From an uncultured Actinomycetes bacterium (GTDB lineage: Bacteria > Actinomycetota > Acidimicrobiia > IMCC26256 > PALSA-555), in contig CAVSWH010000023.1 of the NCBI GenBank assembly GCA_963731625.1, positions 96,174 through 160,173 on the forward strand: DNA of 64,000 bases, in the 5' to 3' direction. Below are positions 1 through 64,000 of this stretch, piece after piece (the first letter of the stretch is position 1; each line of letters opens with the position of its first letter). The notes below the pieces were generated by a model, which saw only the letters and a program-made list of their open reading frames with translations, was not told the origin of the DNA and made no database searches. The position numbers and the translations under genes were made by a program.

Positions 1-130
1 TGAAGGCGCGGTCGTCGTCGGAGAACGTGTCGTGCACGGTGATGTGCTCGAGCCGATCGGCGATCCGGCGACTGTCGAAGCGATCCTGGAGCTCCCGAGA
101 CCCGTCGTGGTACATCTCGGGCGTGCCCAT
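1..130 (-). CDS. PPOX-class FMN-binding protein, N-terminal fragment (gene continues left of window)
   Basis: Manual minus-strand translation from ATG at 128-130 reads MGTPEMYHDGSRELQDRFDSRRIADRLEHITVHDTFSDDDRAF and stays open to position 1. Codons are GC3-rich. The N-terminus resembles pyridoxamine-phosphate-oxidase-related flavoproteins from memory. It is absent from the ORF track because only 43 codons lie in the window. Confidence 0.5.
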   Translation of the reverse strand, partial: MGTPEMYHDGSRELQDRFDSRRIADRLEHITVHDTFSDDDRAF

Positions 131-202
131 GCCGCCCAGGGTAGGCCTCGCTCGTCCCGCGGCGGGCGAGCGCGGGCTGTGGACCGACGACACCCGCCGG
201 CG

Positions 203-835
203 CTACCGCGGATCGGCGCGGTCCAGGTTCCAGTGGAGGATCGCGCTGCACAGCCACGCGTGGTCCACCGACGGCGAGATGGCGAAGCGGGTGATCGCCC
301 GCTGACCGCCCTCATGATCGCTGTACAGGAGGTGCACCGTGATCGTGTCGCGGAGCCGGATCCCGTCCAGGATCGGCTCGTAGAACTCGTCGGATGGTTC
401 ATAGAGCCGGCACTGCCAGAAGCTGACCGTCCCGGCCGCGATGTACAGGTCGCGTCCCTGTCGCCGGAACGCTTCGGGGTCGGGGTGCTCGCGGGTGGCG
501 CGCGCCACGCCGGGTCGGAGGTGCCATCCCTGCAGGACGCCGATGCCGGAGCCGACGTTCCGCAGCGACATCGCGAGATAGATGTTGGCGCTGGCCACCT
601 CGGCGATCGCGTGGCCGCCGGCCACGCTGGCGTGGTAGTCGTCACCCCAGATCATCGGCTCGGGTGAGTCCTCGAGGCGCGAGGCCATGAGCACAGGCCG
701 CTGCCCGACCTGCAGCGCGCGCTCGGCGACGCGGGCCGAGCGGTTGCCGGAGCGGACGCTGCTGAACGTCGCGGCGGCCAGCACGAGGGTCCCAGCGGCC
801 GTCGAGAGCGACGCGATCGTCGACCAGTCCGGCAT
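203..835 (-). CDS. hypothetical membrane-anchored protein
   Basis: 210-aa ORF with balanced composition, unlike the Arg/Pro-rich shadow frames around it. The N-terminal hydrophobic stretch IASLSTAAGTLVLAAATF suggests a membrane anchor. No family recognised. Confidence 0.6.
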   Translation of the reverse strand: MPDWSTIASLSTAAGTLVLAAATFSSVRSGNRSARVAERALQVGQRPVLMASRLEDSPEPMIWGDDYHASVAGGHAIAEVASANIYLAMSLRNVGSGIGVLQGWHLRPGVARATREHPDPEAFRRQGRDLYIAAGTVSFWQCRLYEPSDEFYEPILDGIRLRDTITVHLLYSDHEGGQRAITRFAISPSVDHAWLCSAILHWNLDRADPR

Positions 836-952
836 CGCCGCAGGTTACGGCCACGGCCCACGGGCGGCCCGAGTTGGATCGGCGGCACGCACGGAACGAA
901 GGTGGTGCGTGCACGCCGATGAGTTCGGGCCCGTCGCCACGTCTGCCGGCTG

Positions 953-2134
953 ATGCGACGCGGATTCTCGGATCGAGGCCTGACCCGTCTGCGGGACGTG
1001 CTGGCCCGCCACGTCGACGCAGGGCGCGTCCCCGGCCTCGTCGCGGCGGTGAGCCGCCACGGTGCGACGCACGTCGAGACGATGGGGGCGCTCGAGGTGG
1101 GCGGGGGCGCCATGCCACCCGACGCGCTGGTCCGGATCTCGTCCATGACGAAGCCGGTCACGGCGGTGGCGACGCTCCTCCTCCTCGAGGACTGCGTCCT
1201 GGGCCTCGACGACCCGGTGGACGAGCTGCTCCCCGAGCTCGCCGACCGCCGCGTCGTCCGCACGATCGACGCGCCCGTCGACGACACCGTGCCGGCCGTC
1301 CGGCCGATCACGGTCCGCGACCTCCTCACCTTCCGCATGGGCTTCGGCGGCTACTTCGGGCCGTGCCCGGTGAACGACGCCGCGGCGCCGCTCCAGCTCT
1401 CGGTCGGGCCGCCGCAACCGCAGCTGCCGCCCGACCCTGACGAGTGGATGCGTCGCTTCTCGACGCTGCCATTGATGTGCCAGCCGGGCGAGCGCTGGCT
1501 GTACCACACCGGCGCCGACGTCCTCGGCGTGCTCATCGCGCGCGCCGCGGGCCAGCCCTTCGGCGACTTCGTGCGCGACCGGATCTTCGCACCGCTCGGC
1601 ATGGCCGACACGGCGTTCTCGATCCCGTCCGCCGACCTCGGGCGGATGACCACCTGCTACGCCACCGACCCCGAGAGCGGGGCGCTGAGCGTCTACGACG
1701 AGCCGGCTGGACAGTGGGCCCGCCCGCCGGCCTTCCCGTCGGGCGGCGCCGGCCTGGTCTCGACGGCATCGGACTTTCTGGCGTTCGCCGAGATGCTGCT
1801 GCGCGGCGGTGACCCGCTCCTGTCCCGCTCGTCGGTCGAGACGATGACCACGGACCAGCTCACCGACGCCCAGAAGGCCGTCTCCGGCTTCTTCCCCGAC
1901 GAATTCGACGACCGTGGGTTCGGCTTCTGCGTTGGCGTCGTCACCCGTCGCGTCGAGCCCGCCGCGCCGATCGGTCAGTACGGCTGGGACGGCGGGTTGG
2001 GCTCGATCTGGCGCAACGACCCGTCGGAGCAGCTGGCGGCGGTCCTGATGACCAACGCGATGTGGACGTCGCCGCGGCCACCCGCCGTCGCCCGCGACTT
2101 CCTGACCGCGACCTACGCCGCGATCGACGACTGA
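953..2134 (+). CDS. serine hydrolase / beta-lactamase-family protein
   Basis: 393-aa ORF. SxxK active-site motif (SSMTKPVTA) sits about 60 residues from the N-terminus. Length and overall pattern are typical of class C beta-lactamase/esterase-type serine hydrolases. Confidence 0.85.
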   Translation: MRRGFSDRGLTRLRDVLARHVDAGRVPGLVAAVSRHGATHVETMGALEVGGGAMPPDALVRISSMTKPVTAVATLLLLEDCVLGLDDPVDELLPELADRRVVRTIDAPVDDTVPAVRPITVRDLLTFRMGFGGYFGPCPVNDAAAPLQLSVGPPQPQLPPDPDEWMRRFSTLPLMCQPGERWLYHTGADVLGVLIARAAGQPFGDFVRDRIFAPLGMADTAFSIPSADLGRMTTCYATDPESGALSVYDEPAGQWARPPAFPSGGAGLVSTASDFLAFAEMLLRGGDPLLSRSSVETMTTDQLTDAQKAVSGFFPDEFDDRGFGFCVGVVTRRVEPAAPIGQYGWDGGLGSIWRNDPSEQLAAVLMTNAMWTSPRPPAVARDFLTATYAAIDD

Positions 2135-2155
2135 CGTCGCCCGGTCCGGCGGGCG

Positions 2156-3238
2156 CTACCCGGTGAACAGGGCCTGCTCGACGCAGGCGTCGAGGGCCGG
2201 GTTGAACGTGCCGGCCACGAAGGTGATCGTGACGAGCCCGTCGCCCGTGCGTGCGCTCGTGCCGAGCTGCCCGCCGGTGGGGACGAGGTTCGAGCCGCCC
2301 CCGCCGCCGCCCGCGCCCGCCAGGTTCGACCCGCCGCCGCCCCCGCCGCCGAAGAGGCCGCCGCCGCCCCCGCCACCCCCGCCGATGCCCCCGATCCCGC
2401 CGGACTGCAGCGCGCCGGCGGTGCCGTTGTCCGGGACGATGTCGCCATTCCCGCCGACGCCACCCGCGATGGAGGTGCCGGCGAGGCCGCCGTCGCCGGG
2501 CGGGTCACCCGCCACGTCGGGCGACCCGTTCGCGCCCGGCTGGCCGCCCGGGCCGCCCGCGCCGCCGGCGCCGCCGTTGAAGCTGGAGCCGCTGCCCGCG
2601 CCGCCCGCCGCGACGACGACGCGGTTGCCGAGCGCGCCGGATCCGGTGCGGATGTCCGAGGACCCGCCGCCGCCGCCCCCACCGGCGACCAGCGCGAAGC
2701 CGCCGTTGGCGCCGCCGTTGGCGCCGCCCGCCCCGACCGTGGCGCCCGACGCGCCGCCGCCGGCGCCGCCGACGGTGACGAAGAGCATGGAGCCGGGCGT
2801 CAGGCCCATCGCGCCCGTGATGACTGAGCCGCTCGCCCCGCCGCCGGCGGCTTGCGTGCTGACCGAGCTCGACCCGGCGTGCGGCGCTGACGTCGAGGTC
2901 GTACTCGACGCCGAGGTGTGGCTGCCCCCCGTCGTCGTAGTCGTCGTCGAGCCCGGCGTCGACGCGGCGCCCAGGGGGCTGTTGTGGGTGGTGCCCGTGA
3001 CGTTGGGGACGCCCGAGCCGGTGGCGCCCGCGCCGCCCGCGGCGCCGTCCACCTCGAAGGTGGCACAGGTCGCCGTGGCCGGGACGCTGAGCGTGAAGGA
3101 GCCCGCCGTGGAGAAGGATTCCGACGGGAGGCCCACCGTTTGGGCCGGCGCGAGGGATGCGGTCCCGAGGTACCCGACCAAGCCGGCCGTCGCGACGAGA
3201 GCGAGCGTCAGCCTCGGCGCGTAGCGAGGTGCGAGCAC
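2156..3238 (-). CDS. secreted glycine-rich domain protein
   Basis: The ORF runs 2156..3265. I prefer the GTG at 3236-3238 (GGAAGG about 10 nt upstream), which gives the signal peptide VLAPRYAPRLTLALVATAGLVGYLGTASLAPAQT. The body carries GGAGG, GGGGGGGSSDIR and VVAAGGAG blocks plus an internal Ser/Thr-rich linker. Confidence 0.7.
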   Translation of the reverse strand: MLAPRYAPRLTLALVATAGLVGYLGTASLAPAQTVGLPSESFSTAGSFTLSVPATATCATFEVDGAAGGAGATGSGVPNVTGTTHNSPLGAASTPGSTTTTTTGGSHTSASSTTSTSAPHAGSSSVSTQAAGGGASGSVITGAMGLTPGSMLFVTVGGAGGGASGATVGAGGANGGANGGFALVAGGGGGGGSSDIRTGSGALGNRVVVAAGGAGSGSSFNGGAGGAGGPGGQPGANGSPDVAGDPPGDGGLAGTSIAGGVGGNGDIVPDNGTAGALQSGGIGGIGGGGGGGGGLFGGGGGGGSNLAGAGGGGGGSNLVPTGGQLGTSARTGDGLVTITFVAGTFNPALDACVEQALFTG

Positions 3239-3438
3239 GGGTCGATGACCTTCCCAGCCCCACACCGCCCGCGACCCGGCCTGATCACACTACATGACTC
3301 CAACCACAATGAAAAGGGGCCCAACACCAGCCACAGGCGTCGGCTCGGTCGCTGGGGCACGCCCGGCGCCATCGGCCGGGGTGGCGCGGGCCCACCCACG
3401 CGGGGTTGAGGCCGGCTCGTCGCCGGCCCACCGCCCCG

Positions 3439-3717
3439 TCAGGCCGGGAACGGGGCGAGCCCCAGCCGCTTCCGGACCTCGGGGCGCCGGAGCGGGGGGA
3501 CGTTCTTCGGCGGCTGACGCCGCTCCGGCGCGAGCGCGAGCAGGCGCTCGGTGATGCCGGCGATCTCGTGCGCGGCATGGTGCATCGCGTCGGCGAGCGC
3601 GGCGTTCGGCTTCGCGACGCCCGTGACCTTGCGCACGTACTGGGCCGCGGCGGCCTCGATCTCCTCGCGCGTCGCCGGCGGTTCCAGTCCACGGAGCTCG
3701 GTAATGTTTCTGCACAT
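3439..3717 (-). CDS. DUF2277 domain-containing protein
   Basis: 92-aa ORF. The N-terminus MCRNITELRGLEPPATREEIEAAAAQYVRKV matches the conserved start I recall for the DUF2277 family. Confidence 0.8.
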   Translation of the reverse strand: MCRNITELRGLEPPATREEIEAAAAQYVRKVTGVAKPNAALADAMHHAAHEIAGITERLLALAPERRQPPKNVPPLRRPEVRKRLGLAPFPA

Positions 3718-3747
3718 GCCGTCAGTCTACGGCGGCGCGTCGCGACC

Positions 3748-4836
3748 ATGACCCAGCCGACCGAAGGCATGAAGCGCGGCGGGTACTACGACGCGCATTC
3801 CGAGTACCAGCAGCGCGTCGCGGCCTCGGGCATCGGGCTGCTGTCGCCGCTCCTCGACGCCGTGACCGTCCCGCCGACCGGTCCGGTGCTGATCGTCGAC
3901 TACGGCTGCTCGAGTGGCGCGAACTCGATCGCGGTCGTCGCGGAGTCTGTGCGGGTGCTGCGCCGATCCGATCCCGAGCGGGAGGTCGTCGTCGTCCACG
4001 ACGACCTCCCCACCAACGACTTCCAGGCACTCTTCGCGAACCTCCGGGACCGTCCCGACAGCTACCTGCGGCTCCCCGGCGCCGACGTGCTCTCCCTCGC
4101 CTCGGCGATGTCGTTCTATGACGCCGTCGTCCCGTTGCGGCGCGTCCAGCTCGCCCTGTCGTTCTCGGCGGCGCACTGGCTGCGGGAGGAGCCGGTCGCG
4201 CCGGTGCCGGGCAGCTTCCTCATCGCCGACGCGACGGGCGACGACCGCGTCGCGCTCGCCCGCCAGGCCGACGCCGATTGGACGCGCTTCCTCGAGATGC
4301 GCGCGTCGGAGCTGGCGCCCGGCGGGCTGCTGTTCGTGCAGATGATCGGCACGGAGGCCGACGGCGGCGCCGACCGCGTGACCGCGGCGCGGCTGCTCCA
4401 CGCGATGCACGACGTCGCCGAGGCGATGGTCGACACCACCCAGCTCGACATCGGGGCGTTCCACGGGTTCGTGTTCCCGACGTACATGCGGACCGTCGAG
4501 GAGGCCGTCGCGCCGCTCGACCGGGCAGGCTCACCGGTCCGGGGCGCGTTCGAGGTCGCGCTCGCCCGCGTCGAGCCGGTCGCGAACCCCTACGACGAGG
4601 CCTATCGGCGACACGGTGACGCCGAGGCGTATGCCGAGCAGTACATCTCGTTCGTGCGCGCCTTCAGCGAGTCGAGCCTGCGGGACGGCCTGTTCGCGCA
4701 CGGCAGCCGAGGCGGCTCGCCCGAGCAGACCCTGGACGAGTTCTACGCCGAGCTCCGCCGGCGGACGGCCCTCGATCCCGACTGGTCGAGGTTCGAGGAC
4801 TGGACCTTGACGGTGGCGCTCACGCGGACCGGTTGA
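3748..4836 (+). CDS. SAM-dependent methyltransferase, SABATH / Methyltransf_7-like
   Basis: In-frame ATG at 3748 inside ORF 3406..4836; the upstream part of that ORF overlaps the DUF2277 gene on the other strand. The blocks MKRGGYYDAHSEYQQRV, VDYGCSSGANS and DDLPTNDFQALF correspond to signature blocks of plant carboxyl methyltransferases. Confidence 0.8.
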   Translation: MTQPTEGMKRGGYYDAHSEYQQRVAASGIGLLSPLLDAVTVPPTGPVLIVDYGCSSGANSIAVVAESVRVLRRSDPEREVVVVHDDLPTNDFQALFANLRDRPDSYLRLPGADVLSLASAMSFYDAVVPLRRVQLALSFSAAHWLREEPVAPVPGSFLIADATGDDRVALARQADADWTRFLEMRASELAPGGLLFVQMIGTEADGGADRVTAARLLHAMHDVAEAMVDTTQLDIGAFHGFVFPTYMRTVEEAVAPLDRAGSPVRGAFEVALARVEPVANPYDEAYRRHGDAEAYAEQYISFVRAFSESSLRDGLFAHGSRGGSPEQTLDEFYAELRRRTALDPDWSRFEDWTLTVALTRTG

Positions 4837-4896
4837 CGCGGGCCGCCGGCCCCGCACGCGGCAGCCCGGCCCGAGGGCGGCGCGACCGGGGAGCGG

Positions 4897-5802
4897 CTAC
4901 CCCGTCGCGGCGGTCCCGATCGTCCCGGGGTTCGGCGCCCCGGCAGCCCGGTACGGCGACATGTCGATGCCGGGATAGCGCTCGGCGACGTCGCGCCGTG
5001 TCTGCTCGTTCCAGTAGGGGTCGCCCGGCCGCGGGAACCCGAAGAGGTCGCGCTCGCGGACGCTGCACTGCGGGATGAGCTTCGCCCACCGCTGCGGCGC
5101 CTGCTTCGGCCAGGCCATCTTCCCGGCCCAGGTCATGCCGCGGCGCTGGTAGTCGGCCAGCAGCGAGAACCGAGCACGGCCCGGGGCGGCGAAGTCCGAG
5201 CCACGGTGGAGGATGTCGGTGCGGTAGGCGAGCAGGCTGCCGGCGCGTGCCGTCGCGGCGACCTCGACGTCCGCGAGGGCGCCGAGCTCCAGATATAGCG
5301 GCGTGTAGGGGACGTCCTGGCCGTCGGCGTAGGGGACGATCCGCGTCGGCCCGTCGTCGCGGTCGACGTCGGACAGGTAGATGAAGGTCGTCAGCTGCTG
5401 GTAGGTCTGATCGTCCCTGGGGACGACGAGGCTGTGGCTCCCGTAGTCACGGTGGAGGGGCTGCTCGTAGTTGACCGCCCCGGCGTACTTCGCCCAGAGC
5501 TCCACCTTGTAGAGGTGCAGGTCGGTCGTGGCGAGGAAGCGCTCGGCCGCGTCGACGAGATCGGGGTGGAACGCCAACCGGTTGAGGTTCCAGGATCGGT
5601 ACGGGAACTCGTCGACGCCGGCGAACTGGCTCGCCGCGTACTTCGCGTGGCCGGCCGGGTCGGCGAAGTACTCCTCGGGCTTCGGGTAGTGCAGCCACAG
5701 CGCGTCCTGCGCGGCCCGCAGCTCGTCGGGGTCGAGGAACCCCTCGACGATCGTGAACCCGCGCTCGCCGATCTCCTCGAGTGCCGCGTCCGGGACTCGC
5801 AT
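4897..5802 (-). CDS. phytanoyl-CoA dioxygenase (PhyH) family Fe(II)/2-oxoglutarate oxygenase
   Basis: 301-aa ORF. N-terminus GFTIVEGFLD, the HRDYG metal-binding region and a distal HRGSD histidine are typical of the PhyH family. Confidence 0.85.
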   Translation of the reverse strand: MRVPDAALEEIGERGFTIVEGFLDPDELRAAQDALWLHYPKPEEYFADPAGHAKYAASQFAGVDEFPYRSWNLNRLAFHPDLVDAAERFLATTDLHLYKVELWAKYAGAVNYEQPLHRDYGSHSLVVPRDDQTYQQLTTFIYLSDVDRDDGPTRIVPYADGQDVPYTPLYLELGALADVEVAATARAGSLLAYRTDILHRGSDFAAPGRARFSLLADYQRRGMTWAGKMAWPKQAPQRWAKLIPQCSVRERDLFGFPRPGDPYWNEQTRRDVAERYPGIDMSPYRAAGAPNPGTIGTAATG

Positions 5803-5842
5803 CGACGCGCACTGTACGCCGCGTGCGGCGCGACCGGCGCGG

Positions 5843-6664
5843 CTACGCCGACGTCCGGAGCACCTTCTTCGGGTCCTGCTCGGCCTCGCGCAGCTTGGCG
5901 ATCATCTTGTCGAACACGTCGTCGAAGGAGTGCTGCTTGCGGGCCCGTCGGAGCGGGTTGGCGTAGCCGATGATCTGCGCCCCGACGAACTCGTGCCACG
6001 CGCCGAGCTCCTTGAGCTGGTCGGTGATGGCGCGCACGAGCCGGTGCGCCTCGACGACCTTGCCGGCGCGCGCCTCTCGGACCGGGAGGCACTCGGCGAG
6101 AGGGCGGTCGAGGTAGCCGTCGCAGCGGCGCAGGATGGGCTCGTACGCGCTGCCGGCGAGCCGCCCGAACTGGGCGTACGCGAGGCCGAGCGTGACGTAG
6201 TGGGCGTGCTGCGTCGCGTCGGCGACCTCGGGGTCGTCCTCGGCGAGCGTCGGGCTGGTGTCGACGAGCTCCCGGTAGATCGAGAGGGCCACCGCGGCGC
6301 GCTCGCGGATGTTCGGCTCCTTCTCGACGTTGAGGGTGAGCATCCGCCGGGCGGCGCGCTTGGGGGCGATCATCACTGGGACGCGACGCAGGCCGAGCTC
6401 GCGCGCCGCGAGGAGACGGTGTTGGCCGTCGATCACGAAGTAGCCCTTCGCGTCGTCGCGCTCGACCACGACCAGCGGCGTCAGGAACCCGATTCGGTTC
6501 ACCGACTCGACGACGCGCTTGACGTGCGTGTCGCTCGGCTTGCGCTGATGCGAGATGACCTCGAGGCTGCCGATCGGGACGACGGCGAAGGTCAGGTTCG
6601 TCCGGTTCGCCGGGTCCTTGAAGTCGAGACTGGCCTCCGACGCCGCAGACTCCGCCATCCGCAA
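5843..6664 (-). CDS. ParB/Srx-fold (ParB N-terminal domain) protein with DGQHR motif
   Basis: 273-aa ORF. The block VKRVVESVNRIGFLTPLVVVERDDAKGYFVIDGQHRLLAARELG fits the ParB/sulfiredoxin fold and carries the DGQHR motif known from DndB-like proteins. The C-terminal half is helical and unassigned. Confidence 0.75.
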   Translation of the reverse strand: MRMAESAASEASLDFKDPANRTNLTFAVVPIGSLEVISHQRKPSDTHVKRVVESVNRIGFLTPLVVVERDDAKGYFVIDGQHRLLAARELGLRRVPVMIAPKRAARRMLTLNVEKEPNIRERAAVALSIYRELVDTSPTLAEDDPEVADATQHAHYVTLGLAYAQFGRLAGSAYEPILRRCDGYLDRPLAECLPVREARAGKVVEAHRLVRAITDQLKELGAWHEFVGAQIIGYANPLRRARKQHSFDDVFDKMIAKLREAEQDPKKVLRTSA

Positions 6665-6757
6665 CGATCGTAGGTCAGGCGCGCCGAAGCGAGCCGCGAA
6701 GGCTCGCGGCTGCGCCTCGTCGCTCGAACCGCCCGGGCGCTCGGCCCGGGGATGCGC

Positions 6758-7144
6758 CTACCAGCTGGACAGGAGCGCGTCGACCGGGTTGTCGGGGTCG
6801 TACTTGACGGTCACGGCCTTCCCGACGGTCAGGTTCGGCACCTGGTTCGCCTGGATGCTCTGGTGGATCGTCGTGTCGTACTCGGCCAGCCCCTCCGGCT
6901 TCACGTGGACGTCGAAGTCGTGCGGCACCCCGCCGGACATGTCGGCGGCACCCGCCTCACGGACGGCGACGATCTCGCCGGGCGCCTGCACGCCGCTCTT
7001 GCCGATCTTGTTGACCTTGGCGACGTACGCGGGGTCGGGCATGGGGCCCGTCGGCATGCTCACGCCTGCCGGCATCCCGGCCATACCGCCCGCCTGCTGC
7101 TGCATGTTCTGCATGGCGTCTTTCGCGCCCTTGAAGAGCCCCAT
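6758..7144 (-). CDS. hypothetical protein
   Basis: Within ORF 6758..7216, the internal ATG at 7142-7144 is preceded by AGGAGGA. The product is MGLFKGAKDAMQNMQQQAGG..., a Gly/Met/Pro-rich linker followed by a compact C-terminal domain. No family recognised. Confidence 0.65.
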   Translation of the reverse strand: MGLFKGAKDAMQNMQQQAGGMAGMPAGVSMPTGPMPDPAYVAKVNKIGKSGVQAPGEIVAVREAGAADMSGGVPHDFDVHVKPEGLAEYDTTIHQSIQANQVPNLTVGKAVTVKYDPDNPVDALLSSW

Positions 7145-7355
7145 CGTGTCCTCCTGGATCGATCTCGACGGTGTCCCGCGACCCGGCGCGACGGCCCGAG
7201 CCCGAGGTGCTTTCACGGACAGGATCGCAGACCCGCGCCGGTCCGGTCGTGAGTAACCGGTACTCAGGCGGTCCCGGCCCCATCGCCCGGCGGGCCCCGT
7301 GGTGTCAGGCCGGGGGAGTCCGCTTGTCCGCTTCGTCCCGGTCCTGGCACGCGCC

Positions 7356-7985
7356 TCACCGCTCCCGGTACGACCAGACGCCGTCGAGCGGGTCCCCGTG
7401 GTGGTCGGCGGGGGTGCGCCGCTCGGCGGTCGTGTCGACCCACCCGCGCGACAGCTCGAAGTACCGGGCCACCAGGGCGACGTGGGCGTCGTCGCCCGAC
7501 GCGAGCCAGCCCTGCACGGCCTTCGTCGGGAAGCACCGATTCGAGAAGGTGCAGACGAAGGGCGCGCCCGGTCGCAGCACGCGGGCGACCTCGTCGAAGA
7601 TCTCGAGGGGCCGGGCGAGGTAGTCCACCGACACGCAGCAGGTGGCGGCGTCGAAGGCCGCGTCGGGGAAGGGCAGCTGCGGGTCGGCGTTGAGGTCGTG
7701 GACGACTCGCTCGGCGGCCTGGGGGTTGCGCGCGAGCTCCTCGGCGTTCATCCCGAGGACCACGAGGCGGGTTGGGGCCGCCTGGAAGTGCGACACCCAG
7801 GAGGCGCAGAGATCGAGGACGTCCCCGCGCAGGCCGAGGCTGGCGTAGAGGTCGCCGACCGCGGCGATCGCTGCCGCGTCGAGGTGCTCGACGAGCCGGG
7901 GCGGTGCGTAGAAGCGATCGTCGGGCGCCTCGTCGGCCCGGGCGAAGAACCCCTCGGGAAACTCGGCGTAGCGGGCATCCATCAT
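7356..7985 (-). CDS. class I SAM-dependent methyltransferase
   Basis: Start taken at ATGATG (7980-7985), giving MMDARYAEFPEGFF.... The motif-I-like VLDLCASW and downstream FDAATCCVSVDYL / LRPGAPFV blocks are typical of Methyltransf_11-type enzymes. Confidence 0.8.
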   Translation of the reverse strand: MMDARYAEFPEGFFARADEAPDDRFYAPPRLVEHLDAAAIAAVGDLYASLGLRGDVLDLCASWVSHFQAAPTRLVVLGMNAEELARNPQAAERVVHDLNADPQLPFPDAAFDAATCCVSVDYLARPLEIFDEVARVLRPGAPFVCTFSNRCFPTKAVQGWLASGDDAHVALVARYFELSRGWVDTTAERRTPADHHGDPLDGVWSYRER

Positions 7986-7998
7986 GGGCGCCCGTCGC

Positions 7999-8430
7999 TC
8001 AGGCGTGGCCGTCCAGCTCGTGCAGGCGCGTGGCCATCCCGGCGAGCAGGACGTCGCGCAAGGAGCTGACCTCGCCGAGGAGCTCACGGAACGAGTTTCG
8101 GGAGACGGACACGACGGTCGTGTCGGCGGTGGCCGTCACCGTGGCGTTGCGGGGCGCCGGATCGAAGAGGGCGAGCTCACCGAAGTAGTCGCCCGGACCG
8201 AGCGCGGCGACGACATGGTCGGCTCGCGTCACCTCGACGGCGCCGCGTGTGATCACGAAGAACTGGTTGCCGGCTTCGCCCTCGTGGATGATCGCCTGGC
8301 CACGCGGCACGGTGACGGTGACGCCGAGCTCGGCGATCCGGTCGATGTCGTCCGGCGAGCAGGAGCGCAGCATCGGGACTCGCTGCAGGTACGTCGCGTA
8401 GAGCGCCTGGTCCTGTTCTGGCATCGTCAC
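7999..8430 (-). CDS. cyclic nucleotide-binding domain protein (stand-alone)
   Basis: 143-aa ORF. IIHEGEAGNQFFVITRGAVEV ... GDYFGELALF ... RNATVTA is the canonical cNMP-binding (CAP effector domain) signature. Confidence 0.85.
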   Translation of the reverse strand: MTMPEQDQALYATYLQRVPMLRSCSPDDIDRIAELGVTVTVPRGQAIIHEGEAGNQFFVITRGAVEVTRADHVVAALGPGDYFGELALFDPAPRNATVTATADTTVVSVSRNSFRELLGEVSSLRDVLLAGMATRLHELDGHA

Positions 8431-8472
8431 GCTCCCTCGCCCACGGCAGCGTAGGCGGGGGCGCGGAACCGG

Positions 8473-9024
8473 TCAGAGCCAGCCGGTGCGAGCGCTCGCC
8501 GACGCCTCGCTGGGCGGCCGCGCGAGCTGTCCGGCGCGCACGCCCGCGAGGAGGGCACGGGTGGTCGCCATGATCTCGGGGACGGCGGCCCGCAGCTCCT
8601 CGATGTCGCGGTCGGAGACCGAGGCGGGATCGAGGTCGGCGCCGGCGACGAGGCCGGGCAGGTCACCGAGCTGCTCGGCGACGAAGCCGAGCGGGTCCGA
8701 GCTCATCGTGTCGTCGAACTGCCGGGTGCCGGGCTCCCAGCCACGCATCTTCGGGTGATGATGCGTGCGGTCGAAGGTGCCGGGGCCGCCTGCGACCGTT
8801 TCGAGAAGATCGGCGCGCCAGATCGGCTGGTCGACGAGGATCGGCTGCGACGCGTAGATCGAGCCCTCGGTGGGTTCTGCGGCGAGCAGGCGCACCTCGA
8901 GGCGCACGCCGCGCTCGGCGCCCTCCTGACCTGGTCCGGGGCGGGGGTCGACGAAGTACAGGTCGCTCACCGCGACGCCGACCTTCTCGAAACCGAACAC
9001 GTGCAGCACGCGTGACTCCCTCAT
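8473..9024 (-). CDS. hypothetical protein
   Basis: ORF 8473..9060. ATG at 9022-9024 (MRESRVLHVFGFEK...) is preferred over the upstream start. Composition is coding-like. No family recognised. Confidence 0.6.
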   Translation of the reverse strand: MRESRVLHVFGFEKVGVAVSDLYFVDPRPGPGQEGAERGVRLEVRLLAAEPTEGSIYASQPILVDQPIWRADLLETVAGGPGTFDRTHHHPKMRGWEPGTRQFDDTMSSDPLGFVAEQLGDLPGLVAGADLDPASVSDRDIEELRAAVPEIMATTRALLAGVRAGQLARPPSEASASARTGWL

Positions 9025-9118
9025 GCGCCGCGCCGGCCAGCATAGGCAGCGTCCAGACACGGCTCGTCCTGAGCACCGCGCCGGGTGCGCGCGCCGCCGC
9101 TACGCGACACCGCCCGCT

Positions 9119-9397
9119 CTACCCGTGCGCGCGCCGAGGCCGGCGTCGACCGTTTCGCCCGGGCGCCTCGGCGCGGGTGGGTGCGGTGTCGTCGAGCGCG
9201 CCCACCACCTGGGCCTCGACGGTCGTGCCGCAGCGTCGGCACGAGTGCTGGTGACGGGCACCGAGTCGCAGGTCGCTCGGCGTCGTGTCCTCGTCGATCT
9301 CGGTCCAGGTCTCGCCGCATCGGGTGCAGCACACCCGATAGTCGACGCTATGCAGCACATGGGCCACCGACTGCCCTCCCGGTGTGCTGTCCAGCAT
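9119..9397 (-). CDS. small zinc-ribbon protein (putative)
   Basis: Internal ATG at 9395-9397 of ORF 9119..9499, avoiding overlap with the typA 3' end. It has two CxxC pairs (CTRCGETW ... CRRCGTT) about 25 residues apart. The tail is Arg-rich and uncertain. Confidence 0.45.
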   Translation of the reverse strand: MLDSTPGGQSVAHVLHSVDYRVCCTRCGETWTEIDEDTTPSDLRLGARHQHSCRRCGTTVEAQVVGALDDTAPTRAEAPGRNGRRRPRRAHG

Positions 9398-9446
9398 GAC
9401 GGAACCGAGAGACCAAGACGTGGATTTCGCCGGAAGAATGTTCCGA

Positions 9447-11318
9447 TCAGCTCGCGTCCGGCGCCGACGCGCGGCGCGCCTGGCCCCGTCGACGACCACG
9501 AAGGCTCGCGTCGAGCGTCGTCTTGCGCATCCGGACCGAGACGGGCGTCACCTCGACGCACTCATCGGATGTCACGAACTCGAGCGACTGCTCGAGCGAC
9601 AGCGTCCGCGGCGGGGCGAGTCGCACGAGCTCGTCGGCGGACGCCGCCCGATGGTTGGTGAGCTTCTTCTCGCGCGTCGGGTTCACGTCGATGTCGTCGG
9701 CACGGGAGCTCTCACCGATGATCATGCCCTCGTACACCTCAACGCCTGGTCCGATGAAGAGCTCGCCACGTTCCTGGAGGCTCATGAGCGAGTAGGCGGT
9801 CGCGGCACCGGCCCGGTCGGCGACGAGGCTGCCGCTCCGGCGCGAGCGCAGCTCGCCGAGCCAGGGCTCGTAGCGGTCGAAGACGTGGTGCAGCAGCCCG
9901 GTCCCCTTCGTCTCGGTGAGGAACTCGGTGCGGAACCCGACGAGACCCCGCGCGGGCACGAGGTACTCGAGTCGCACCCACCCGCTCCCGTGGTTGACCA
10001 TCGACTCGAGCTGGCCCTTGCGGGACGCGAGGAGCTGGGTCGTGGCCCCGAGATATTCGTCGGGCACGTCGATCGCCACACGCTCCATCGGCTCGCACAG
10101 CCGGCCGTCGACTTCGCGGGTGACCACCTCGGGCTTGCCGACGGTCAGCTCGAACCCCTCCCGACGCATCGTCTCGACCAGCACCGCGAGCTGGAGCTCG
10201 CCGCGGCCCCGCACCTCCCACGCGTCGGGCCGCTCGGTGGGGAGGACGTGCAGCGACACGTTGCCGACCAGCTCGGTGTCGAGCCGGCTCTTGACCAGCC
10301 GGGCGGTGAGGTTCTTTCCCTCGCGGCCGCTGCGGGGCGACGTGTTGACGCCGATCGTGATGGACAGGCTGGGATCATCGACGTGGATCACCGGCAGCGG
10401 GGTCGGTCGCTCGACGTCTGCGAGCGTCTCGCCGATCGTCACGTCGGGGAGGCCGGCGATCGCCGCGATCTCGCCGGGCCCGGCCGTGTCCGCGTCGACG
10501 CGCTCGAGTGCCTCGGTGACGTAGAGCTGCGTGATCCGGACCGGCTCGATCGTGCCGTCGGCGCGACACCACGCGACGGGCTCGCCGCGCCGCAAGGTTC
10601 CGTGCCGCACGCGGCACAACGCGATGCGCCCGACATAGGGCGATGCGTCGAGGTTGGTGACGAGGGCCTGCAGCGGGTGGTCGGGGTCGTACTGCGGCGC
10701 GGGAATGTGTTCCAGCAGCAGCTCGAGCAGCGGCTTCAGTCCGCCCTCGCCCGCGATGCCGGGAAGCTGCAGATCCGGGTCCGTGGGATCGAGCGACGCC
10801 CGGCCGCTGCGCGCGTTGCAGTAGACGATGGGGAACCCGATCTGGTGCTCGTCGGCGTCGAGGTCGAGGAACAGCTCCTCGACCTCGTGGACGACCTCGG
10901 CGGCACGGGCGTCGCCGCGGTCGACCTTGTTCACGACGAGCAGGACCGGGAGGCGGGCCTCGAGCGTCTTGCGCAGGACGAAGCGCGTCTGCGGCAGCGG
11001 GCCCTCGGCGGCGTCGACGAGCAGCAGCACGCCGTCGACCATCGTGAGGCCGCGCTCCACCTCGCCTCCGAAGTCGGCGTGACCCGGCGTGTCGACGATG
11101 TTGATCTTCACGCCGCCGTAGCGCACCGCCGTGTTCTTCGCCAGGATCGTGATGCCCTTCTCGCGCTCGAGGTCGGTCGAGTCGAGCACGCGCTCCACGA
11201 CCTGCTGATGGTCACCGAACGCGCCGGTCTGGCGGAGCATGGCGTCGACGAGCGTCGTCTTGCCGTGGTCGACGTGGGCCACGATGGCCACGTTCCGGAT
11301 GTCGTCGCGCGCGCGCAT
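9447..11318 (-). CDS. typA: translational GTPase TypA/BipA
   Basis: 623-aa ORF. GTPase motifs [17 protein letters not shown] and NKVD are present. EF-G-like domain order and a length of about 620 aa are typical of TypA. Confidence 0.97.
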
Positions 11319-11487
11319 CGAGGGCTTCCGTCGGGGGGGTACACCAAGTGTACACGTCCGGTCTCGCGTCTCGGGTCAGGGTTCCCGCCCGTGGCGTGCG
11401 TCACACGGTGACCGCGCTCCTCCCGCGCGACGGCGCGCCCGCCGTGCGACGACCGATACTGGTGCCGTGGGGGACGGGAGCACCCGG

Positions 11488-12360
11488 GTGGCGACCGCCG
11501 CCGCGGTGGCGGCGACCGTGCTCGCCGCGCTGCTCGTGCCCGCCGGGGCGTCGCCCGCGCGGGCGTCGAGCACCGGCCCCTTCTGCGCCGCGATCCGAGC
11601 CTTCAACGGCGCCCGTCCGACCTCGAGCACCGAATCGGTCGCGGCGTTGCAGACCCTCGGCCGCGCCGCCCCGTCGGATGCCCGGGCGGCGCTCACGACG
11701 ATCGCCCGCGCCGTCCAGCACGGCGATCCGTCGAGCGTCCTGGCCCAGGCGGCGACCGCGCAGGCGAGTCAGCCCGACGCGCTGGATCAAGCCGCGACGA
11801 CCGTCGCGCGCGACGCGTTCGGTCGGTGTCAGCTCACCGTCAACTTCCTGGCCGTCATCCCGTCCGGGCTGTCGGACCAGAAGGTCGCGGTGCGCCTCTG
11901 GGGCCGGACGGTGTGCACGAAGCTCGTCGACTGGGGCGAGTTCCTGATGGGCGCAGGCAACGGCCTGCTGACGCCGCCGGGCGGGGTCACCGTCACGCTG
12001 TCCGAGATCCAGACCGAGATCTCGGACTTCCTCGACACGGCGATCCTGCGCACGGCCGAGCTGCTCAACGCGGTGGACGAAGCCGGCACGCCCTCCATCG
12101 CGAAGGGTCACGCCATCGCGTCGTCGATCCGTGACGGGGTGCTGCAAGCCCAACGGACGTTCCAGGCCGCGCAGCTGACCGTGAAGGCGCTGCCCGACGA
12201 CCCGCAGCGCTTTCAAGTCGGGGCGCAGAGTCTCGTGCAGACGCTCGACGACACCGGCCGGCGCGTCGCGGCGTTGGTGCAGGACGCGGAGCAGCAGTAC
12301 AAGGTGCGGGCGCTCGACACCGCGCTGCGCGCCGAGCCCGCGTGCATCGGCGTTCGGTGA
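11488..12360 (+). CDS. secreted hypothetical protein
   Basis: GTG at 11488 (GGGAG 7 nt upstream) inside ORF 11239..12360 gives the signal-like N-terminus VATAAAVAATVLAALLVPAGASPARA. The remainder is a helical Ala/Gln-rich protein. Confidence 0.65.
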   Translation: MATAAAVAATVLAALLVPAGASPARASSTGPFCAAIRAFNGARPTSSTESVAALQTLGRAAPSDARAALTTIARAVQHGDPSSVLAQAATAQASQPDALDQAATTVARDAFGRCQLTVNFLAVIPSGLSDQKVAVRLWGRTVCTKLVDWGEFLMGAGNGLLTPPGGVTVTLSEIQTEISDFLDTAILRTAELLNAVDEAGTPSIAKGHAIASSIRDGVLQAQRTFQAAQLTVKALPDDPQRFQVGAQSLVQTLDDTGRRVAALVQDAEQQYKVRALDTALRAEPACIGVR

Positions 12361-12400
12361 ACCGTGCCCGAGCGCGGGCGACGGTGCGTGATGCGACGGA

Positions 12401-12432
12401 GGCTGCGGCGGGCCGATCGGCCCACCGCAGCC
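12401..12432. terminator. GC-rich hairpin between convergent genes (candidate bidirectional terminator)
   Basis: GGCTGCGGCGGGCC-GATC-GGCCCACCGCAGCC forms 14 pairs with one mismatch and a 4-nt loop. It lies between the stop at 12360 (+) and the csp stop at 12442 (-). There is no U-tract, as is common in high-GC actinobacteria. Confidence 0.55.
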
Positions 12433-12441
12433 CCGAGTCCG

Positions 12442-12693
12442 TCAGATCGGACGAACGTTCTGGGCCTCGTCGCCTTTCCGGCCCGGGCCGACGTCGAACT
12501 CCACACGCTGACCCTCGGTCAACGTCTTGAACCCCGTCCCCTGGATCGCGGAGAAATGCACGAACACGTCGTCCATTCCCTCGCGGGAGATGAAGCCGTA
12601 CCCCTTTTGCTCGTTAAAGAACTTCACAGTGCCTGTAGCCAACGGATTCGCGTCCTTCTTGCTGATTGCTGCTGGATTGCCGGGACGGTCCAT
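12442..12693 (-). CDS. cspA: cold-shock protein (CspA family)
   Basis: The C-terminal 66 aa, [65 protein letters not shown], carry the RNP1/RNP2 motifs. The ATG at 12691-12693 gives 83 aa. The alternative TTG at 12640-12642 (GAAGGA upstream) gives the canonical MATGTVKFF start. The local GC dip is typical of highly expressed csp genes. Confidence 0.9.
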
Positions 12694-12982
12694 TGACACG
12701 GCCTCGGTGGCGCCAGTGTAGGAAAAGCGTCGCAGCGTCTCAAGCGGTGGGCTCACCGGACCGGCGAGGGCGGACGCGCCGTGTCGAGCAGGTCGAACGT
12801 GCTCGACGACCCTGTCAAGGGCCAGACGGGATCGCCGCGCGTGAACGCGCGGCGAGCCCGTGCGGTCGGGACCTTGCGGTCGCTGCAGCGTCCTCATGCC
12901 GCGCGAGCCGCGGTCAGCGGCGCCCAGCACACGACGCGCGACGCGCCGGCGCCGCCGTGGAGCGCTCGCGCGGATTGTTCGG

Positions 12983-13018
12983 CTGCTGTTCACTTCTCGG
13001 TCTCTCTCGGAACAGCAG
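12983..13018 (-). terminator. hairpin downstream of the nitroreductase gene / in the csp upstream region
   Basis: Perfect 9-bp inverted repeat CTGCTGTTC ... GAACAGCAG with an 18-nt loop, starting 23 nt beyond the nitroreductase stop (13041) on the minus strand. It could equally be part of a long csp 5' UTR. Confidence 0.35.
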
Positions 13019-13040
13019 AGCGCGTGTTCGCTCCGGTCGC

Positions 13041-13736
13041 TCAGCCGGACGCGCCGAACGCCGGGCCGTCGAAGCGGTCGCGGGTCGTGAAGTCGCCGAC
13101 CGCCGTGCGGCGCAGTGATCGCGGCTGACGGACCGGGTGCCCGAGGGCAAGCAACGCGGCGATCACGAACTCGTCGGGCACGCCCAGCAACGCCCGAACC
13201 TCGGGCTCCCGGCGAGCGAGCATCGTGGTCAGCACGCCGCCGAGGCCCGCGTCGCGCGCCGCGAGCAGCACGTTCCACACGAACGGGTACACCGAGGCGC
13301 CACCGATCAGCGTGTAGCGGTCGAGGTCCCGATCCGTCGCCGCGAGCGCGCGCAGGTCCGCGAGGACGAGGAGCAGCGCGGGGACCTCGTCGAGATGCTC
13401 GGCAAACCCGCCGGGACCGGCCGCGGCGGCCTCGGCGATCGCCGTCGCCCCGGCGAGCGCCGTCCGCTCCGCGGCGCGGTCGGTGACCGGCGCGAACGGC
13501 ACCAGACCGGCCCCCGCCAGCGCGAGGTACTCGTACCACCCCGCGCAGTAGAGGTCCCGCAGCGACCGTCGGACGGTCGGGTCGCTCACGACGATGAGGC
13601 GCCAGCCCTGACGGTTCCCGCCGCTCGGCGCGAACCGGGCCACGTCGAGCACGGCGAGGAGCTGCTCGTCGCTGACCGGCTCCCCCGTGAACTCCCGCAC
13701 CGCGCCGCACGTCCGCATCGCGTCGCTCAGCTCCAT
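13041..13736 (-). CDS. nitroreductase family protein
   Basis: ATG at 13734-13736 preceded by GAGGAGG. The product starts [46 protein letters not shown], the classic nitroreductase N-terminal signature. Confidence 0.85.
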
Positions 13737-13866
13737 GTCGCCTCCTCGCGGCCGCGCCGTCCGCCTCGGTGGCGTGGGATCGCGGCCGGTACATTCTGGA
13801 ACGTCGACCCCGTCCGCCCACGGTGTCGACCCACGCGGCGGTCCCGCCGCTGCCCCAAGGAGCACC

Positions 13867-15117
13867 ATGCGCTACGTCGAAGCGGCCGGCCTGCGGGTCT
13901 CGGCGATCGGGCTCGGGTGCTGGCAGTTCGGATCTCACGACTGGGGCTACGGCAACGCATACGGCGAGACGACCGCCGTCGAGCTCGTGCACCGGGCGCT
14001 CGACCTCGGGGTCAACCTGCTCGACACGGCGGAGGTCTACGCCCATGGCGTGTCGGAGGCGATCGTCGGTCGCGCGATCGAGGGACGGCGCGACGAGGCG
14101 TTCGTGGCCACGAAGGTGCTGCCGGTCTGGCCGACGGCGTCGCGGGTGCACGAGCACGGACGGCTCTCGGCGCTCCGCCTCGGCGTCTCGCTGATCGATC
14201 TCTACCAGGTCCACTGGCCGAACCCGGTCGTGCCGCTTCGCTCGACGATGGGCGGGATGCGCCGCCTACTCGACGACGAGATCGTCGCGCACGTCGGCGT
14301 GAGCAACTTCTCCCCGTCGCGCTGGGAGGCCGCCGAGCGTGACCTCGGTGGGCCGGTCGCCTCGAATCAGGTGCACTTCAGCCTCCTGCAGCGCAAGCCC
14401 GACCGAGGCAACGTCGAGTACGCGCAACGCCGCGACCGTCTGGTGATCGCCTATAGCCCGCTCGAGCAGGGGGTCCTCGGTGGCAAGTACGACGCCGCGC
14501 ACCCGCCGGCCGGCCCGGCGCGCCGCAACAACCCGCTGTGCCTGCCGGAGAACCTCGAGCGGGCGACCCCCGTCATCGAGGCGCTCCGCCGGCTCGCCAA
14601 GGCGCACGACGCGACGCCGGCCCAGGTCGCCCTGGCCTGGCTGCTCCGCAAGCCGAACGTCATCGCCATCCCGGGCGCGAGCTCGGTCGCGCAGCTCGAG
14701 CACAACGTGGCCGCCGCCGACCTGGACCTCACCGACGCCGAGCACGAGGAGCTCACCGCCGAGAGCGACCGCTTCGAGCCCCTCGGCGGTGTCGCGACCG
14801 GGATGGGCATGCTGCGGGCCCGACACGCCGCCTGGGGGCGCGCGGGGCCTCAGGCCGGTCGGAACCGGTGGCCCGGCTGGGCGAGTGCCGCCGGGACGAG
14901 CGCCGCGCAGGCGCTGATGGCGTGCGCCGCGGCCGGCGTCGAGAGGTTGAGGGATCCGGCGGTCGGGTCCCAGCCGTGTGCCTCGAGGCACTGCACGAGG
15001 CGCGCGACCGCGCCCGCCGATCCCAGCCGGATGCCCGGCGGGATGCCGCCACCGGTGGCGGGCGTCGCCGACACCTTCGCCTCGCGGATCGCGCGGGCCT
15101 GCCCGGCGCAGTCGTAG
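13867..15117 (+). CDS. aldo/keto reductase (with about 100-aa unusual C-terminal read-through tail)
   Basis: ATG at 13867 gives [22 protein letters not shown]..., with the [10 protein letters not shown] and IDLYQVHWP blocks. The AKR-like sequence ends near 14800, but the first in-frame stop is at 15115-15117. Confidence 0.85.
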
Positions 15118-17045
15118 AGTCCGCTCGGGCCGGACTCGCCCCAGCGCGCGGCATCGACGGGCGCGCAGACCTGGCTCACGAACGCGCCGACGTTCGTGCC
15201 GCCGAACCCGCCGCTCGGCGCGACGTAGCGCAGCTCGTGGTGCTGCACGAGATCGGCGAGCGCCGACGGGGTCATGGCCGGGTCCGTGCCCTGGAAGCCG
15301 CCCATCGCCATGACCGACGCGCCGGCGATGATCGCCGGCGCGGCCTGCCGTGCGTTCGGCACGGCCACGATCCATCGCGCGCCGCCCTGACGTCGGCGCA
15401 GCCAGGCCAGCTCGGCGGCCGAGAACCCCGTGACCCCGCCGCCGCGCCCCGCGACCCGGCCGCGCCCCGGGAACGCGAACCCAGCGCCCGGGTTCGGCGT
15501 GAGCCCGCCCGCGTCGCCGGACACGGGCCGCGCCGCCGGCTCGGTCCCGTTCTGGGCGTGCCGCACGCCCGAGGTCGCCCAGGCCGTCGGCGCGGCGAGC
15601 GCGATGACGAGGCCCGTCCCGGCGAGGATGGCGAGGGTGCGCCGGCCGACCCGGCCCCACACGGCGGCCGCGACCGCGGCCAGCGCGACGACGCCGAGTG
15701 CCACCGGGACGAGCGTGCGCAACGTCTGGTACGCGTCGACGCGGCGGAGCAGCACGACCTGGAGCACGGCGGTGCCGGCCGCCCCCGCGGCGACGGCCAC
15801 GGCCGCCACCCGACCGCCCCGACAGACGAGCTCGACGCCGATCCCGACGAACGCGGCGACCGCCGGTGCGAACGCGGCCACGTAGTAGTTGTGGAACGTC
15901 CCCTGGGTGTACGCGAAGACGAAGTAGCTCACGATCCCGACGCCCGCCCACAAGATGAGCGAGCCGCGCTCGGCTGCGCCCAGGCGTCGACGGAACATCA
16001 GTACGAGGCCGCCCAGCAGCGCGAGCGCGGCGAGGACGAACAGCCACATCACCTGGTCGCCCATGCCCGCGTTGAACAGCCGGCCGATCCCCGGTGCGCC
16101 CCCCGACCCGCCGAACCCGCGGAACGAGCCGGCGAACTGGCGCGCCACGCCGCCCGGTCCGCTCGTCGAGCCTGTGAGTCGACCGAAGCCGTCGTAGCCG
16201 AACACGACGCTCTGGGTCGTGTTGTTCGTGCTGTTGCCGACGAAGGGCCGGCTGGACGCGGGGACGATGTCGATCGCGGCCATCCAGCCGCCGGCGACCA
16301 CGACGAACGCGGCGCACGCCAGCGCGATGTCGCGTGCGCGCTTCCACCAGCCCCCGGGTCCCGTCAGGAGATAGGCCAGGAAGAGGCCGGGCAGCACGAC
16401 GCCGCCGACGAGCCATTTGGCGAGGAATCCGAGGCCGCACGCCACGCCGGCCAAGATCAGCCAGCGGGGCTGCTGGTCGCTGATGGCGCGCTGCGTCGCG
16501 TACGCCGCGGCCACGAGACAGAGCACGAGCGTCGCGTCCGGGTTGTTCGAGCGGCTGACCGCCAACGCGACGGGGGTCAGTGCCAGCGCGAGGCCGGCCA
16601 CGCGCCCGGCGCGGGCACCCCACGCACGGCGAACGGTCGACATGAGCAGCCACACCGACCCGGCACCGGCGAGCACTGACGGCATGAGCAGTGACCAGCT
16701 CGAGTAACCGAAGGTGCGTGCCGACAGCGCTTCGAGCCACAGGGCCAGCGGCGGCTTGTCGGTCGTAATCCAGCCGCCCGGGTCGAACGAGCCGAACAGG
16801 AAGTTCTTCCACGACGTCGTCATGGAGCGCGCGGCCGCGGCGTAGTAGGTGTTGCCGTAGCCGTTCTTCGACAAGCCCCACGCGAAGAGCACGAGCGCCG
16901 CGACGGTGATCCCGAGCTCCGGCGTGACGCGGCGGAGGCGCGCCCCACGGGACGTGGCGTCGCAGACGGGCACGGGGTCGCGCCCGTCGACGGAACCGCT
17001 CAGGGCGTCGGACGGACCGGCGATGACGGGTGTCGGATCGCTCAC
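14850..17045 (-). CDS. glycosyltransferase family 39 (ArnT/PMT-like GT-C) membrane protein
   Basis: The GTG at 17043-17045 overlaps the upstream stop (GTGA). N-terminal block GNTYYAAAARSMTTSWKNFLFGSFDPGGWITTDKPPLALW is followed by more than 10 predicted TM segments and a soluble C-terminal domain ending ...LYDCAGQ.... Confidence 0.85.
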   Translation of the reverse strand: MSDPTPVIAGPSDALSGSVDGRDPVPVCDATSRGARLRRVTPELGITVAALVLFAWGLSKNGYGNTYYAAAARSMTTSWKNFLFGSFDPGGWITTDKPPLALWLEALSARTFGYSSWSLLMPSVLAGAGSVWLLMSTVRRAWGARAGRVAGLALALTPVALAVSRSNNPDATLVLCLVAAAYATQRAISDQQPRWLILAGVACGLGFLAKWLVGGVVLPGLFLAYLLTGPGGWWKRARDIALACAAFVVVAGGWMAAIDIVPASSRPFVGNSTNNTTQSVVFGYDGFGRLTGSTSGPGGVARQFAGSFRGFGGSGGAPGIGRLFNAGMGDQVMWLFVLAALALLGGLVLMFRRRLGAAERGSLILWAGVGIVSYFVFAYTQGTFHNYYVAAFAPAVAAFVGIGVELVCRGGRVAAVAVAAGAAGTAVLQVVLLRRVDAYQTLRTLVPVALGVVALAAVAAAVWGRVGRRTLAILAGTGLVIALAAPTAWATSGVRHAQNGTEPAARPVSGDAGGLTPNPGAGFAFPGRGRVAGRGGGVTGFSAAELAWLRRRQGGARWIVAVPNARQAAPAIIAGASVMAMGGFQGTDPAMTPSALADLVQHHELRYVAPSGGFGGTNVGAFVSQVCAPVDAARWGESGPSGLYDCAGQARAIREAKVSATPATGGGIPPGIRLGSAGAVARLVQCLEAHGWDPTAGSLNLSTPAAAHAISACAALVPAALAQPGHRFRPA

Positions 17046-18229
17046 ACGGCGGACCGCAGCACCCACGTACGGACCAGCGCGAGGCGGGCGACCGTCGCGC
17101 CGGTCCAGGTCACGGCGAGTGCCACGAGCTCGAGCGTCAGGCCGCCGCCGAGCGCGTCGACGAGCCCGAGCGCGGCGCTCGTCACCGCGAGGGCGCCGAG
17201 CCACACGGCCAACGCACCGCGCCAGTGCCGTCCCGCCAGCCCACTGCCCACGACGAAGTGGCGGTTCGCCCACGTGTTGCCGAGGAAGGTGGCCGTGACC
17301 GCGATGGCGTTCGCCGCGATCGCCCCGACGGACTCGCGCAGCGCCAGGAAGATGGCGAGGGACACGGCCGTGCTGAGCAGCCCGATCACGCCGAAGCGGA
17401 CGATGCGCCGGCCGAAGTCGTCCCCGAGACGGTCGCGGCCTGCATCGGCGAACTCGATCCGCCCGCGCCCGGTGACGAAGCGCCAGGCCATCCGGGCCGC
17501 GCCGCGGAGATCCTGGACGGCGGTGGGTACCACCCGCACGCGGCTGTCTGAGTCGTCCACCCAGTCGACCGGCAGCTCGTGGATGCGCAAGCCGTTGTGC
17601 TCGGCGAGGAGCAGCAGCTCGGTGTCGAAGAACCAGGCCTGGTCGGTCACCGCGTCGAGCAGGGGCCCGACGACGTCGGCTCGGATCGCCTTGAAGCCGC
17701 ACTGCGCGTCGCGGACCCGGCTGGCGAACACCACCCGCAGCATGAGGTTGTAGAGGCGCGAGATCAGCTCCCGCTTGGGGCCGCGCGCCACCTCGCTGCC
17801 GGGCAGCAGGCGCGAACCGATCGCGATGTCGGAGTGACCCGAGATGAGCGGCGCGACCAGTGGCAGCAGCGCACTCAGGTCGGTGGAGAGGTCGACGTCG
17901 GTGTACGCCACCACCGCGGCGTCGCTCGCCTGCCACGCGGCCCGCAGGGCGCGCCCGCGACCGGGCCGGTCGACCCGGACCGTCCGCACGCCGGGCAGGT
18001 GCTCGGCGAGGTCGGCGGCGAGCGCGCCGGTGCCGTCGTCGGACCCGCTGTCGGCGATCGTGATGCGCCACGACACCGGGAAATGCGCCACGAGGTAGTC
18101 GCGCAGGCGCCCGATGTTGGCCTCAAGCACCTGCGCCTCGTTGTGGACCGGCACGACGATGTCGACCGTCGGCGCGGCCGGCTCGGCCCGCGCGTCGCGG
18201 TGCGACTCGTCGGTCGAGGTCGGCATCAC
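17042..18229 (-). CDS. bifunctional glycosyltransferase family 2 / GtrA-family protein (polyprenyl-phosphate sugar synthase-like)
   Basis: 395-aa ORF. The GT2 core is VDIVVPVHNEAQVL ... DSGSDDGT ... DVDLSTD ... QCGFKA. The C-terminal four-TM GtrA-like segment is RFGVIGLLSTAVSLAIFLAL.... Confidence 0.9.
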   Translation of the reverse strand: MMPTSTDESHRDARAEPAAPTVDIVVPVHNEAQVLEANIGRLRDYLVAHFPVSWRITIADSGSDDGTGALAADLAEHLPGVRTVRVDRPGRGRALRAAWQASDAAVVAYTDVDLSTDLSALLPLVAPLISGHSDIAIGSRLLPGSEVARGPKRELISRLYNLMLRVVFASRVRDAQCGFKAIRADVVGPLLDAVTDQAWFFDTELLLLAEHNGLRIHELPVDWVDDSDSRVRVVPTAVQDLRGAARMAWRFVTGRGRIEFADAGRDRLGDDFGRRIVRFGVIGLLSTAVSLAIFLALRESVGAIAANAIAVTATFLGNTWANRHFVVGSGLAGRHWRGALAVWLGALAVTSAALGLVDALGGGLTLELVALAVTWTGATVARLALVRTWVLRSAV

Positions 18230-18405
18230 GCTTCCAATCTCACGTTGTCACGATAAGTGCGCGGGCAGCGGCGAGCGGGTTCGGCTCCCTTCCGGGGCCC
18301 GCCCGCCGCCCTGCGTCCCGAGAAGCCCCCGGGGGAACCCGCCGACGTCAGTCTGCCCGGACGACCGCCCGCCGAGCGGACGGGCAACGGCGGCCCCGAT
18401 CGGCG

Positions 18406-19386
18406 ATGATGCGGCGCATGCGGCCGTGGCCCGCCCTGGCGCTGCTCATCGCCGGGCTCCTCGTGGTGCCGGCCGTCGGCGCCGCGGCCCTGCCCGCCGC
18501 GGTGCCTGCGGCGGGCTATGCCGTCGGCGTCCGCACCGAGCCGTTCGTGGACACGAGCCGTCCGACACCGCCGAACGGGTCGTACGCGGGGAGCCCGAGC
18601 CGCACGCTGCCGACGGTCGTCTACTACCCGGCGCGCGGCACGGCCGGGCCAGCCGACCGTCCCGGCGCGGTGGCGGCGTCCGGGGCGTTCCCGCTCGTCG
18701 TGTTCGCCCACGGGAACGGCTCGAACGGGCCGACGTACGAGCCGATGCTGCGGCAGTGGGCCGCCGCCGGGTACGTGGTCGCCGCGCCGACGTTTCCGCT
18801 GTCGAGCCGCGGCGCACCGGGCGGCGTCACGATCTCGGACTATCTCCACCAGCCCGGTGACGTGAGCTTCGTGATCACGTCGATGCTGCGCCTCGACCGC
18901 GCGGCGAGCAGCCCGTTCCACGGCCTCGTCGCACCGGGGCGCGTCGCCGTGATCGGCCACTCGCTCGGGGCGGCCACGGTCCTCGGCGTCGCCGAGAACA
19001 GCTGCTGTCGGGACGCGCGCCTCCGCGCCGCCGTCTCGATCGACGGGCTCGAGCTGCCCTTCCCGTCGGGGCAGTTCTTCGCCGGCCGGCCCGTCCCGCT
19101 CCTCCTCTTCCATGGTGACGCCGACCAGACCGTCCCGTACTCGTCGAGCGTGCAGGTCTACGCCGCCGCGCCGCCCCCCAAGTTCTTCGTGACGCTGCAC
19201 GGAGCACCCCACACGTCGTTCCCCCAGACGACGGGCCCGCAGCCGACGCCGTGGGAGCCGGTCATCGTCCACTCGGTGCTCGACTTCCTCGCCCGCTACC
19301 TGGGCGGCAGCTCGGCGGCGCCCACACGCCTGCAGACCGACGCCACCGTCCCCGGCGTCGCGAGCGTCCAGGCCCAGGCCGGGTAG
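18406..19386 (+). CDS. secreted alpha/beta hydrolase (chlorophyllase / PAF-acetylhydrolase-like)
   Basis: Signal peptide MMRRMRPWPALALLIAGLLVVPAVGAAA, the block FPLVVFAHGNG, and the nucleophile elbow GHSLGA. Confidence 0.8.
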   Translation: MMRRMRPWPALALLIAGLLVVPAVGAAALPAAVPAAGYAVGVRTEPFVDTSRPTPPNGSYAGSPSRTLPTVVYYPARGTAGPADRPGAVAASGAFPLVVFAHGNGSNGPTYEPMLRQWAAAGYVVAAPTFPLSSRGAPGGVTISDYLHQPGDVSFVITSMLRLDRAASSPFHGLVAPGRVAVIGHSLGAATVLGVAENSCCRDARLRAAVSIDGLELPFPSGQFFAGRPVPLLLFHGDADQTVPYSSSVQVYAAAPPPKFFVTLHGAPHTSFPQTTGPQPTPWEPVIVHSVLDFLARYLGGSSAAPTRLQTDATVPGVASVQAQAG

Positions 19387-19446
19387 GCGGGTGCCCGGCG
19401 CCGGCCGGCTGCGGCGGCCGCGCGTCGTCGTCGCGCCACCTCACCG

Positions 19447-19893
19447 GTGACGCCGTACGTCAGCGCGGGCGCCGGCTTCCTGCTCGCCGTCGTGTGGTTC
19501 GATCTCATGTTCGACGTGCAGGTGCTCCGGCACCGGCAGGGCGACCTCCCCGAGCCCGTCCTCGTCTCGGTCGCCGGCTACTACCGGCGGGTGACGACCG
19601 CGGCCCGGCCGATGAACCGGCTCGTCGCGGCTGTGATGGTGGGCACGCTCACCGCGATCGTCCTCGAGCTCACGAGCGGGGACGTCGCCGGGTGGGTCGC
19701 GTGGGTGTCGCTCGGCCTCGCCGGGACCGCCGTGCTGCTGGCCGGGCTGCGCACCGTCCCCCAGGCCGTGCGGCTCGGAGCGCGCACCGACACCGTCGAG
19801 CGTCAGAGCCGCCTTGCGCGCTCGATCTGCGTCGAGCACCTCGGGGTGCTCGCCGCGCTCGCGTCGCTCCTGGTGGTGCAGCTCGCCGGCTGA
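19447..19893 (+). CDS. hypothetical integral membrane protein
   Basis: 148-aa ORF (GTG start) with four hydrophobic segments. No family assigned with confidence. Confidence 0.6.
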   Translation: MTPYVSAGAGFLLAVVWFDLMFDVQVLRHRQGDLPEPVLVSVAGYYRRVTTAARPMNRLVAAVMVGTLTAIVLELTSGDVAGWVAWVSLGLAGTAVLLAGLRTVPQAVRLGARTDTVERQSRLARSICVEHLGVLAALASLLVVQLAG

Positions 19894-19964
19894 CCCAGTT
19901 GACCGGTCGCGGCGCGGTCGGCGACAGTCCGTGCGCACCCGACCGCGAGCCCGGAGGATCGACG

Positions 19965-22268
19965 GTGGCACGCCCAGCGTTCGGAGGCCGGATCGGCCGC
20001 GACTGGCGCGACTCGGAGCCGTGGTGGCCGCCGGACCCGGCGCCGCCCGACGGCGCCCCGAACGTGGTGCTGATCGTCCTCGACGACGTCGGGTTCGCCC
20101 AGCTCGGCTGCTACGGCTCCGACATCGACACGCCCGTGATCGACGGGCTGGCGGCGGGCGGGGTGCGCCTCACGAACTTCCACACCACGGCGCTGTGCTC
20201 GCCGACGCGGGCGTGCCTGCTCACCGGCCGCAACCACCACCGCAGCGGGATGGGCCGCGTCGCTGACCTCGCCATGGGCTACCCCGGCTACTCGGGCACG
20301 CCGCCCCGGGAGAACGGCTTCCTGTCCGAGATGCTGCGCGCCCAGGGCTACGCGACGTACGCCGTCGGCAAGTGGCACCTCACCCCCGACGACGAGACCC
20401 ACATGGGGGCGCCACGCTGGACCTGGCCGCTCGGGCGGGGCTTCGACCGCTGGTACGGGTTCCACGGCGGCGAGACGCACCAGTTCGTGCCGAACCTTTT
20501 CCACGACAACCACTCGGTGGTGCCGCCGCGCACGGTCGAGGAGGGCTACCACCTGAGCGCCGACCTCGCCGACCGGGCGATCAGCTACCTCGGGGACCTG
20601 CGGGCGGTGGACGTCGAGCGGCCGTTCTTCCTCTATTTCTGCACCGGCGCGTGCCACTCGCCGCACCACGCCCCCCGCGAGTGGATCGAGCGGTACCGAG
20701 GGAAGTTCGACGACGGCTGGGACGCCCTGCGGGAGCGGGTCTTCGCCCGCCAGCTGGAGCGGGGCGTCCTCCCCGCGGGGACGCGCCTCTCGCCGCGCCC
20801 GTCCTGGGTGCCCGCCTGGGAGGACCTCGACCGGGCGGACCGGACGGTCGCGGCACGGTTCATGGAGTGCTTCGCCGCCTTCCTCTCCTACACCGACGCG
20901 CAGATCGGCCGGCTGCTCGGCTTCCTCGACGACGTCGGCGACCGGGACGACACGCTCGTGCTGCTCGTCTCGGACAACGGGGCCAGCGCCGAGGGCGGGC
21001 GGGACGGCTCGATCAACGACGGGCGCCTGTCGAACTTCGACCCGGCCGGCCGGCACGAGATGCAGGCCCGCATCGACGAGATCGGCACCGCCTCGACGCA
21101 CAACAACTATCCGTGGGGCTGGACGATGGCCGGCAACACGCCCTTCAAGCGGTGGAAGCGTGAGGTCCACGAGGGTGGCGTCGCCGACCCGTGCATCGTG
21201 TCCTGGCCGGCCCGGTTCGGCGACTCAGCGGGCACGGTGCGCCACCAGTTCGCGCACGCGATCGACGTGGTGCCGACCGTGCTCGAGCTCGTCGGGACCG
21301 GGGTCCCGGAGGAGCTCGACTACGTCCCCCAGACGTCGATCGACGGCACGAGCTTCGCCTACCTGCTCGCCCCCGACGGCGCCGAGGCGGCCGGACGCCA
21401 CCTCACGCAGCACTTCGAGATGTTCGGGTCGCGCGCGCTGTACCACGACGGGTGGAAGGCGGTGACGTTCCATCCGATCGGCGCGATGTACGGCGACGGG
21501 CTGAACCCGAACGCGCCGTTCGACGACGATGTGTGGGAGCTGTACCACGTCGTCGAGGACCACTCCGAGACGACCGACCGGGCGGCCGAGGAGCCCGAGC
21601 GGGTCGCGGCGATGGTGGCGCGCTGGTGGGAGGAGGCGGCGCGCAACGACGTGCTGCCGCTCGACAACCGGGTGCTCGAGACGATGGCGCACCCCAAGCC
21701 GTCGCGGGCGCGGTCCCGCGACGCGTTCCGCTACTTTCCGGGCGGATCCCAGGTGCCCGAGCGCAACGCCGCGTACGTGCACAACCGGTCGCACACCCTG
21801 CGCGTCGAGGTCGAGGTCCCGGCCGGGACGGTCCCCTCGGGGGTGCTGCTCGCGATCGGGTGCGTCCTCGGTGGGTGGTCGCTGCACGTGCTCGACGGCC
21901 GTCCTCGCTACGTCCACAACCTGTACGGCAAGGAGCGCTACCTCGTGGAGGCCGACGTGCCGCTGCCGGCGGGTCGCCACGTCGTCGAGCTCGCCTTCGA
22001 GAAGGACGACGGGCTCGGCGGGCACGCTGTCCTGTCCTGCGACGGGACGACGCTCGCCGAGGGCGAGATCCCGCGCTTCACGCCGACTGCGTTCAACGGG
22101 GTCGGGATCGGGCTCACCTGCGGGTACGAGTGGGGACCCGCGGTCGGCGAGGGTTACACCGCGCCGTTCCCGTTCAACGGGACGATCCGACGCGCCGAGA
22201 TCCGCGCCACCGGCCCGGTGATCCGCGACCCCGTCGCCGAGCTGGCCGCCATCCTCGCCGAGCAGTAG
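19965..22268 (+). CDS. arylsulfatase (type I, formylglycine-dependent)
   Basis: The GTG at 19965 has GGAGG 7 nt upstream, inside ORF 19251..22268. NVVLIVLDDVGF plus the C-x-P-x-R formylglycine motif (LCSPTRACLLTGR). Length is about 767 aa. Confidence 0.9.
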   Translation: MARPAFGGRIGRDWRDSEPWWPPDPAPPDGAPNVVLIVLDDVGFAQLGCYGSDIDTPVIDGLAAGGVRLTNFHTTALCSPTRACLLTGRNHHRSGMGRVADLAMGYPGYSGTPPRENGFLSEMLRAQGYATYAVGKWHLTPDDETHMGAPRWTWPLGRGFDRWYGFHGGETHQFVPNLFHDNHSVVPPRTVEEGYHLSADLADRAISYLGDLRAVDVERPFFLYFCTGACHSPHHAPREWIERYRGKFDDGWDALRERVFARQLERGVLPAGTRLSPRPSWVPAWEDLDRADRTVAARFMECFAAFLSYTDAQIGRLLGFLDDVGDRDDTLVLLVSDNGASAEGGRDGSINDGRLSNFDPAGRHEMQARIDEIGTASTHNNYPWGWTMAGNTPFKRWKREVHEGGVADPCIVSWPARFGDSAGTVRHQFAHAIDVVPTVLELVGTGVPEELDYVPQTSIDGTSFAYLLAPDGAEAAGRHLTQHFEMFGSRALYHDGWKAVTFHPIGAMYGDGLNPNAPFDDDVWELYHVVEDHSETTDRAAEEPERVAAMVARWWEEAARNDVLPLDNRVLETMAHPKPSRARSRDAFRYFPGGSQVPERNAAYVHNRSHTLRVEVEVPAGTVPSGVLLAIGCVLGGWSLHVLDGRPRYVHNLYGKERYLVEADVPLPAGRHVVELAFEKDDGLGGHAVLSCDGTTLAEGEIPRFTPTAFNGVGIGLTCGYEWGPAVGEGYTAPFPFNGTIRRAEIRATGPVIRDPVAELAAILAEQ

Positions 22269-22312
22269 TCGCCACGCCGCCGCTACGGTGGCGGCTCCGG
22301 GGAAGGAACGCG

Positions 22313-23269
22313 ATGCCACTCGATCCCGAGATTCGCAAGCTGCTCGACGACCTCGCGCCGGTGATGGGCGAGCTCGACGAGCAGACCCCGGCGGAGGCGC
22401 GGGCGCTGGCCGACGAGGGGATGGCGGCGCTCAGCGGGCCGGGGGACCCGTCGGTGACGAGCACCGACGTCCGCGTCCCCGGTGCCGGAGGCGACATCCC
22501 CGTCCGCGTGTACGTGCCGGCCGCGGCGGCGACGCCGCTCCCGGTCGTCGTGTATCTCCACGGCGGCGGCTTCGTGATCGGGAGCATCCGCTCCCACGAC
22601 GGGATGTGCCGCGACCTCACGGCCGCGAGCGGCGCGATCTTCGCGTCGGTCGAGTACCGGCTCGCGCCCGAGCACCGGTTCCCGGCCGCGGTCGAGGACT
22701 GCTGGGCCGCGCTGCAGTGGGTGCACGACCACGCCGCCGAGCTCGGCGGCGACCCGGACCGCCTGGCGATCGCCGGCGACAGCGCGGGCGGGACGCTCGC
22801 CGCCGTCACCGCGATCCTCGCCCGCGACCACGGCGGGCCTGCGCTGCGCTGCCAGCTGCTCGTCTACCCCGGCACCGGCGTCACCGAGGACCAGGCCTCG
22901 ATCCGCGACAACGGCGAGGGATACCTCCTGAGCACGCGCGACATCGTCTGGTTCCGGGACCACTACCTCGGCCCGCACGGCGACGACCACGACCCGCGCT
23001 TCGACCCGATCTACGTCACCGACCTGTCGGGCGTCGCGCCCGCGCACGTGATCACCTGCGAGTACGACCCCCTGCGGGACGGCGGCCAGGCGTACGCGGC
23101 GCGCCTGGCGGCCGACGGCGTGCCCGTCACACAGCGCTGCTACGAGGGGCTCATCCACGGCGCGCTCGGCATCGAGGCCGTGTCGGCCGCGTCGCGCGAC
23201 ATGATCCACGACGCGAGCGAGGTGCTGCGCGCCGCGCTCGCCCGCGAGGCCGCACCCACCACCGCCTGA
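22313..23269 (+). CDS. alpha/beta hydrolase fold-3 esterase/lipase (HSL family)
   Basis: ATG at 22313 (GGAAGGAA upstream). HGGGF oxyanion motif, GDSAGG nucleophile motif, and the distal DPLRD and H residues. Confidence 0.9.
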   Translation: MPLDPEIRKLLDDLAPVMGELDEQTPAEARALADEGMAALSGPGDPSVTSTDVRVPGAGGDIPVRVYVPAAAATPLPVVVYLHGGGFVIGSIRSHDGMCRDLTAASGAIFASVEYRLAPEHRFPAAVEDCWAALQWVHDHAAELGGDPDRLAIAGDSAGGTLAAVTAILARDHGGPALRCQLLVYPGTGVTEDQASIRDNGEGYLLSTRDIVWFRDHYLGPHGDDHDPRFDPIYVTDLSGVAPAHVITCEYDPLRDGGQAYAARLAADGVPVTQRCYEGLIHGALGIEAVSAASRDMIHDASEVLRAALAREAAPTTA

Positions 23270-23348
23270 GGGGCGCGCCCGACGCCGACCCGGGTGGCAG
23301 GCCTACCGTGGCGCTCGCACAGCCGTCCCCTTACGCGGAGGCAACACC

Positions 23349-23930
23349 ATGTCCGACACGCCGTCCTACCTCGGCCTCCTCAACGCGGTCTCGCTGAACG
23401 AGTCGCGGGCCTACGCCTACCTGTCGGCCTGGGCCGACGTCACCCCGCACGACGGGGTACGGGACGTGCTGCGCACCGTCGCCGCCCGGGAGGGCGAGCA
23501 CGGCATGAGCTTCGCGAAGCGAATCAACGAGCTCGGCTACCAGCTGCGGCCGAAGGAGGACCCGGACTTCGAGCGTCAGATGGCCGCCGCTCGATCCGAG
23601 CGCCCGGACCGGGAGAAGTTCGAGGCGCTCGGCGTGCTCCGCTTCGACAGCGCCGACAAGCCGGACATCTTCGACAAGTTCTTCACCGACCACTCGATCG
23701 ACATCCGCACCGGGGAGCTGCTCGGCCGCTACATCGCCGAGGAACGCGACTCCCTCCGGCTGCTGCGCGGCTGCTACGACGCCCTCGGACCGAGCCGCAA
23801 CGGGTCCGACCCGATGAGCGACCCCGTGTCGTGGCTCGCGGCGAAGCTCGACGCCGTCGGGCGGGCCGTCGACGAGCTCCGCCAGGTCGTCGCCGCCCAG
23901 GTCATGCCCTCGAACACGGTCGACCGCTGA
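23349..23930 (+). CDS. hypothetical protein, possibly ferritin-like/helical
   Basis: 193-aa ORF with coding-like composition. It has a REGEHG (ExxH-like) element. The family call is tentative. Confidence 0.65.
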   Translation: MSDTPSYLGLLNAVSLNESRAYAYLSAWADVTPHDGVRDVLRTVAAREGEHGMSFAKRINELGYQLRPKEDPDFERQMAAARSERPDREKFEALGVLRFDSADKPDIFDKFFTDHSIDIRTGELLGRYIAEERDSLRLLRGCYDALGPSRNGSDPMSDPVSWLAAKLDAVGRAVDELRQVVAAQVMPSNTVDR

Positions 23931-23941
23931 GCCGGCTCACC

Positions 23942-25453
23942 ATGACGGTGTCGCGCCTGCTGCGGCCCGCCCTCCTCGCGGCGCTCGGCGCCGGCCTCCT
24001 CGTGGCCGGCCTCGCCGTCCCCGTCGCGGCGCAGCCCGCATCGCGCGACACCGCCACGCCGACCGGAGTCCCGACGCCGACCGTGTCCGGTCCCGTGACC
24101 GGAGGGAACGGCATCAGCCTGATCAGCACGAGCTTCGACCTCGCGAGCGTCGGCTACACCGAACAGGAGTACTTCCTCAGCGGGACCGCCCGCGCCTTCA
24201 CGTCTAAGACGCGGCTCACGACCGACGGCCGCTGGCACGTCCAGCCCGTCTCGTCGGCGCCGTACAAGACGCGGATCGTCGTCTACCGGCCGACGAGCGC
24301 GAAACGGTTCAACGGCAACGTCGTCGTCGAGTGGCTGAACGTCAGTGCGGGCGCCGACACGGCGGTCGAGTGGGTCGGAGCGCACACGTCGCTCATCCGG
24401 GACGGCGCGGCGTACGTCGGCGTCAGCGCCCAGGCCGTCGGGGTGCAAGGCGGCGCCGCCGCGGCCGGCCCGATCGCGGGGGGCGGGCTCCGCGCCGCCG
24501 ACCCCGCCCGCTACGGCTCCCTCAGCCACCCGGGCGACAGCTACGCCTACGACATCTTCTCCCAGGCCGGCCTCGTCGCCCGCGGTCACCTGCACCCCGA
24601 CCCGCTCGCCGGCCTCGCCGTGCACCACGTCATCGCCGCCGGTGAGTCGCAGTCCGCGTTCGCGATGGTCACCTACATCGACGCGGTCCAGCCGCTCGAC
24701 CACGTCTTCGACGGCTTCCTCGTGCACAGCACGTGGGCGAGAGACGAGCCCCTGTCGCAGGCCCCGCAACCCGTCGTGGACGTGCCGCGGGACACGGTGA
24801 TCCGAACGGGCCTCGGCGTCCCGGTGCTGGTCTTCGAGACCGAGACCGACCTCCTGAACGGCTACGCGTCCGTCGGGCAGCCCGACACGAGCGAGGTCCG
24901 CGTCTGGGAGGTGGCGGGCACCGCGCACGCCGACGCCTACACGGCGAACATCGGCTTCACCGACACCGGGACCGGACAGGCCGAGCGCACGCTGCTCGAC
25001 CTGGGCGCGGTCGGGGGCGGGCCGCTCGGCTGCAGCCAGCCGATCAACACCGGCCCCGCCTACCTCGTGCTGAACACGGCCGTGCACGACCTGCAAGCGT
25101 GGGTGGCCAAGGGGACGGCGCCGCCGCGCGCGCCCCGCCTGGCCGTGACCGCCGGGCCGCCCGTCACGATCGCCCGCGACGCGCACGGCAACGCCGTGGG
25201 CGGGATCCGCACCCCGCTCGTGGACGCGCCGACCGCGACGCTGACCGGCGTCCCCAACGCGGGCGGGCCGTTCTGCGTCCTGTTCGGCTCGATGACGCCG
25301 TTCGACGCGGCGACGCTGTCGGCCCTCTACCCGACGCACACGGCGTACGTCACTGCGTTCGACCACGCCACCGACCAGGCGCTGCACGCCGGGTTCCTGC
25401 TCGCTCCCGACGCGGCAAACCTCAAGGGGGCGGCCAGCGACGCCACCGGCTGA
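23942..25453 (+). CDS. secreted alpha/beta-hydrolase-domain protein
   Basis: ATG at 23942 inside ORF 23294..25453. Signal peptide MTVSRLLRPALLAALGAGLLVAGLAVPVAA. The block YKTRIVVYRPTSAKRFNGNVVVEWLNVS resembles a family annotated as alpha/beta hydrolase domain proteins (recalled, not searched). Confidence 0.7.
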   Translation: MTVSRLLRPALLAALGAGLLVAGLAVPVAAQPASRDTATPTGVPTPTVSGPVTGGNGISLISTSFDLASVGYTEQEYFLSGTARAFTSKTRLTTDGRWHVQPVSSAPYKTRIVVYRPTSAKRFNGNVVVEWLNVSAGADTAVEWVGAHTSLIRDGAAYVGVSAQAVGVQGGAAAAGPIAGGGLRAADPARYGSLSHPGDSYAYDIFSQAGLVARGHLHPDPLAGLAVHHVIAAGESQSAFAMVTYIDAVQPLDHVFDGFLVHSTWARDEPLSQAPQPVVDVPRDTVIRTGLGVPVLVFETETDLLNGYASVGQPDTSEVRVWEVAGTAHADAYTANIGFTDTGTGQAERTLLDLGAVGGGPLGCSQPINTGPAYLVLNTAVHDLQAWVAKGTAPPRAPRLAVTAGPPVTIARDAHGNAVGGIRTPLVDAPTATLTGVPNAGGPFCVLFGSMTPFDAATLSALYPTHTAYVTAFDHATDQALHAGFLLAPDAANLKGAASDATG

Positions 25454-25454
25454 T

Positions 25455-26249
25455 TCAGCCGGGCGTCGCGACCACGAGCATCCCGCGCCGGCCCGGCCCG
25501 CGCCGGCGCACCTCGTCGCGATGCATCTCGCGCGCGACGCTCCACCCCGTCTGGTCGAGCTGGCGGGCGACACCGCCGTGCTCGTAGGCGGAACGCCGGG
25601 GCTCGCCGACGACGCGAAGCATCAGCCGGCGCCAGAGCTCACGGGCCGTCGGCGGGCCGCCCGGGCCGGGCAGCCGCTCCCGGGTGCTGAGCGCCAGCCG
25701 GCTCCCCGGCGCGGCCCGGGCGCGCAGGTCGGTCAGGAGCTGCACCACCACCTCGGGCGTGAGGTAGAGGAGGAGGCCCTCGCAGACGAACAGGCTCGCC
25801 GCGTCGGCGCGGTGGCCGGCCGCGGCGAGCGCCGGGCCGACCCGTGCGGCCATGAGGTCGACCTCCACGAACGTGAGGCCGTCGAGCGGGACACTGAGCT
25901 GCTCGACGCGGCGGCGCTTGTCCGCCTGGGTCGCGGGATGGTCGACCTCGAAGTAGTGGACGTCGGGATGCCGGAAGCGCAGCGCACGCCCGTCGTAGCC
26001 GGCGCCGACGAGCACGATCTGGGGCACGCCCGCGGTCAGCGCGTCGAGGACCTCGTGATCGAAGAACCGGGTGCGGCGCTCGATGCGCTGCCCGCCGCGT
26101 CCGCCGAAGTGGAACCCGCGCACCGGGCCGAGCCCGGCGTAGAGGCGCTGCTCCGCCTCGGGGTCGCCCCCCGGCGTGCTCGGGCGATCCATGCGCGACC
26201 GCGTCAGCGCCACGCCGCGGGCGGTGACGGACGGTCGGTCGGCCTTCAC
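25455..26249 (-). CDS. class I SAM-dependent methyltransferase (LCMT / mycobacterial O-methyltransferase-like)
   Basis: 264-aa ORF. QIVLVGAGYDGRALR, FEVDHPATQ and VCEGLLLYL blocks are typical of the TIGR00027-type family. Confidence 0.8.
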   Translation of the reverse strand: MKADRPSVTARGVALTRSRMDRPSTPGGDPEAEQRLYAGLGPVRGFHFGGRGGQRIERRTRFFDHEVLDALTAGVPQIVLVGAGYDGRALRFRHPDVHYFEVDHPATQADKRRRVEQLSVPLDGLTFVEVDLMAARVGPALAAAGHRADAASLFVCEGLLLYLTPEVVVQLLTDLRARAAPGSRLALSTRERLPGPGGPPTARELWRRLMLRVVGEPRRSAYEHGGVARQLDQTGWSVAREMHRDEVRRRGPGRRGMLVVATPG

Positions 26250-26294
26250 GCGCCGATCGTCCCACGGCCGACGGCCGACGGGGGCGCGAGGTGG

Positions 26295-28643
26295 CTAGTG
26301 GGCGAGCTGGCGGGGCTCGGGTGCGCGGCCGGCGGGCTGGCTCGGGCGCGGCCGGACCGGCGCCGGCGGGATCTTGCGGCGCACCGGGCTGTCGAGCGTG
26401 AAGGCCTCGCCGTGGTGGGTGAGGTCGATCGGCGCGCCGTCGCCGAGCTCGTAGGTCGCCTCGCTCTGTGTGGCCCGGACGTGGAGGCGCCGGCCGCGAT
26501 ACAAGAGGCGGAACGCCAGGCGCGTGAGGCCCGGGGGGAGGCGGGGCGCGAAGTGCAGCGTGCCCCCCCGGGCCCGCACTCCCCCGAGCCCGGCGACGAG
26601 CGCGCACCAGCCGCCGGCCAGGGCCGCGATGTGCAGGCCGTCGCTCGTGTTGTGCTCGACGTCGTCGAGGTCGATCAGCGCGGCCTCGGCGAGGTAGTCG
26701 TACGCCAGCTCGAGCTGGCCGACCTCGGCGGCGAGCACCGACTGGATCGCCGCGGACAGCGACGAGTCGCGGACCGTGAGCCGCTCGTAGAACGCGAAGT
26801 TGCGCGCCTTGAGCTCGTCGTCGAACGCGTCGCCGCGCAGGTACATGGCGAGCACGAGGTCGGCCTGCTTCACGACCTGCTTGCGGTACAGGTCGAAGTA
26901 CGGGAACGACAGCAGCAGCGGGTACTGGTCCGGCTTCGTCTCGGCGAAGTTCCAGACCTGATGCTCGGTGAAGGTCTCCGACTGGGGGTTCACGCCGAGA
27001 TGGTCGTCGTAGGGGATGTACATCGCCGCGGCGGCGGCCCGCCAGTCGCCGGCCTCCTCGTCGCGTAGCCCGAGGGCGGCGGCCTGGTCGGGGTGGCGCT
27101 CGACGCACTCGGCGGCGGCCCGCAGGTTCTGCTGGGCGAGCAGGTTCGTGTACACGTTGTTGTCGTGGAGCGCGCTGTACTCGTCGGGCCCGGTGACGCC
27201 GTCGATGCGGAACTTGCCCGCGCGGTCGTGGTGGCCGAGGCTCATCCAGAGCCGGGCGGTCTCGACGAGCAGGTCGACGCCGAAGTTGGCCTCGAACGCG
27301 TCGTCCTGGGTCGCGTCCAGGTAGCGCAGCACGGCGTCGGCGATGTCGGCGTTGACGTGGAACGCCGCCGTGCCCGCCGGCCAGTAGCTCGAGCACTCCT
27401 CGCCGGTGATGGTCCGCCACGGGAACGCGGCGCCGCGCAGCCCGAGGGTGCGCGCGCGGTCGCGGGCCGCGGGGAGCGTCGAGTGGCGCCAGCGGAGCGC
27501 GTCGGCCGTCGTGGACGGCATCGTGTAGGTCAGCACCGGCAGCACGAACGTCTCCGTGTCCCAGAACGCGTGCCCGTCGTAGCCGGTGCCGGTGAGGCCC
27601 TTCGCGGAGATGGCGCGCCGCTCGGCGCGGGCCCCGGCCTGCAGGACGTGGAACAGGCCGAAGCGCACCGACGACTGGATCTCGGGGTCGCCGTCGACCT
27701 CGACGTCGGCGCCGGTCCAGAACGCGTCGAGGTAGCCGCGCTGTTCCTTCACGAGGCCGTCCCAGCCGGTGTGGCGCGCTGCGGTGAGCGCGGCGTTGAC
27801 CTGGTCGCGCAAGGCCTGGCGTGACCGCGTCGCCGACCAGCCGTACGCGAGGAGCTTCACGATCCGGAGGCGCTGCCCGGGCTCCAGCACGGTCGTGATC
27901 GCGACGCGGGCGATGTCGGGGTCGACGATCGAGGACGTCTCGGTGCCCTCGGGCCCGTCGACCTCGTGGTTCGTCGCGACAGCGACGCCGAGTCCGCTCG
28001 CCGCGGTGCGGTGCACGAGGACGGCGGCGAGGTCCATGCACGCGTGGTCCTGGCTCTCGAGCGGGGCGGTGAGCGCGGCCGCGACGCGGGGGTCGTTGCC
28101 CAGCTCGGGGAGCGGCTCGTTCGCGACCAGCTCGGACTGCACCACGATGCGCGCCGAGTCCCCGATCGCCTCGACCTCGTAGTGGATGGCGGCGATCGAA
28201 CGCTGCGTGAACGACACGAGCCGGACGGTTGTCACGCGCACCCCCTGGCCCGCCGGGGAGCGCCACTCGGCGGTGCGGTGCAGCAGCCCGGTCTGCAGGT
28301 CGAGGATCCGCTCGTGGGAGAGCAGCTCGCCGTAGCGGACGTCGAAGGGCTCGTCGTCGACGAGGAGGCGGAGCAGCTTCCCGTCGGTCACGTTGATGAG
28401 CGACTGGCCGTCCTCGGGATAGCCATACCCGGCCTCGGCGTACGGGAGGGGCCGGCGCTCGAAGACCGAGTTGAGGTACGTGCCCGGCATGCCGGCCGGC
28501 TCGCCCTCCTCGAGGTTGCCGCGCAGGCCGAGGTGGCCGTTGGCGAGCGCGAACACCGATTCGGTCTGTGCGAGCGTCTCGAGCTCGAGGTACTCCTCCC
28601 GGAGCCGCCACGGCTCGTAGGAGAACGCGGGGTGGCGGATCAT
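26295..28643 (-). CDS. glycoside hydrolase family 65 phosphorylase (maltose/trehalose/kojibiose phosphorylase type)
   Basis: 782-aa ORF. N-terminus EPWRLREEYLELETLAQTESVFALANGHLGLRGNLEEGEP and overall length fit GH65. Its ATG overlaps the stop of the upstream beta-PGM gene (ATGA). Confidence 0.92.
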   Translation of the reverse strand: MIRHPAFSYEPWRLREEYLELETLAQTESVFALANGHLGLRGNLEEGEPAGMPGTYLNSVFERRPLPYAEAGYGYPEDGQSLINVTDGKLLRLLVDDEPFDVRYGELLSHERILDLQTGLLHRTAEWRSPAGQGVRVTTVRLVSFTQRSIAAIHYEVEAIGDSARIVVQSELVANEPLPELGNDPRVAAALTAPLESQDHACMDLAAVLVHRTAASGLGVAVATNHEVDGPEGTETSSIVDPDIARVAITTVLEPGQRLRIVKLLAYGWSATRSRQALRDQVNAALTAARHTGWDGLVKEQRGYLDAFWTGADVEVDGDPEIQSSVRFGLFHVLQAGARAERRAISAKGLTGTGYDGHAFWDTETFVLPVLTYTMPSTTADALRWRHSTLPAARDRARTLGLRGAAFPWRTITGEECSSYWPAGTAAFHVNADIADAVLRYLDATQDDAFEANFGVDLLVETARLWMSLGHHDRAGKFRIDGVTGPDEYSALHDNNVYTNLLAQQNLRAAAECVERHPDQAAALGLRDEEAGDWRAAAAAMYIPYDDHLGVNPQSETFTEHQVWNFAETKPDQYPLLLSFPYFDLYRKQVVKQADLVLAMYLRGDAFDDELKARNFAFYERLTVRDSSLSAAIQSVLAAEVGQLELAYDYLAEAALIDLDDVEHNTSDGLHIAALAGGWCALVAGLGGVRARGGTLHFAPRLPPGLTRLAFRLLYRGRRLHVRATQSEATYELGDGAPIDLTHHGEAFTLDSPVRRKIPPAPVRPRPSQPAGRAPEPRQLAH

Positions 28644-29428
28644 TTGGGCAGCAGGTCGGCGAGGTCCTCGACGACGATGTCGCCGCCGGCCTGGCGCAGC
28701 GCGTCGGCCTGGTGGAGCCGGTCGACGCCGACGACGAACCCGAAGTGGCCGGCCTTGCCGGCCTGCATGCCGGCGAGCGCGTCCTCGAAGACGGCGGCGG
28801 CGGCGGGCGCGACGCCGAGCCGCTTCGCCGCGGCGAGGAACGTGTCGGGGGCCGGCTTGCCCGCGAGGCCCTCGTCGGTGACCGCGTGCCCGTCGACGAC
28901 CGTGTCGAAGAGGTCGGCGATCCCGGCGGCGGCCAGGACGTCCTTGGCGTTGGCGCTCGACGAGACGACGGCGCGGGCGAGGCCGGCGTCGCGGACCGCG
29001 TCGACGTAGCGACGGGACCCGGGATAGGGGGCGACGCCGTCGGCGTGGATGCGCTCGAGCACGAGGACGTTCTTCCGGTTGCCGAGCCCGTTCACCGTGT
29101 CCGCGCTCGGGGGGTCATCCGGGCTCCCGTCGGGGAGCGTGATGCCGCGCGACGCGAGGAACGAGCGGACGCCGTCGGCGCGGGGCTTGCCGTCGACGTA
29201 GCGCTCGTAGTCGGTCGTGTCGAACGTCTGGAAGGGCTGGTCGTGCTGCGCCGACCAACTCTGCAGGTAGGCGTCGAACATCTCCTTCCACGCCGCCTCG
29301 TGGACGGCGGCCGTCGGGGTGAGGACCCCGTCGAGGTCGAAGAGGCACGCCGTGATGGCGTCGGGCAGCCCGAGCACGATGACAGGGTAGAAGGCCGCGT
29401 CCCCGAGCGGTCGGTACGGTGCAGGCAT
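28640..29428 (-). CDS. pgmB: beta-phosphoglucomutase family HAD hydrolase
   Basis: The HAD motif I is CLFDLDGVLT, with further motifs SSSANAK and EDALAGMQAGKAAG-like. The start is uncertain: ATG at 29426-29428, or a downstream GTG just before VLGLPDAITACLFDLDG. Confidence 0.85.
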   Translation of the reverse strand: MPAPYRPLGDAAFYPVIVLGLPDAITACLFDLDGVLTPTAAVHEAAWKEMFDAYLQSWSAQHDQPFQTFDTTDYERYVDGKPRADGVRSFLASRGITLPDGSPDDPPSADTVNGLGNRKNVLVLERIHADGVAPYPGSRRYVDAVRDAGLARAVVSSSANAKDVLAAAGIADLFDTVVDGHAVTDEGLAGKPAPDTFLAAAKRLGVAPAAAAVFEDALAGMQAGKAGHFGFVVGVDRLHQADALRQAGGDIVVEDLADLLPK

Positions 29429-29684
29429 GCCGGGCACACCGCGGCCCGACGGTCGCATCGTCGAGCTGGCCCGGTTCCCGACGCGCTTCGAGGCCGACGT
29501 CGTCATCTCGATGCTCGAGAGCAACGGGATCCGGGCCACCGCCGACTACGGCGACGGGGGAGGCTGGCTCCCCCACGTCGCCCTCTACCAGGGCGCCCGC
29601 GTGCTCGTGCTCGACGACGATCTCGAGGCCGCCCAGGTCCTCCTCAAGGCGGCGGCGCCGCTCGAGGAGCCGACCGACAACTGA
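29427..29684 (+). CDS. DUF2007-like small protein (putative signal-transducing protein)
   Basis: 85-aa ORF. ARFPTRFEADVVISMLESNGI ... VLVLDDDLEAAQVLL fits the DUF2007 pattern as I recall it. Confidence 0.6.
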   Translation: MPGTPRPDGRIVELARFPTRFEADVVISMLESNGIRATADYGDGGGWLPHVALYQGARVLVLDDDLEAAQVLLKAAAPLEEPTDN

Positions 29685-30089
29685 TCAGGCCCGCTCGAGG
29701 ACGACGACCGGGATCCGGCGTGTGGTCTTCTGCTCGTACTCGGCGAACTGGGGGACCCGCTCCTTCTGGGTCGCCCAGATGCGCTCGCGCTCCTCGCCCT
29801 CGGTGACGCGGGCGCGGACGCGGAGGGTCTCGGTGCCGACCTCGATGCTCGTCGACGGGTTCGCGACCAGGTTGTGGTACCAGGCCGGGTTCGTCGGGGC
29901 GCCCGCCTTGGACGCGAAGATCGCGAAATCGTCCCCGAGGGGGAGGTAGCCGAGCGGGCTCACCCGCTCCGTGCCCGTCTTGGCGCCGCGGTGGTGCAGC
30001 AAGAGCAGCGTCGCGTGCTCGAACATCCCGCCGACCTGTCCGCCGTTGGCGTGGAACTCGTCGATGATCTGCTGGTTGAAGTCGGGCAT
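29685..30089 (-). CDS. deazaflavin (F420H2)-dependent nitroreductase family protein (DDN-like)
   Basis: ATG at 30087-30089 (GGAG upstream). The product MPDFNQQIIDEFHANGGQVGGMFEHATLLLLHHRGAKTGTERVSPL ... NPAWYHNLVANP ... RRIPVVVLERA matches the DDN family pattern end to end. Confidence 0.88.
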   Translation of the reverse strand: MPDFNQQIIDEFHANGGQVGGMFEHATLLLLHHRGAKTGTERVSPLGYLPLGDDFAIFASKAGAPTNPAWYHNLVANPSTSIEVGTETLRVRARVTEGEERERIWATQKERVPQFAEYEQKTTRRIPVVVLERA

Positions 30090-30100
30090 GCCAGCTCCTT

Positions 30101-30484
30101 TCAGCGGGCCACGGCGGCGGCGGGGTCGGCCTGGAGCTCGATCGTGAACCCGGACGGGTCGACGATCCACACCTGGACGACGTCGCCTTGCCGCCCGGTG
30201 ACGTAGGGGATGGCCCGCTCGTCGAGCTCGGCGATCGCCGCGTCGAGGTCGTCGACGCCCACGCAGAGATGGGGACCGGTGGGGTCGATCGCCGGCGCGC
30301 CCGCGCACGGCGCGTCGACGAGGTGCAGCTGGGCGTCCCCGACGGCGAACCAGTGACCCTCGACACCGGGGATGACGGGACGGTCGGCGGAGGGCAGCGA
30401 CAGCAGCTCGGCGTAGAAGCCGGTCGTCGTGTCCAGGCTGCCCTGGACGTTCACCGAGGCGTGCAGGATGCGGGTGGCCTTCAT
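30101..30484 (-). CDS. VOC (glyoxalase/bleomycin-resistance/dioxygenase) family protein
   Basis: ATG at 30482-30484 preceded by GGAGGA. ILHASVNV ... FYAELLSL ... HLCVGVDDLDAAIAEL is typical of a VOC fold. Confidence 0.8.
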   Translation of the reverse strand: MKATRILHASVNVQGSLDTTTGFYAELLSLPSADRPVIPGVEGHWFAVGDAQLHLVDAPCAGAPAIDPTGPHLCVGVDDLDAAIAELDERAIPYVTGRQGDVVQVWIVDPSGFTIELQADPAAAVAR

Positions 30485-30578
30485 CGCTCCTCCGGTCGGG
30501 CGGCCGAGCCCGGGGGGTCGCGGCCGTCCACTAGAACCAGGGTCTTCGCGTGCGTGGTCATCGACTGTAGGAGGTCGC

Positions 30579-31733
30579 GTGGACCGGGTTCGGATGGGGA
30601 TCGTCGGGGTCGGCAACATCGCGCCCCTCAACGTCGCGGGGTACCTGGACCACGACCGCTGTGACGTCGTCGCGCTGTGCGACCCACGCGAGGACAAGGC
30701 GAGGGCCATGGCGCAGGAGTGGAGCGTCCCGAAGGTCTACACGGCGCTCGACGACCTGCTCGCCGACCCCGACGTCGACGCCGTCGAGGTGCTCACCCCT
30801 ACGTACCTGCACAAGGAGCACGTGCTCGCCGCGCTCGCCGCCGGCAAGCACGTGTCGTGCCAGAAGCCGCTCGCCAACTCGGTCGCCGACGGGATCGAGA
30901 TGACCGAGGCCGCCCGACGCGCCGGGCTGACGTTCCGGGTGAGCGAGTGCTTCTTCCACTACCCGCCCCTCGTGAAGGCGAAGGAGCTCATCGCCGCCGG
31001 CGCGATCGGGGCGCCGACGATGCTGCGGGTGAAGACCGTCGTCGGGACGACCGACACCGAGTTCCAGAACAACCTCGAGCCCCAGGGCTACGTGTGGCGC
31101 TTCAACGCGCAGAGCCCCGGCGGGCACCTCTTCGACGACGTCGCGCACAAGTACGCGACGGCGCTGTGGCTCTTCGACCAGGACATCCGCAGCGTGCAGG
31201 CGGTCGTGCGCCAGGCACCGATCTTCTTCGAGGCGCCGACGGCGGCGATCTTCGAGTACGAGCGCGACACGCTGCTCGGGATGATGGAGGTGACGTATGC
31301 GCCGCGGATGGCGATGCGCAGCCGCTACTACGGCGCCGACGAGTTCTTCGAGGTGCAGGGAACCGACGGCTTCCTCTGGGTGACGCGCGCCACCGGCGAG
31401 ATGCTCGATCTGGCCCCGCTCATCGTGCGCCACCCGGACGGGACGACCACCGAGTACTCGACGATCGACGCCAACTGGTTCTCGGGGTTCAAGAACTCGT
31501 CCCACGACTTCGTCGACGCGCTGCTCGAGGGGCGCGCGGACCCCGAGATGAGCGGCGACCTCGCGGTGAAGACGCTGCAGCTGTGCTTCGCCGTCTACGA
31601 GGCGAGCAACGAGCGCCGCCCGGTCGACCCGTCGAGCATCCAGGGATCGGTGTCGCCGGCCTGGTGGCCCCCCGACCTGTCCCAGACGCTCGAGCGCATG
31701 GAGCGCTACGGGGACGAGGCGACCCGCTCGTAG
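30579..31733 (+). CDS. Gfo/Idh/MocA family oxidoreductase
   Basis: GTG at 30579 (AGGAGG 4 nt upstream), or alternatively ATG at 30594. Rossmann start RMGIVGVGNIA, plus EVLTPTYLHKEHVLAALAAGKHVSCQKPLA. Confidence 0.88.
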   Translation: MDRVRMGIVGVGNIAPLNVAGYLDHDRCDVVALCDPREDKARAMAQEWSVPKVYTALDDLLADPDVDAVEVLTPTYLHKEHVLAALAAGKHVSCQKPLANSVADGIEMTEAARRAGLTFRVSECFFHYPPLVKAKELIAAGAIGAPTMLRVKTVVGTTDTEFQNNLEPQGYVWRFNAQSPGGHLFDDVAHKYATALWLFDQDIRSVQAVVRQAPIFFEAPTAAIFEYERDTLLGMMEVTYAPRMAMRSRYYGADEFFEVQGTDGFLWVTRATGEMLDLAPLIVRHPDGTTTEYSTIDANWFSGFKNSSHDFVDALLEGRADPEMSGDLAVKTLQLCFAVYEASNERRPVDPSSIQGSVSPAWWPPDLSQTLERMERYGDEATRS

Positions 31734-32179
31734 CCCGCGGCCGGCGTGCCCGGCGGGTGATGGACGCCGGGGCGCGCCGCCGGGTTCGCGACCAAGACCT
31801 CACCCTCGAGCCCGTCGGGGTCGCGGAAGAAGAGGCTGAGGGCGGGCCCGAAGTCGGTGACGAAGCCGTCGGTCGCGCCGACGTCGATGAGGCGCTGGCG
31901 GATCGTGTCGAACGCGGCGGTTGACGCGGCCTGCAGGCCGAGATGGTCGATGCGGCCCCGCCCGAACATCGGCGTCTGGCGCTCCGCCTCGTGGTTGTCG
32001 TCGATCTCGAACACGTTGAGCTGCGCCCCCGGGCCGACGTCCACGAACGACAGGCGCACGCCCGGGCCCTCGCTCGCCTCGTGGGACACCGGCGCGTCGA
32101 AGATGTCCCGGTAGAACGCGTGGAGTCGGTCCGCGTCCTTCGTGATGATGGCGACGTGGTTCACACCGTCCAGCAGCAT
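31706..32179 (-). CDS. VOC family protein
   Basis: ATG at 32177-32179 inside ORF 31706..32860. MLLDGVNHVAIITKDADRLHAFYRDIF ... IDHLGLQA. It converges on the Gfo/Idh/MocA gene with a 28-nt overlap. Confidence 0.8.
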   Translation of the reverse strand: MLLDGVNHVAIITKDADRLHAFYRDIFDAPVSHEASEGPGVRLSFVDVGPGAQLNVFEIDDNHEAERQTPMFGRGRIDHLGLQAASTAAFDTIRQRLIDVGATDGFVTDFGPALSLFFRDPDGLEGEVLVANPAARPGVHHPPGTPAAGYERVASSP

Positions 32180-32247
32180 CGCGGGCTCCGTTCGTCCGGG
32201 GAGGCGCCCACCGTACCGGTCGTGCCGCCGCGTCTCGACCGGCGTGG

Positions 32248-33300
32248 TCAGCGGGTCGCGCGGTCGCCCGTGGCGCGCGCCACGGACGTCGCGACGTCGT
32301 GCCAGCGCTCGAGCGTGCCGCCACCCGGCGTCCAGCCCTCGGTGGAGCCGTACATCACGAGGCGGTCCGCGACGCCGCGGTAGCGCTCGACGAGCGCGTC
32401 GGCGAGCCGGTCCCACGTGGCCGTCACGGTGTACTCGTCGAGCATCTCGTCGGTGATCGTGGCGGACATCCCGGCGAGGTCGCCGGCTCGCTGCAGCTCG
32501 TGCAGGCGGTCCGCCGTGCCCTCCCAGCCGTGCAGGTCGAACACGCCGTGGTAGGTGCGCGTCGAGCCGTAGAACGCCACGCGGAGACGGTGCGCGTCGC
32601 GCGCCACTTCGAGCGCCGCGTCCGTCTCGCCGACGTTCACCATCACCGGGCACACGACGGTCACCGCCGAGGCGTCGCGACCCGCCGCCTCGGTGCCCTC
32701 GCGCACCGACGGCAGGACGACCTCCTGGAGGTAGCGGGGCGAGTGGAACGGATGGACGTGGATCCCGTCCGCCACCTCGCCCGCCATCCGGGCCATCCAC
32801 GGCCGGACCGCGGCGATGTACACGGGCACGTCCGGGTGCGCGATCGGTCCGGGGCTCCACTGGGGCGGCAGGAGGTTGAGCCGCCAGTAGTCGCCCTGGA
32901 AGTCGAGGGGCGCGTCGCCCTGGAAGGCCCGGAAGATCGCCCGCAGCGCCAGCACGTACTCACGGAGCCGTGAGCCCGGGTGGTCGAACGTCATGCCGTA
33001 GCGGCGCTCGATGTGGGCCTTCACCTGCGTGCCGAGGCCGAGGATGAAGCGGCCGTCGGTGGTGTCGGCGAGCTCCCACGCGACGGCCGCCGTGACCATC
33101 GGACTGCGCGGGAAGGCGAGCGCGACCGCGGTGCCGATGTCGAGGCGCTCGGCTGTGAGCGCCGCCGCCGCGCAGCCCGTGTACGCCGTGCGGCCGCTCT
33201 CGGTGAACCACAGGCCGTCGAAGCCCACCCGCTCGACGTCGCGCGTCAGGTCGGGGACCGCGCGCATGGACACGCCCATCGTGATCGCGTCGAGCTTCAT
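32248..33300 (-). CDS. LLM-class F420-dependent oxidoreductase
   Basis: ATG at 33298-33300 (GGAG upstream) inside ORF 32248..34602. FDGLWFTESGRTAY ... RFILGLGTQVKAHIERRYG are luciferase-like monooxygenase family blocks. Confidence 0.88.
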   Translation of the reverse strand: MKLDAITMGVSMRAVPDLTRDVERVGFDGLWFTESGRTAYTGCAAAALTAERLDIGTAVALAFPRSPMVTAAVAWELADTTDGRFILGLGTQVKAHIERRYGMTFDHPGSRLREYVLALRAIFRAFQGDAPLDFQGDYWRLNLLPPQWSPGPIAHPDVPVYIAAVRPWMARMAGEVADGIHVHPFHSPRYLQEVVLPSVREGTEAAGRDASAVTVVCPVMVNVGETDAALEVARDAHRLRVAFYGSTRTYHGVFDLHGWEGTADRLHELQRAGDLAGMSATITDEMLDEYTVTATWDRLADALVERYRGVADRLVMYGSTEGWTPGGGTLERWHDVATSVARATGDRATR

Positions 33301-33360
33301 CGGACTCCGGCTCGCGACGTGCCGGTAAGGTAACAGCCCTTCAGCCGAGCGAGAGAGGCC

Positions 33361-34677
33361 GTGGTGGCCGACGCCGACACCCCGTTCGCCCCCCACGTGC
33401 TCGACCTCGTCGCCGCCGGCGCGCGCCCCTCCGACGCCGCCGCTGCGGTGCAGCGCACCGCCGTGCCGGCGGTCGAGGTCGCGCCGCGGGTCCACATCAT
33501 CCAGCCGTCGATCGTCAACGTGTACGTGCTCGAGACCGACGACGGGCTCGTGCTCATCGACTGCGGGTTGGCCCGCGACGCCGACGCGGTCTACGGCGCG
33601 GTGCGCGACCGCTTCGACGCGCCGCTGCACACCGTGATCTTCACCCACGGGCACCTCGACCACTGCTTCGGTCTCACTCGCTTCCTCGACGCGGGAGAGC
33701 GGCCACAGGTCGTGGCGCACGAGAACGTCCAGCGGCGCTTCGAGACATACCTGCGCACCCCCCGGCTCAACGCGATCGTGAACCAGCGGCAATGGCAGCT
33801 GCCGGAGCTGCCCTGGGCGCCGGTGAGCCGCGACGACTTCGTCTGGCCCGACGTCACCTACCGCGACGAGCTCGAGCTGCGCATCGGCGGTGAGGTGTTC
33901 CGCTGCCGGCACGGCATGGGCGAGACCGACGACCACACGTGGGTCTGGATCCCGGGGCGACGCACGCTCGCGTCCGGCGACTTCTTCTGCCGGACGATGC
34001 CCAACTGCGGGAACCCGAACAAGGTGCTGCGCTACCCCGAGGAATGGGCGGCGGCGGACGAGGAGATGGCCGCGCTCGGCGCCGAGCTCATGCTGCCCGG
34101 GCACGGCGAGCCGATCCACGGCGAGGACCAGATCCGCACCGGGCTGCTCGAGCAGGCCGAGTTCCTCCACGCCGTCGTCGACCAGACGCTCGAAGGGCTG
34201 AACCGGGGCTGGCGTCACGACGAGATCGTCCGGTCGATCCGCGTGCCCGAGCACCTCGCCGGTCTCGAGCACCTGCAGCCGACCTATGACCGGCCGGAGT
34301 TCATCGCCCGCAACGTCATCCGCCGCTACGGCGGCTGGTTCGACGGCTACGCCGCGGACCTGCTCCCCGCATCCGGGGAAGAGATCGGCGCGGAGGTCGC
34401 CGCGCTCGCCGGGGGCGTCGCCGCGCTGGTGGCGCGGGCCCGTGCGCTCGCCGACTCGAACCTCCCGTTGGCGTGCCATCTCGCCGAATGGGCGTATCTG
34501 GCGGCGCCCGACGACGACGCGGCCCGCCAGTGCGTCATCGACCTGTTCACGGCGCGGGCCGACGCCGACCCGTCGCTCATGTCGAAGGGCGTCTACCGGC
34601 ACCTCGTGCGCCGGGCCGACGGGACGTACGACCCGGAACGGGAGCTCGGGCCGAGCCCACCGCGCCCTCGCGCCTGA
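33361..34677 (+). CDS. MBL-fold metallo-hydrolase with alkyl-sulfatase-type dimerisation domain
   Basis: 438-aa ORF (GTG start). VYVLETDDGLVLIDCG and the metallo-beta-lactamase motif FTHGHLDH. The C-terminal helical region resembles the alkyl-sulfatase dimerisation domain. No SCP2 tail. Confidence 0.85.
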   Translation: MVADADTPFAPHVLDLVAAGARPSDAAAAVQRTAVPAVEVAPRVHIIQPSIVNVYVLETDDGLVLIDCGLARDADAVYGAVRDRFDAPLHTVIFTHGHLDHCFGLTRFLDAGERPQVVAHENVQRRFETYLRTPRLNAIVNQRQWQLPELPWAPVSRDDFVWPDVTYRDELELRIGGEVFRCRHGMGETDDHTWVWIPGRRTLASGDFFCRTMPNCGNPNKVLRYPEEWAAADEEMAALGAELMLPGHGEPIHGEDQIRTGLLEQAEFLHAVVDQTLEGLNRGWRHDEIVRSIRVPEHLAGLEHLQPTYDRPEFIARNVIRRYGGWFDGYAADLLPASGEEIGAEVAALAGGVAALVARARALADSNLPLACHLAEWAYLAAPDDDAARQCVIDLFTARADADPSLMSKGVYRHLVRRADGTYDPERELGPSPPRPRA

Positions 34678-34680
34678 GCG

Positions 34681-35175
34681 TCAGCGGCGCCCGCGCCGCG
34701 ACAGGTCCGCGCACTCCTCGCAGACCGTCGCCGGGATCACGCCGGCGTCCATCAGGCGCGCGAACGCCCAACAGCCGACGCAGAACCCCGCGAGGCCCTC
34801 GAGGGCGGCGGCGCACGCCACGAGCACGACGAGCACGACCGCCGCCGTCGTGGCGCCCAGGAACGCGAGCAGGGCCGCGGGGACCGTGAGCGCGGCGCCG
34901 ATCCCCTGCGCGAAGCGCTTCGGCGGGCCGGGTGTCCAGCGCGGCGCGCCGAGCCGGGGCGCGATCACCCGCGACGCGACGAACGCGATCGGGTCGATCC
35001 GGCTGGCGGTGGTGACCCGCAGCACGAACCCGGCGGCGAGCACCGCGATGACCCAGCGGTTGCCCGTGGCGGCCGCGGCGAGGCTCAGCACGAGGACCGT
35101 GCACGCCACCGTGCGGGCGACGAGCTCGTTGACCGGGTTCGGGAACCGCAGCAGCGCCGGCAGCCCGGTCGCCAT
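34681..35175 (-). CDS. DUF4395 domain membrane protein
   Basis: 164-aa ORF with four hydrophobic segments and the C-terminal FCVGCWAF ... CEEC cysteines. Its ATG shares one base with the upstream stop (TGATG). Confidence 0.75.
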   Translation of the reverse strand: MATGLPALLRFPNPVNELVARTVACTVLVLSLAAAATGNRWVIAVLAAGFVLRVTTASRIDPIAFVASRVIAPRLGAPRWTPGPPKRFAQGIGAALTVPAALLAFLGATTAAVVLVVLVACAAALEGLAGFCVGCWAFARLMDAGVIPATVCEECADLSRRGRR

Positions 35176-36038
35176 CAGTCCGACGCTGGGACCGGCGGCG
35201 GCTCGACCGGCGCGTCGGCGTGCAGGTCTGACGGGTCGGCGGGGGCCACGTCCCCCCTCACGTGCCCCTGGGCGAGCTCGTCGTGCAGCGCGGACAGCGC
35301 GTCGATCAGCTGCTCGCGGGCCATCTGCGCGTACGGGTTGCTCTGCTGGCAGGTCTCGAACATGTCGTCGGTGTGCAGATGCTCGATGGCCGCGATCCGT
35401 TCCAGCTGCTCGAACGATGGGAGCGACAGCCGGTCGCGGTTCGGGACGTGCGGGAGATGGTCGACCTCCAGGGACACCAGGGCGCGGGCGATGAAGAACG
35501 GCAGCGCCTGCATGTAGGCCATCGCCCGGTCGTGGTCGTCGGCGTCGACCGTGATGAGCTCGAGGCCGTACCGGCGGTGGAGCCAGTCGAGGAAGGCGTG
35601 GGCCCGCTCGCCGCGGGCGAGGGTGACGACGAGGCGCTGACCGGACCGCATGCGGCGCATCGAGGGCGGGCCGAACAGGGGATGGGTGGCGAGCAGGTTC
35701 GGGTGGTCGGGGAGGTGCTCGGCGAGCTGCGCGGTGGCGTGAGCCTTCGTGGACACCACGTCCATGACGACCGTCTGCTCCGGGAGCCGCGGTCGCAGCT
35801 CGTCGAGCGTCGAGGCGAGCGCGGCGGCGGGCACCGCCAGGAGCACGACGTCGCAGCGCGCGATCTCCTCGATGGAGCCCGCACGCAGCCGCGCCGTCGT
35901 GGGAGGCAGCCGGTCGCGCGCGCGATCCGTGACGATGACGCGGCGACGTCGACCGGCGAGCGATCGTGCGAGGAACTCACCGAAGTGGCCGTACCCGACG
36001 ATGCCGAAACGACGGAAGCTGGTGTTGGTCCGGCCGAT
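35175..36038 (-). CDS. prephenate/arogenate dehydrogenase-like protein (start codon unresolved)
   Basis: The canonical-start ORF is only 35175..35846 (GTG). The same frame stays open upstream to a TGA at 36063-36065 and encodes FRRFGIVGYGHFGEFLARSL (the GxGxxG NAD(P) motif). The end given here is an ATC codon (36036-38), the only near-cognate start upstream of the motif. Confidence 0.65.
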   Translation of the reverse strand: MGRTNTSFRRFGIVGYGHFGEFLARSLAGRRRRVIVTDRARDRLPPTTARLRAGSIEEIARCDVVLLAVPAAALASTLDELRPRLPEQTVVMDVVSTKAHATAQLAEHLPDHPNLLATHPLFGPPSMRRMRSGQRLVVTLARGERAHAFLDWLHRRYGLELITVDADDHDRAMAYMQALPFFIARALVSLEVDHLPHVPNRDRLSLPSFEQLERIAAIEHLHTDDMFETCQQSNPYAQMAREQLIDALSALHDELAQGHVRGDVAPADPSDLHADAPVEPPPVPASD

Positions 36039-36093
36039 GCGTCGACTGTAGCGACGCGCCGTTCAGCACTCCAAGCGGCTTCGGCGCGCGCAC

Positions 36094-37506
36094 CTACGCG
36101 GGTAGGTCCGCCGTGTTCGGCGGGTGAAGCGCCCACTTGGTCCCCGCGACGATAAAGAACACGAGCACGACGACGGGCGCGGCGTAGGTGATGAGGCCGC
36201 CGAGGATCGTGTCGACGAGCGAGGTGCTCGGGTGGGTCGGGAGCTTCAGCGCGGCGAGCATCACGATCGCCTGCGCCCACACGGCCCACGCCAGCGGCGT
36301 GGGGTCGCGGTCGGCGAGCACGGGCAGTGCCCACCACGCGTACCAGGGATAGCTGTACTCGGCGCCGACGGTGTACGCCGCGGTCGTCGCCCCCATTGAC
36401 GCCTCGACGCGGCGGCCGCGGCTGACATGCCAGCCGACGACGAGCGTGAGCGCGATGACGCCGACCACCGACGCGTAGAAGATGCCGTACAGCATCGGGG
36501 TGATGTGGAGCGGGTGCGGGACGTTGCGCCCGGCGTCGTGGCCGAGCAGCACCGCGCCGAGCGGGTTCCAGGGCGACGCGGTGGTCAGGGTCTTGTCGGC
36601 GCCGCTCAGCACCTTCGAGGCGCCCCCGAGGAACGGCAGGTAGACGAAGAACACGGTGAGCGCGGCGCCAGCGGTCGCGGTCGCGGCGAGTCGCCGCTTC
36701 CCGCGCCGCCACGCCCAGAGCACCAGACCGAAGAGCGCAAGGAAGGAGGTGAACTTGATGAGCGCGGCGAGGCCGATGAGGATCCCGGCGAGCCAGCCGC
36801 GCTCGCCCCGCCCGGCCAGGATCGCCGCGAGCAGGATGGCGAGGCCGATCGCGATGTCGTTGTGCCCGCCGTTCACGATGATCGGCCCCATGAGGGGACA
36901 GAGGCCGAGCCAGACGAGCGCGGCGACGCTGCGGCTGCGGCGCCAGAGGACCCAGAGGACGGCCGCGGCCGCCAGCGCCGCGCTCAGCTGGAAGAACAGG
37001 CGGTCGGCCAACACCGAGTTGCCCGCGAGGAAGGTCCCGACTGTCGCGTAGCCGACGAACAGCGGCCCGTAGACGGATCCACGGTGCTGCCAGATCGGGC
37101 TGATGCGCTTGTAGAAGGGGTCGGTGTGAAACTCGTACGGCAGGTGCGTGTACGGGCTGTCCCCGTAGACGCTGACGATGCGCCCGTACATCGAGTACGA
37201 CCAGAGGTCGTTCGAGGTCTTCGGCGGCAGCGCCAGGGCCACCGCGAACACCACGGCGATCGCGGCGACGACGGGCTTCACCCCGAGACGCGGGGACCGG
37301 CGCTCGAGGATCGCGAGGGCCGCGCAGCTGGCCGTCGCGAGGAGCACGACGAGGACCGTGACCGCCGAGTGGCGGTACAGCCCGATGAGCGCCGACCCGG
37401 AGGCGGTCGTCACCGCGAGCAGGGCATAGCGACGTCCACGCTTGCCGCCCGACGCTGCGGGCTGCGCAGCGTCGGTCACCGGGGCCGGCGATGGCAGCAC
37501 AGTCAT
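36094..37506 (-). CDS. GT-C membrane glycosyltransferase (MptB/DUF2029-like mannosyltransferase)
   Basis: ATG at 37504-37506 inside ORF 36094..37806. NDLWSYSMYGRIVSVYGDSPYTHLP ... SVYGPLF is followed by about 10 TM segments, a pattern I associate with polyprenol-phosphomannose-dependent mannosyltransferases. Confidence 0.8.
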   Translation of the reverse strand: MTVLPSPAPVTDAAQPAASGGKRGRRYALLAVTTASGSALIGLYRHSAVTVLVVLLATASCAALAILERRSPRLGVKPVVAAIAVVFAVALALPPKTSNDLWSYSMYGRIVSVYGDSPYTHLPYEFHTDPFYKRISPIWQHRGSVYGPLFVGYATVGTFLAGNSVLADRLFFQLSAALAAAAVLWVLWRRSRSVAALVWLGLCPLMGPIIVNGGHNDIAIGLAILLAAILAGRGERGWLAGILIGLAALIKFTSFLALFGLVLWAWRRGKRRLAATATAGAALTVFFVYLPFLGGASKVLSGADKTLTTASPWNPLGAVLLGHDAGRNVPHPLHITPMLYGIFYASVVGVIALTLVVGWHVSRGRRVEASMGATTAAYTVGAEYSYPWYAWWALPVLADRDPTPLAWAVWAQAIVMLAALKLPTHPSTSLVDTILGGLITYAAPVVVLVFFIVAGTKWALHPPNTADLPA

Positions 37507-37636
37507 GCTCGGCGGGACGTTAAACCACCTCGGGCTGGCGACGGCAGCGGCCCCGGATGAACTTTTCGGCACGGGGATGTCCGGGTTCGCCGTCAACGGT
37601 CGGTACCCTCGGATGGACCGAACAGGACAGCGGGAG

Positions 37637-37792
37637 ATGAACGATCCCTTCGAAAAGGTGGCGCACGGCCTGAACCGCGACCTGGCATGGATCGCCGGCG
37701 GGCTCGCCGCGCTCGGTGGCGCGGTGGTCCTCGCCGGGTTCGTGACCGTCGACGCGGTGGTGCGTCGGCTGCGCCACGACCGCGACCGCTGA
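37637..37792 (+). CDS. possible small membrane protein
   Basis: ATG at 37637 within ORF 37442..37792 gives MNDPFEKVAHGLNRDLAWIAGGLAALGGAVVLAGFVTVDAVVRRLRHDRDR, with one TM segment. The GGGAG is directly adjacent to the ATG, which is poor spacing. Weak call. Confidence 0.3.
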   Translation: MNDPFEKVAHGLNRDLAWIAGGLAALGGAVVLAGFVTVDAVVRRLRHDRDR

Positions 37793-37925
37793 GCAGCGCC
37801 CAGCATTTACCTTGGATTCACGGCCCGCGGCCTACCGTGGGCCCGAACCGACGGTGTGCGAGCGTCGTCGCCTCACCCGCGCGGGCTGAACGGGACCCGA
37901 GGGGCACGCAGACTCGAATGGGGAC

Positions 37926-38246
37926 GTGAGCGAGCGAGGACCGAGCGACGGGCCCCAGGGCGGGATGCCAGCCAGACGAGGTGGCGTCACCGACCCCTGC
38001 GGGATCCACCAGGCGGTCGCGGGCGTCCTCGACGCGCCGTGGCCGGAGTTCTTCGCACAGTGGTGTCGGGCTGGCGAGCTGGGGCCTGTCGCCGCCCGTC
38101 ATGTCCGCGACGTCGCGGGCCGCCTCGCCGATCCCTTGACCCGCGACACCGCCGACGGCGTCCTGCGGGGCTGGGCCGCCGTCCGCGACGCGATGGACGG
38201 CCTCACCCGCCCAGCTGGCGCTTCGGCGCTCGAAGCGACCGCCTGA
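37926..38246 (+). CDS. hypothetical protein (weak)
   Basis: 106-aa ORF (GTG start). The distal two thirds have GC3-rich, non-Arg-biased codons (DAPWPEFFAQWCRAGELGPVAARHV...). It competes with a 292-aa Arg-rich antisense ORF. Confidence 0.35.
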   Translation: MSERGPSDGPQGGMPARRGGVTDPCGIHQAVAGVLDAPWPEFFAQWCRAGELGPVAARHVRDVAGRLADPLTRDTADGVLRGWAAVRDAMDGLTRPAGASALEATA

Positions 38247-38328
38247 CCAGGCGCCCCTCGCCCGGCCGGCCCGGGTGCTAGGGATGGAGGCGGGCCGACG
38301 CGGGCCCGGCCGACCAGGGAGCGCAGGG

Positions 38329-38544
38329 ATGCGGAACGCCGACGCCACCGGGACGACGCGGCGCGTCGTGCGGCTGGCCGCGGCGGTCGTGCTGATCCAC
38401 GACGTCGGCGCCTCGAGCGACACGCGGCCCCGCGTCGCCGACACGCTCGGGCCGACCTCGGGCCCGCACCGAGCCGACGTGAACCTCGCCCTCGGCAACC
38501 TCGTGAGCGTCGTCGGGCCGCAGGCCGCCGCGTACCGGCCCTGA
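38329..38544 (+). CDS. hypothetical small protein (weak)
   Basis: ATG at 38329 (GGGAG 7 nt upstream) in ORF 38275..38544 gives MRNADATGTTRRVVRLAAAVVLIHDVG.... No family recognised. Low support. Confidence 0.25.
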   Translation: MRNADATGTTRRVVRLAAAVVLIHDVGASSDTRPRVADTLGPTSGPHRADVNLALGNLVSVVGPQAAAYRP

Positions 38545-38552
38545 CGGGCGCC

Positions 38553-39227
38553 GTGCCTCGCCGGGTGGTCGGTCACCGCGCCGGGTGGCTCCTCGTCGTC
38601 GTGCCGGCCGCCCTCGCCGCGCTCGCCGGCCCCGCCGCGGCGGCGCGGCCGATCGGGACGGCCGCGATCCTGAAGGCCGGGGTCATCACCGCCCACGACG
38701 TCCCGTCGACGTGGATCTCGACGCCGCGCACCGTCGCACCGGACCCGTTCCCGAGCGGTCCCGCGTGCCGGACCCTCGCGTCAGCGGAGCGCACGGCCCG
38801 CCGGTCGCCGCACGCCGTGTCCCGGCAGTTCAGCGACCCCGAATCGGGCAACACGACGGAGGCCGACAACACCGTCTACGCGTTCGCGAGCGCCGCCGGC
38901 GCGCACCGCTATCTGGCGGCCTACGAGGCCTCCACGGCGAGCGCCTGCCTCCAGCTCGTGCTCACCGAGGCCGTCGGGACGTCGGCCAGCGTCACGATCG
39001 CGCCCCTCACGACCCAGCTCGCCGGGCTCGGCGACGAGAGCGCCGGCTACGAGGGCACGGTGCAGGGGACGAACCGCGGCGGGCAGACCGTGGCGCTCGT
39101 CGCCGACATCGTCGCCGTGCGGGTCGGGCGTGCCGTCACGGTCTTCGAGTTCCTGAGCGCGAACCAGCAGATCACCGCCGGGCCGACGATCGTGAACACC
39201 GTCGTGCAGCGCCTCCACGCCCCCTAG
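38553..39227 (+). CDS. secreted hypothetical protein
   Basis: 224-aa ORF (GTG start). Signal-like segment WLLVVVPAALAALAGPAAAA. Composition is balanced. No family recognised. Confidence 0.65.
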   Translation: MPRRVVGHRAGWLLVVVPAALAALAGPAAAARPIGTAAILKAGVITAHDVPSTWISTPRTVAPDPFPSGPACRTLASAERTARRSPHAVSRQFSDPESGNTTEADNTVYAFASAAGAHRYLAAYEASTASACLQLVLTEAVGTSASVTIAPLTTQLAGLGDESAGYEGTVQGTNRGGQTVALVADIVAVRVGRAVTVFEFLSANQQITAGPTIVNTVVQRLHAP

Positions 39228-39949
39228 CTGCTGGCGCTCGCCGGCTGGCAGGCGCTCGTCGCCGCCGCCGGCGACGCGAACCCGTCGTACGCCGGCGGGC
39301 TCGCCGAGCTCGGGGCGGCGGACACCGGCGCGCCGACGGGCCCGAACGCGATCGACACCACGGCGTGGTCGCCGAGCTTGTAGCCCGCCGGGTCGCCGTG
39401 CATCGCCTTGCAGTCGACGGACCAGCGCAGCCTCCCCACCTCGAGCGCGTCCGGCGTCCCGTCCGGGCAGGCCTCGCCGTTGTGCCATGAGCGCTTCGTC
39501 AGGTCGGCGGTCGGGCCGGTCCAGGCTTCGATCGAGGTGCTCGTGACCTGCCATCCCCCGTAGCTGAAGAACAGCCCGAGGGTCGCGTGGTTACCCGCCT
39601 CGGACGGGTCGTCGGGGTGGACGTGCACGTAGCCGTCACCGTGGGTGTTGAGCCCGACCCGCACGTTCGGGTTCCCGGCCGCCGTCTCGAACGTCGGCGG
39701 GTTCGGCAGCCACTCGCCGCAGATGTTCACGCCGAACGCGGTGTACCAGTGGTCGCCCGGCGCGCCCGTCTTGGGGTCCGGCGCCCGCGGGGGCTGCTGC
39801 GCTGGCGAGCCGGAGGGGCGCAGCAGCGTCGCGCCGATGATGGCCAGGACGATGACGAGGACGAGCGTCCCGTAGAACCACGGCCAGGCTCGGCGGCTCG
39901 ACGGCGCGTCCGGCTCGCCTCCCGCGGCGGGAGGGTCGGCTGTCGCCAC
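39224..39949 (-). CDS. membrane-anchored hypothetical protein (conserved His-rich extracytoplasmic domain)
   Basis: GTG at 39947-39949 with GGAGG 6 nt upstream, inside ORF 39224..40156. The TM anchor is WPWFYGTLVLVIVLAIIGATLL. The domain carries the blocks HWYTAFGVNICGEW ... LNTHGDGYVHVHP ... TLGLFF. Confidence 0.7.
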   Translation of the reverse strand: MATADPPAAGGEPDAPSSRRAWPWFYGTLVLVIVLAIIGATLLRPSGSPAQQPPRAPDPKTGAPGDHWYTAFGVNICGEWLPNPPTFETAAGNPNVRVGLNTHGDGYVHVHPDDPSEAGNHATLGLFFSYGGWQVTSTSIEAWTGPTADLTKRSWHNGEACPDGTPDALEVGRLRWSVDCKAMHGDPAGYKLGDHAVVSIAFGPVGAPVSAAPSSASPPAYDGFASPAAATSACQPASASS

Positions 39950-40016
39950 GCTGCACCTCCGCGTTCCCTCGGCCGCCCGGCCCGGCATTCCACCACGCCG
40001 TCGCCGGCGCGTTCGG

Positions 40017-40904
40017 TCAGGTGTCGCGTGTCTCGCGCCCGGCGAGCTCGAGCGCGAGGGCCCGGAACTGCCGGGCGGCGGGCGACAGCGGCCCGGCGCG
40101 GACGACGATCCCGATGGTGCGGTGCAACGACGGCCGCAGCCGGGCGACGGTCGCACCCTGCCGCTCGGCGGCGCGGGCGACGCCGCGGGGCACGACGGCG
40201 ACCCCGGCGCCGGCGAGGACCAACGGGACGATCGCCTCGCGCTGCTCGGTCTCGACCGCGACCCGCGGCTCGACGTCCGCGACGGCGAAGGCCTCGGTGA
40301 GCAGGCGTCGCGTCGAGGTCCCCGCGGGGCTGGTGAGGAGCGGCAGGTCGGCGAGCTCCTCGACGCGGAGCTCGCCGCGGGGCTCCCCGGGCCCGAGGAT
40401 GGCGACCAGCTCCTGGTCGAGCAGCGGCGTCGCCACGATGTCGACGGCGCGGACGGGCAGCTCGGCGAGGCCGACCTCGGCGCGCCCGTCCCGGACCCGG
40501 CCGATCACCGCGTCGGCGCCCTCCGGCTCGGTGACGCGCACCGCGACGCCGGGGTGGGCCCGGCGGAACGCGCCGATGATCGGCGCGAGCGGGTCGGCCG
40601 CCAGCGTCGGGAGCGAGACGAGATCGAGACGGCCGGCCTCGAGCCCGGTGACCGCCTGGACCGAGGCGCCGAGCACGGCGACGTCCCGCAGGACGTGGCG
40701 GGCCGAGCCGACGAAGGCCTCGCCGGCGGGCGTCAGCGCGACCCGCCGGCCGAGGCGGAGGAAGAGCGGGACGCCCAGCTCGGCCTCGAGGCGGGCGACA
40801 CCTTGTGACAGGGACGGCTGCGCGACGTGGAGGGCGCGCGCCGCCTGGGTGAAGGAGCCCTCGTCGACCACCCCGACCACGTACTCGAGCTGGCGCAACT
40901 CCAT
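40017..40904 (-). CDS. LysR family transcriptional regulator
   Basis: 295-aa ORF. The N-terminal wHTH is MELRQLEYVVGVVDEGSFTQAARALHVAQPSLSQGVARLEAELGVPLF, followed by a LysR substrate-binding domain. Confidence 0.93.
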   Translation of the reverse strand: MELRQLEYVVGVVDEGSFTQAARALHVAQPSLSQGVARLEAELGVPLFLRLGRRVALTPAGEAFVGSARHVLRDVAVLGASVQAVTGLEAGRLDLVSLPTLAADPLAPIIGAFRRAHPGVAVRVTEPEGADAVIGRVRDGRAEVGLAELPVRAVDIVATPLLDQELVAILGPGEPRGELRVEELADLPLLTSPAGTSTRRLLTEAFAVADVEPRVAVETEQREAIVPLVLAGAGVAVVPRGVARAAERQGATVARLRPSLHRTIGIVVRAGPLSPAARQFRALALELAGRETRDT

Positions 40905-40910
40905 AGCGTG

Positions 40911-40931
40911 AACCTATCCCACTAAGAGGTT
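40911..40931. promoter_or_regulatory. candidate LysR-type (T-N11-A) binding dyad
   Basis: AACCT-N11-AGGTT (AACCTatcccactaagAGGTT), a perfect 5-bp dyad with an 11-nt spacer. It lies 7 nt upstream of the lysR ATG, in the divergent intergenic region shared with the P-type ATPase gene. Confidence 0.4.
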
Positions 40932-40935
40932 CTTT

Positions 40936-40970
40936 CCATTGGACCTCTCGATCGGGGGGCGGTCCAATGG
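40936..40970. promoter_or_regulatory. perfect 10-bp inverted repeat in the ATPase leader/promoter region
   Basis: CCATTGGACC (40936-45) and GGTCCAATGG (40961-70) are exact reverse complements separated by 15 nt, just upstream of the ATPase RBS (GGAAAGAGG) and the ATG at 40991. Confidence 0.4.
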
Positions 40971-40990
40971 GAGCAGGAAAGAGGTACGCA

Positions 40991-43351
40991 ATGACCCAGC
41001 CCGTGCTCACGACAGCCCGTCCCGAGGACGAGGCGCGGGGGCTGACCAGCGCCGAGGTGGCCCGGCGCCTCGAGGAGTACGGGCCCAACGAGGTCCCCGA
41101 ACGGCGGCGGCCCTTCTGGCGCCAGCTCGCCCGCCGGTTCTGGGGCCCCCTGCCGTGGATGCTCGAGGGCACGATCGTCCTCACGCTGGCCCTCGGGAAG
41201 GGCCTCGAGGCGGCGATCATCACGACGCTGCTCGTCGTGAACTCGGTGATCGGCCTGCTCCAGCAGCTGCGCGCCGACACGGCGCTCGAGCTGCTGCAGC
41301 GCCGCCTCGCCGTCCACGCCCGTGTCCGACGCGACGGGGCGTGGCGCCTCGTCGAGGCTCGGGAGCTCGTGCCCGACGACGTCGTGCGCGTCCGCGTCGG
41401 GGATGTGATCGGCGCGGACCTCGACGTGCTCGACGGCCATGTGAGCGTCGACCAGTCGTCGCTCACCGGCGAGTCGGTGCCGATCGACGCCGGTCCCGGG
41501 GACCGGGCGCTCGGCGCCGGCATCGTCACGCGCGGCGAGGCGACCGGCCGGGTCGTCGCGACGGGCGCGTCGAGCATGTTCGGCAAGACGTCGCTGCTCG
41601 TGCGCGAGGCGAAGCCCGCGACGCATCTCGAGTCGGTGATCTTCCGCATCGTGCGCTACCTCGTCATCATCGACGTCGCGCTCGTGGCGGTGATGTTCAG
41701 CTATGCCGCCATCGTGGGGGCGAGCCTGTCGGAGACGGCGCCGTTCGCGCTCATCATCCTCATCGCGTCGGTGCCGGTCGCGCTGCCGACGACGTTCACC
41801 GTCGCGCAGGCGATCGGCGCGCTCGAGCTGAGCCGCGGCAGCGAGGGGCGCGGGCACGGCGTGCTCGTGACCCGGCTCTCGGCAGTGCAGGAGGCCGCGT
41901 CGATGGACGTGCTCTGCACCGACAAGACCGGGACGCTCACGGCGAACGAGCTGTCGCTCGAGCAGGTCCACGCCTACGCGCCGAACGGGGACGCCGAGCT
42001 GGTCCTGCTCGCCGCGCTCGCGTCGGACGAGGCGGGCCAGGACCCGATCGACCTGGCCCTGCTGCGGGCCGCGGACGGCGCGGCGGACGGCGCCCGCCGG
42101 CGGTCCTTCGTGCCCTTCGACCCCTCCACGAAGCGCACGGAGGCGACGGTCGAGCGGGACGGGACGCTGCTGCGGGTGGTGAAGGGGATGCCGCCGGTCG
42201 TCGCGTCGCTGTGCGCGTCCCCGCCGTCGACGCTCGACGGCGACGTGGACCGGCTCGCCGCCACGGGCGCCCGCGTGCTGGCCCTCGCCGCCGGTTCGGC
42301 CGAGCACCTCACGCTCCGGGGCCTCGTCGCGCTCGCCGATCACCCTCGCGCCGATTCGGGGCGTCTGGTGGACGAGCTCGCCGGGCTCGGGATCGACGTG
42401 AAGATGGTGACGGGCGACACGCCGGCCACGGCGCGCTCCGTCGCCGCGCAGGTGGGAATCGACCCCGTCGTGTGCACGGGCGAGGAGCTCCGCCAGAACC
42501 CCGCGCTCGCGTCGACCTGCTCGGTGTTCGCCGCAGTGTTCCCCGAGGACAAGTACACGATCGTCACGTCGCTGCAGGCCGACGGGCGGATCGTCGGGAT
42601 GACCGGCGACGGCGTGAACGACGCGCCGGCGCTCAAGGCGGCCGAGGTCGGCATCGCCGTGGACAGCGCCGTCGACGTGGCGAAGTCGGCGGCGAGCATG
42701 GTGCTCACCGAGCCGGGCCTCGTCGACACGGTGACGGCCGTCTCGGTGAGTCGGCGCATCTACCAGCGGATGATGACCTGGACGCTGAACAAGATCATCA
42801 AGACGGCGCAGGTCGCGTTCTTCCTCACGCTCGGGTTCGTCTTCACCCAGACGTTCGTGACCACGCCCCTGCTCATTGTGCTCCTGCTCCTCGCCAACGA
42901 CTTCGTGACGATGTCGCTGGCCGTCGACCGGGTGCGGGCCTCGTCGCAGCCGGCACGCTGGCAGGTGGGCGCGCTCGTCGGCGCCGCCCTGTCGCTCGCG
43001 GTCGTGGTCCTCGTCGAGTCCTTCCTCGACCTCTGGCTGGCCCGCGGGGTCTTCCACCTCGGGCTCGCGCAGGCCCAGACCCTCATCTTCTTGATGCTGG
43101 TCTTCTCGGGGCAGGCGACCGTCTACGTCGTGCGGGAGCGGGACCGGTTCTGGCGGAGCCGGCCGGCGCCGTGGCTGGTGGCCGCGACGACCTTCGACGT
43201 CGTCGTCGTGACGCTCCTCGCCTGGCGCGGGGTGCTCATGACGTCGCTGGCGCTGCCGTACGTCGCGATGGTGCTCGGGATCGCGGTGGCGTTCATGTTC
43301 GTGATGGACCCGGTGAAGGTCGCGGTGCTGCGCCGGTTCCGACTCGTCTGA
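40991..43351 (+). CDS. P-type ATPase, type III (H+/Mg2+-type) cation pump
   Basis: ATG at 40991 (GGAAAGAGG 6 nt upstream), or alternatively 40967. Motifs TGES, DKTGTLT (phospho-Asp), MVTGD and GDGVNDAPALKAAEVGIAV. About 10 TM segments. Confidence 0.93.
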   Translation: MTQPVLTTARPEDEARGLTSAEVARRLEEYGPNEVPERRRPFWRQLARRFWGPLPWMLEGTIVLTLALGKGLEAAIITTLLVVNSVIGLLQQLRADTALELLQRRLAVHARVRRDGAWRLVEARELVPDDVVRVRVGDVIGADLDVLDGHVSVDQSSLTGESVPIDAGPGDRALGAGIVTRGEATGRVVATGASSMFGKTSLLVREAKPATHLESVIFRIVRYLVIIDVALVAVMFSYAAIVGASLSETAPFALIILIASVPVALPTTFTVAQAIGALELSRGSEGRGHGVLVTRLSAVQEAASMDVLCTDKTGTLTANELSLEQVHAYAPNGDAELVLLAALASDEAGQDPIDLALLRAADGAADGARRRSFVPFDPSTKRTEATVERDGTLLRVVKGMPPVVASLCASPPSTLDGDVDRLAATGARVLALAAGSAEHLTLRGLVALADHPRADSGRLVDELAGLGIDVKMVTGDTPATARSVAAQVGIDPVVCTGEELRQNPALASTCSVFAAVFPEDKYTIVTSLQADGRIVGMTGDGVNDAPALKAAEVGIAVDSAVDVAKSAASMVLTEPGLVDTVTAVSVSRRIYQRMMTWTLNKIIKTAQVAFFLTLGFVFTQTFVTTPLLIVLLLLANDFVTMSLAVDRVRASSQPARWQVGALVGAALSLAVVVLVESFLDLWLARGVFHLGLAQAQTLIFLMLVFSGQATVYVVRERDRFWRSRPAPWLVAATTFDVVVVTLLAWRGVLMTSLALPYVAMVLGIAVAFMFVMDPVKVAVLRRFRLV

Positions 43352-43424
43352 CCAGCGTCCGCGACCGGGCTACGTTGCCGGCGTCGCGGGCGCCGACTCG
43401 TGCGCCCGTCAGCGATCCGGAGGC

Positions 43425-43877
43425 GTGATGCCATCGTCCGTGCCCCGCCCCTCTCACCTCGGGCTGTGCGTGTCCGACCTCGAGCGGTCGTTGCGCTTCT
43501 ACTGCGACGGGCTCGGCTTCACGCTGGGCGGCGGCTTCGACCTGGAGAGCACGCCCGCCAACGGGCTCGACCGCGCCCTCGAGGTGGACGCGCCGGCACG
43601 GCTGCGCTCGCAGTGGATCAGCCACGGCGCGCTGCAGATCGAGCTGCTGGCGTTCGAGGCACCGTCGAGCGGTGGGACACCGTCGGCCCATCGCAACGCG
43701 CGTGGCCTGACCCACTTGGCGTTCAACGTCGACGACGTCGAGGCGGCCGCGGGGCGGCTCGCCGACTGCGGCGGCACGGTGCTCACCGACACCCGCTCCA
43801 ACCCGGGGGTCGAGCTCGTCTTCGTCGCCGACCCCGATGGCGTGCGCGTCGAGCTCATGGGCGCAGCACCGGCATGA
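43425..43877 (+). CDS. VOC family protein (glyoxalase-like)
   Basis: 150-aa ORF. SHLGLCVSDLERSLRFYCDGLGF ... LTHLAFNVDDVEAAAGRL. Its stop overlaps the start of the GH3 gene (ATGA). Confidence 0.8.
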   Translation: MMPSSVPRPSHLGLCVSDLERSLRFYCDGLGFTLGGGFDLESTPANGLDRALEVDAPARLRSQWISHGALQIELLAFEAPSSGGTPSAHRNARGLTHLAFNVDDVEAAAGRLADCGGTVLTDTRSNPGVELVFVADPDGVRVELMGAAPA

Positions 43878-46039
43878 CCCCGCCGGACGCGCCGAGCACC
43901 CCGGACCCGGCGTTCGGCGGCCTCGGCGCGGGCGCGGACCCCGAGACGCTGCTCGCCCAGCTCACGCCCGACGAGCGGATGGCGATGATGTCGGGCGACG
44001 ACGAGTTCTGGCCGGGTCTCGTCGAGATGCTGCGCGGCGGGTACGGGCACACGCCCTACGTGGGCGGCTCGATCGCCCGCCTGGGCCTGCCCGGGATCCG
44101 CTTCACCGACGGGCCCCGCGGCGTCACCGTGGGCCACTCGACGTGCTTCCCGGTCTCGATGGCGCGCGGCGCGACGTGGGACCTCGAGCTGGAGGAGCGC
44201 GTCGCCGTCGTGATGGGTGCCGAGGCGCGGGCCCAGGGCGCCAACCTCATCGGGAGCGTGTGCGTCAACCTGCTCCACCATCCCGCGTGGGGCCGTGCGC
44301 AGGAGACCTACGGCGAGGACCCGATCCACGTCGGCGAGCTCGGGGCGGCCGCCGTGCGCGGCCTGCAGCGCCACGTCATGGCCTGCGTCAAGCACTTCGC
44401 GATGAACAACTACGAGAACGCTCGCTTCCAGATCGACGTCACCGCCTCGCCGCGGGTGCTCCACGAGGTGTACCTGCGCCAGTTCCAGCGCTGCGTCGCC
44501 GAGGGCGCGGCGTGCGTGATGAGCGCCTACAACTCGGTGAACGGCGCCTGGTGCGGCGAGAACCGGCCGCTGCTCACCGAGATCCTCCGTGACCGGTGGG
44601 GGTTCGAGGGGTTCGTGATCACCGACTGGATCTTCGGGATGCGCGACGCGGCCCGGGCGGCGCTCGCCGGCCAGGACGTCGAGATGCCCTTCCGCATGCA
44701 CTACGCACACCACCTGCCGGGCCTCGTCGACTCGGGCGCCGTCCCCGTCGAGGTCGTCGACGCCGCGGCGCGTTGCCTGCTCACGACCATGGCCCGCTTC
44801 GCCGTGTCGACCCAGCCGGCGGCGCTCGAGGACGTCGCCGGCCCGGCGCATCGCGCCCTGGCCCGCGAGGTCGCGCAGCGGGCCTGTGTGCTGCTGCGCA
44901 ACGAGACGGTCGACCGGGCGCCGGTGCTGCCCCTCGAGCGGGCGCGGCTGCGACGCCTCGCCGTGATCGGGCCGCTCGCCGACCGGGTCAACACCGGCGA
45001 CGCCGCGTCGAGCGACGTGCGGCCGCCCGAGGTCGTGACGCCGCTCGCCGGGCTGCGGTCCGCGCTCGGCGACGTCGTCGTCCATGACGACGGCACCGAC
45101 CCGACCCGCGCGGCCTCCCTCGCGGCCGCCGCCGACGCCGCGGTCGTGGTCGTCGGCTACACGAGCGCCGACGAGGGCGAGTACCTCAACCCGTCGGAGA
45201 ACCCTGAGCTCTTCGCGCTGTTTCCGCCCCTCGCACCCGACTCGCCGGAGGCCAGCCGCCTCGACGACTCGATCGGCACCCGGGCGCAGCGACCGCAGGG
45301 TGGCGACCGGGTCTCGCTCACCCTCCGCGACGCGGACGAGGCGCTGCTGCGGGCCGTCGCCGCCGCGCAGCCGCGCACCATCGCCGTGCTCGTCACCGGC
45401 AGCGCCGTCGTCACCGAGCGGTGGCGCGCCGCCGTGCCGGCCATCCTCGTCGCGTGGTACTCGGGGATGGAGGGTGGCCACGCGCTCGCCGACGTCGTCC
45501 TCGGCCGCGTCACGCCTTCGGGCCGGCTCCCGTGCGCGTTCCCGGTCGACGCGCAGGACCTGCCGCCCTTCGACCGACAGGCGCGCCAGGTCGAGTACGG
45601 GCTGTGGCACGGCCAGCAGCACCTCGACCGCGCCGGGCGCCCCGCGGCGTTCCCGCTCGGGTTCGGGCTGTCGTACACCGAGTTCGGGTACGGCCCCGTC
45701 ACGGTCGCGCTCGGCGACGAGCACGTCGACCTCACGGTCGCCGTCACGAACCGCGGTGACCGTGACGGCATCGAGGTCGTGCAGTGCTACGCCGAGGCGC
45801 CGGGATCCGCCGTCGAGCGTCCCGTGCGCTGGCTCGTCGGGTTCGTCCCCGTCCGGGTGGGCGCCGGCGCGACGAGCACCGCCCGACTCCGCGTCCCACT
45901 CGATCGTCTGGCCTACTGGGACGTCGGGCGCGACGGCTTCGTCGTGGAGCCGATCAGCTACCGGCTCGTCGTCGCCCCGCACGCCGCCGCGCCGGGCACG
46001 GCGACGACCCTGGATCTGCGCGACCGCCCCGGCTCGTAG
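43874..46039 (+). CDS. glycoside hydrolase family 3 (beta-glucosidase-type)
   Basis: ATG at 43874 inside ORF 43400..46039. Blocks GIRFTDGPRGV, KHFAMNNYENAR and GFVITDW (nucleophile Asp context), plus a C-terminal fibronectin-like domain. Confidence 0.92.
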   Translation: MTPPDAPSTPDPAFGGLGAGADPETLLAQLTPDERMAMMSGDDEFWPGLVEMLRGGYGHTPYVGGSIARLGLPGIRFTDGPRGVTVGHSTCFPVSMARGATWDLELEERVAVVMGAEARAQGANLIGSVCVNLLHHPAWGRAQETYGEDPIHVGELGAAAVRGLQRHVMACVKHFAMNNYENARFQIDVTASPRVLHEVYLRQFQRCVAEGAACVMSAYNSVNGAWCGENRPLLTEILRDRWGFEGFVITDWIFGMRDAARAALAGQDVEMPFRMHYAHHLPGLVDSGAVPVEVVDAAARCLLTTMARFAVSTQPAALEDVAGPAHRALAREVAQRACVLLRNETVDRAPVLPLERARLRRLAVIGPLADRVNTGDAASSDVRPPEVVTPLAGLRSALGDVVVHDDGTDPTRAASLAAAADAAVVVVGYTSADEGEYLNPSENPELFALFPPLAPDSPEASRLDDSIGTRAQRPQGGDRVSLTLRDADEALLRAVAAAQPRTIAVLVTGSAVVTERWRAAVPAILVAWYSGMEGGHALADVVLGRVTPSGRLPCAFPVDAQDLPPFDRQARQVEYGLWHGQQHLDRAGRPAAFPLGFGLSYTEFGYGPVTVALGDEHVDLTVAVTNRGDRDGIEVVQCYAEAPGSAVERPVRWLVGFVPVRVGAGATSTARLRVPLDRLAYWDVGRDGFVVEPISYRLVVAPHAAAPGTATTLDLRDRPGS

Positions 46040-46063
46040 GCGCCGCGGGGGCGCCGGGCGGGC

Positions 46064-46741
46064 TCAGCCCGGTCGCCGCCACGGCGACACGGACGGCGGC
46101 ACGGGCAGGTCACGGCTGTCCTCGGTGGGGACCGGCGTGCCTGGGGTCAGCGTCACGGGGACGACGCCCGTCCAGCGCGGGACGGCCCGGTCGGCGTCGC
46201 TCGCCTCGGCCGGCGGCCCGGTGCGGACCTTGGCCGACGCCTCGTCGATCGGGACCGAGAGCACCATCGTGTCGCGCAGCTCGTCGTCGGTCGGTGCGCG
46301 CGCCTCGTCGACGCGGCCCGGCACGATGTGGTCGACGATCCGCGCCAGCGCCGAGGTGGCCTCGTCGCCTCGGAGCCGCGTCGCTGTCCCGAGCACGACG
46401 GCGCAGCGGTAGTTGAGGGAGTGGTTGCGCTGCGAGTGGGCGAGCACCAGGCCGTCGATGAGCGTCACGGTGACGCACACCCGCACGCCGCGGTCGAGCG
46501 ACCGCAGCAGGCGGCTCGCCACCGAGCCGTGGAGCAGCAGCCGGTCACCGACGCGCCCGCAGGCCATCGGGATGACGAACGGCTGACCGTCGACGGCGAT
46601 GCCCACGTGCGCGACGAACGCCTCGTCCAGGATCGCGTCGACGGTGGCCCGGTCGTAGCGACCCCGCTCGGGCTTGCGTCGGATCGTGGTGTTCGGCGTC
46701 GTCGTGAGGTCGGTCGGCACCCCGGCATGCTGACAGCCCAC
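46064..46741 (-). CDS. pyridoxamine 5'-phosphate oxidase family (FMN-binding split-barrel) protein
   Basis: The real coding part of ORF 46064..47197 begins at GTG 46741 or 46720. RRKPERGRYDRATVDAILDEAFVAHVGIAVDGQPFVIPMACGRVGDRLLLHGS is typical of the PPOX class. Confidence 0.8.
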   Translation of the reverse strand: MGCQHAGVPTDLTTTPNTTIRRKPERGRYDRATVDAILDEAFVAHVGIAVDGQPFVIPMACGRVGDRLLLHGSVASRLLRSLDRGVRVCVTVTLIDGLVLAHSQRNHSLNYRCAVVLGTATRLRGDEATSALARIVDHIVPGRVDEARAPTDDELRDTMVLSVPIDEASAKVRTGPPAEASDADRAVPRWTGVVPVTLTPGTPVPTEDSRDLPVPPSVSPWRRPG

Positions 46742-46769
46742 GCGTCGCGCAGACGACCGGTTTTCTCCG

Positions 46770-47603
46770 TCAGGGATCGCGGTCGAGCTCGGCGTCGAGC
46801 AGCGCGGAGAAGGGCTCGGCCGCGTCGCGCTCGAGCCACGGGGTGTGGCCGCAGTGGTCGAGCAGCTCCCAGCGGAAGTCGGCGAGCACGGGCGCGAGCG
46901 GGCCGCGCACGCCGTCGGCGGGATGCGGGTCGTAGTCGCCGTGGATGGCGAGCACCGGGCAGCGGATCCGTGCGCCGAGCGCGACGAGCTCGCCGCTGGC
47001 GCGCAGCGCGCGGACCTCGCGCCACACGGCGTCGTAGACGTCGGGCAGGTCCTCGAGGGCGCCGACGTCGAGTGTGACGGGGTCCCAGGCGTCGACCCGG
47101 GCGAAGAGCCGATCGACGACAGCCATCGCCGCCTGGCGTGCCGGTGCCGACGCGTGCTCGTCGTCGAGGACGGCGCGGGCCTCGTCGGCGGTCTCACGTT
47201 CGTGGGCGTCGAGACGGGAGAGGCGGGTCGCCAGCGTCGCCGCGCCCGAGGCCTCGTCGAAGGGTGCGCTGGCCACGAGGATCAGCCGGCGGACCCGCTC
47301 GGGGTGGGACGCGGCGGCGAGGTAGCCGAGCACGGCACCCCACGAGTGCCCGACGAGCGTCACCGGGTACCGGGCGTCGCCCTCGGCGAGGAGCGATTCC
47401 AGCTCGGCGAGCTGGCCGGCGAGCGACGGGGCGCGCTGCAGCGGCTCGAGCACGCCCCGGCGGGCGCCGAGCCGCGTCGCGACGGGCGCGAGGTAGCCGG
47501 GTGCGCCGGGGCCGCCGTGCAGGACGGCGACGCGAAACGGCGCTCGCCCATAGCGGCGCACGCCGGGGACACGCCACGAGTGCTCCGCCGCCACGCGATC
47601 CAT
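46770..47603 (-). CDS. alpha/beta hydrolase
   Basis: ATG at 47601-47603 inside ORF 46770..47888. VAVLHGGPGA, the nucleophile elbow GHSWGA, and distal IHGDYD and CGHTPW. Confidence 0.8.
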   Translation of the reverse strand: MDRVAAEHSWRVPGVRRYGRAPFRVAVLHGGPGAPGYLAPVATRLGARRGVLEPLQRAPSLAGQLAELESLLAEGDARYPVTLVGHSWGAVLGYLAAASHPERVRRLILVASAPFDEASGAATLATRLSRLDAHERETADEARAVLDDEHASAPARQAAMAVVDRLFARVDAWDPVTLDVGALEDLPDVYDAVWREVRALRASGELVALGARIRCPVLAIHGDYDPHPADGVRGPLAPVLADFRWELLDHCGHTPWLERDAAEPFSALLDAELDRDP

Positions 47604-48597
47604 GAAACCACGAAGGACCCCGACCGCTGGGCCGACGTCACGGGCCGCCGCGCGCGGCACACTCGAGGACGTGTCGTCGACCACGCCGTTCCGGTTCGGG
47701 CTGCAGGTCCCGCGCACCGACTCGCGAGCCGCGCTGCTCGCCGTCGGCCGACGCGCCGAGGAGCTGGGCTTCGACACCGTGGTCGTCGCGGACCACGTCG
47801 TCGAGGGGCTGCTGGCCCCCCTGGCCGCGCTGGCGGCGCTCGCCGGGGCGACGACGCGGGTCCGCCTCGGCACGCTCGTGCTGAACAACGACTGGCGTCA
47901 CCCGGCGCTGCTCGCCCGCGAGGCCGCGACCCTCGACCTCCTGAGCGAGGGGCGCCTCGAGCTCGGTGTCGGCGCGGGGCACGCCGCACCCGAGTACGCC
48001 GAGGTGGGGCTGCCGTTCGACCCGCCGGCCGCCCGCGTCGCCCGGCTCGAGGAATCGGTCGGGATCCTGCGCCGGCTCTTCGACGGCGAGACGGTCAGCG
48101 TCGACGGCGCCTCGTACCACCTGGCCGAGCACCGGCTGTTCCCCGTCCGCCGGCCGCGCCTGCTCGTCGGCGGCAACGGCGACCGCGTGCTGCGCCTCGC
48201 GGCACGCGAGGCCGACATCGTCGGGTTCACCGGGCTGGGCCGCACCCGCGCCGACGGGCAGACGCACGACGTCGCCTGGGACGAGGCCAGCGTCGACGCG
48301 AAGGTCGCGATCGTGCGGGACGCAGCCGGCCCACGCCTCCCGGCGCTCGAGCTGAACGCGCTCGTGCAGCAGATCCTGATCACCGACGACCGGGACGAGG
48401 CGATCGCGCCGATGGCGTCGTTCACGGGCGTCGAGCCGGCGACGCTGCTCGCCTCGCCCTACGTGCTCGTCGGGTCGGTGCCCCAGATCGTCGAGCAGCT
48501 GCACCGGTCGCGGGCGCGCTGGGGGTTCTCGTACTTCGTCACGCGGGACGTGGACGCGACCGCCCCGGTGATCGAGCGGCTCCGCCGAGGGTCCTGA
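47602..48597 (+). CDS. LLM-class F420-dependent oxidoreductase
   Basis: 331-aa ORF. TPFRFGLQV ... LGFDTVVVADH ... RVRLGTLVLNNDWRHPALLAREAATLDLLSEGRLELGVGAGH. The start may instead be the GTG at 47671 (VSSTTPFRFGLQ). Confidence 0.85.
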   Translation: MKPRRTPTAGPTSRAAARGTLEDVSSTTPFRFGLQVPRTDSRAALLAVGRRAEELGFDTVVVADHVVEGLLAPLAALAALAGATTRVRLGTLVLNNDWRHPALLAREAATLDLLSEGRLELGVGAGHAAPEYAEVGLPFDPPAARVARLEESVGILRRLFDGETVSVDGASYHLAEHRLFPVRRPRLLVGGNGDRVLRLAAREADIVGFTGLGRTRADGQTHDVAWDEASVDAKVAIVRDAAGPRLPALELNALVQQILITDDRDEAIAPMASFTGVEPATLLASPYVLVGSVPQIVEQLHRSRARWGFSYFVTRDVDATAPVIERLRRGS

Positions 48598-48623
48598 GCG
48601 GGCGGCGGGTCGCGCGCGTCGGC

Positions 48624-50030
48624 TCAGGCCGCGGACTGGCGGGCGCTGAGCCGGACGGAGGCGCTCTGCTGGTCGCCCGACGCGTCGACCCAGACGATCT
48701 TCACCGAGTCGCCCGGGTGCTTCGTCGAGATGATCTGGGTGAGCTGGTTGGCCGACGTGATCGACTGGCCGTCGACCGACACGATCTGGTCGCCCTGGGT
48801 CAGGCCGGCGTTGTCCGCCGGGCTCCCGGACTGCACGCCCGAGATGACGACGCCGGTGCCGCCACCGCTGCCCGAGTTGCCGAACCGGCCGCCGCCGCCG
48901 CCGCCGAAGCCCCCGTCGCCGAACCCGCCACCGGGCCCGCCGCCGCCGTCCGAGACGTCGACGCCCAGGAAGCCTTCCTGGCCGGCGCTCACGTTGCCGT
49001 TGCTCTTGCCCGTCTCGATCTGGTGCACGATCGTCAGCGCGTCGTTCACCGGGATCGCGTAGCCGTCGTTCGTCCCGCCCTGAGGGATGTTGCCCTGCGC
49101 GGCCGCGGTGTTCATGCCGATGACGTGGCCGGTCGCGTCGAAGAGCGGGCCGCCCGAGTTCCCCGGCTCGAGCTGGGCGTTGGTCTCGACCAGGTCGCTC
49201 AGCTGCTCGTTCGCGCCGAGGTCGCTGCGCACGCTGATCGCCCGGTTGAGCCCCGTGACCGCGCCGGAGGTCACGGTGGGCGGGCCCGCCTTGTTGTAGG
49301 CGTTGCCGATCGCGACGACCGCGTCGCCGACCGCGAGCTGTGAGGAGTTGCCGAGCGTGATGGTCGGGAGACCGGACGCGCCTTCCGCTTGGATGAGCGC
49401 GACGTCGTCGACGACGTCGGTGCCGAGCACGTGCGCCGGGTAGGTGCGGTCGCTGTTCGAGATCTTGACGGTGATCGACGCGGAGCCCTCGATCACGTGG
49501 TTGTTGGTCAGGATCTCACCCGTCGAGGTGAGGATCATCCCGGTGCCGGCTGCCTCGCCCGCCTGGCCGGCGAGCGTCGAGGTCACGTCGACGATGGCGG
49601 GGTCCTCGTTGTTCGCGATGCTGCTCGGGTCGACCTTCGACTGGCTCACCGAGCGGGCGGCGGTCGAGGGCGCCGCGGCCGAGCTGCTGAACGGGTTCGA
49701 GGTGCCGTTCGACGCGTAGGCGAGGATCCCGCCCGCGGCGAGCGCGAGCACGGTCGCGGCGATCACCGCGCCGAGCGCGCCGTGGCGGCGCCGCCGTGGC
49801 TGGCGCCGGCGACCGCCGGGCGGGACGCCCGGGGGCTGGGGTGGCCAGGCGCCGTACCCGCCGCCGCCCGGGGCGGTCGGGGGGCCGCCGACCCCGCCCC
49901 ATCCGGCGGGGTGCTCCGGCGGGACCCACACGGCGGTGGGCTCGGAGCGGGGCGGGAGCGTCGGGTCGGGCCCGGCCGGCGGGCGGCCGGGCGGGGGCGG
50001 CCGCTCCTCGTCGTCGTCCCACCAGGTCAT
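48624..50030 (-). CDS. HtrA/DegP-like trypsin-type serine protease with PDZ domain
   Basis: ATG at 50028-50030 (AAGGGAGA upstream). A Pro-rich cytoplasmic N-terminus and one TM segment. The catalytic triad contexts are TNNHVIEG, DVALIQ and GNSGGPLF. A Gly-rich linker leads to the C-terminal PDZ domain (GVVISGVQSGSPADNAGL). Confidence 0.9.
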   Translation of the reverse strand: MTWWDDDEERPPPPGRPPAGPDPTLPPRSEPTAVWVPPEHPAGWGGVGGPPTAPGGGGYGAWPPQPPGVPPGGRRRQPRRRRHGALGAVIAATVLALAAGGILAYASNGTSNPFSSSAAAPSTAARSVSQSKVDPSSIANNEDPAIVDVTSTLAGQAGEAAGTGMILTSTGEILTNNHVIEGSASITVKISNSDRTYPAHVLGTDVVDDVALIQAEGASGLPTITLGNSSQLAVGDAVVAIGNAYNKAGPPTVTSGAVTGLNRAISVRSDLGANEQLSDLVETNAQLEPGNSGGPLFDATGHVIGMNTAAAQGNIPQGGTNDGYAIPVNDALTIVHQIETGKSNGNVSAGQEGFLGVDVSDGGGGPGGGFGDGGFGGGGGGRFGNSGSGGGTGVVISGVQSGSPADNAGLTQGDQIVSVDGQSITSANQLTQIISTKHPGDSVKIVWVDASGDQQSASVRLSARQSAA

Positions 50031-50208
50031 CGAGCTCGTCTCCCTTGTGCCGCACCCAGTTTGCACGGTCCGCGCCGCCGCGCCGCACTGGCCGATCTTC
50101 GTCGGCGGGGCTGAACCCCACCTGTGAATACACGCCAGATGTCGCCTGATCGTTCCCGAAACGTCACCGGGGTGTGAGCCCGCCGCCGGCAACGAGGGGC
50201 TCGGGGCG

Positions 50209-51454
50209 GTGGCGTGGACGGTGGCCGCCGGGGAGACTCCGCCCGTGACCCCCGGCGTGGCCTCGGACGACCCGGCCCGCCCGCTCGCCGGCATCCGGGT
50301 GCTCGACCTCACCACGTTCCTCTCCGGGCCGGTCGCGGCGCGCACCCTCGCGGACCTGGGCGCCGACGTCGTGCGGGTCGAGCCGCCCCGCGGGGACCCG
50401 ACCCGCGCCGGGACCGGCCTCGCGAAGGGCGACCCGCCATCGGCCTTCTACGTGGCGCTGCACCGTGACCGCCGGGCGATCGTCCTCGACCTGAAGACCG
50501 ACGCGGGTCGCGGCGTGCTGCGCGACCTCGCCGCCGGGTCCGACGTGCTGCTCGAGAACTTCCGTCCGGGCGTCACCGAACGGCTGGCGATCCGCGACGC
50601 AGACCTGCGCCCGGCCAACCCGGGCCTCGTGTACTGCACGATCACGGGGTTCGGGCCCGACGGCCCGTACTCGCAGCTGCCCGCGACCGACGGCGCGGTG
50701 CAGGCCTTCAGCGGGGTGCTCGAGCTGACCGGCCCGCCCGGCGGGCTCGGGCTGCCCGTGCCGCTCCCCCTCGCCGACCTGCTCGCCGGCGCGACCGCGG
50801 CGCAGGGGGTCCTCGCCGCGCTCGTCGCCCGGGGCCGGCACGGCCGGGGGACGCACCTCGACGTGAGCATGGTCGAGGCGCTCCTCGGCTGGCTGCTCGT
50901 CGGCGACCGGGAGCGCACGCTCGCACCGCCGACGACGTTCGTCGTCTCGGGCCGCGACGAGGTCCCGATCCTCGTGCAGACGTCGCTGCACTTCCAGGGC
51001 CGCCTCGCCACGCTCCTCGCCGCGGTCCCCGGGTGCGGCGCGCTCGCCGACGACGCGCGCTTCGCGACCCGGGACGGCCGACGGGAGCATCTCGACGACT
51101 ACCTCGCGATCGTCCGCCGCGCGTTCGCGACCCGCACGAGCGCCGAGTGGCTCGACGGCCCTCGCCGCGATCGGCATCCCCGCCTCGCGGGTGCAGCGCA
51201 TCGACGACGCCCTCGCGCACCCCCAGCTCGCCCACCGGGGGTCGATCCTCGGCGTCGACGTGCCCGGCCTCGGACACGAGGAGGTCCTCGCCAGCCCGTT
51301 CCGCTTCGACGGGCAGCGCAAGACCGACACCACCGCGCCGCCGACCCTCGGGGAGCACACCCGCGAGGTCCTGCGCGACGTGCTCGGCTACGACGACTCC
51401 CGCCTCGCGGCGCTCGCCGCCGACGGGGCATTCGGCGACCGGCCGTCCCCTTAG
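50209..51454 (+). pseudogene. family III CoA-transferase (CaiB/BaiF-type) interrupted by a +1 frameshift
   Basis: Frame 1 encodes PLAGIRVLDLTTFLSGPVAARTLADLGADVVRVE ... up to EWLDG at about 51159. The expected continuation LAAIGIPASRVQRIDDALAHPQLAHRGS...LGEHTREVL is in frame 2 through the stop at 51452-54. An extra base in the run GGCCC (51157-61) explains the shift. The N-terminal start is ambiguous (GTGs at 50209-50257). Confidence 0.75.
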
Positions 51455-52623
51455 CTGCGGGCCAGCACGCCCTTCGCGACGCACTTCAGCCCGGGCTGGC
51501 CGGCGTAGCCGAGGTGGGCCAGGCCGAACGCGTCCTCGAGGCCGCAGAGCAGTGCGTAGTGGTTGTAGGGGGTCGCGTCCGTCGTGTTCGGCTTCACCGT
51601 CGGCGAGAGGATCAGCGCGCCGACCTGACCGCCTCCCGGCCCGTTGCCGCCGGCCTGCGCGACGTTCGGGGCCTTCTGCTCGTTGCAGCAGGCGCTCGAG
51701 TCGCCGTTCAGCGTGCCCTGCTCGGCCTCGTCGAAGGTGATGATGAGCACGCCACCCTTCTTGTAGGCCGGGGACGCGGTGATGCGCGGCACCCAGGTCT
51801 GCAGGAACGCGTTGGCGCTCACGAGGCCGCCGGGCCGGCCGTCGACGCACGGCGCGTCGTGGCCGTCGTCGCACAGGTTCGGTGTGATGAACGAGAAGTT
51901 CGGGGTCGTCGAGGCGGACGTCAGGTCCTTCGGCAGCTGCGTGAGGTCGACCACGTCGGTATTGCACGACGGTGAGCCGATGATCGACTGGAAGTACACG
52001 AACGGGTTGTGCCGCGTCGCGTACTGGTCACCCTGGCGCGCCACCACCGTCGGGTCGGACTGGCCGAGCACCGGGTGGCGACACGTCGTCGGCTCGGTCG
52101 TCGAGTTCGCCATGTCCTCCTGGTACGTCTTCCAGGTGAGCCCCTTCGCCGTGAGCTGGTCGGCGATCGTCTGCACCGACGACGGGTAGACGCAGCCGTC
52201 ACCGAGGACCTGGCCGAGCGCGGCCATGCCGGTGACGGTGAAGGGGTTGTACGTGGTGCAGTCGCCAGCGGTCTGCATGCTCGGCCCCTGCCCGCTGATC
52301 TCGGCGATGTAGTTGGGCAGGCTGACGTGGCCGATCGCGTAGTAGTTCGGCAGGAACAGGCCGCGGCGTCGCAGCGTCGTCGCGAGGTACGGCGCGAGCG
52401 AGCCCGAGTCCCACGTCTCCGAGAACGTCTTGTTCTCGAGGTTGATGAGGAAGACGTGCAGCGACGTCGGCGCCGGCTTCGCCGCCCCGGGGGTCGCGGC
52501 GCCGGCCGCGGCGGGCGCCGCGACGAGCGCGACGGCGACGGCGGCGGCGCCCGCGAGGCAACGCCGGACCGGCCGGCGGCGGGAGGCGGGAGCGGTGGCG
52601 AGACGTCGTGGCGTGGCGTGCAT
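51451..52623 (-). CDS. secreted phosphoesterase family protein (phospholipase C / acid phosphatase-type)
   Basis: ATG at 52621-52623 inside ORF 51451..52917. Arg-rich signal MHATPRRLATAPASRRRPVRRCLAGAAAVAVALVAAPAAAGA, then HVFLINLENKTF ... SLPNYIAEISG ... RHNPFVYF ... ITPNLCDDGHD. Confidence 0.85.
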   Translation of the reverse strand: MHATPRRLATAPASRRRPVRRCLAGAAAVAVALVAAPAAAGAATPGAAKPAPTSLHVFLINLENKTFSETWDSGSLAPYLATTLRRRGLFLPNYYAIGHVSLPNYIAEISGQGPSMQTAGDCTTYNPFTVTGMAALGQVLGDGCVYPSSVQTIADQLTAKGLTWKTYQEDMANSTTEPTTCRHPVLGQSDPTVVARQGDQYATRHNPFVYFQSIIGSPSCNTDVVDLTQLPKDLTSASTTPNFSFITPNLCDDGHDAPCVDGRPGGLVSANAFLQTWVPRITASPAYKKGGVLIITFDEAEQGTLNGDSSACCNEQKAPNVAQAGGNGPGGGQVGALILSPTVKPNTTDATPYNHYALLCGLEDAFGLAHLGYAGQPGLKCVAKGVLARS

Positions 52624-52897
52624 CCGAGCAGGTGGGCGTCCCCCGCGCCAGTCACCCCCGCCGGAACCGGGCACCGTCCCCGCAACGGTCGCCCGCCGTT
52701 CACCGGCGAGACACCCCGCCCGGCTCTTACCGGATTCTTCGTCGCGACTCGCCAGACTCGTACCCGTCGGGCGCAGGGTGTCCGGTGATGGCTCCCACCA
52801 CCGCCCCTGATCCTCGGTCCCGCCGGCGTCCCCCCGCGCCGGCGCCCCGGGCCCGCGCCGCCACGCCGCGGCGCGGGCCCGGTGGGTCGCGACCGGC

Positions 52898-53098
52898 GTG
52901 TCGGCGGTGGCGTTCACCGGTCTCGTCGCGGCGATGGCCGCCGGTCAGGGCAGCGCGGCGGCGACGGGCACCACGGCGAGCGCCTCGTCGAGCACGTCGT
53001 CGAGCAGCACGTCGTCGTCGAGCCAGTCCAGCGGCGTGTCCGCCAGCCCCGCGTCGAGCGGGGCGTCGCAGACGGTCACGTCGAGCCATGCGAGCTGA
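52898..53098 (+). CDS. possible small membrane-anchored Ser/Thr-rich protein (very weak)
   Basis: 66-aa ORF (GTG start), VSAVAFTGLVAAMAAGQG followed by a Ser-rich tail. The antisense frame (52945..53241) shares GC3 phase, so coding strand and reality cannot be decided from sequence alone. Confidence 0.2.
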   Translation: MSAVAFTGLVAAMAAGQGSAAATGTTASASSSTSSSSTSSSSQSSGVSASPASSGASQTVTSSHAS

Positions 53099-53137
53099 CC
53101 CGCGGCGCGCCGGCGCCGCCGACCGTGAGGGGATGGC

Positions 53138-53872
53138 ATGACGAACTCGCTGTGGTGGTACGTCGCCCGCGCCGGCGGGCTGGTGTCCTGGGCGCTGCTC
53201 GCCGCCGCGGTCCTCTGGGGGCTCGCGCTGCGCAGCCGCATCCTCGGGTCACGGCCGCGCCCGGCCTGGCTCCTCGACCTGCACCGCTACCTGGCGGCGA
53301 TCGCGGTCATCTTCGTCGGCGTCCACGTCGGCGCGATCCTCCTCGACGGCTACGTCCACTTCGACCTCGTCCAGGTGCTCATCCCGTTCACGAGCACCTG
53401 GCACCCCGGCGCCGTCGCCTGGGGCATCGTCGCCGCCTACCTGCTCCTCGCCGTCGAGCTCACGTCGCTGGCGCGGGCCCACCTCTCCCGGACGCTCTGG
53501 CGGCGCGTCCACTACGTGAGCTTCCCGCTCTTCGTCTTCGCGACGATCCACGCGCTCAGCGCGGGCACCGACCGCGCCACCTCCGCCTTCCAGATCGGGG
53601 TGTGGTCGGTGTGCGCGCTCGTCGCCCTGCTCACCGCGCTGCGGGCCCGGTCGGCCGCACCCGCCCGGCCCGCGGCCGCGGCCCGACGGCCCGCGCCCCG
53701 ACCGGGTGCGGGGTCCGTCGGCCTCGCGGCGCGCCCACCCGGGGCCCCGCGGCCGTCCGTGCCGCGTCGAGCGGTGACCGCACCGCGCCCGGCGACGCCT
53801 CGCGCGCCGGGCGCCACCCGCGCCGTCGTCCCGCCGCCGCGGCGGCAGGTGCCGGCGCAGCCCTCGGCCTAG
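53138..53872 (+). CDS. ferric reductase-like transmembrane domain protein (MsrQ/YedZ-like heme b protein)
   Basis: 244-aa ORF with six hydrophobic segments. Paired His residues sit in TM helices (LHRYLAAIAVIFVGVHVGAIL; HYVSFPLFVFATIHAL). The C-terminal tail is Pro/Ala/Arg-rich. Confidence 0.8.
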   Translation: MTNSLWWYVARAGGLVSWALLAAAVLWGLALRSRILGSRPRPAWLLDLHRYLAAIAVIFVGVHVGAILLDGYVHFDLVQVLIPFTSTWHPGAVAWGIVAAYLLLAVELTSLARAHLSRTLWRRVHYVSFPLFVFATIHALSAGTDRATSAFQIGVWSVCALVALLTALRARSAAPARPAAAARRPAPRPGAGSVGLAARPPGAPRPSVPRRAVTAPRPATPRAPGATRAVVPPPRRQVPAQPSA

Positions 53873-53888
53873 CCGCGGGGGTGGAGGA

Positions 53889-55523
53889 TCAGGACGGGCC
53901 GGGGAGGCGGACGACGGGCCCGTTCCCGGCGCACGCCGTCGTCGCGGTACGCGGCATCCAGACCGTCGCCGGCGCCGACCGGGTCCCGGTCCAGGGCTCG
54001 AGGATCGCGTCCTTCGGGAGCGCCCCGACGCGGCAGTAGTACCAGGCGAGCGACCCGGGCAGGAACGAGAAGACGCTCGGGCGGTCCATGACGATCGACG
54101 CGTACGCCCGAGACGCGACGAGCTGGCGCAGCGCGCGCCCGAGCGTCTGGTTCGACCCGCGGATATGGCCGCGCAGGATGTCGTCGAGCGCGGAGGACGG
54201 CGCCGTGGTCGACGCGCCGGGGTGCGCGGCGGGGAGCAGCCAGCTCTGCGAGGGCAGGTAGACGGGCTCGGGGAGCTTGGCGAGCGCGGCGACGAGGCGG
54301 TCGCCGGTCTGGGCGGCCGACGCCGACGGGATCTGGCGGAACGGGTTGTAGATGAGGAGGGCGAAGCCCACCAGCATCCCGGCGAGCGCCACCTGGGCCG
54401 CCCGGCGCCGCCGACCGGCCAGCTCGGGTCGCGTGAGCGCGTGGAGGCCGAGGCCGACCAGGAGCGCCACGGCCGCGTAGACGGGCAGGAGCACGTTGTT
54501 GTAGCCGCCGCTGTGCAGGCGCGCCGAGTAGCTGGCGAGCACCAGCCCGCCGGTCACGGGGATCCAGAACCAGCCGCGCTCGCCGCGCCGGCACGACCAG
54601 AGGCCGACGCCGGCGACGACGAGCGCGAGGACGAGCGGGCGCAGCAGGTCATGGGTCCAGAAGCTGACGTACACGCTCGGGATGAGGGCGTGCTGGCCGG
54701 CGAGGCGCAGCGTGTACTGGCTGAACCAGCCGCCGGTGGCGCGGTCGAAGGCAAGGATGACGGCGCCGACCGTGCCGCCGAAGGTGGCGCCGTAGACGAC
54801 CGCGAGGCGCCGGTCGCGGTGCCACAGGAACGGCAGCACCGCGAGCGCCGGCAGCAGCGCCGACTGCTTGGCGAAGAACGAGGCGGCGAGCACGAGGCCG
54901 GCGAGCACGGCGACACGCCACGTCCGCGTCTGGCGCACGACGACGAGGCCGACGAGCAGCAGCGCGACGAACAGCGTGTCGACGCGGGCGAGGTCGAGCC
55001 ACGCGCCGCTCAGGCGGAACGTCGCGGCGAAGACGCCGACCGCGCACACCGCGGCCCAGCGGTTGCGCGTCTCGATCCAGACCAGCCAGCCAAGAGCAGC
55101 GAACGCCACGAGAGACGCGGCGATCGACACGAGCCGCAGCGTCGAGAGGTGCACCCCGAGCACCCACGTCGCCGCGGCGGACACGTAGTAGTAGAGCGGC
55201 GTGTAGAGGAACGGTGTGAAGCGGACCGCGGGCGCGCTGTAGAGCGGCTGACCGTGGAGGACCCGCTGGACGTGCAGGAGCACGCCGCCCTCGAGCCACT
55301 CGAGCGGGTACGGGTAGTTGAAGCGGGCGAGCGCGACCGCGAGGTAGCAGGCGATGAACGCCAGCGCGGCGACGAGCACCCCGCCGCGCAGCAGCCGGTC
55401 GGTGCGGCTGGTCCCGGCCGGCCCGGCGTCGGGCCGCGGCACCGCCTTCGGGGGCGCGAGGGTGAGGGGGCGCAGCCCGTGGGGCGGCGCCGTCGGTGTC
55501 GCGACCGTGTCGCGGGCGGTCAC
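53889..55523 (-). CDS. GT-C fold membrane glycosyltransferase (ArnT/PMT-like)
   Basis: The GTG at 55521-55523 overlaps the upstream stop (GTGA). ARFNYPYPLEWLEGGVLLHVQRVLHGQPLYSAP ... FLYTPLYYYV is followed by more than 10 TM segments and a soluble C-terminal domain. Confidence 0.8.
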   Translation of the reverse strand: MTARDTVATPTAPPHGLRPLTLAPPKAVPRPDAGPAGTSRTDRLLRGGVLVAALAFIACYLAVALARFNYPYPLEWLEGGVLLHVQRVLHGQPLYSAPAVRFTPFLYTPLYYYVSAAATWVLGVHLSTLRLVSIAASLVAFAALGWLVWIETRNRWAAVCAVGVFAATFRLSGAWLDLARVDTLFVALLLVGLVVVRQTRTWRVAVLAGLVLAASFFAKQSALLPALAVLPFLWHRDRRLAVVYGATFGGTVGAVILAFDRATGGWFSQYTLRLAGQHALIPSVYVSFWTHDLLRPLVLALVVAGVGLWSCRRGERGWFWIPVTGGLVLASYSARLHSGGYNNVLLPVYAAVALLVGLGLHALTRPELAGRRRRAAQVALAGMLVGFALLIYNPFRQIPSASAAQTGDRLVAALAKLPEPVYLPSQSWLLPAAHPGASTTAPSSALDDILRGHIRGSNQTLGRALRQLVASRAYASIVMDRPSVFSFLPGSLAWYYCRVGALPKDAILEPWTGTRSAPATVWMPRTATTACAGNGPVVRLPGPS

Positions 55524-56737
55524 GGGACCGCGGCGAGCGTCATGAACGTCATCAGGCTCATGGCGAGCAGCGCGAGCGCGGAGAGGGTGAGCACCACTCT
55601 CCAGCGCCAGCCGCTCACCGACGCGGCGATGGCGATCACGGCGGGGAACGCGATGAACAGCGGGCGGGGCCGGTCGCCGACGTTGTAGGAGCTCGCGGCG
55701 AACAGGATCGTCCCGATCCCGAAGATCATGAGCTCGGCCGGCAGGCGCCGCTTCCACATCAGGTAGATGCCGATGCCTGCGAGCAGGAACCCGGTCGACC
55801 AGACGAGGTCGTTCAGGTCACCCTGCTGGACGCCGAGGTGGCCCGACTGCACGAAGTTCCAGAAGCGCTGCACGATCTGGAGCGTGAACCCGGAGTGGTC
55901 GTGCCACGTGCGGGTCTCGACGCGCAGCCAGTCGAGGAAGTGCCCGGTGAGCGCCCACTGGTACACGACGATGACGCCGGTGCCGGCGGCTGTGAGCGCC
56001 GGGGCGGCCCAGGGACGGCGCCCCTCTCCGCGCCGCCACGCCCGCCACGCGCACCATGCCGCGGCGAGCACCAGCACCGCGCCGGTCGGGCGCGTCATGG
56101 CGGCGACCGCGCCGAGCAGCCCGGCGAGCACCCAGCGCTGGCGGCGCATGGCGAGCAGCGCGCCCGCGGCGGCGGCGATGGTGAGCGCCTCGGTGTAGGC
56201 CATCGACAGGACGAACGCCCCGGGGAAGAAGCAGAACAGCGTCGCGGCCCGCATCGCGACCTTGTCGTCGAAGAGCTCGGCGGTGATGACGTAGATGAGG
56301 AGCGCCCCGATGGCACCGAACACGGTGGCGAGCACGACCGCGACGACGAGCGGCGAGCTGAAGCTGATCCACGACACGGCGCGGATGAGCCACGAGTAGA
56401 AGGGGAAGAAGGCGTAGCCCGCGTCGCCGCCGGGCGGGATCGCGGAGTGGTGGTAGCCGTGCTGAGCGATGTCGATGTACCAGGCGCCGTCCCAGCGGGC
56501 GAGGGTGCGCAGCAGCGCGATGTGGGGGCCGGGGATCTTGGGCCAGGGGCCGGCGCCGGGGTCCTTCGTGGCGAGCGTGGCGACGAACGCCGCGCCGAGC
56601 ACCAGCAGGCGCGACAGGGCGAAGCTGCGGAGGACTCGTCCGACCCAGTGCCGACGCTCGACCGCCGGTTCGACGACCGGCGGTGCGGCAGGGGTGGGGA
56701 GTGGTGCGGTGGGGCGCGGCGGCGCCGTGATCGTCAA
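55520..56737 (-). CDS. mannosyltransferase, PIG-V/GT76-like GT-C membrane protein
   Basis: 405-aa ORF. LARWDGAWYIDIAQHGY ... GYAFFPFYSWLIRAV is the block I recall for bacterial PIG-V-family mannosyltransferases. About 9 TM segments. Confidence 0.85.
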   Translation of the reverse strand: MTITAPPRPTAPLPTPAAPPVVEPAVERRHWVGRVLRSFALSRLLVLGAAFVATLATKDPGAGPWPKIPGPHIALLRTLARWDGAWYIDIAQHGYHHSAIPPGGDAGYAFFPFYSWLIRAVSWISFSSPLVVAVVLATVFGAIGALLIYVITAELFDDKVAMRAATLFCFFPGAFVLSMAYTEALTIAAAAGALLAMRRQRWVLAGLLGAVAAMTRPTGAVLVLAAAWCAWRAWRRGEGRRPWAAPALTAAGTGVIVVYQWALTGHFLDWLRVETRTWHDHSGFTLQIVQRFWNFVQSGHLGVQQGDLNDLVWSTGFLLAGIGIYLMWKRRLPAELMIFGIGTILFAASSYNVGDRPRPLFIAFPAVIAIAASVSGWRWRVVLTLSALALLAMSLMTFMTLAAVP

Positions 56738-56875
56738 GGCGTATGGGTGTGCTGTCAGTTCGGTCCCGGACCTGCGGCCGCGCGTTCCCCGGGGGCCGGG
56801 ACGCGAGAGGCGGCCGCAACCTAGGCGCGAATGCCCGGAATGTCCGCGCGGGGCGGCCGGGGAGGGGCTCGGGCG

Positions 56876-57484
56876 CTAGGCGGCCGCCGAGGCGGTGAGC
56901 ACGAGCAGGGTGGCGTTGCCGGACCGGTAGCGGCCGGTCGACCACGTCGGGGCGCCGAGCCCGGCGCGCGCCGCGTCCCGCTCGACCCGCTCCCGCCAGG
57001 CCGGCAGGGGCTCGTGCTTCTCGATCGCCCAGTCGTGGGTCAGCGACACGAAGCGCCCCCGGGGGGCGAGCACCCCGGCGACGCGAGTGAGCGCGACGTC
57101 GGGTGCGAAGCACTGGTGGCAGTTCACGGCGACCGCCCGGTCGAAGGGACCGAGGCTCGACTCGACGTCCTCGATCGGCCGGGCGAGCAGCTCGACCGCG
57201 GACCCGGCGGGGAGGCGCCGCGTGGCCGCCCGGACCATGACGGCCGACGGGTCGATCCCCACGACGCGTGCGTCCGGGACGCGCGCGAGCAGCTCGACGA
57301 GGCCGACGCCGGGCCCGAACCCGATGACGAGCACCCGGTCGCCGGGCTGGGACTCGAGCGCGTCGAGCGCGGCGCGCTCCATGTCCGCGTTCACCCGGGC
57401 CATGACCCGTGCCGCGACCCGCCCGGTGACCCCGTCGAACCCGCCCGGGCGTGGCGCACCGGGCGGGTCGGGTTCGTCAGGCAT
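56876..57484 (-). CDS. class I SAM-dependent methyltransferase
   Basis: 202-aa ORF. Motif I is RVLVIGFGPGVG, followed by VVGIDPS. Its ATG shares one base with the upstream cupin stop (TGATG). Confidence 0.8.
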   Translation of the reverse strand: MPDEPDPPGAPRPGGFDGVTGRVAARVMARVNADMERAALDALESQPGDRVLVIGFGPGVGLVELLARVPDARVVGIDPSAVMVRAATRRLPAGSAVELLARPIEDVESSLGPFDRAVAVNCHQCFAPDVALTRVAGVLAPRGRFVSLTHDWAIEKHEPLPAWRERVERDAARAGLGAPTWSTGRYRSGNATLLVLTASAAA

Positions 57485-58017
57485 CAGGGGTCGCGGCGCG
57501 CGCCGATCAGCGCGACGGCGACCGTCACGGGTTCGGAGGTGCGGTTGTGCCAGGCGTGGCGGGTCCCGTTCTGCACGACGCAGTCACCCGGCCGCAGGTG
57601 GACCTCCTGCCCGCCGTCGAGCTCGAGCCACACCTCGCCGCGCAGCACGATGTCGAAGTCGACCGTGTCCGTGGTGTGCATGCCCGGACGGTCCGGCTCC
57701 ATGACCTCGTCCATGCCCGGCAGCTTCGTGTGCAGCTCGGCCAGCGCGGCGCCGATGTCGAGGTCCTCGGGCATCGTCACCGAGTCCGGCCCGAGGGTGA
57801 AGAACCCGAACCGGAACCCGTCGGCGGGCGGGAAGTACCGCCAGGCCTCCGGTGCGGTTGCGTCGCTCGGCAGCTGGGCGGGCGCGTCGCGCGCCCACAT
57901 CTGGTGGAACTCGGCGCCGGGCACGACCGACACGGTGACAGGCTCCACCGCCTCGTCGGTGACGAACACCGACCGGCCCTGCGCGTCGTGACCGGTGACG
58001 ACTCGTCGTCGCTGCAT
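57484..58017 (-). CDS. cupin domain protein
   Basis: ATG at 58015-58017 (GGAG upstream) inside ORF 57484..58440. MHTTDTVDFDIVLRGEVWLELDGGQEVHLRPGDCVVQNGTRHAWHN is a typical cupin beta-barrel motif pair. Confidence 0.8.
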   Translation of the reverse strand: MQRRRVVTGHDAQGRSVFVTDEAVEPVTVSVVPGAEFHQMWARDAPAQLPSDATAPEAWRYFPPADGFRFGFFTLGPDSVTMPEDLDIGAALAELHTKLPGMDEVMEPDRPGMHTTDTVDFDIVLRGEVWLELDGGQEVHLRPGDCVVQNGTRHAWHNRTSEPVTVAVALIGARRDP

Positions 58018-58117
58018 CACCGTCTCCTTTCGACGACCGGAGGCTAGAGCGGGTCGAGGCGCGCCGGCCCGGCCGCGCCGACCAGGATGAGGGGGACCGG
58101 ACCGGAGGGAGCAGGCG

Positions 58118-58975
58118 ATGACGCGACGGGTGGCGTTCGTGACGGGAGCGAGCCGCGGGATCGGGAAGGCGTGCGCCGTACACCTCGCCCGCGCCGGCTT
58201 CGACGTGGCGGTGACGGCCCGGACGGTCCGGGACGGCGAGGAGCGGGAGCACTCGTCGACGGTGCGGCGCTCCAACACGCGGCCGCTGCCCGGCAGCCTC
58301 ACGGCGACGGCCGAGGACGTGCGCGCCGCCGGCCAGGAGGCGCTCGTCTTGCCGGCCGACCTCCTCGACCGGGCGTCGCTCGGCGCCGCGGTCGCGACCG
58401 TGCAGGAGCGCTGGGGCGGCGTCGACGTGCTCGTGAACAACGGGCGCTACATCGGACCGGGCCACATGGACCATTTCCTCGACACGCCGACCGGGCTGCT
58501 CGACCAGCACCTCGAGGCGAACGTGATGGCGCCGCTCGTGCTGCTGCGCGCCTGTCTGCCGGGCATGGTCGCCCGCGGCCGTGGGCTCGTAGCGAACATC
58601 ACCTCGAGCGTCGCGTGGATGGACCCGCCGGCCCCGGCGGGCGAGGGCGGCTGGGGCCTCGGCTACGCGATGTCGAAGGGCGCGCTGCACCGGGTCGCCG
58701 GGCTCGTGCAGCTCGAGCTCGCCGGCAGCGGCGTCGCGCTCGTGAACGTCGACCCGGGCTTCATCGCCACCGAGCGCATGGCCCAGGACATGGCCGAGTT
58801 CGGCTTCGACGCGTCGGCGGGCGCGCCGCCCGACGTCATCGGCGCCGTCGTGGCGTGGCTCGCCGGTAACGGCCACGCGACCGAGTGGGCCGGTGGGGTG
58901 GTGCCCGGCCAGCGGCTCTGCCACGAGGAGGGCCTGCTCCCCGGCTGGGCCGGGCCGGTCCCGAACCCGGTGTGA
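58118..58975 (+). CDS. SDR family oxidoreductase
   Basis: 285-aa ORF. VAFVTGASRGIGKA (TGxxxGxG), NNG, and the catalytic YAMSKGAL (YxxxK). Confidence 0.92.
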   Translation: MTRRVAFVTGASRGIGKACAVHLARAGFDVAVTARTVRDGEEREHSSTVRRSNTRPLPGSLTATAEDVRAAGQEALVLPADLLDRASLGAAVATVQERWGGVDVLVNNGRYIGPGHMDHFLDTPTGLLDQHLEANVMAPLVLLRACLPGMVARGRGLVANITSSVAWMDPPAPAGEGGWGLGYAMSKGALHRVAGLVQLELAGSGVALVNVDPGFIATERMAQDMAEFGFDASAGAPPDVIGAVVAWLAGNGHATEWAGGVVPGQRLCHEEGLLPGWAGPVPNPV

Positions 58976-58985
58976 CGCGCCCCGC

Positions 58986-59783
58986 TCAGCGGGTGAGCCC
59001 GGCCGCGCGGTCGGGCACGACCGCGTACCCGTCCGGGGAGGGGCGGAGGTAGCCGTCGTCGGGTGGGCGCGCCGGGAACGACTCGATCGGCTGGGGCACC
59101 GGCTGGTACGGCACGACGCTCAGCAGGTGCGCGATGCAGTTGATCCGGGCGGCGCGCTTGTCGTCGGCCTCGACCGTGTACCAACGGCACTCGGGGATGT
59201 CCGTGCGCTCGAACATGGCGTCCTTGGCGCGCGAGTAGTCCACGTAGCGCTGCCGGGACTCGAGGTCGATCGGGCTCAGCTTCCAGCGCTTCAGCGGATC
59301 GTGGAGGCGGGCCTGGAAGCGGCGCTCCTGCTCCTCGTCGGAGACCGAGAACCAGTACTTGACGAGCAGCAGCCCGTCGTCGACGAGGAGCCGCTCGAAC
59401 GTCGGGCACTGGCGCAGGAAGCGCGCGTACTCCTCGTCGGTGCAGAAACCCATGACGTGCTCGACGCCCGCCCGGTTGTACCAGGAGCGGTCGAACAGGA
59501 CGATCTCGCCGGCGGCGGGGAGGTGCTCGACGTAGCGCTGGAAGTACCACTGGGTGCGGCGACGATCGGACGGCACACCGAGCGCGACGGCGCCCGCGTA
59601 GCGGGGGTTGAGGTGCTGCAGGACCCGGGCGATGACGCCGCCCTTGCCGGCGGCGTCGCGTCCCTCGAAGAGCACGGCGAGGCGCGCGCCGCGCTCGCGG
59701 ATCCACGCCTGCATCGCGACGAGCTCCGTCTCGAGGCGCTGCATCTCCTGCTGGTACACGTGCCGAGGCAGCCGCGCCGCCAT
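58986..59783 (-). CDS. ppk2: polyphosphate kinase 2
   Basis: 265-aa ORF. Walker A FEGRDAAGKGG, plus the PPK2 blocks YFQRYVEHLP, LFDRSWYNR and KRWKLSPIDLES. Confidence 0.93.
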   Translation of the reverse strand: MAARLPRHVYQQEMQRLETELVAMQAWIRERGARLAVLFEGRDAAGKGGVIARVLQHLNPRYAGAVALGVPSDRRRTQWYFQRYVEHLPAAGEIVLFDRSWYNRAGVEHVMGFCTDEEYARFLRQCPTFERLLVDDGLLLVKYWFSVSDEEQERRFQARLHDPLKRWKLSPIDLESRQRYVDYSRAKDAMFERTDIPECRWYTVEADDKRAARINCIAHLLSVVPYQPVPQPIESFPARPPDDGYLRPSPDGYAVVPDRAAGLTR

Positions 59784-59862
59784 CGACTCAACCTACCCGC
59801 CACGTCGCGCGCCGGTTCCGTGCCGATGCCTCCGTCCGAAAGGGCACCGGTATCGTGGGTGC

Positions 59863-60423
59863 ATGCGTCGTTCGTGGCTCGTGGTCGGCATCGCGGCGCT
59901 CACCGTCATGCTCGCCGCGTGCGGCTCGTCGTCGTCCACGTCGTTGAAGCCGGAGGGGCCGAACTCCCCGGTCGCGACGGTCGCGCCCCGGCCGTCCGGG
60001 CCGGACCCGTCGGCGTCCTCGAAGATGGTGTGCGCGTCGGAGGCCCAGCAGGAGCTCGCCTCGAGCCTCGGGGTCACCCCGACCCAGGTCACGACGCCGA
60101 CCTGGGTGGACCACGACTACAGCTGCACCTACGTCTACCCGGACGGCTCCTTCACCCTGTCGGTGAAGGAGCTGGACAGCGCGGCGCTCACGGCCGGCTA
60201 CTTCAACGCGCTCGCGGCGCTGGACGGCCGCCAGGCCGGTCTCGCCCTCGCGGCCGGCGCGTTCGTGACCACGAACGGCTCGGTGGTGGCCCGCAAGGAC
60301 TGGAAGGTGCTGTTCGTCGACGTGTCCCATCTGCCGCCGTCGTTCGGGAATCCGCCCCAGGACCAGAAGGACACCGCGATCAGCATCGCGGCCACGATCC
60401 TGTCGTGCTGGAGCGGCGCCTAA
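59863..60423 (+). CDS. lipoprotein, function unknown
   Basis: ATG at 59863 inside ORF 59608..60423. Signal plus classical lipobox: MRRSWLVVGIAALTVMLAAC-GSSSS. Confidence 0.7.
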   Translation: MRRSWLVVGIAALTVMLAACGSSSSTSLKPEGPNSPVATVAPRPSGPDPSASSKMVCASEAQQELASSLGVTPTQVTTPTWVDHDYSCTYVYPDGSFTLSVKELDSAALTAGYFNALAALDGRQAGLALAAGAFVTTNGSVVARKDWKVLFVDVSHLPPSFGNPPQDQKDTAISIAATILSCWSGA

Positions 60424-60448
60424 CCCTTTCGGGTGGTGGCGAGGGCGG

Positions 60449-62014
60449 TCAGGACTTGCTGGGCAGCACCCGGAACGCGCCGCGCATGAACGGGTGGATG
60501 CGACAGAAGTACGTGTAGGTGCCGGGCGGCAGGTTGCGCGGCACCGACCAGGTGACCGCGCCGGAGGCGGGCGGGCCGCCGTGGCCCAGCTCGGCGGAGT
60601 CGAACTGGATCTTGGCGTTCGGGATCGGGTAGGCGATGCCGAACGACGCGTCACAGGGCGCGGCGCACGCGGTGATCGTGTGGTAGATGCCCTTCGACGC
60701 GTCGTCGTTGCGGAAGGTCAGCGTCCCGCCCTGCACGATCGCGGGAACCGTCGTGTTGCCGGCGGCCATGTTCCCCTGCGCGTACGCGAAGTCCATGATG
60801 GGGATGACGGTCCCGGACGGGACGACGCGCGACGACGCCTTCGTCAGGTCCGTGTAGTCGCTCGAGCGCTTCCCGCCGTGCTGGTCGTTCTCCGACAGGT
60901 GGCCGTGGGTGAGCTCACCGCTGGCGTCGACCGGGTGCGCGAACGGGTTCGTGCCGCCGCTCGTGACGCCCGGCGCCATCCACACCACCATGATCCCCAT
61001 CGACTCGTACCACGACGCGTCCTTCGTGTCGTAGGTGGTGCTGATCGACAGCACGTCACCCTTCTGCACCGTCGGGCGCCACGACGACGGCGTCCCGGTC
61101 ACGGCGAAGTCCCACGACACCTTCCCCGCCGGCTCGAAGTAGTCCGCGACCGACTCGAAGAGGTGCACCGTGTCCGACGAGCCGGGCTTGGCCTTCCCCC
61201 GGGGCGCGTGCGCGCCCGCCCGGGTGAGCCACAGGTCGTCGTGCATCCCGCCCGGGTGGACGTGGCCCGCCGTCGTGAGCAGCACGCCGTCCTCGGGGAC
61301 CACCCACTCGTTCTTGGCGATGCCGGCCGGGTACGGGTCGCTGGCGTCGTCCGGGTAGGTGAACTGGCCGTCCTTGCCGTGGCCCTTCAGCGCGTTGAAC
61401 ACCGGGTACCCGGAGCCGTTCTGCACGTCCATCCAGATCGGGATGGCCGGCTTCAGGTTCGTGGCCATCGGCGACGTCGCCGGGATGAGGTCGATGTCGT
61501 AGGTGATCCAGACCTGGTCGGGCGTCGCCAGGTTGTTGTGGAGCATCCAGTTCAGGACCCACGAATCCGAGGTGTGGTACGCGTACCCGTACCCGGCGGG
61601 CAGCGACATGATCGTCTTCTCCTCGCCGGCGGCGAAGAAGCGCTGCGGGCCCGGCTCCGTCGAATCCTTCGCGGAGAAGTTGATCCACACCCCGTGGTGC
61701 AGATGGATGACGTTCACCGGCGGGACCGTTCCGTCGGCGCGGCGCAGGTTCGTCCGCATCCCGACGATGTAGCCGTCGACGGCCGGCTGGGGGATGCGAC
61801 GCGTGAAGCTGATGCTGTTCTGGCCGGGCCGCACGGTGAGGGGCCCGACCTCGTAGTGGAGCCGCTCCGCGCCCGCCGGCACCGGGTTGAGGTTGGCGAT
61901 CGGGTAGCGCGACGGCTGCTCGCCCGACGACGTCGTCGCCGACGCGGCCCCCGCCCCGACGGTGCCCACGGTCAAGACGATGGCCGCGAGGACCGTCCAC
62001 CCCCCACGCGGCAT
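60449..62014 (-). CDS. secreted copper protein: PHM/DBH-like putative monooxygenase region fused to a C-terminal amicyanin-like cupredoxin domain
   Basis: 521-aa ORF with signal peptide MPRGGWTVLAAIVLTVGTVGAGAASA. The C-terminus GTYTYFCRIHPFMRGAFRV closely parallels amicyanin GTYDYHCTPHPFMRGKVVV (Cys, His and Met ligands), with an upstream His in GIYHTITA. The N-terminal roughly 400 aa carry HH...H...HxH...M motifs (see findings). Confidence 0.85.
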   Translation of the reverse strand: MPRGGWTVLAAIVLTVGTVGAGAASATTSSGEQPSRYPIANLNPVPAGAERLHYEVGPLTVRPGQNSISFTRRIPQPAVDGYIVGMRTNLRRADGTVPPVNVIHLHHGVWINFSAKDSTEPGPQRFFAAGEEKTIMSLPAGYGYAYHTSDSWVLNWMLHNNLATPDQVWITYDIDLIPATSPMATNLKPAIPIWMDVQNGSGYPVFNALKGHGKDGQFTYPDDASDPYPAGIAKNEWVVPEDGVLLTTAGHVHPGGMHDDLWLTRAGAHAPRGKAKPGSSDTVHLFESVADYFEPAGKVSWDFAVTGTPSSWRPTVQKGDVLSISTTYDTKDASWYESMGIMVVWMAPGVTSGGTNPFAHPVDASGELTHGHLSENDQHGGKRSSDYTDLTKASSRVVPSGTVIPIMDFAYAQGNMAAGNTTVPAIVQGGTLTFRNDDASKGIYHTITACAAPCDASFGIAYPIPNAKIQFDSAELGHGGPPASGAVTWSVPRNLPPGTYTYFCRIHPFMRGAFRVLPSKS

Positions 62015-62060
62015 GACTGCACGGTAACACCGGCCCCAGACGCCTCTTCCACGCGCGGGG

Positions 62061-62537
62061 TCAGGTGGGTCGGACCGCTTGCGTGATGCCGACGGGCGCG
62101 AGCGTCGCGTACTTCACGACGTCACCCGGCGTCGTCGCGTGCACCATGAGCCCGTTGCCGACGTAGAGCCCGACGTGCTGGTTCGGGTCGGCGGGGAACA
62201 CGAGGTCGCCCGGCTCGAGCTGGGTCAGCGCCACCTTCGGGAACATCGCGTACTGCGCGCCGCTGAAATGGGGGAGCGAGAGCCCGCCGGCGGCCCAGGC
62301 CATCATCGTGAGGCCCGAGCAGTCGAAGCAGCTCGGCCCGGTCCCCGCGTAGCAGTAGGGCTTCCCGACCTGCGCCTCGGCGTACGCGACAGCGGCCGCG
62401 GCCTGCGGGCTCGGCGGGGGCGGCGGCCCGCCCGGCGCCGGGGCGACGCACGCCGCGGCACCGAGCCCGAACGCGAGCACCAGCGTGACGATCGCCAGGC
62501 GGCGGCCGGCCCGGGCGGCGAGTAGGGAAGTCAGCAT
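62061..62537 (-). CDS. NlpC/P60 family peptidoglycan endopeptidase
   Basis: ATG at 62535-62537 (GAGGG 8 nt upstream). Signal peptide with a possible lipobox (LGAAAC). Catalytic Cys context is FDCSGLTMMAW; His context is HVGLYVGNGLMVHA. Confidence 0.88.
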   Translation of the reverse strand: MLTSLLAARAGRRLAIVTLVLAFGLGAAACVAPAPGGPPPPPSPQAAAAVAYAEAQVGKPYCYAGTGPSCFDCSGLTMMAWAAGGLSLPHFSGAQYAMFPKVALTQLEPGDLVFPADPNQHVGLYVGNGLMVHATTPGDVVKYATLAPVGITQAVRPT

Positions 62538-62727
62538 GTCGGGAACCCTCAGCGAACGCGAACGTTCTGTCTCCGCCTGCCCCACTGCCGGTATCGGCCG
62601 GCCCAGGAGGTGACCTGAGCCACGATCGGGGTCGGGTGGCACACGCGCCGCCCGCGGCCGTTACCGTTGGCCCCTTCGCTGCCTGTCCGCCCCGCATCCG
62701 CCCGGCGGCTGGCGCAGGGAGGCCCGG
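62538..62727 (-). promoter_or_regulatory. long GC-rich leader upstream of the NlpC/P60 gene; candidate cis-regulatory RNA (possibly c-di-AMP/ydaO-type riboswitch)
   Basis: 190-nt non-coding gap. The minus-strand RNA contains GCGGGGCGGAC, GAAGGGGCCAAC and CCCGACCCCGAUCGUGGCUCAGGUCACCUCCUGGGC. These loosely resemble the conserved ydaO blocks (GGGGACCCA, GGGGUGAAUC, CCCGACAGCUAACCUCG) as I recall them. Not verified. Confidence 0.25.
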
Positions 62728-63570
62728 ATGCCGCCGAACCCGCCCCCGGACGAACCGGACGAAGCCGCCCGGTCGTTCGGCCCGGCGCGGCCCAAGCGGC
62801 TCGAGCCGCCGCCGCCCATCCAGCACCCCGGCCTCGCGAAGGCGCACCCCGACGCCCCGCCCGAGGAGGTGGCACGCCACTCGGGCGTGCGGATCCTGCA
62901 CCCCAACGCCGAGGCGAGCCCCGACGCCGAGGCGCCCGTCGCACCGGTCGCGCCCGTCCACGACGCCGAGCTCATCGACCTGCCCGTCGAGGGGGACGAC
63001 GACGCGGCGGCGACCACGCCCGTCGCGGCGCCCCCCGTCCCGGTCGTGGCGGCGACGGGCACCCGCGACAGCGTGCTCGGCGTCAACATCGACCGCGGCG
63101 TCGCCTTCTTCGCCGTCGTGGAGCCACCCGCGACGCCGCGGATGGATGCCATCGAGGAGCTCCGCCCCGACTGGGAGATGGACCCCCGCGAGATGGTCGC
63201 CGACTACGCGGAGCGCGCCACGTCGACGCTGCGGGATCTCGGCGTCGGCACGATCGCGCTCGTGCGGCCCGTGCGCTACACGAACTGGACGTACCGCAAC
63301 GCGTTCGAGCGGGTGTCGCTCGAGACCTGCTTCCTCCTCGCCGCGCACCGTCTCGACCTCGCGTACGACTCGGTCGGGACGAACCACGCGGCGAACACGG
63401 TCGGGCTCCCGATGAAGGGCTTGAGCGACACGCTGCGCACGAAGCTGCGCATCGAGCGCTCGGCCGGCTGGCCCGACCGGTGGCCGGCCCTTCTCGCGGC
63501 CGTCGCCGTGCTGCTGGAGCGCCAGCACATCGAGCTACGCGACTACGCCTGGCAGCGGCCCCGCGCCTGA
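62728..63570 (+). CDS. hypothetical protein (Pro-rich N-terminus, compact C-terminal domain)
   Basis: 280-aa ORF. The first roughly 110 aa are Pro/Ala/Glu-rich low-complexity sequence. The C-terminal roughly 165 aa (SVLGVNIDRGVAFFAVVE ... TIALVRPVRYTNWTYRNAFERVSLETCFLLAAH) look globular. Confidence 0.65.
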   Translation: MPPNPPPDEPDEAARSFGPARPKRLEPPPPIQHPGLAKAHPDAPPEEVARHSGVRILHPNAEASPDAEAPVAPVAPVHDAELIDLPVEGDDDAAATTPVAAPPVPVVAATGTRDSVLGVNIDRGVAFFAVVEPPATPRMDAIEELRPDWEMDPREMVADYAERATSTLRDLGVGTIALVRPVRYTNWTYRNAFERVSLETCFLLAAHRLDLAYDSVGTNHAANTVGLPMKGLSDTLRTKLRIERSAGWPDRWPALLAAVAVLLERQHIELRDYAWQRPRA

Positions 63571-63574
63571 GCGC

Positions 63575-64000
63575 TCAGCGGCGGATCGCGCCCTCGCCGA
63601 GCTGCTCGCGCAGCGCCACCTCGAAGTCGCGCACGGCCGGGCCGGCGTGACGCTCGCGCAACGAGACGAGCTGCGGGTAGCCGGCGTCGCGCTCGGCGTC
63701 CCACTCGTCGGCGAAACGCCCCGACTCAATGTCGTCGACGAGCGCGCGCATCTTCGAGGTGACGTCCACGTCGCTGTAGGCCTCGCGGCGGGTGAGCTGC
63801 CCGTACTGGCTCGTCGGCGAGTGGAACTCGAACTGCGCGGCGTAGCCGCCCTCCCGGACGAGGCGCATGGTGCGCTCCACCTCGCCGGAGAGCACGAGCT
63901 CGGTGATGACCGCCTCGAGCGGGATGCCCCGCTCGGTCATCACGCGCACGAACGCGTTGTTCACGAGGCCGAGCGCCGGGGAGAGCGCCTGCTCCACCGA
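63575..64000 (-). CDS. ketol-acid reductoisomerase family (IlvC-like) protein, C-terminal part (5' end beyond window)
   Basis: The ORF is open to the right window edge. EAVITELVLSGEVERTMRLVREGGYAAQFEFHSPTSQYGQ aligns by eye with the KARI knotted-domain block E..HELKLIVDLMYEGG...M..S.SDTAEFG. It is divergent from canonical IlvC. Confidence 0.7.
   Translation of the reverse strand, partial: SVEQALSPALGLVNNAFVRVMTERGIPLEAVITELVLSGEVERTMRLVREGGYAAQFEFHSPTSQYGQLTRREAYSDVDVTSKMRALVDDIESGRFADEWDAERDAGYPQLVSLRERHAGPAVRDFEVALREQLGEGAIRR

Follow-up and report, generated by a model that had tools for sequence, protein, structure and literature searches.

The textbook examples of non-coupled binuclear copper monooxygenases are PHM, DBH and TBM. 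In animals PHM makes amidated hormones and DBH noradrenaline; the route by which electrons reach the CuH site and then cross to the CuM site is still debated. To our knowledge, all members characterised so far come from eukaryotes, depend on ascorbate, are rich in disulfides and are difficult to produce. A gene within a 64,000-nucleotide stretch of DNA from an uncultured member of the Actinomycetota (the whole stretch is referred to as the window) raises the question whether a related enzyme exists in bacteria and draws its electrons from a blue-copper domain of its own. A sequence-only reading of the window had proposed a secreted PHM/DBH-like two-copper monooxygenase fused to an amicyanin-type domain. 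Of this proposal, the fold, the CuH site, the cupredoxin, the fusion and the export signal stood up to the analysis reported here, whereas the expected Pfam match, the pairing of the CuM ligands and a substrate hint taken from a neighbouring NlpC/P60 gene did not. The reading we favour, at a probability of roughly 0.6, is a copper oxygenase of PHM/DBH type that acts outside the cytoplasm and receives its electrons through a tethered type-1 copper.

The ORF was recovered with the exact boundaries given before (60449-62014), but on the minus strand; it starts with ATG and ends with TGA at 60449-60451. Its GC3 of 97.7 % (vs. 73 % GC in the window) and the more than 2,200 homologs of its product identify it as a real gene. 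Homologs number more than 2,000 sequences (more than 2,200 by homolog search), and relatives occur in at least 575 species-level genomes; the hosts are uncultured Actinomycetota, strain IMCC26256 also carries an ortholog (CP011489.1), and family members are labelled "hypothetical" at NCBI and "plastocyanin" at JGI. The combination of a PHM/DBH-type core with a blue-copper tail was not found described in the databases and literature searched, and a scan of this high-GC region for promoters and terminators detected none. The features of the gene are as follows.

60449..62014, minus strand: complete gene for a 521-aa protein with predicted export, PHM/DBH-like core, His-rich linker and cupredoxin (ORF list and translation)
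61937..62014, minus strand: predicted signal peptide, residues 1-26 (MPRGGWTVLAAIVLTVGTVGAGAASA, followed by TT; direct reading of the sequence)
61415..61882, minus strand: predicted beta-sandwich domain 1, residues 45-200, corresponding to PHM domain I with CuH (AF2, Foldseek, hhalign)
61694..61705, minus strand: H104-L-H106-H107, proposed CuH His pair and family-specific H104 (alignment to PHM H107/H108)
61538..61546, minus strand: M157-L-H159, proposed third CuH ligand H159 and family-specific M157 (H159 on PHM H172)
60959..61414, minus strand: predicted beta-sandwich domain 2, residues 201-352, corresponding by fold to PHM domain II with CuM (Foldseek TM)
61256..61264, minus strand: H251-V-H253, proposed CuM His pair at a strand end before a Gly-Gly turn (conservation)
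60998..61006, minus strand: E337-S-M339, with M339 as proposed Met ligand of CuM on the final long core strand (conservation)
60824..60958, minus strand: linker, residues 353-397, holding a conserved His motif
60872-60910, minus strand: motif T-H370-G-H372-L-x-E-N-D-x-H379-G-G in the linker, invariant in 41 homologs
60452..60823, minus strand: cupredoxin (type-1 blue copper) domain of amicyanin type, residues 398-521 (hhalign, Foldseek, family profile)
60653..60682, minus strand: H445, probably the fourth ligand of T1, with C450-A-A-P-C454 after it in an insertion of ~25 aa (conservation)
60485..60505, minus strand: C504-R-I-H507-P-F-M510, type-1 copper ligand loop (aligned to amicyanin C92/H95/M98)

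All motifs on which the proposal had been built are present at the residues assigned to them (HLHH 104-107, MLH 157-159, HVH 251-253, ESM 337-339, H445, CRIHPFM 504-510). Their conservation was followed in a close alignment of 41 homologs (54-83 % identity) and in a divergent set of cluster representatives (32-51 % identity). Every proposed ligand is invariant in the former, and the six proposed catalytic ligands are 86-99 % conserved in the latter, which agrees with the expectation that the His/Met ligands be retained among homologs; the full ligand motif is present in 42 of the 56 representatives that cover all sites. Joint loss of ligands was considered as a signal and discarded, the variants being sporadic and resembling sequencing or frameshift errors. 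Further conserved residues that had escaped attention are H104, M157, E337, H370/H372/H379 and C450/C454.

The core (residues 45-352) was modelled by AlphaFold (AF2) with a pLDDT of 93.0 and a pTM of 0.89, and the best 28 Foldseek matches of this model in the PDB are all PHM or human DBH (E 1.4e-9 to 2.4e-7, TM 0.45-0.59, ~335 aligned columns), as had been anticipated for the fold. The full-length model yields the same ranking. Since the TM values of 0.57-0.59 were obtained with a 308-residue query over ~335 aligned columns, both domains must superpose. Residues 45-352 are thus predicted, at the level of the model, to share the two-beta-sandwich fold of PHM (rat PAM residues 45-356; PDB 1PHM, 1SDW, 6ALA; E 1.4e-9, TM at most 0.59) and of human DBH (4ZEL; E 2.5e-9, TMq 0.59 to chain A), in which this core likewise forms part of a multidomain protein.

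At the sequence level the distance is large. The window protein shares ~10 % identity with PHM, and the Pfam families PF01082 and PF03712, in which the sequence-only reading had expected the core to be found, give no match at E up to 1, neither in the window protein nor in the 105 homologs scanned. Pfam and NCBIfam scans of the 521-aa protein returned no catalytic domain, sequence and profile searches of the PDB returned nothing other than C-terminal loops of amicyanins, a shallow alignment of the family compared by hhalign with one PHM sequence gave no match, and the global profile-profile alignment of the family with PHM is weak (27 % probability). The core is also free of Cys, so that all disulfides of PHM are absent.

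The next fold class found with the core model comprises viral double jelly rolls and PNGase (E 6e-5 or worse). By fold, the core could also belong to a metal-free double jelly-roll of the PNGase F type, i.e. a glycan- or peptide-binding hydrolase with an incidental cupredoxin-like domain (7zgn, E 2.8e-4; 1pnf, E 6.1e-4). The scores of the PNGases fall short of those of PHM/DBH by five orders of magnitude, neither the CuH alignment described below nor the invariance of the His/Met pattern has a counterpart among them, and the cupredoxin retains all of its copper ligands, which together render such a protein extremely improbable.

For domain 1 the correspondence extends to individual residues. 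The family profile aligns with PHM domain I at 84.5 % probability (hhalign, P 6.9e-6), pairing H106/H107/H159 with PHM H107/H108/H172, while cross-domain controls remained at 1 % probability or less; the assignment of HH plus H to CuH in the sequence-only reading is thereby corroborated, and profile alignment establishes H106, H107 and H159 as the predicted equivalents of the CuH ligands. Among the divergent representatives, H106 is kept in 95/99, H107 in 94/99 and H159 in 119/120. In contrast to PHM, the putative site is accompanied by two additional conserved residues, M157 (105/111) and H104, the latter position being occupied by His in 81/99 and by Met in 15/99 representatives, an alternation that, judged from sequence, is typical of a Cu(I) ligand.

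The case for domain 2 is of a different kind. As in PHM, the HH+H of the first domain is followed in the second by HxH and then M, in the same order and at similar spacing, and conservation among the divergent representatives is high (H251 and H253 each 103/119; M339 90/105; E337 89/106). Profile alignment with PHM domain II, run locally and globally, with and without the variable insertion 266-300, gave 3-5 % probability throughout (reversed-profile controls, 0.3-0.4 %); HxH was not paired with H242/H244, and the strand of M339 was aligned to that of PHM M314 with M339 two residues out of register. Thus, the earlier equation of HxH plus M with CuM holds with respect to conservation (~86 %) and order but not to the residue pairing with PHM H242/H244/M314, and H251, H253 and M339 are regarded as candidate CuM equivalents.

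Between core and tail, the linker carries three His that are conserved to differing degrees across the divergent representatives (H370, 83/94; H372, 55/94; H379, 54/93), and the AF2 model is of low confidence at residues 371-383. The tail aligns with amicyanin 1AAC (residues 18-105) at 96.5 % probability (hhalign, P 7e-10), matches amicyanin 4p5r in Foldseek (probability 1.00, TMt 0.61) and, as family profile, retrieves amicyanins from the PDB at E 0.004. The type of domain had hence been recognised correctly, while its size of ~90 aa had been underestimated; it spans ~124 aa (398-521), including the ~25-aa insertion at the amicyanin His53 loop, where AF2 confidence is low (residues 450-484). 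Of the four T1 ligands proposed, Cys504, His507 and Met510 fall on those of amicyanin (kept in 58/59, 58/59 and 59/59 representatives), whereas His445 is offset, standing at the start of the insertion three residues after the position aligned to amicyanin H53. H445 (68/75) has no other conserved His in its vicinity, and C450 (66/74) and C454 (67/74) are retained to a similar extent. The PF00127 match expected for the window protein was not obtained, weak matches being present in 18/41 homologs; Cupredoxin_1 matches at E 0.094 (13.2 bits, cut-off 27) and the NCBIfam amicyanin model at 19.1 bits (cut-off 110), i.e. the domain scores below the amicyanin/cupredoxin thresholds of both collections.

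The union of core and cupredoxin, the central architectural claim of the sequence-only reading, was found in 42/42 intact divergent members, establishing from the sequences an apparently obligatory fusion. Fourteen apparent exceptions were dismissed as frameshifted gene calls on account of their frameshift-like tails. One relative, P0149 (1,211 aa), known from a single metagenomic gene call, carries in addition a PQQ-like beta-propeller and another cupredoxin.

Compared with PHM, a bacterial (actinobacterial) protein thus carries a fused type-1 copper domain in place of soluble ascorbate. DBH, which also uses ascorbate, has an N-terminal DOMON and a C-terminal dimerisation domain, in contrast to the C-terminal cupredoxin and lacking DOMON of the window protein. 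Amicyanin of Paracoccus denitrificans (1AAC) shares the cupredoxin fold and the identical C-x2-H-x2-M spacing (CTPHPFMRG vs. CRIHPFMRG in the window protein); it is a free protein, whereas the domain studied here is covalently tethered and bears the insertion with the conserved CxxxC at the N-terminal His-ligand loop. Via its cupredoxin, the full-length model also finds NirK 6hbe and the multicopper oxidase 9cck. NirK with an extra domain (6HBE) and the Nitrosopumilus multicopper oxidase with a C-terminal cupredoxin (9CCK) follow the same design of a carrier fused to a copper catalyst, but in these enzymes the catalytic module, too, is built from cupredoxins (T1/T2 or trinuclear cluster), while that of the window protein is of the unrelated PHM/DBH fold.

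The predicted export signal is a classical one (MPRGGW, a hydrophobic stretch, and ASA followed by TT), in agreement with the signal peptide noticed initially, and a hydrophobic N-terminal segment is present in 87/89 full-length homologs. A lipobox-like Cys occurs in 71/89 of these, the clade of the window protein having an AxA site instead. The protein is accordingly predicted to be secreted in the source organism and lipid-anchored in most relatives; like PHM, it would reside in an oxidising, non-cytoplasmic compartment.

In the favoured reading, the protein would be a three-copper redox enzyme acting outside the cytoplasm, with a core that would place it among the non-coupled binuclear copper monooxygenases of the PHM/DBH class. 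H106, H107 and H159, possibly aided by H104 and M157, would form a CuH-type site that accepts electrons, and H251, H253 and M339 a CuM-type site that binds O2, with the His-rich linker connecting the core to the amicyanin-type blue copper (H445, C504, H507, M510). An external donor located at the membrane surface would reduce the type-1 copper one electron at a time, and the type-1 copper would hand these electrons to CuH, replacing the ascorbate of the animal enzymes, and CuM would then activate O2 for H-atom abstraction from, or hydroxylation of, a substrate. That the sites hold copper, that the CuM ligands are equivalent to those of PHM, that the chemistry is that of an oxygenase, that electrons flow in this direction and that the cupredoxin acts as their donor is what we infer here.

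Electrons might also run the opposite way: the core would oxidise a substrate, and the cupredoxin would pass the electrons on to the respiratory chain, the part that amicyanin plays for methylamine dehydrogenase. Amicyanin receives its electrons from a dehydrogenase, and the blue copper of the window protein is specifically of the amicyanin type, down to the identical C-x2-H-x2-M loop. The propeller and second cupredoxin of P0149 would suit this direction of flow as well, but they derive from one metagenomic gene call. We know of no PHM/DBH-fold enzyme that acts as a dehydrogenase, and the conserved His2Met and His3 sites fit an O2-activating pair, so that we consider the reversed flow quite unlikely.

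Should the oxygenase with its tethered relay prove active, the bacterial family, with the same predicted core, free of disulfides, and an obligatorily attached type-1 copper, would offer a spectroscopically addressable system of intramolecular electron injection for studies of mechanism and a route to ascorbate-free copper hydroxylation biocatalysts. It would also give a clue to the function of the uncharacterised plant and fungal SURNod19 proteins, and the present database labels ("plastocyanin", "hypothetical") would be corrected.

SURNod19 (PF07712) is the sole non-cupredoxin Pfam family that recurs among the homologs (5/41 and 5/64 members, i.e. 10/105; best E 6.3e-6). The window protein itself gives no match, and all matches in the family lie below the gathering score of 25 bits. 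They are centred on the strand-HxH-GG hairpin, i.e. the H251/H253 segment, as seen in P0123 (E 7.9e-4, 18.8 bits) and P0190 (13.3 bits). The group, compared here by sequence match only, comprises plant MtN19/NOD19 and fungal secreted Nod19 proteins, which, like the present family, bear a signal peptide and are secreted or membrane-bound; they are described in the literature as proteins of ~400 aa with signal peptide, SURNod19 domain and C-terminal hydrophobic helix, and no cupredoxin is mentioned. Plant Nod19 has been linked to oxidative and copper stress, and bean Nod19 is a target of the copper-responsive miR398 with an expression that tracks copper status (PMC3882225).

De novo clustering of the neighbours of the family gene in 80 loci revealed no conserved operon besides a YceI lipocalin gene, which lies downstream in 17/74 loci and is missing in 77 % of loci, the window included; none of the neighbourhoods points to a substrate or donor. 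This partner bears on a further alternative, in which the same three copper sites perform other chemistry, the T1-fed copper reducing or dismuting a small molecule such as nitrite, O2, superoxide, peroxide or a lipid peroxyl radical, much as NirK and multicopper oxidases do. The wiring of T1 to a catalytic copper indeed follows the logic of these enzymes, with 6hbe and 9cck as secondary fold matches via the cupredoxin, but the catalytic fold is that of PHM/DBH rather than a cupredoxin trimer, and all characterised members of the PHM/DBH fold known to us are monooxygenases. In Burkholderia, YceI together with a redox protein (cytochrome b561) detoxifies lipid-derived peroxyl radicals (PMC9113575), and Nod19 as the nearest Pfam family is tied to oxidative and copper stress (PMC3882225). 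Against this alternative stand the absence of YceI from most loci and the His2Met site, a signature of copper that activates O2 to abstract an H atom (PMC12164859). On balance, small-molecule chemistry of this kind appears unlikely.

The protein might, alternatively, have no catalytic role and serve the sequestration, buffering or delivery of copper in the envelope. Conserved His and Met are unusually dense (HxHH, MxH, HxH, ExM, HGHxxxxxxH, and in addition CxxxC), the protein is predicted to be extracytoplasmic, and neither a conserved metabolic operon nor recurrent cop or cus genes, copper chaperones or P-type ATPases were found beside the gene in the 80 loci, the latter result speaking against copper handling and the former in its favour. 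Expression of bean Nod19 according to copper status (PMC3882225) would also suit copper handling. An intact cupredoxin with its full Cys-His-Met type-1 site is, however, built for electron transfer and not for storage, and the domain 1 ligands occupy positions equivalent to the catalytic ones of PHM; copper handling is therefore considered quite unlikely.

Within the favoured oxygenase reading, the nature of the substrate can be narrowed to some extent. R240, N316 and Y318, which we take to be the residues that anchor the peptide carboxylate in PHM, correspond in a hand alignment of the motifs to A249, I341 and V343 of the window protein; because the anchoring residues thus have no counterpart, a glycine-extended peptide is an improbable substrate. 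A tentative and, taken as a whole, rather unlikely elaboration would have a self-sufficient, ascorbate-independent PHM/DBH-type monooxygenase whose blue copper is fed by the quinone pool of the membrane, in about a quarter of the lineages via a co-translated, membrane-anchored YceI lipocalin holding an isoprenoid quinol, and whose substrate is a lipid or an envelope component instead of a glycine-extended peptide, with SURNod19 belonging to the same superfamily. If so, quinone and YceI would supply electrons in bacteria as cytochrome b561 and ascorbate do in eukaryotes, and the plant and fungal SURNod19/NOD19 proteins, in which the HxH hairpin recurs, would be unrecognised members of one copper-oxygenase superfamily.

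The immediate neighbour in the window is the following gene.

62061..62642, minus strand: NlpC/P60 peptidase gene, upstream of the family gene (Pfam NLPC_P60, E 2.3e-21)

It ends 46 nt upstream on the same strand, as observed before. The peptide or cell-wall substrate that this proximity had been taken to hint at was abandoned together with the peptidase as functional partner: the gene pair does not recur across the loci compared, NlpC/P60 adjoining the family gene in 2/80 loci, both from close relatives. It is a neighbour in the source lineage only and lies outside any conserved unit. The other recurrent neighbour clusters comprise ABC ATPases, SDRs and genes in lineage-specific synteny (e.g. 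UvrA, UvrB).

The minus-strand gene at 60449–62014 is regarded as real, since its ORF is intact, its GC3 reaches 97.7 % (window GC, 73 %) and more than 2,236 relatives were retrieved in a search of 5.8 billion proteins. One cluster of these, from Acidimicrobiia MAGs, is 100 % identical to the window protein; public annotation of the family reads "hypothetical protein" or "plastocyanin". The product comprises a core (domain 1, residues 45–200; domain 2, residues 201–352), a linker (353–397) and a cupredoxin (398–521):

60449–62014, minus strand: family gene of 521 codons, ATG start, TGA stop at 60449–60451
60872–60910, minus strand: linker motif between core and cupredoxin, residues 369–381, invariant in close homologs
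60653–60667, minus strand: CxxxC motif C450-A-A-P-C454 in a ~25-aa insertion of the cupredoxin, conserved in 66/74 and 67/74 homologs, respectively

The N-terminus (MPRGGW, a hydrophobic stretch, then ASA↓TT) has the sequence of a classical signal peptide. An N-terminal hydrophobic segment in 87/89 full-length homologs and a lipobox-like Cys in 71/89 therefore predict the family proteins to be extracytoplasmic and for the most part lipid-anchored.

The sequence-only reading had proposed an enzyme like peptidylglycine alpha-hydroxylating monooxygenase (PHM) or dopamine beta-hydroxylase (DBH), with copper sites CuH and CuM, fused to an amicyanin-type domain. All motifs it quoted were found at their residue numbers and its architecture is largely right: fold, CuH, cupredoxin and fusion stand, the expected HMM match and the substrate hint do not, and CuM and the oxygenase chemistry are putative. 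A Pfam scan of the window protein yielded no match to PF01082 or PF03712, an outcome that would count as refutation under the first check named in the sequence-only reading, but these models are too distant (~10 % identity); the sole Pfam match was Cupredoxin_1 (E 0.094). The NCBIfam amicyanin model scored 19 bits (cut-off 110), and in the PDB, searches with the sequence and with a profile matched only the C-terminal loop of amicyanins and nothing in the catalytic core.

Structure prediction recovered the proposed double beta-sandwich. PHM and human DBH rank first in the PDB (E 3e-8 to 1e-6) for the full-length AlphaFold model (41 sequences, pLDDT 74.5), and the top 28 Foldseek PDB matches of the core model (residues 45–352; 107 sequences, pLDDT 93.0, pTM 0.89) include no chain other than PHM or DBH (E 1.4e-9 to 2.4e-7, ~335 aligned columns, TM 0.45–0.59 under either normalisation). 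In the model, both beta-sandwiches must superpose on PHM/DBH, since a TM of 0.57–0.59 on the 308-residue query exceeds a single 155-residue domain. Viral double jelly-roll capsids and PNGases follow as the next fold class, from 6e-5; the reading as a metal-free PNGase-like protein is highly improbable. The core contains no cysteine, hence PHM's disulfides are absent.

The six proposed copper ligands of the core are invariant in 41 homologs (54–83 % identity) and were largely retained among divergent representatives of 50 %-identity clusters (32–51 % identical to the window protein):

H106: kept in 95/99
H107: kept in 94/99
H159: kept in 119/120
H251: kept in 103/119
H253: kept in 103/119
M339: kept in 90/105

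The full pattern is present in 42 of the 56 representatives covering all sites, exceptions being sporadic. Local profile-profile alignment used a PHM-family profile of 120 homologs (identity down to 31 %) and a rat PHM core sequence identical to PDB 4e4z_A. Domain 1 aligned with PHM domain I at 84.5 % probability (P 6.9e-6, 104 columns), pairing H106-H107 with PHM H107-H108, H159 with H172, and LPAGYGY with LPKGVGF; cross-domain controls gave 1.0 % and 0.1 %. The CuH-type site H106/H107/H159, as originally proposed, is therefore supported at residue level by sequence. Domain 2 matched PHM domain II at 3–5 % probability in all modes, also without its variable insertion (reversed controls, 0.3–0.4 %). 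Alignment was confined to the GDVL/GDIL strand and the last one; HxH was not paired with PHM H242/H244, and M339 fell two residues off M314. In the core model, HxH closes a strand ahead of a Gly-Gly turn and the Met lies in the last long strand, both as in PHM. Thus, of the proposed CuM (HxH + M), the residues are conserved but not aligned to those of PHM; conservation, strand order in the model and the two-domain superposition point to a putative CuM.

Additional conserved residues had escaped the sequence-only reading: position 104 (His in 81/99, Met in 15/99 divergent representatives), M157 (105/111) and E337 (89/106). A His/Met swap is typical of a Cu(I) ligand. Likewise overlooked was the linker motif T-H370-G-H372-L-x-E-N-D-x-H379-G-G, whose His residues are kept in 83/94, 55/94 and 54/93 divergent homologs, respectively. 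It is modelled at low AlphaFold confidence and might bind a fourth metal, or serve as a loop for electron relay or docking.

The amicyanin-type copper domain was confirmed: residues 399–517 matched the verified sequence of amicyanin 1AAC at 96.5 % probability (P 7e-10), with C504, H507 and M510 on ligands C92, H95 and M98 in a C-x2-H-x2-M loop of the same length. The domain spans ~124 aa instead of the proposed ~90 and, unlike amicyanin, has an extra ~25-aa insertion at the His53 loop. Within it lie H445 (conserved in 68/75), three residues from the position aligned to His53, and the CxxxC motif, also overlooked and in a region modelled at low confidence; C450/C454 might act as a disulfide staple or else bind an additional Cu(I). 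The cupredoxin is kept in 42 divergent representatives having both catalytic domains. Fourteen cupredoxin-less representatives were rejected as real variants, all having tails rich in Arg, Pro and Ala, as is typical of frameshifted gene calls in high-GC DNA; none of these 14 contains a heme c motif. By sequence comparison, the fusion of core and cupredoxin is thus obligatory. In the metagenomic homolog P0149 (1,211 aa), the cupredoxin is followed by a PQQ-like beta-propeller (PQQ_2, E 1e-18) and a second cupredoxin (Copper-bind, E 4e-8), an arrangement that could reflect either a genuine redox fusion or faulty gene calling.

We favour, at a probability of about 0.6, an exported PHM/DBH-type copper oxygenase whose tethered type-1 copper would pass single electrons to CuH, standing in for ascorbate. 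The same copper sites could instead reduce a small molecule or radical, which appears unlikely; electron flow in the reverse direction and copper handling without catalysis are each considered quite improbable. For the favoured oxygenase, a glycine-extended peptide is probably not the substrate, because the anchoring residues of PHM presumably lack a counterpart in the window protein, the motifs having been lined up by hand in a provisional alignment. The catalytic fold is already known; new are the bacterial, unannotated family carrying it, the obligatory domain combination and the extra conserved metal-type residues. In full-text literature searches, neither a bacterial PHM/DBH-like enzyme nor a cupredoxin fusion turned up.

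The only recurring non-cupredoxin Pfam family among homologs was SURNod19 (PF07712; 5/41 and 5/64 members, best E 6.3e-6; homolog P0123, E 7.9e-4), always under the gathering score. These matches cover exactly the strand-HxH-GG hairpin. NOD19 proteins, which are either secreted or located in membranes, have a function described as "still elusive". Bean Nod19 is a miR398 target responsive to copper (PMC3882225).

The surroundings of the family gene include:

62061–62642, minus strand: NlpC/P60 gene (Pfam E 2.3e-21), ending 46 nt upstream of the family gene
58986–59783, minus strand: PPK2 polyphosphate kinase gene, within ~1 kb downstream
~59860–60423, plus strand: ~186-aa predicted lipoprotein (MRRSWLVVGIAALTVMLAACG...), convergent, stop codons ~25 nt apart
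62728–63570, plus strand: 280-aa ORF with Pro/Glu-rich N-terminus, no Pfam match

With one genome scanned per species, at least 575 family loci were detected, the best 80 of which are all from Actinomycetota (Acidimicrobiia, Thermoleophilia and unclassified Actinomycetes), including the complete-genome record of Actinobacteria bacterium IMCC26256. The NlpC/P60 gene, correctly noted on the same strand, had been taken to hint at a peptide or cell-wall substrate; this is not supported, because it adjoins the family gene in only 2 of these 80 loci, both close relatives. When flanking ORFs were clustered de novo, one tightly coupled partner emerged: a protein of ~228 aa that combines a membrane helix at its N-terminus with a YceI domain (Pfam E 1.5e-17) and is encoded directly 3' of the family gene on the same strand in 17/74 informative loci (3-nt overlap to 26-nt gap). 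YceI loci are L004–L012, L017, L024–L026, L028, L033, L042, L049, L057 and L081 (9651–10337); one family member carries a fused YceI domain, and the 64-kb window contains no YceI gene. YceI lipocalins bind isoprenoid quinones and usually partner with cytochrome b561 (PMC9113575).

Unrelated neighbours in the window are PPK2, SDR, cupin, methyltransferase, GT-C-like mannosyltransferase and KARI genes. PPK2 recurs weakly, likewise no more than ~1 kb downstream of the family gene, in 5 other loci (including L015, L021, L027 and L031; 43–82 % identity). The predicted lipoprotein, without Pfam match, adjoins the family gene in 6/80 loci (L001–L004, L014, L029). The 280-aa ORF has counterparts in L001 and L003 (67–75 % identity) and is uncertain as a gene because alternative-frame ORFs overlap it. 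On the 4-Mb Actinomycetes MAG contig of L081, the family gene and YceI pair lies between flanks (3067–5025 and 10400–16394) with four subtilisin-like S8 peptidase genes and GGDEF/EAL genes. Two family paralogs more than 100 kb apart share contig JBAXHD010000001.1 (L019, L027), and two others one MAG (L020, L031). Three MAGs labelled Bifidobacterium (L028, L048, L051) carry genes typical of Acidimicrobiia-like freshwater/soil Actinomycetota, so that these labels are probably wrong.
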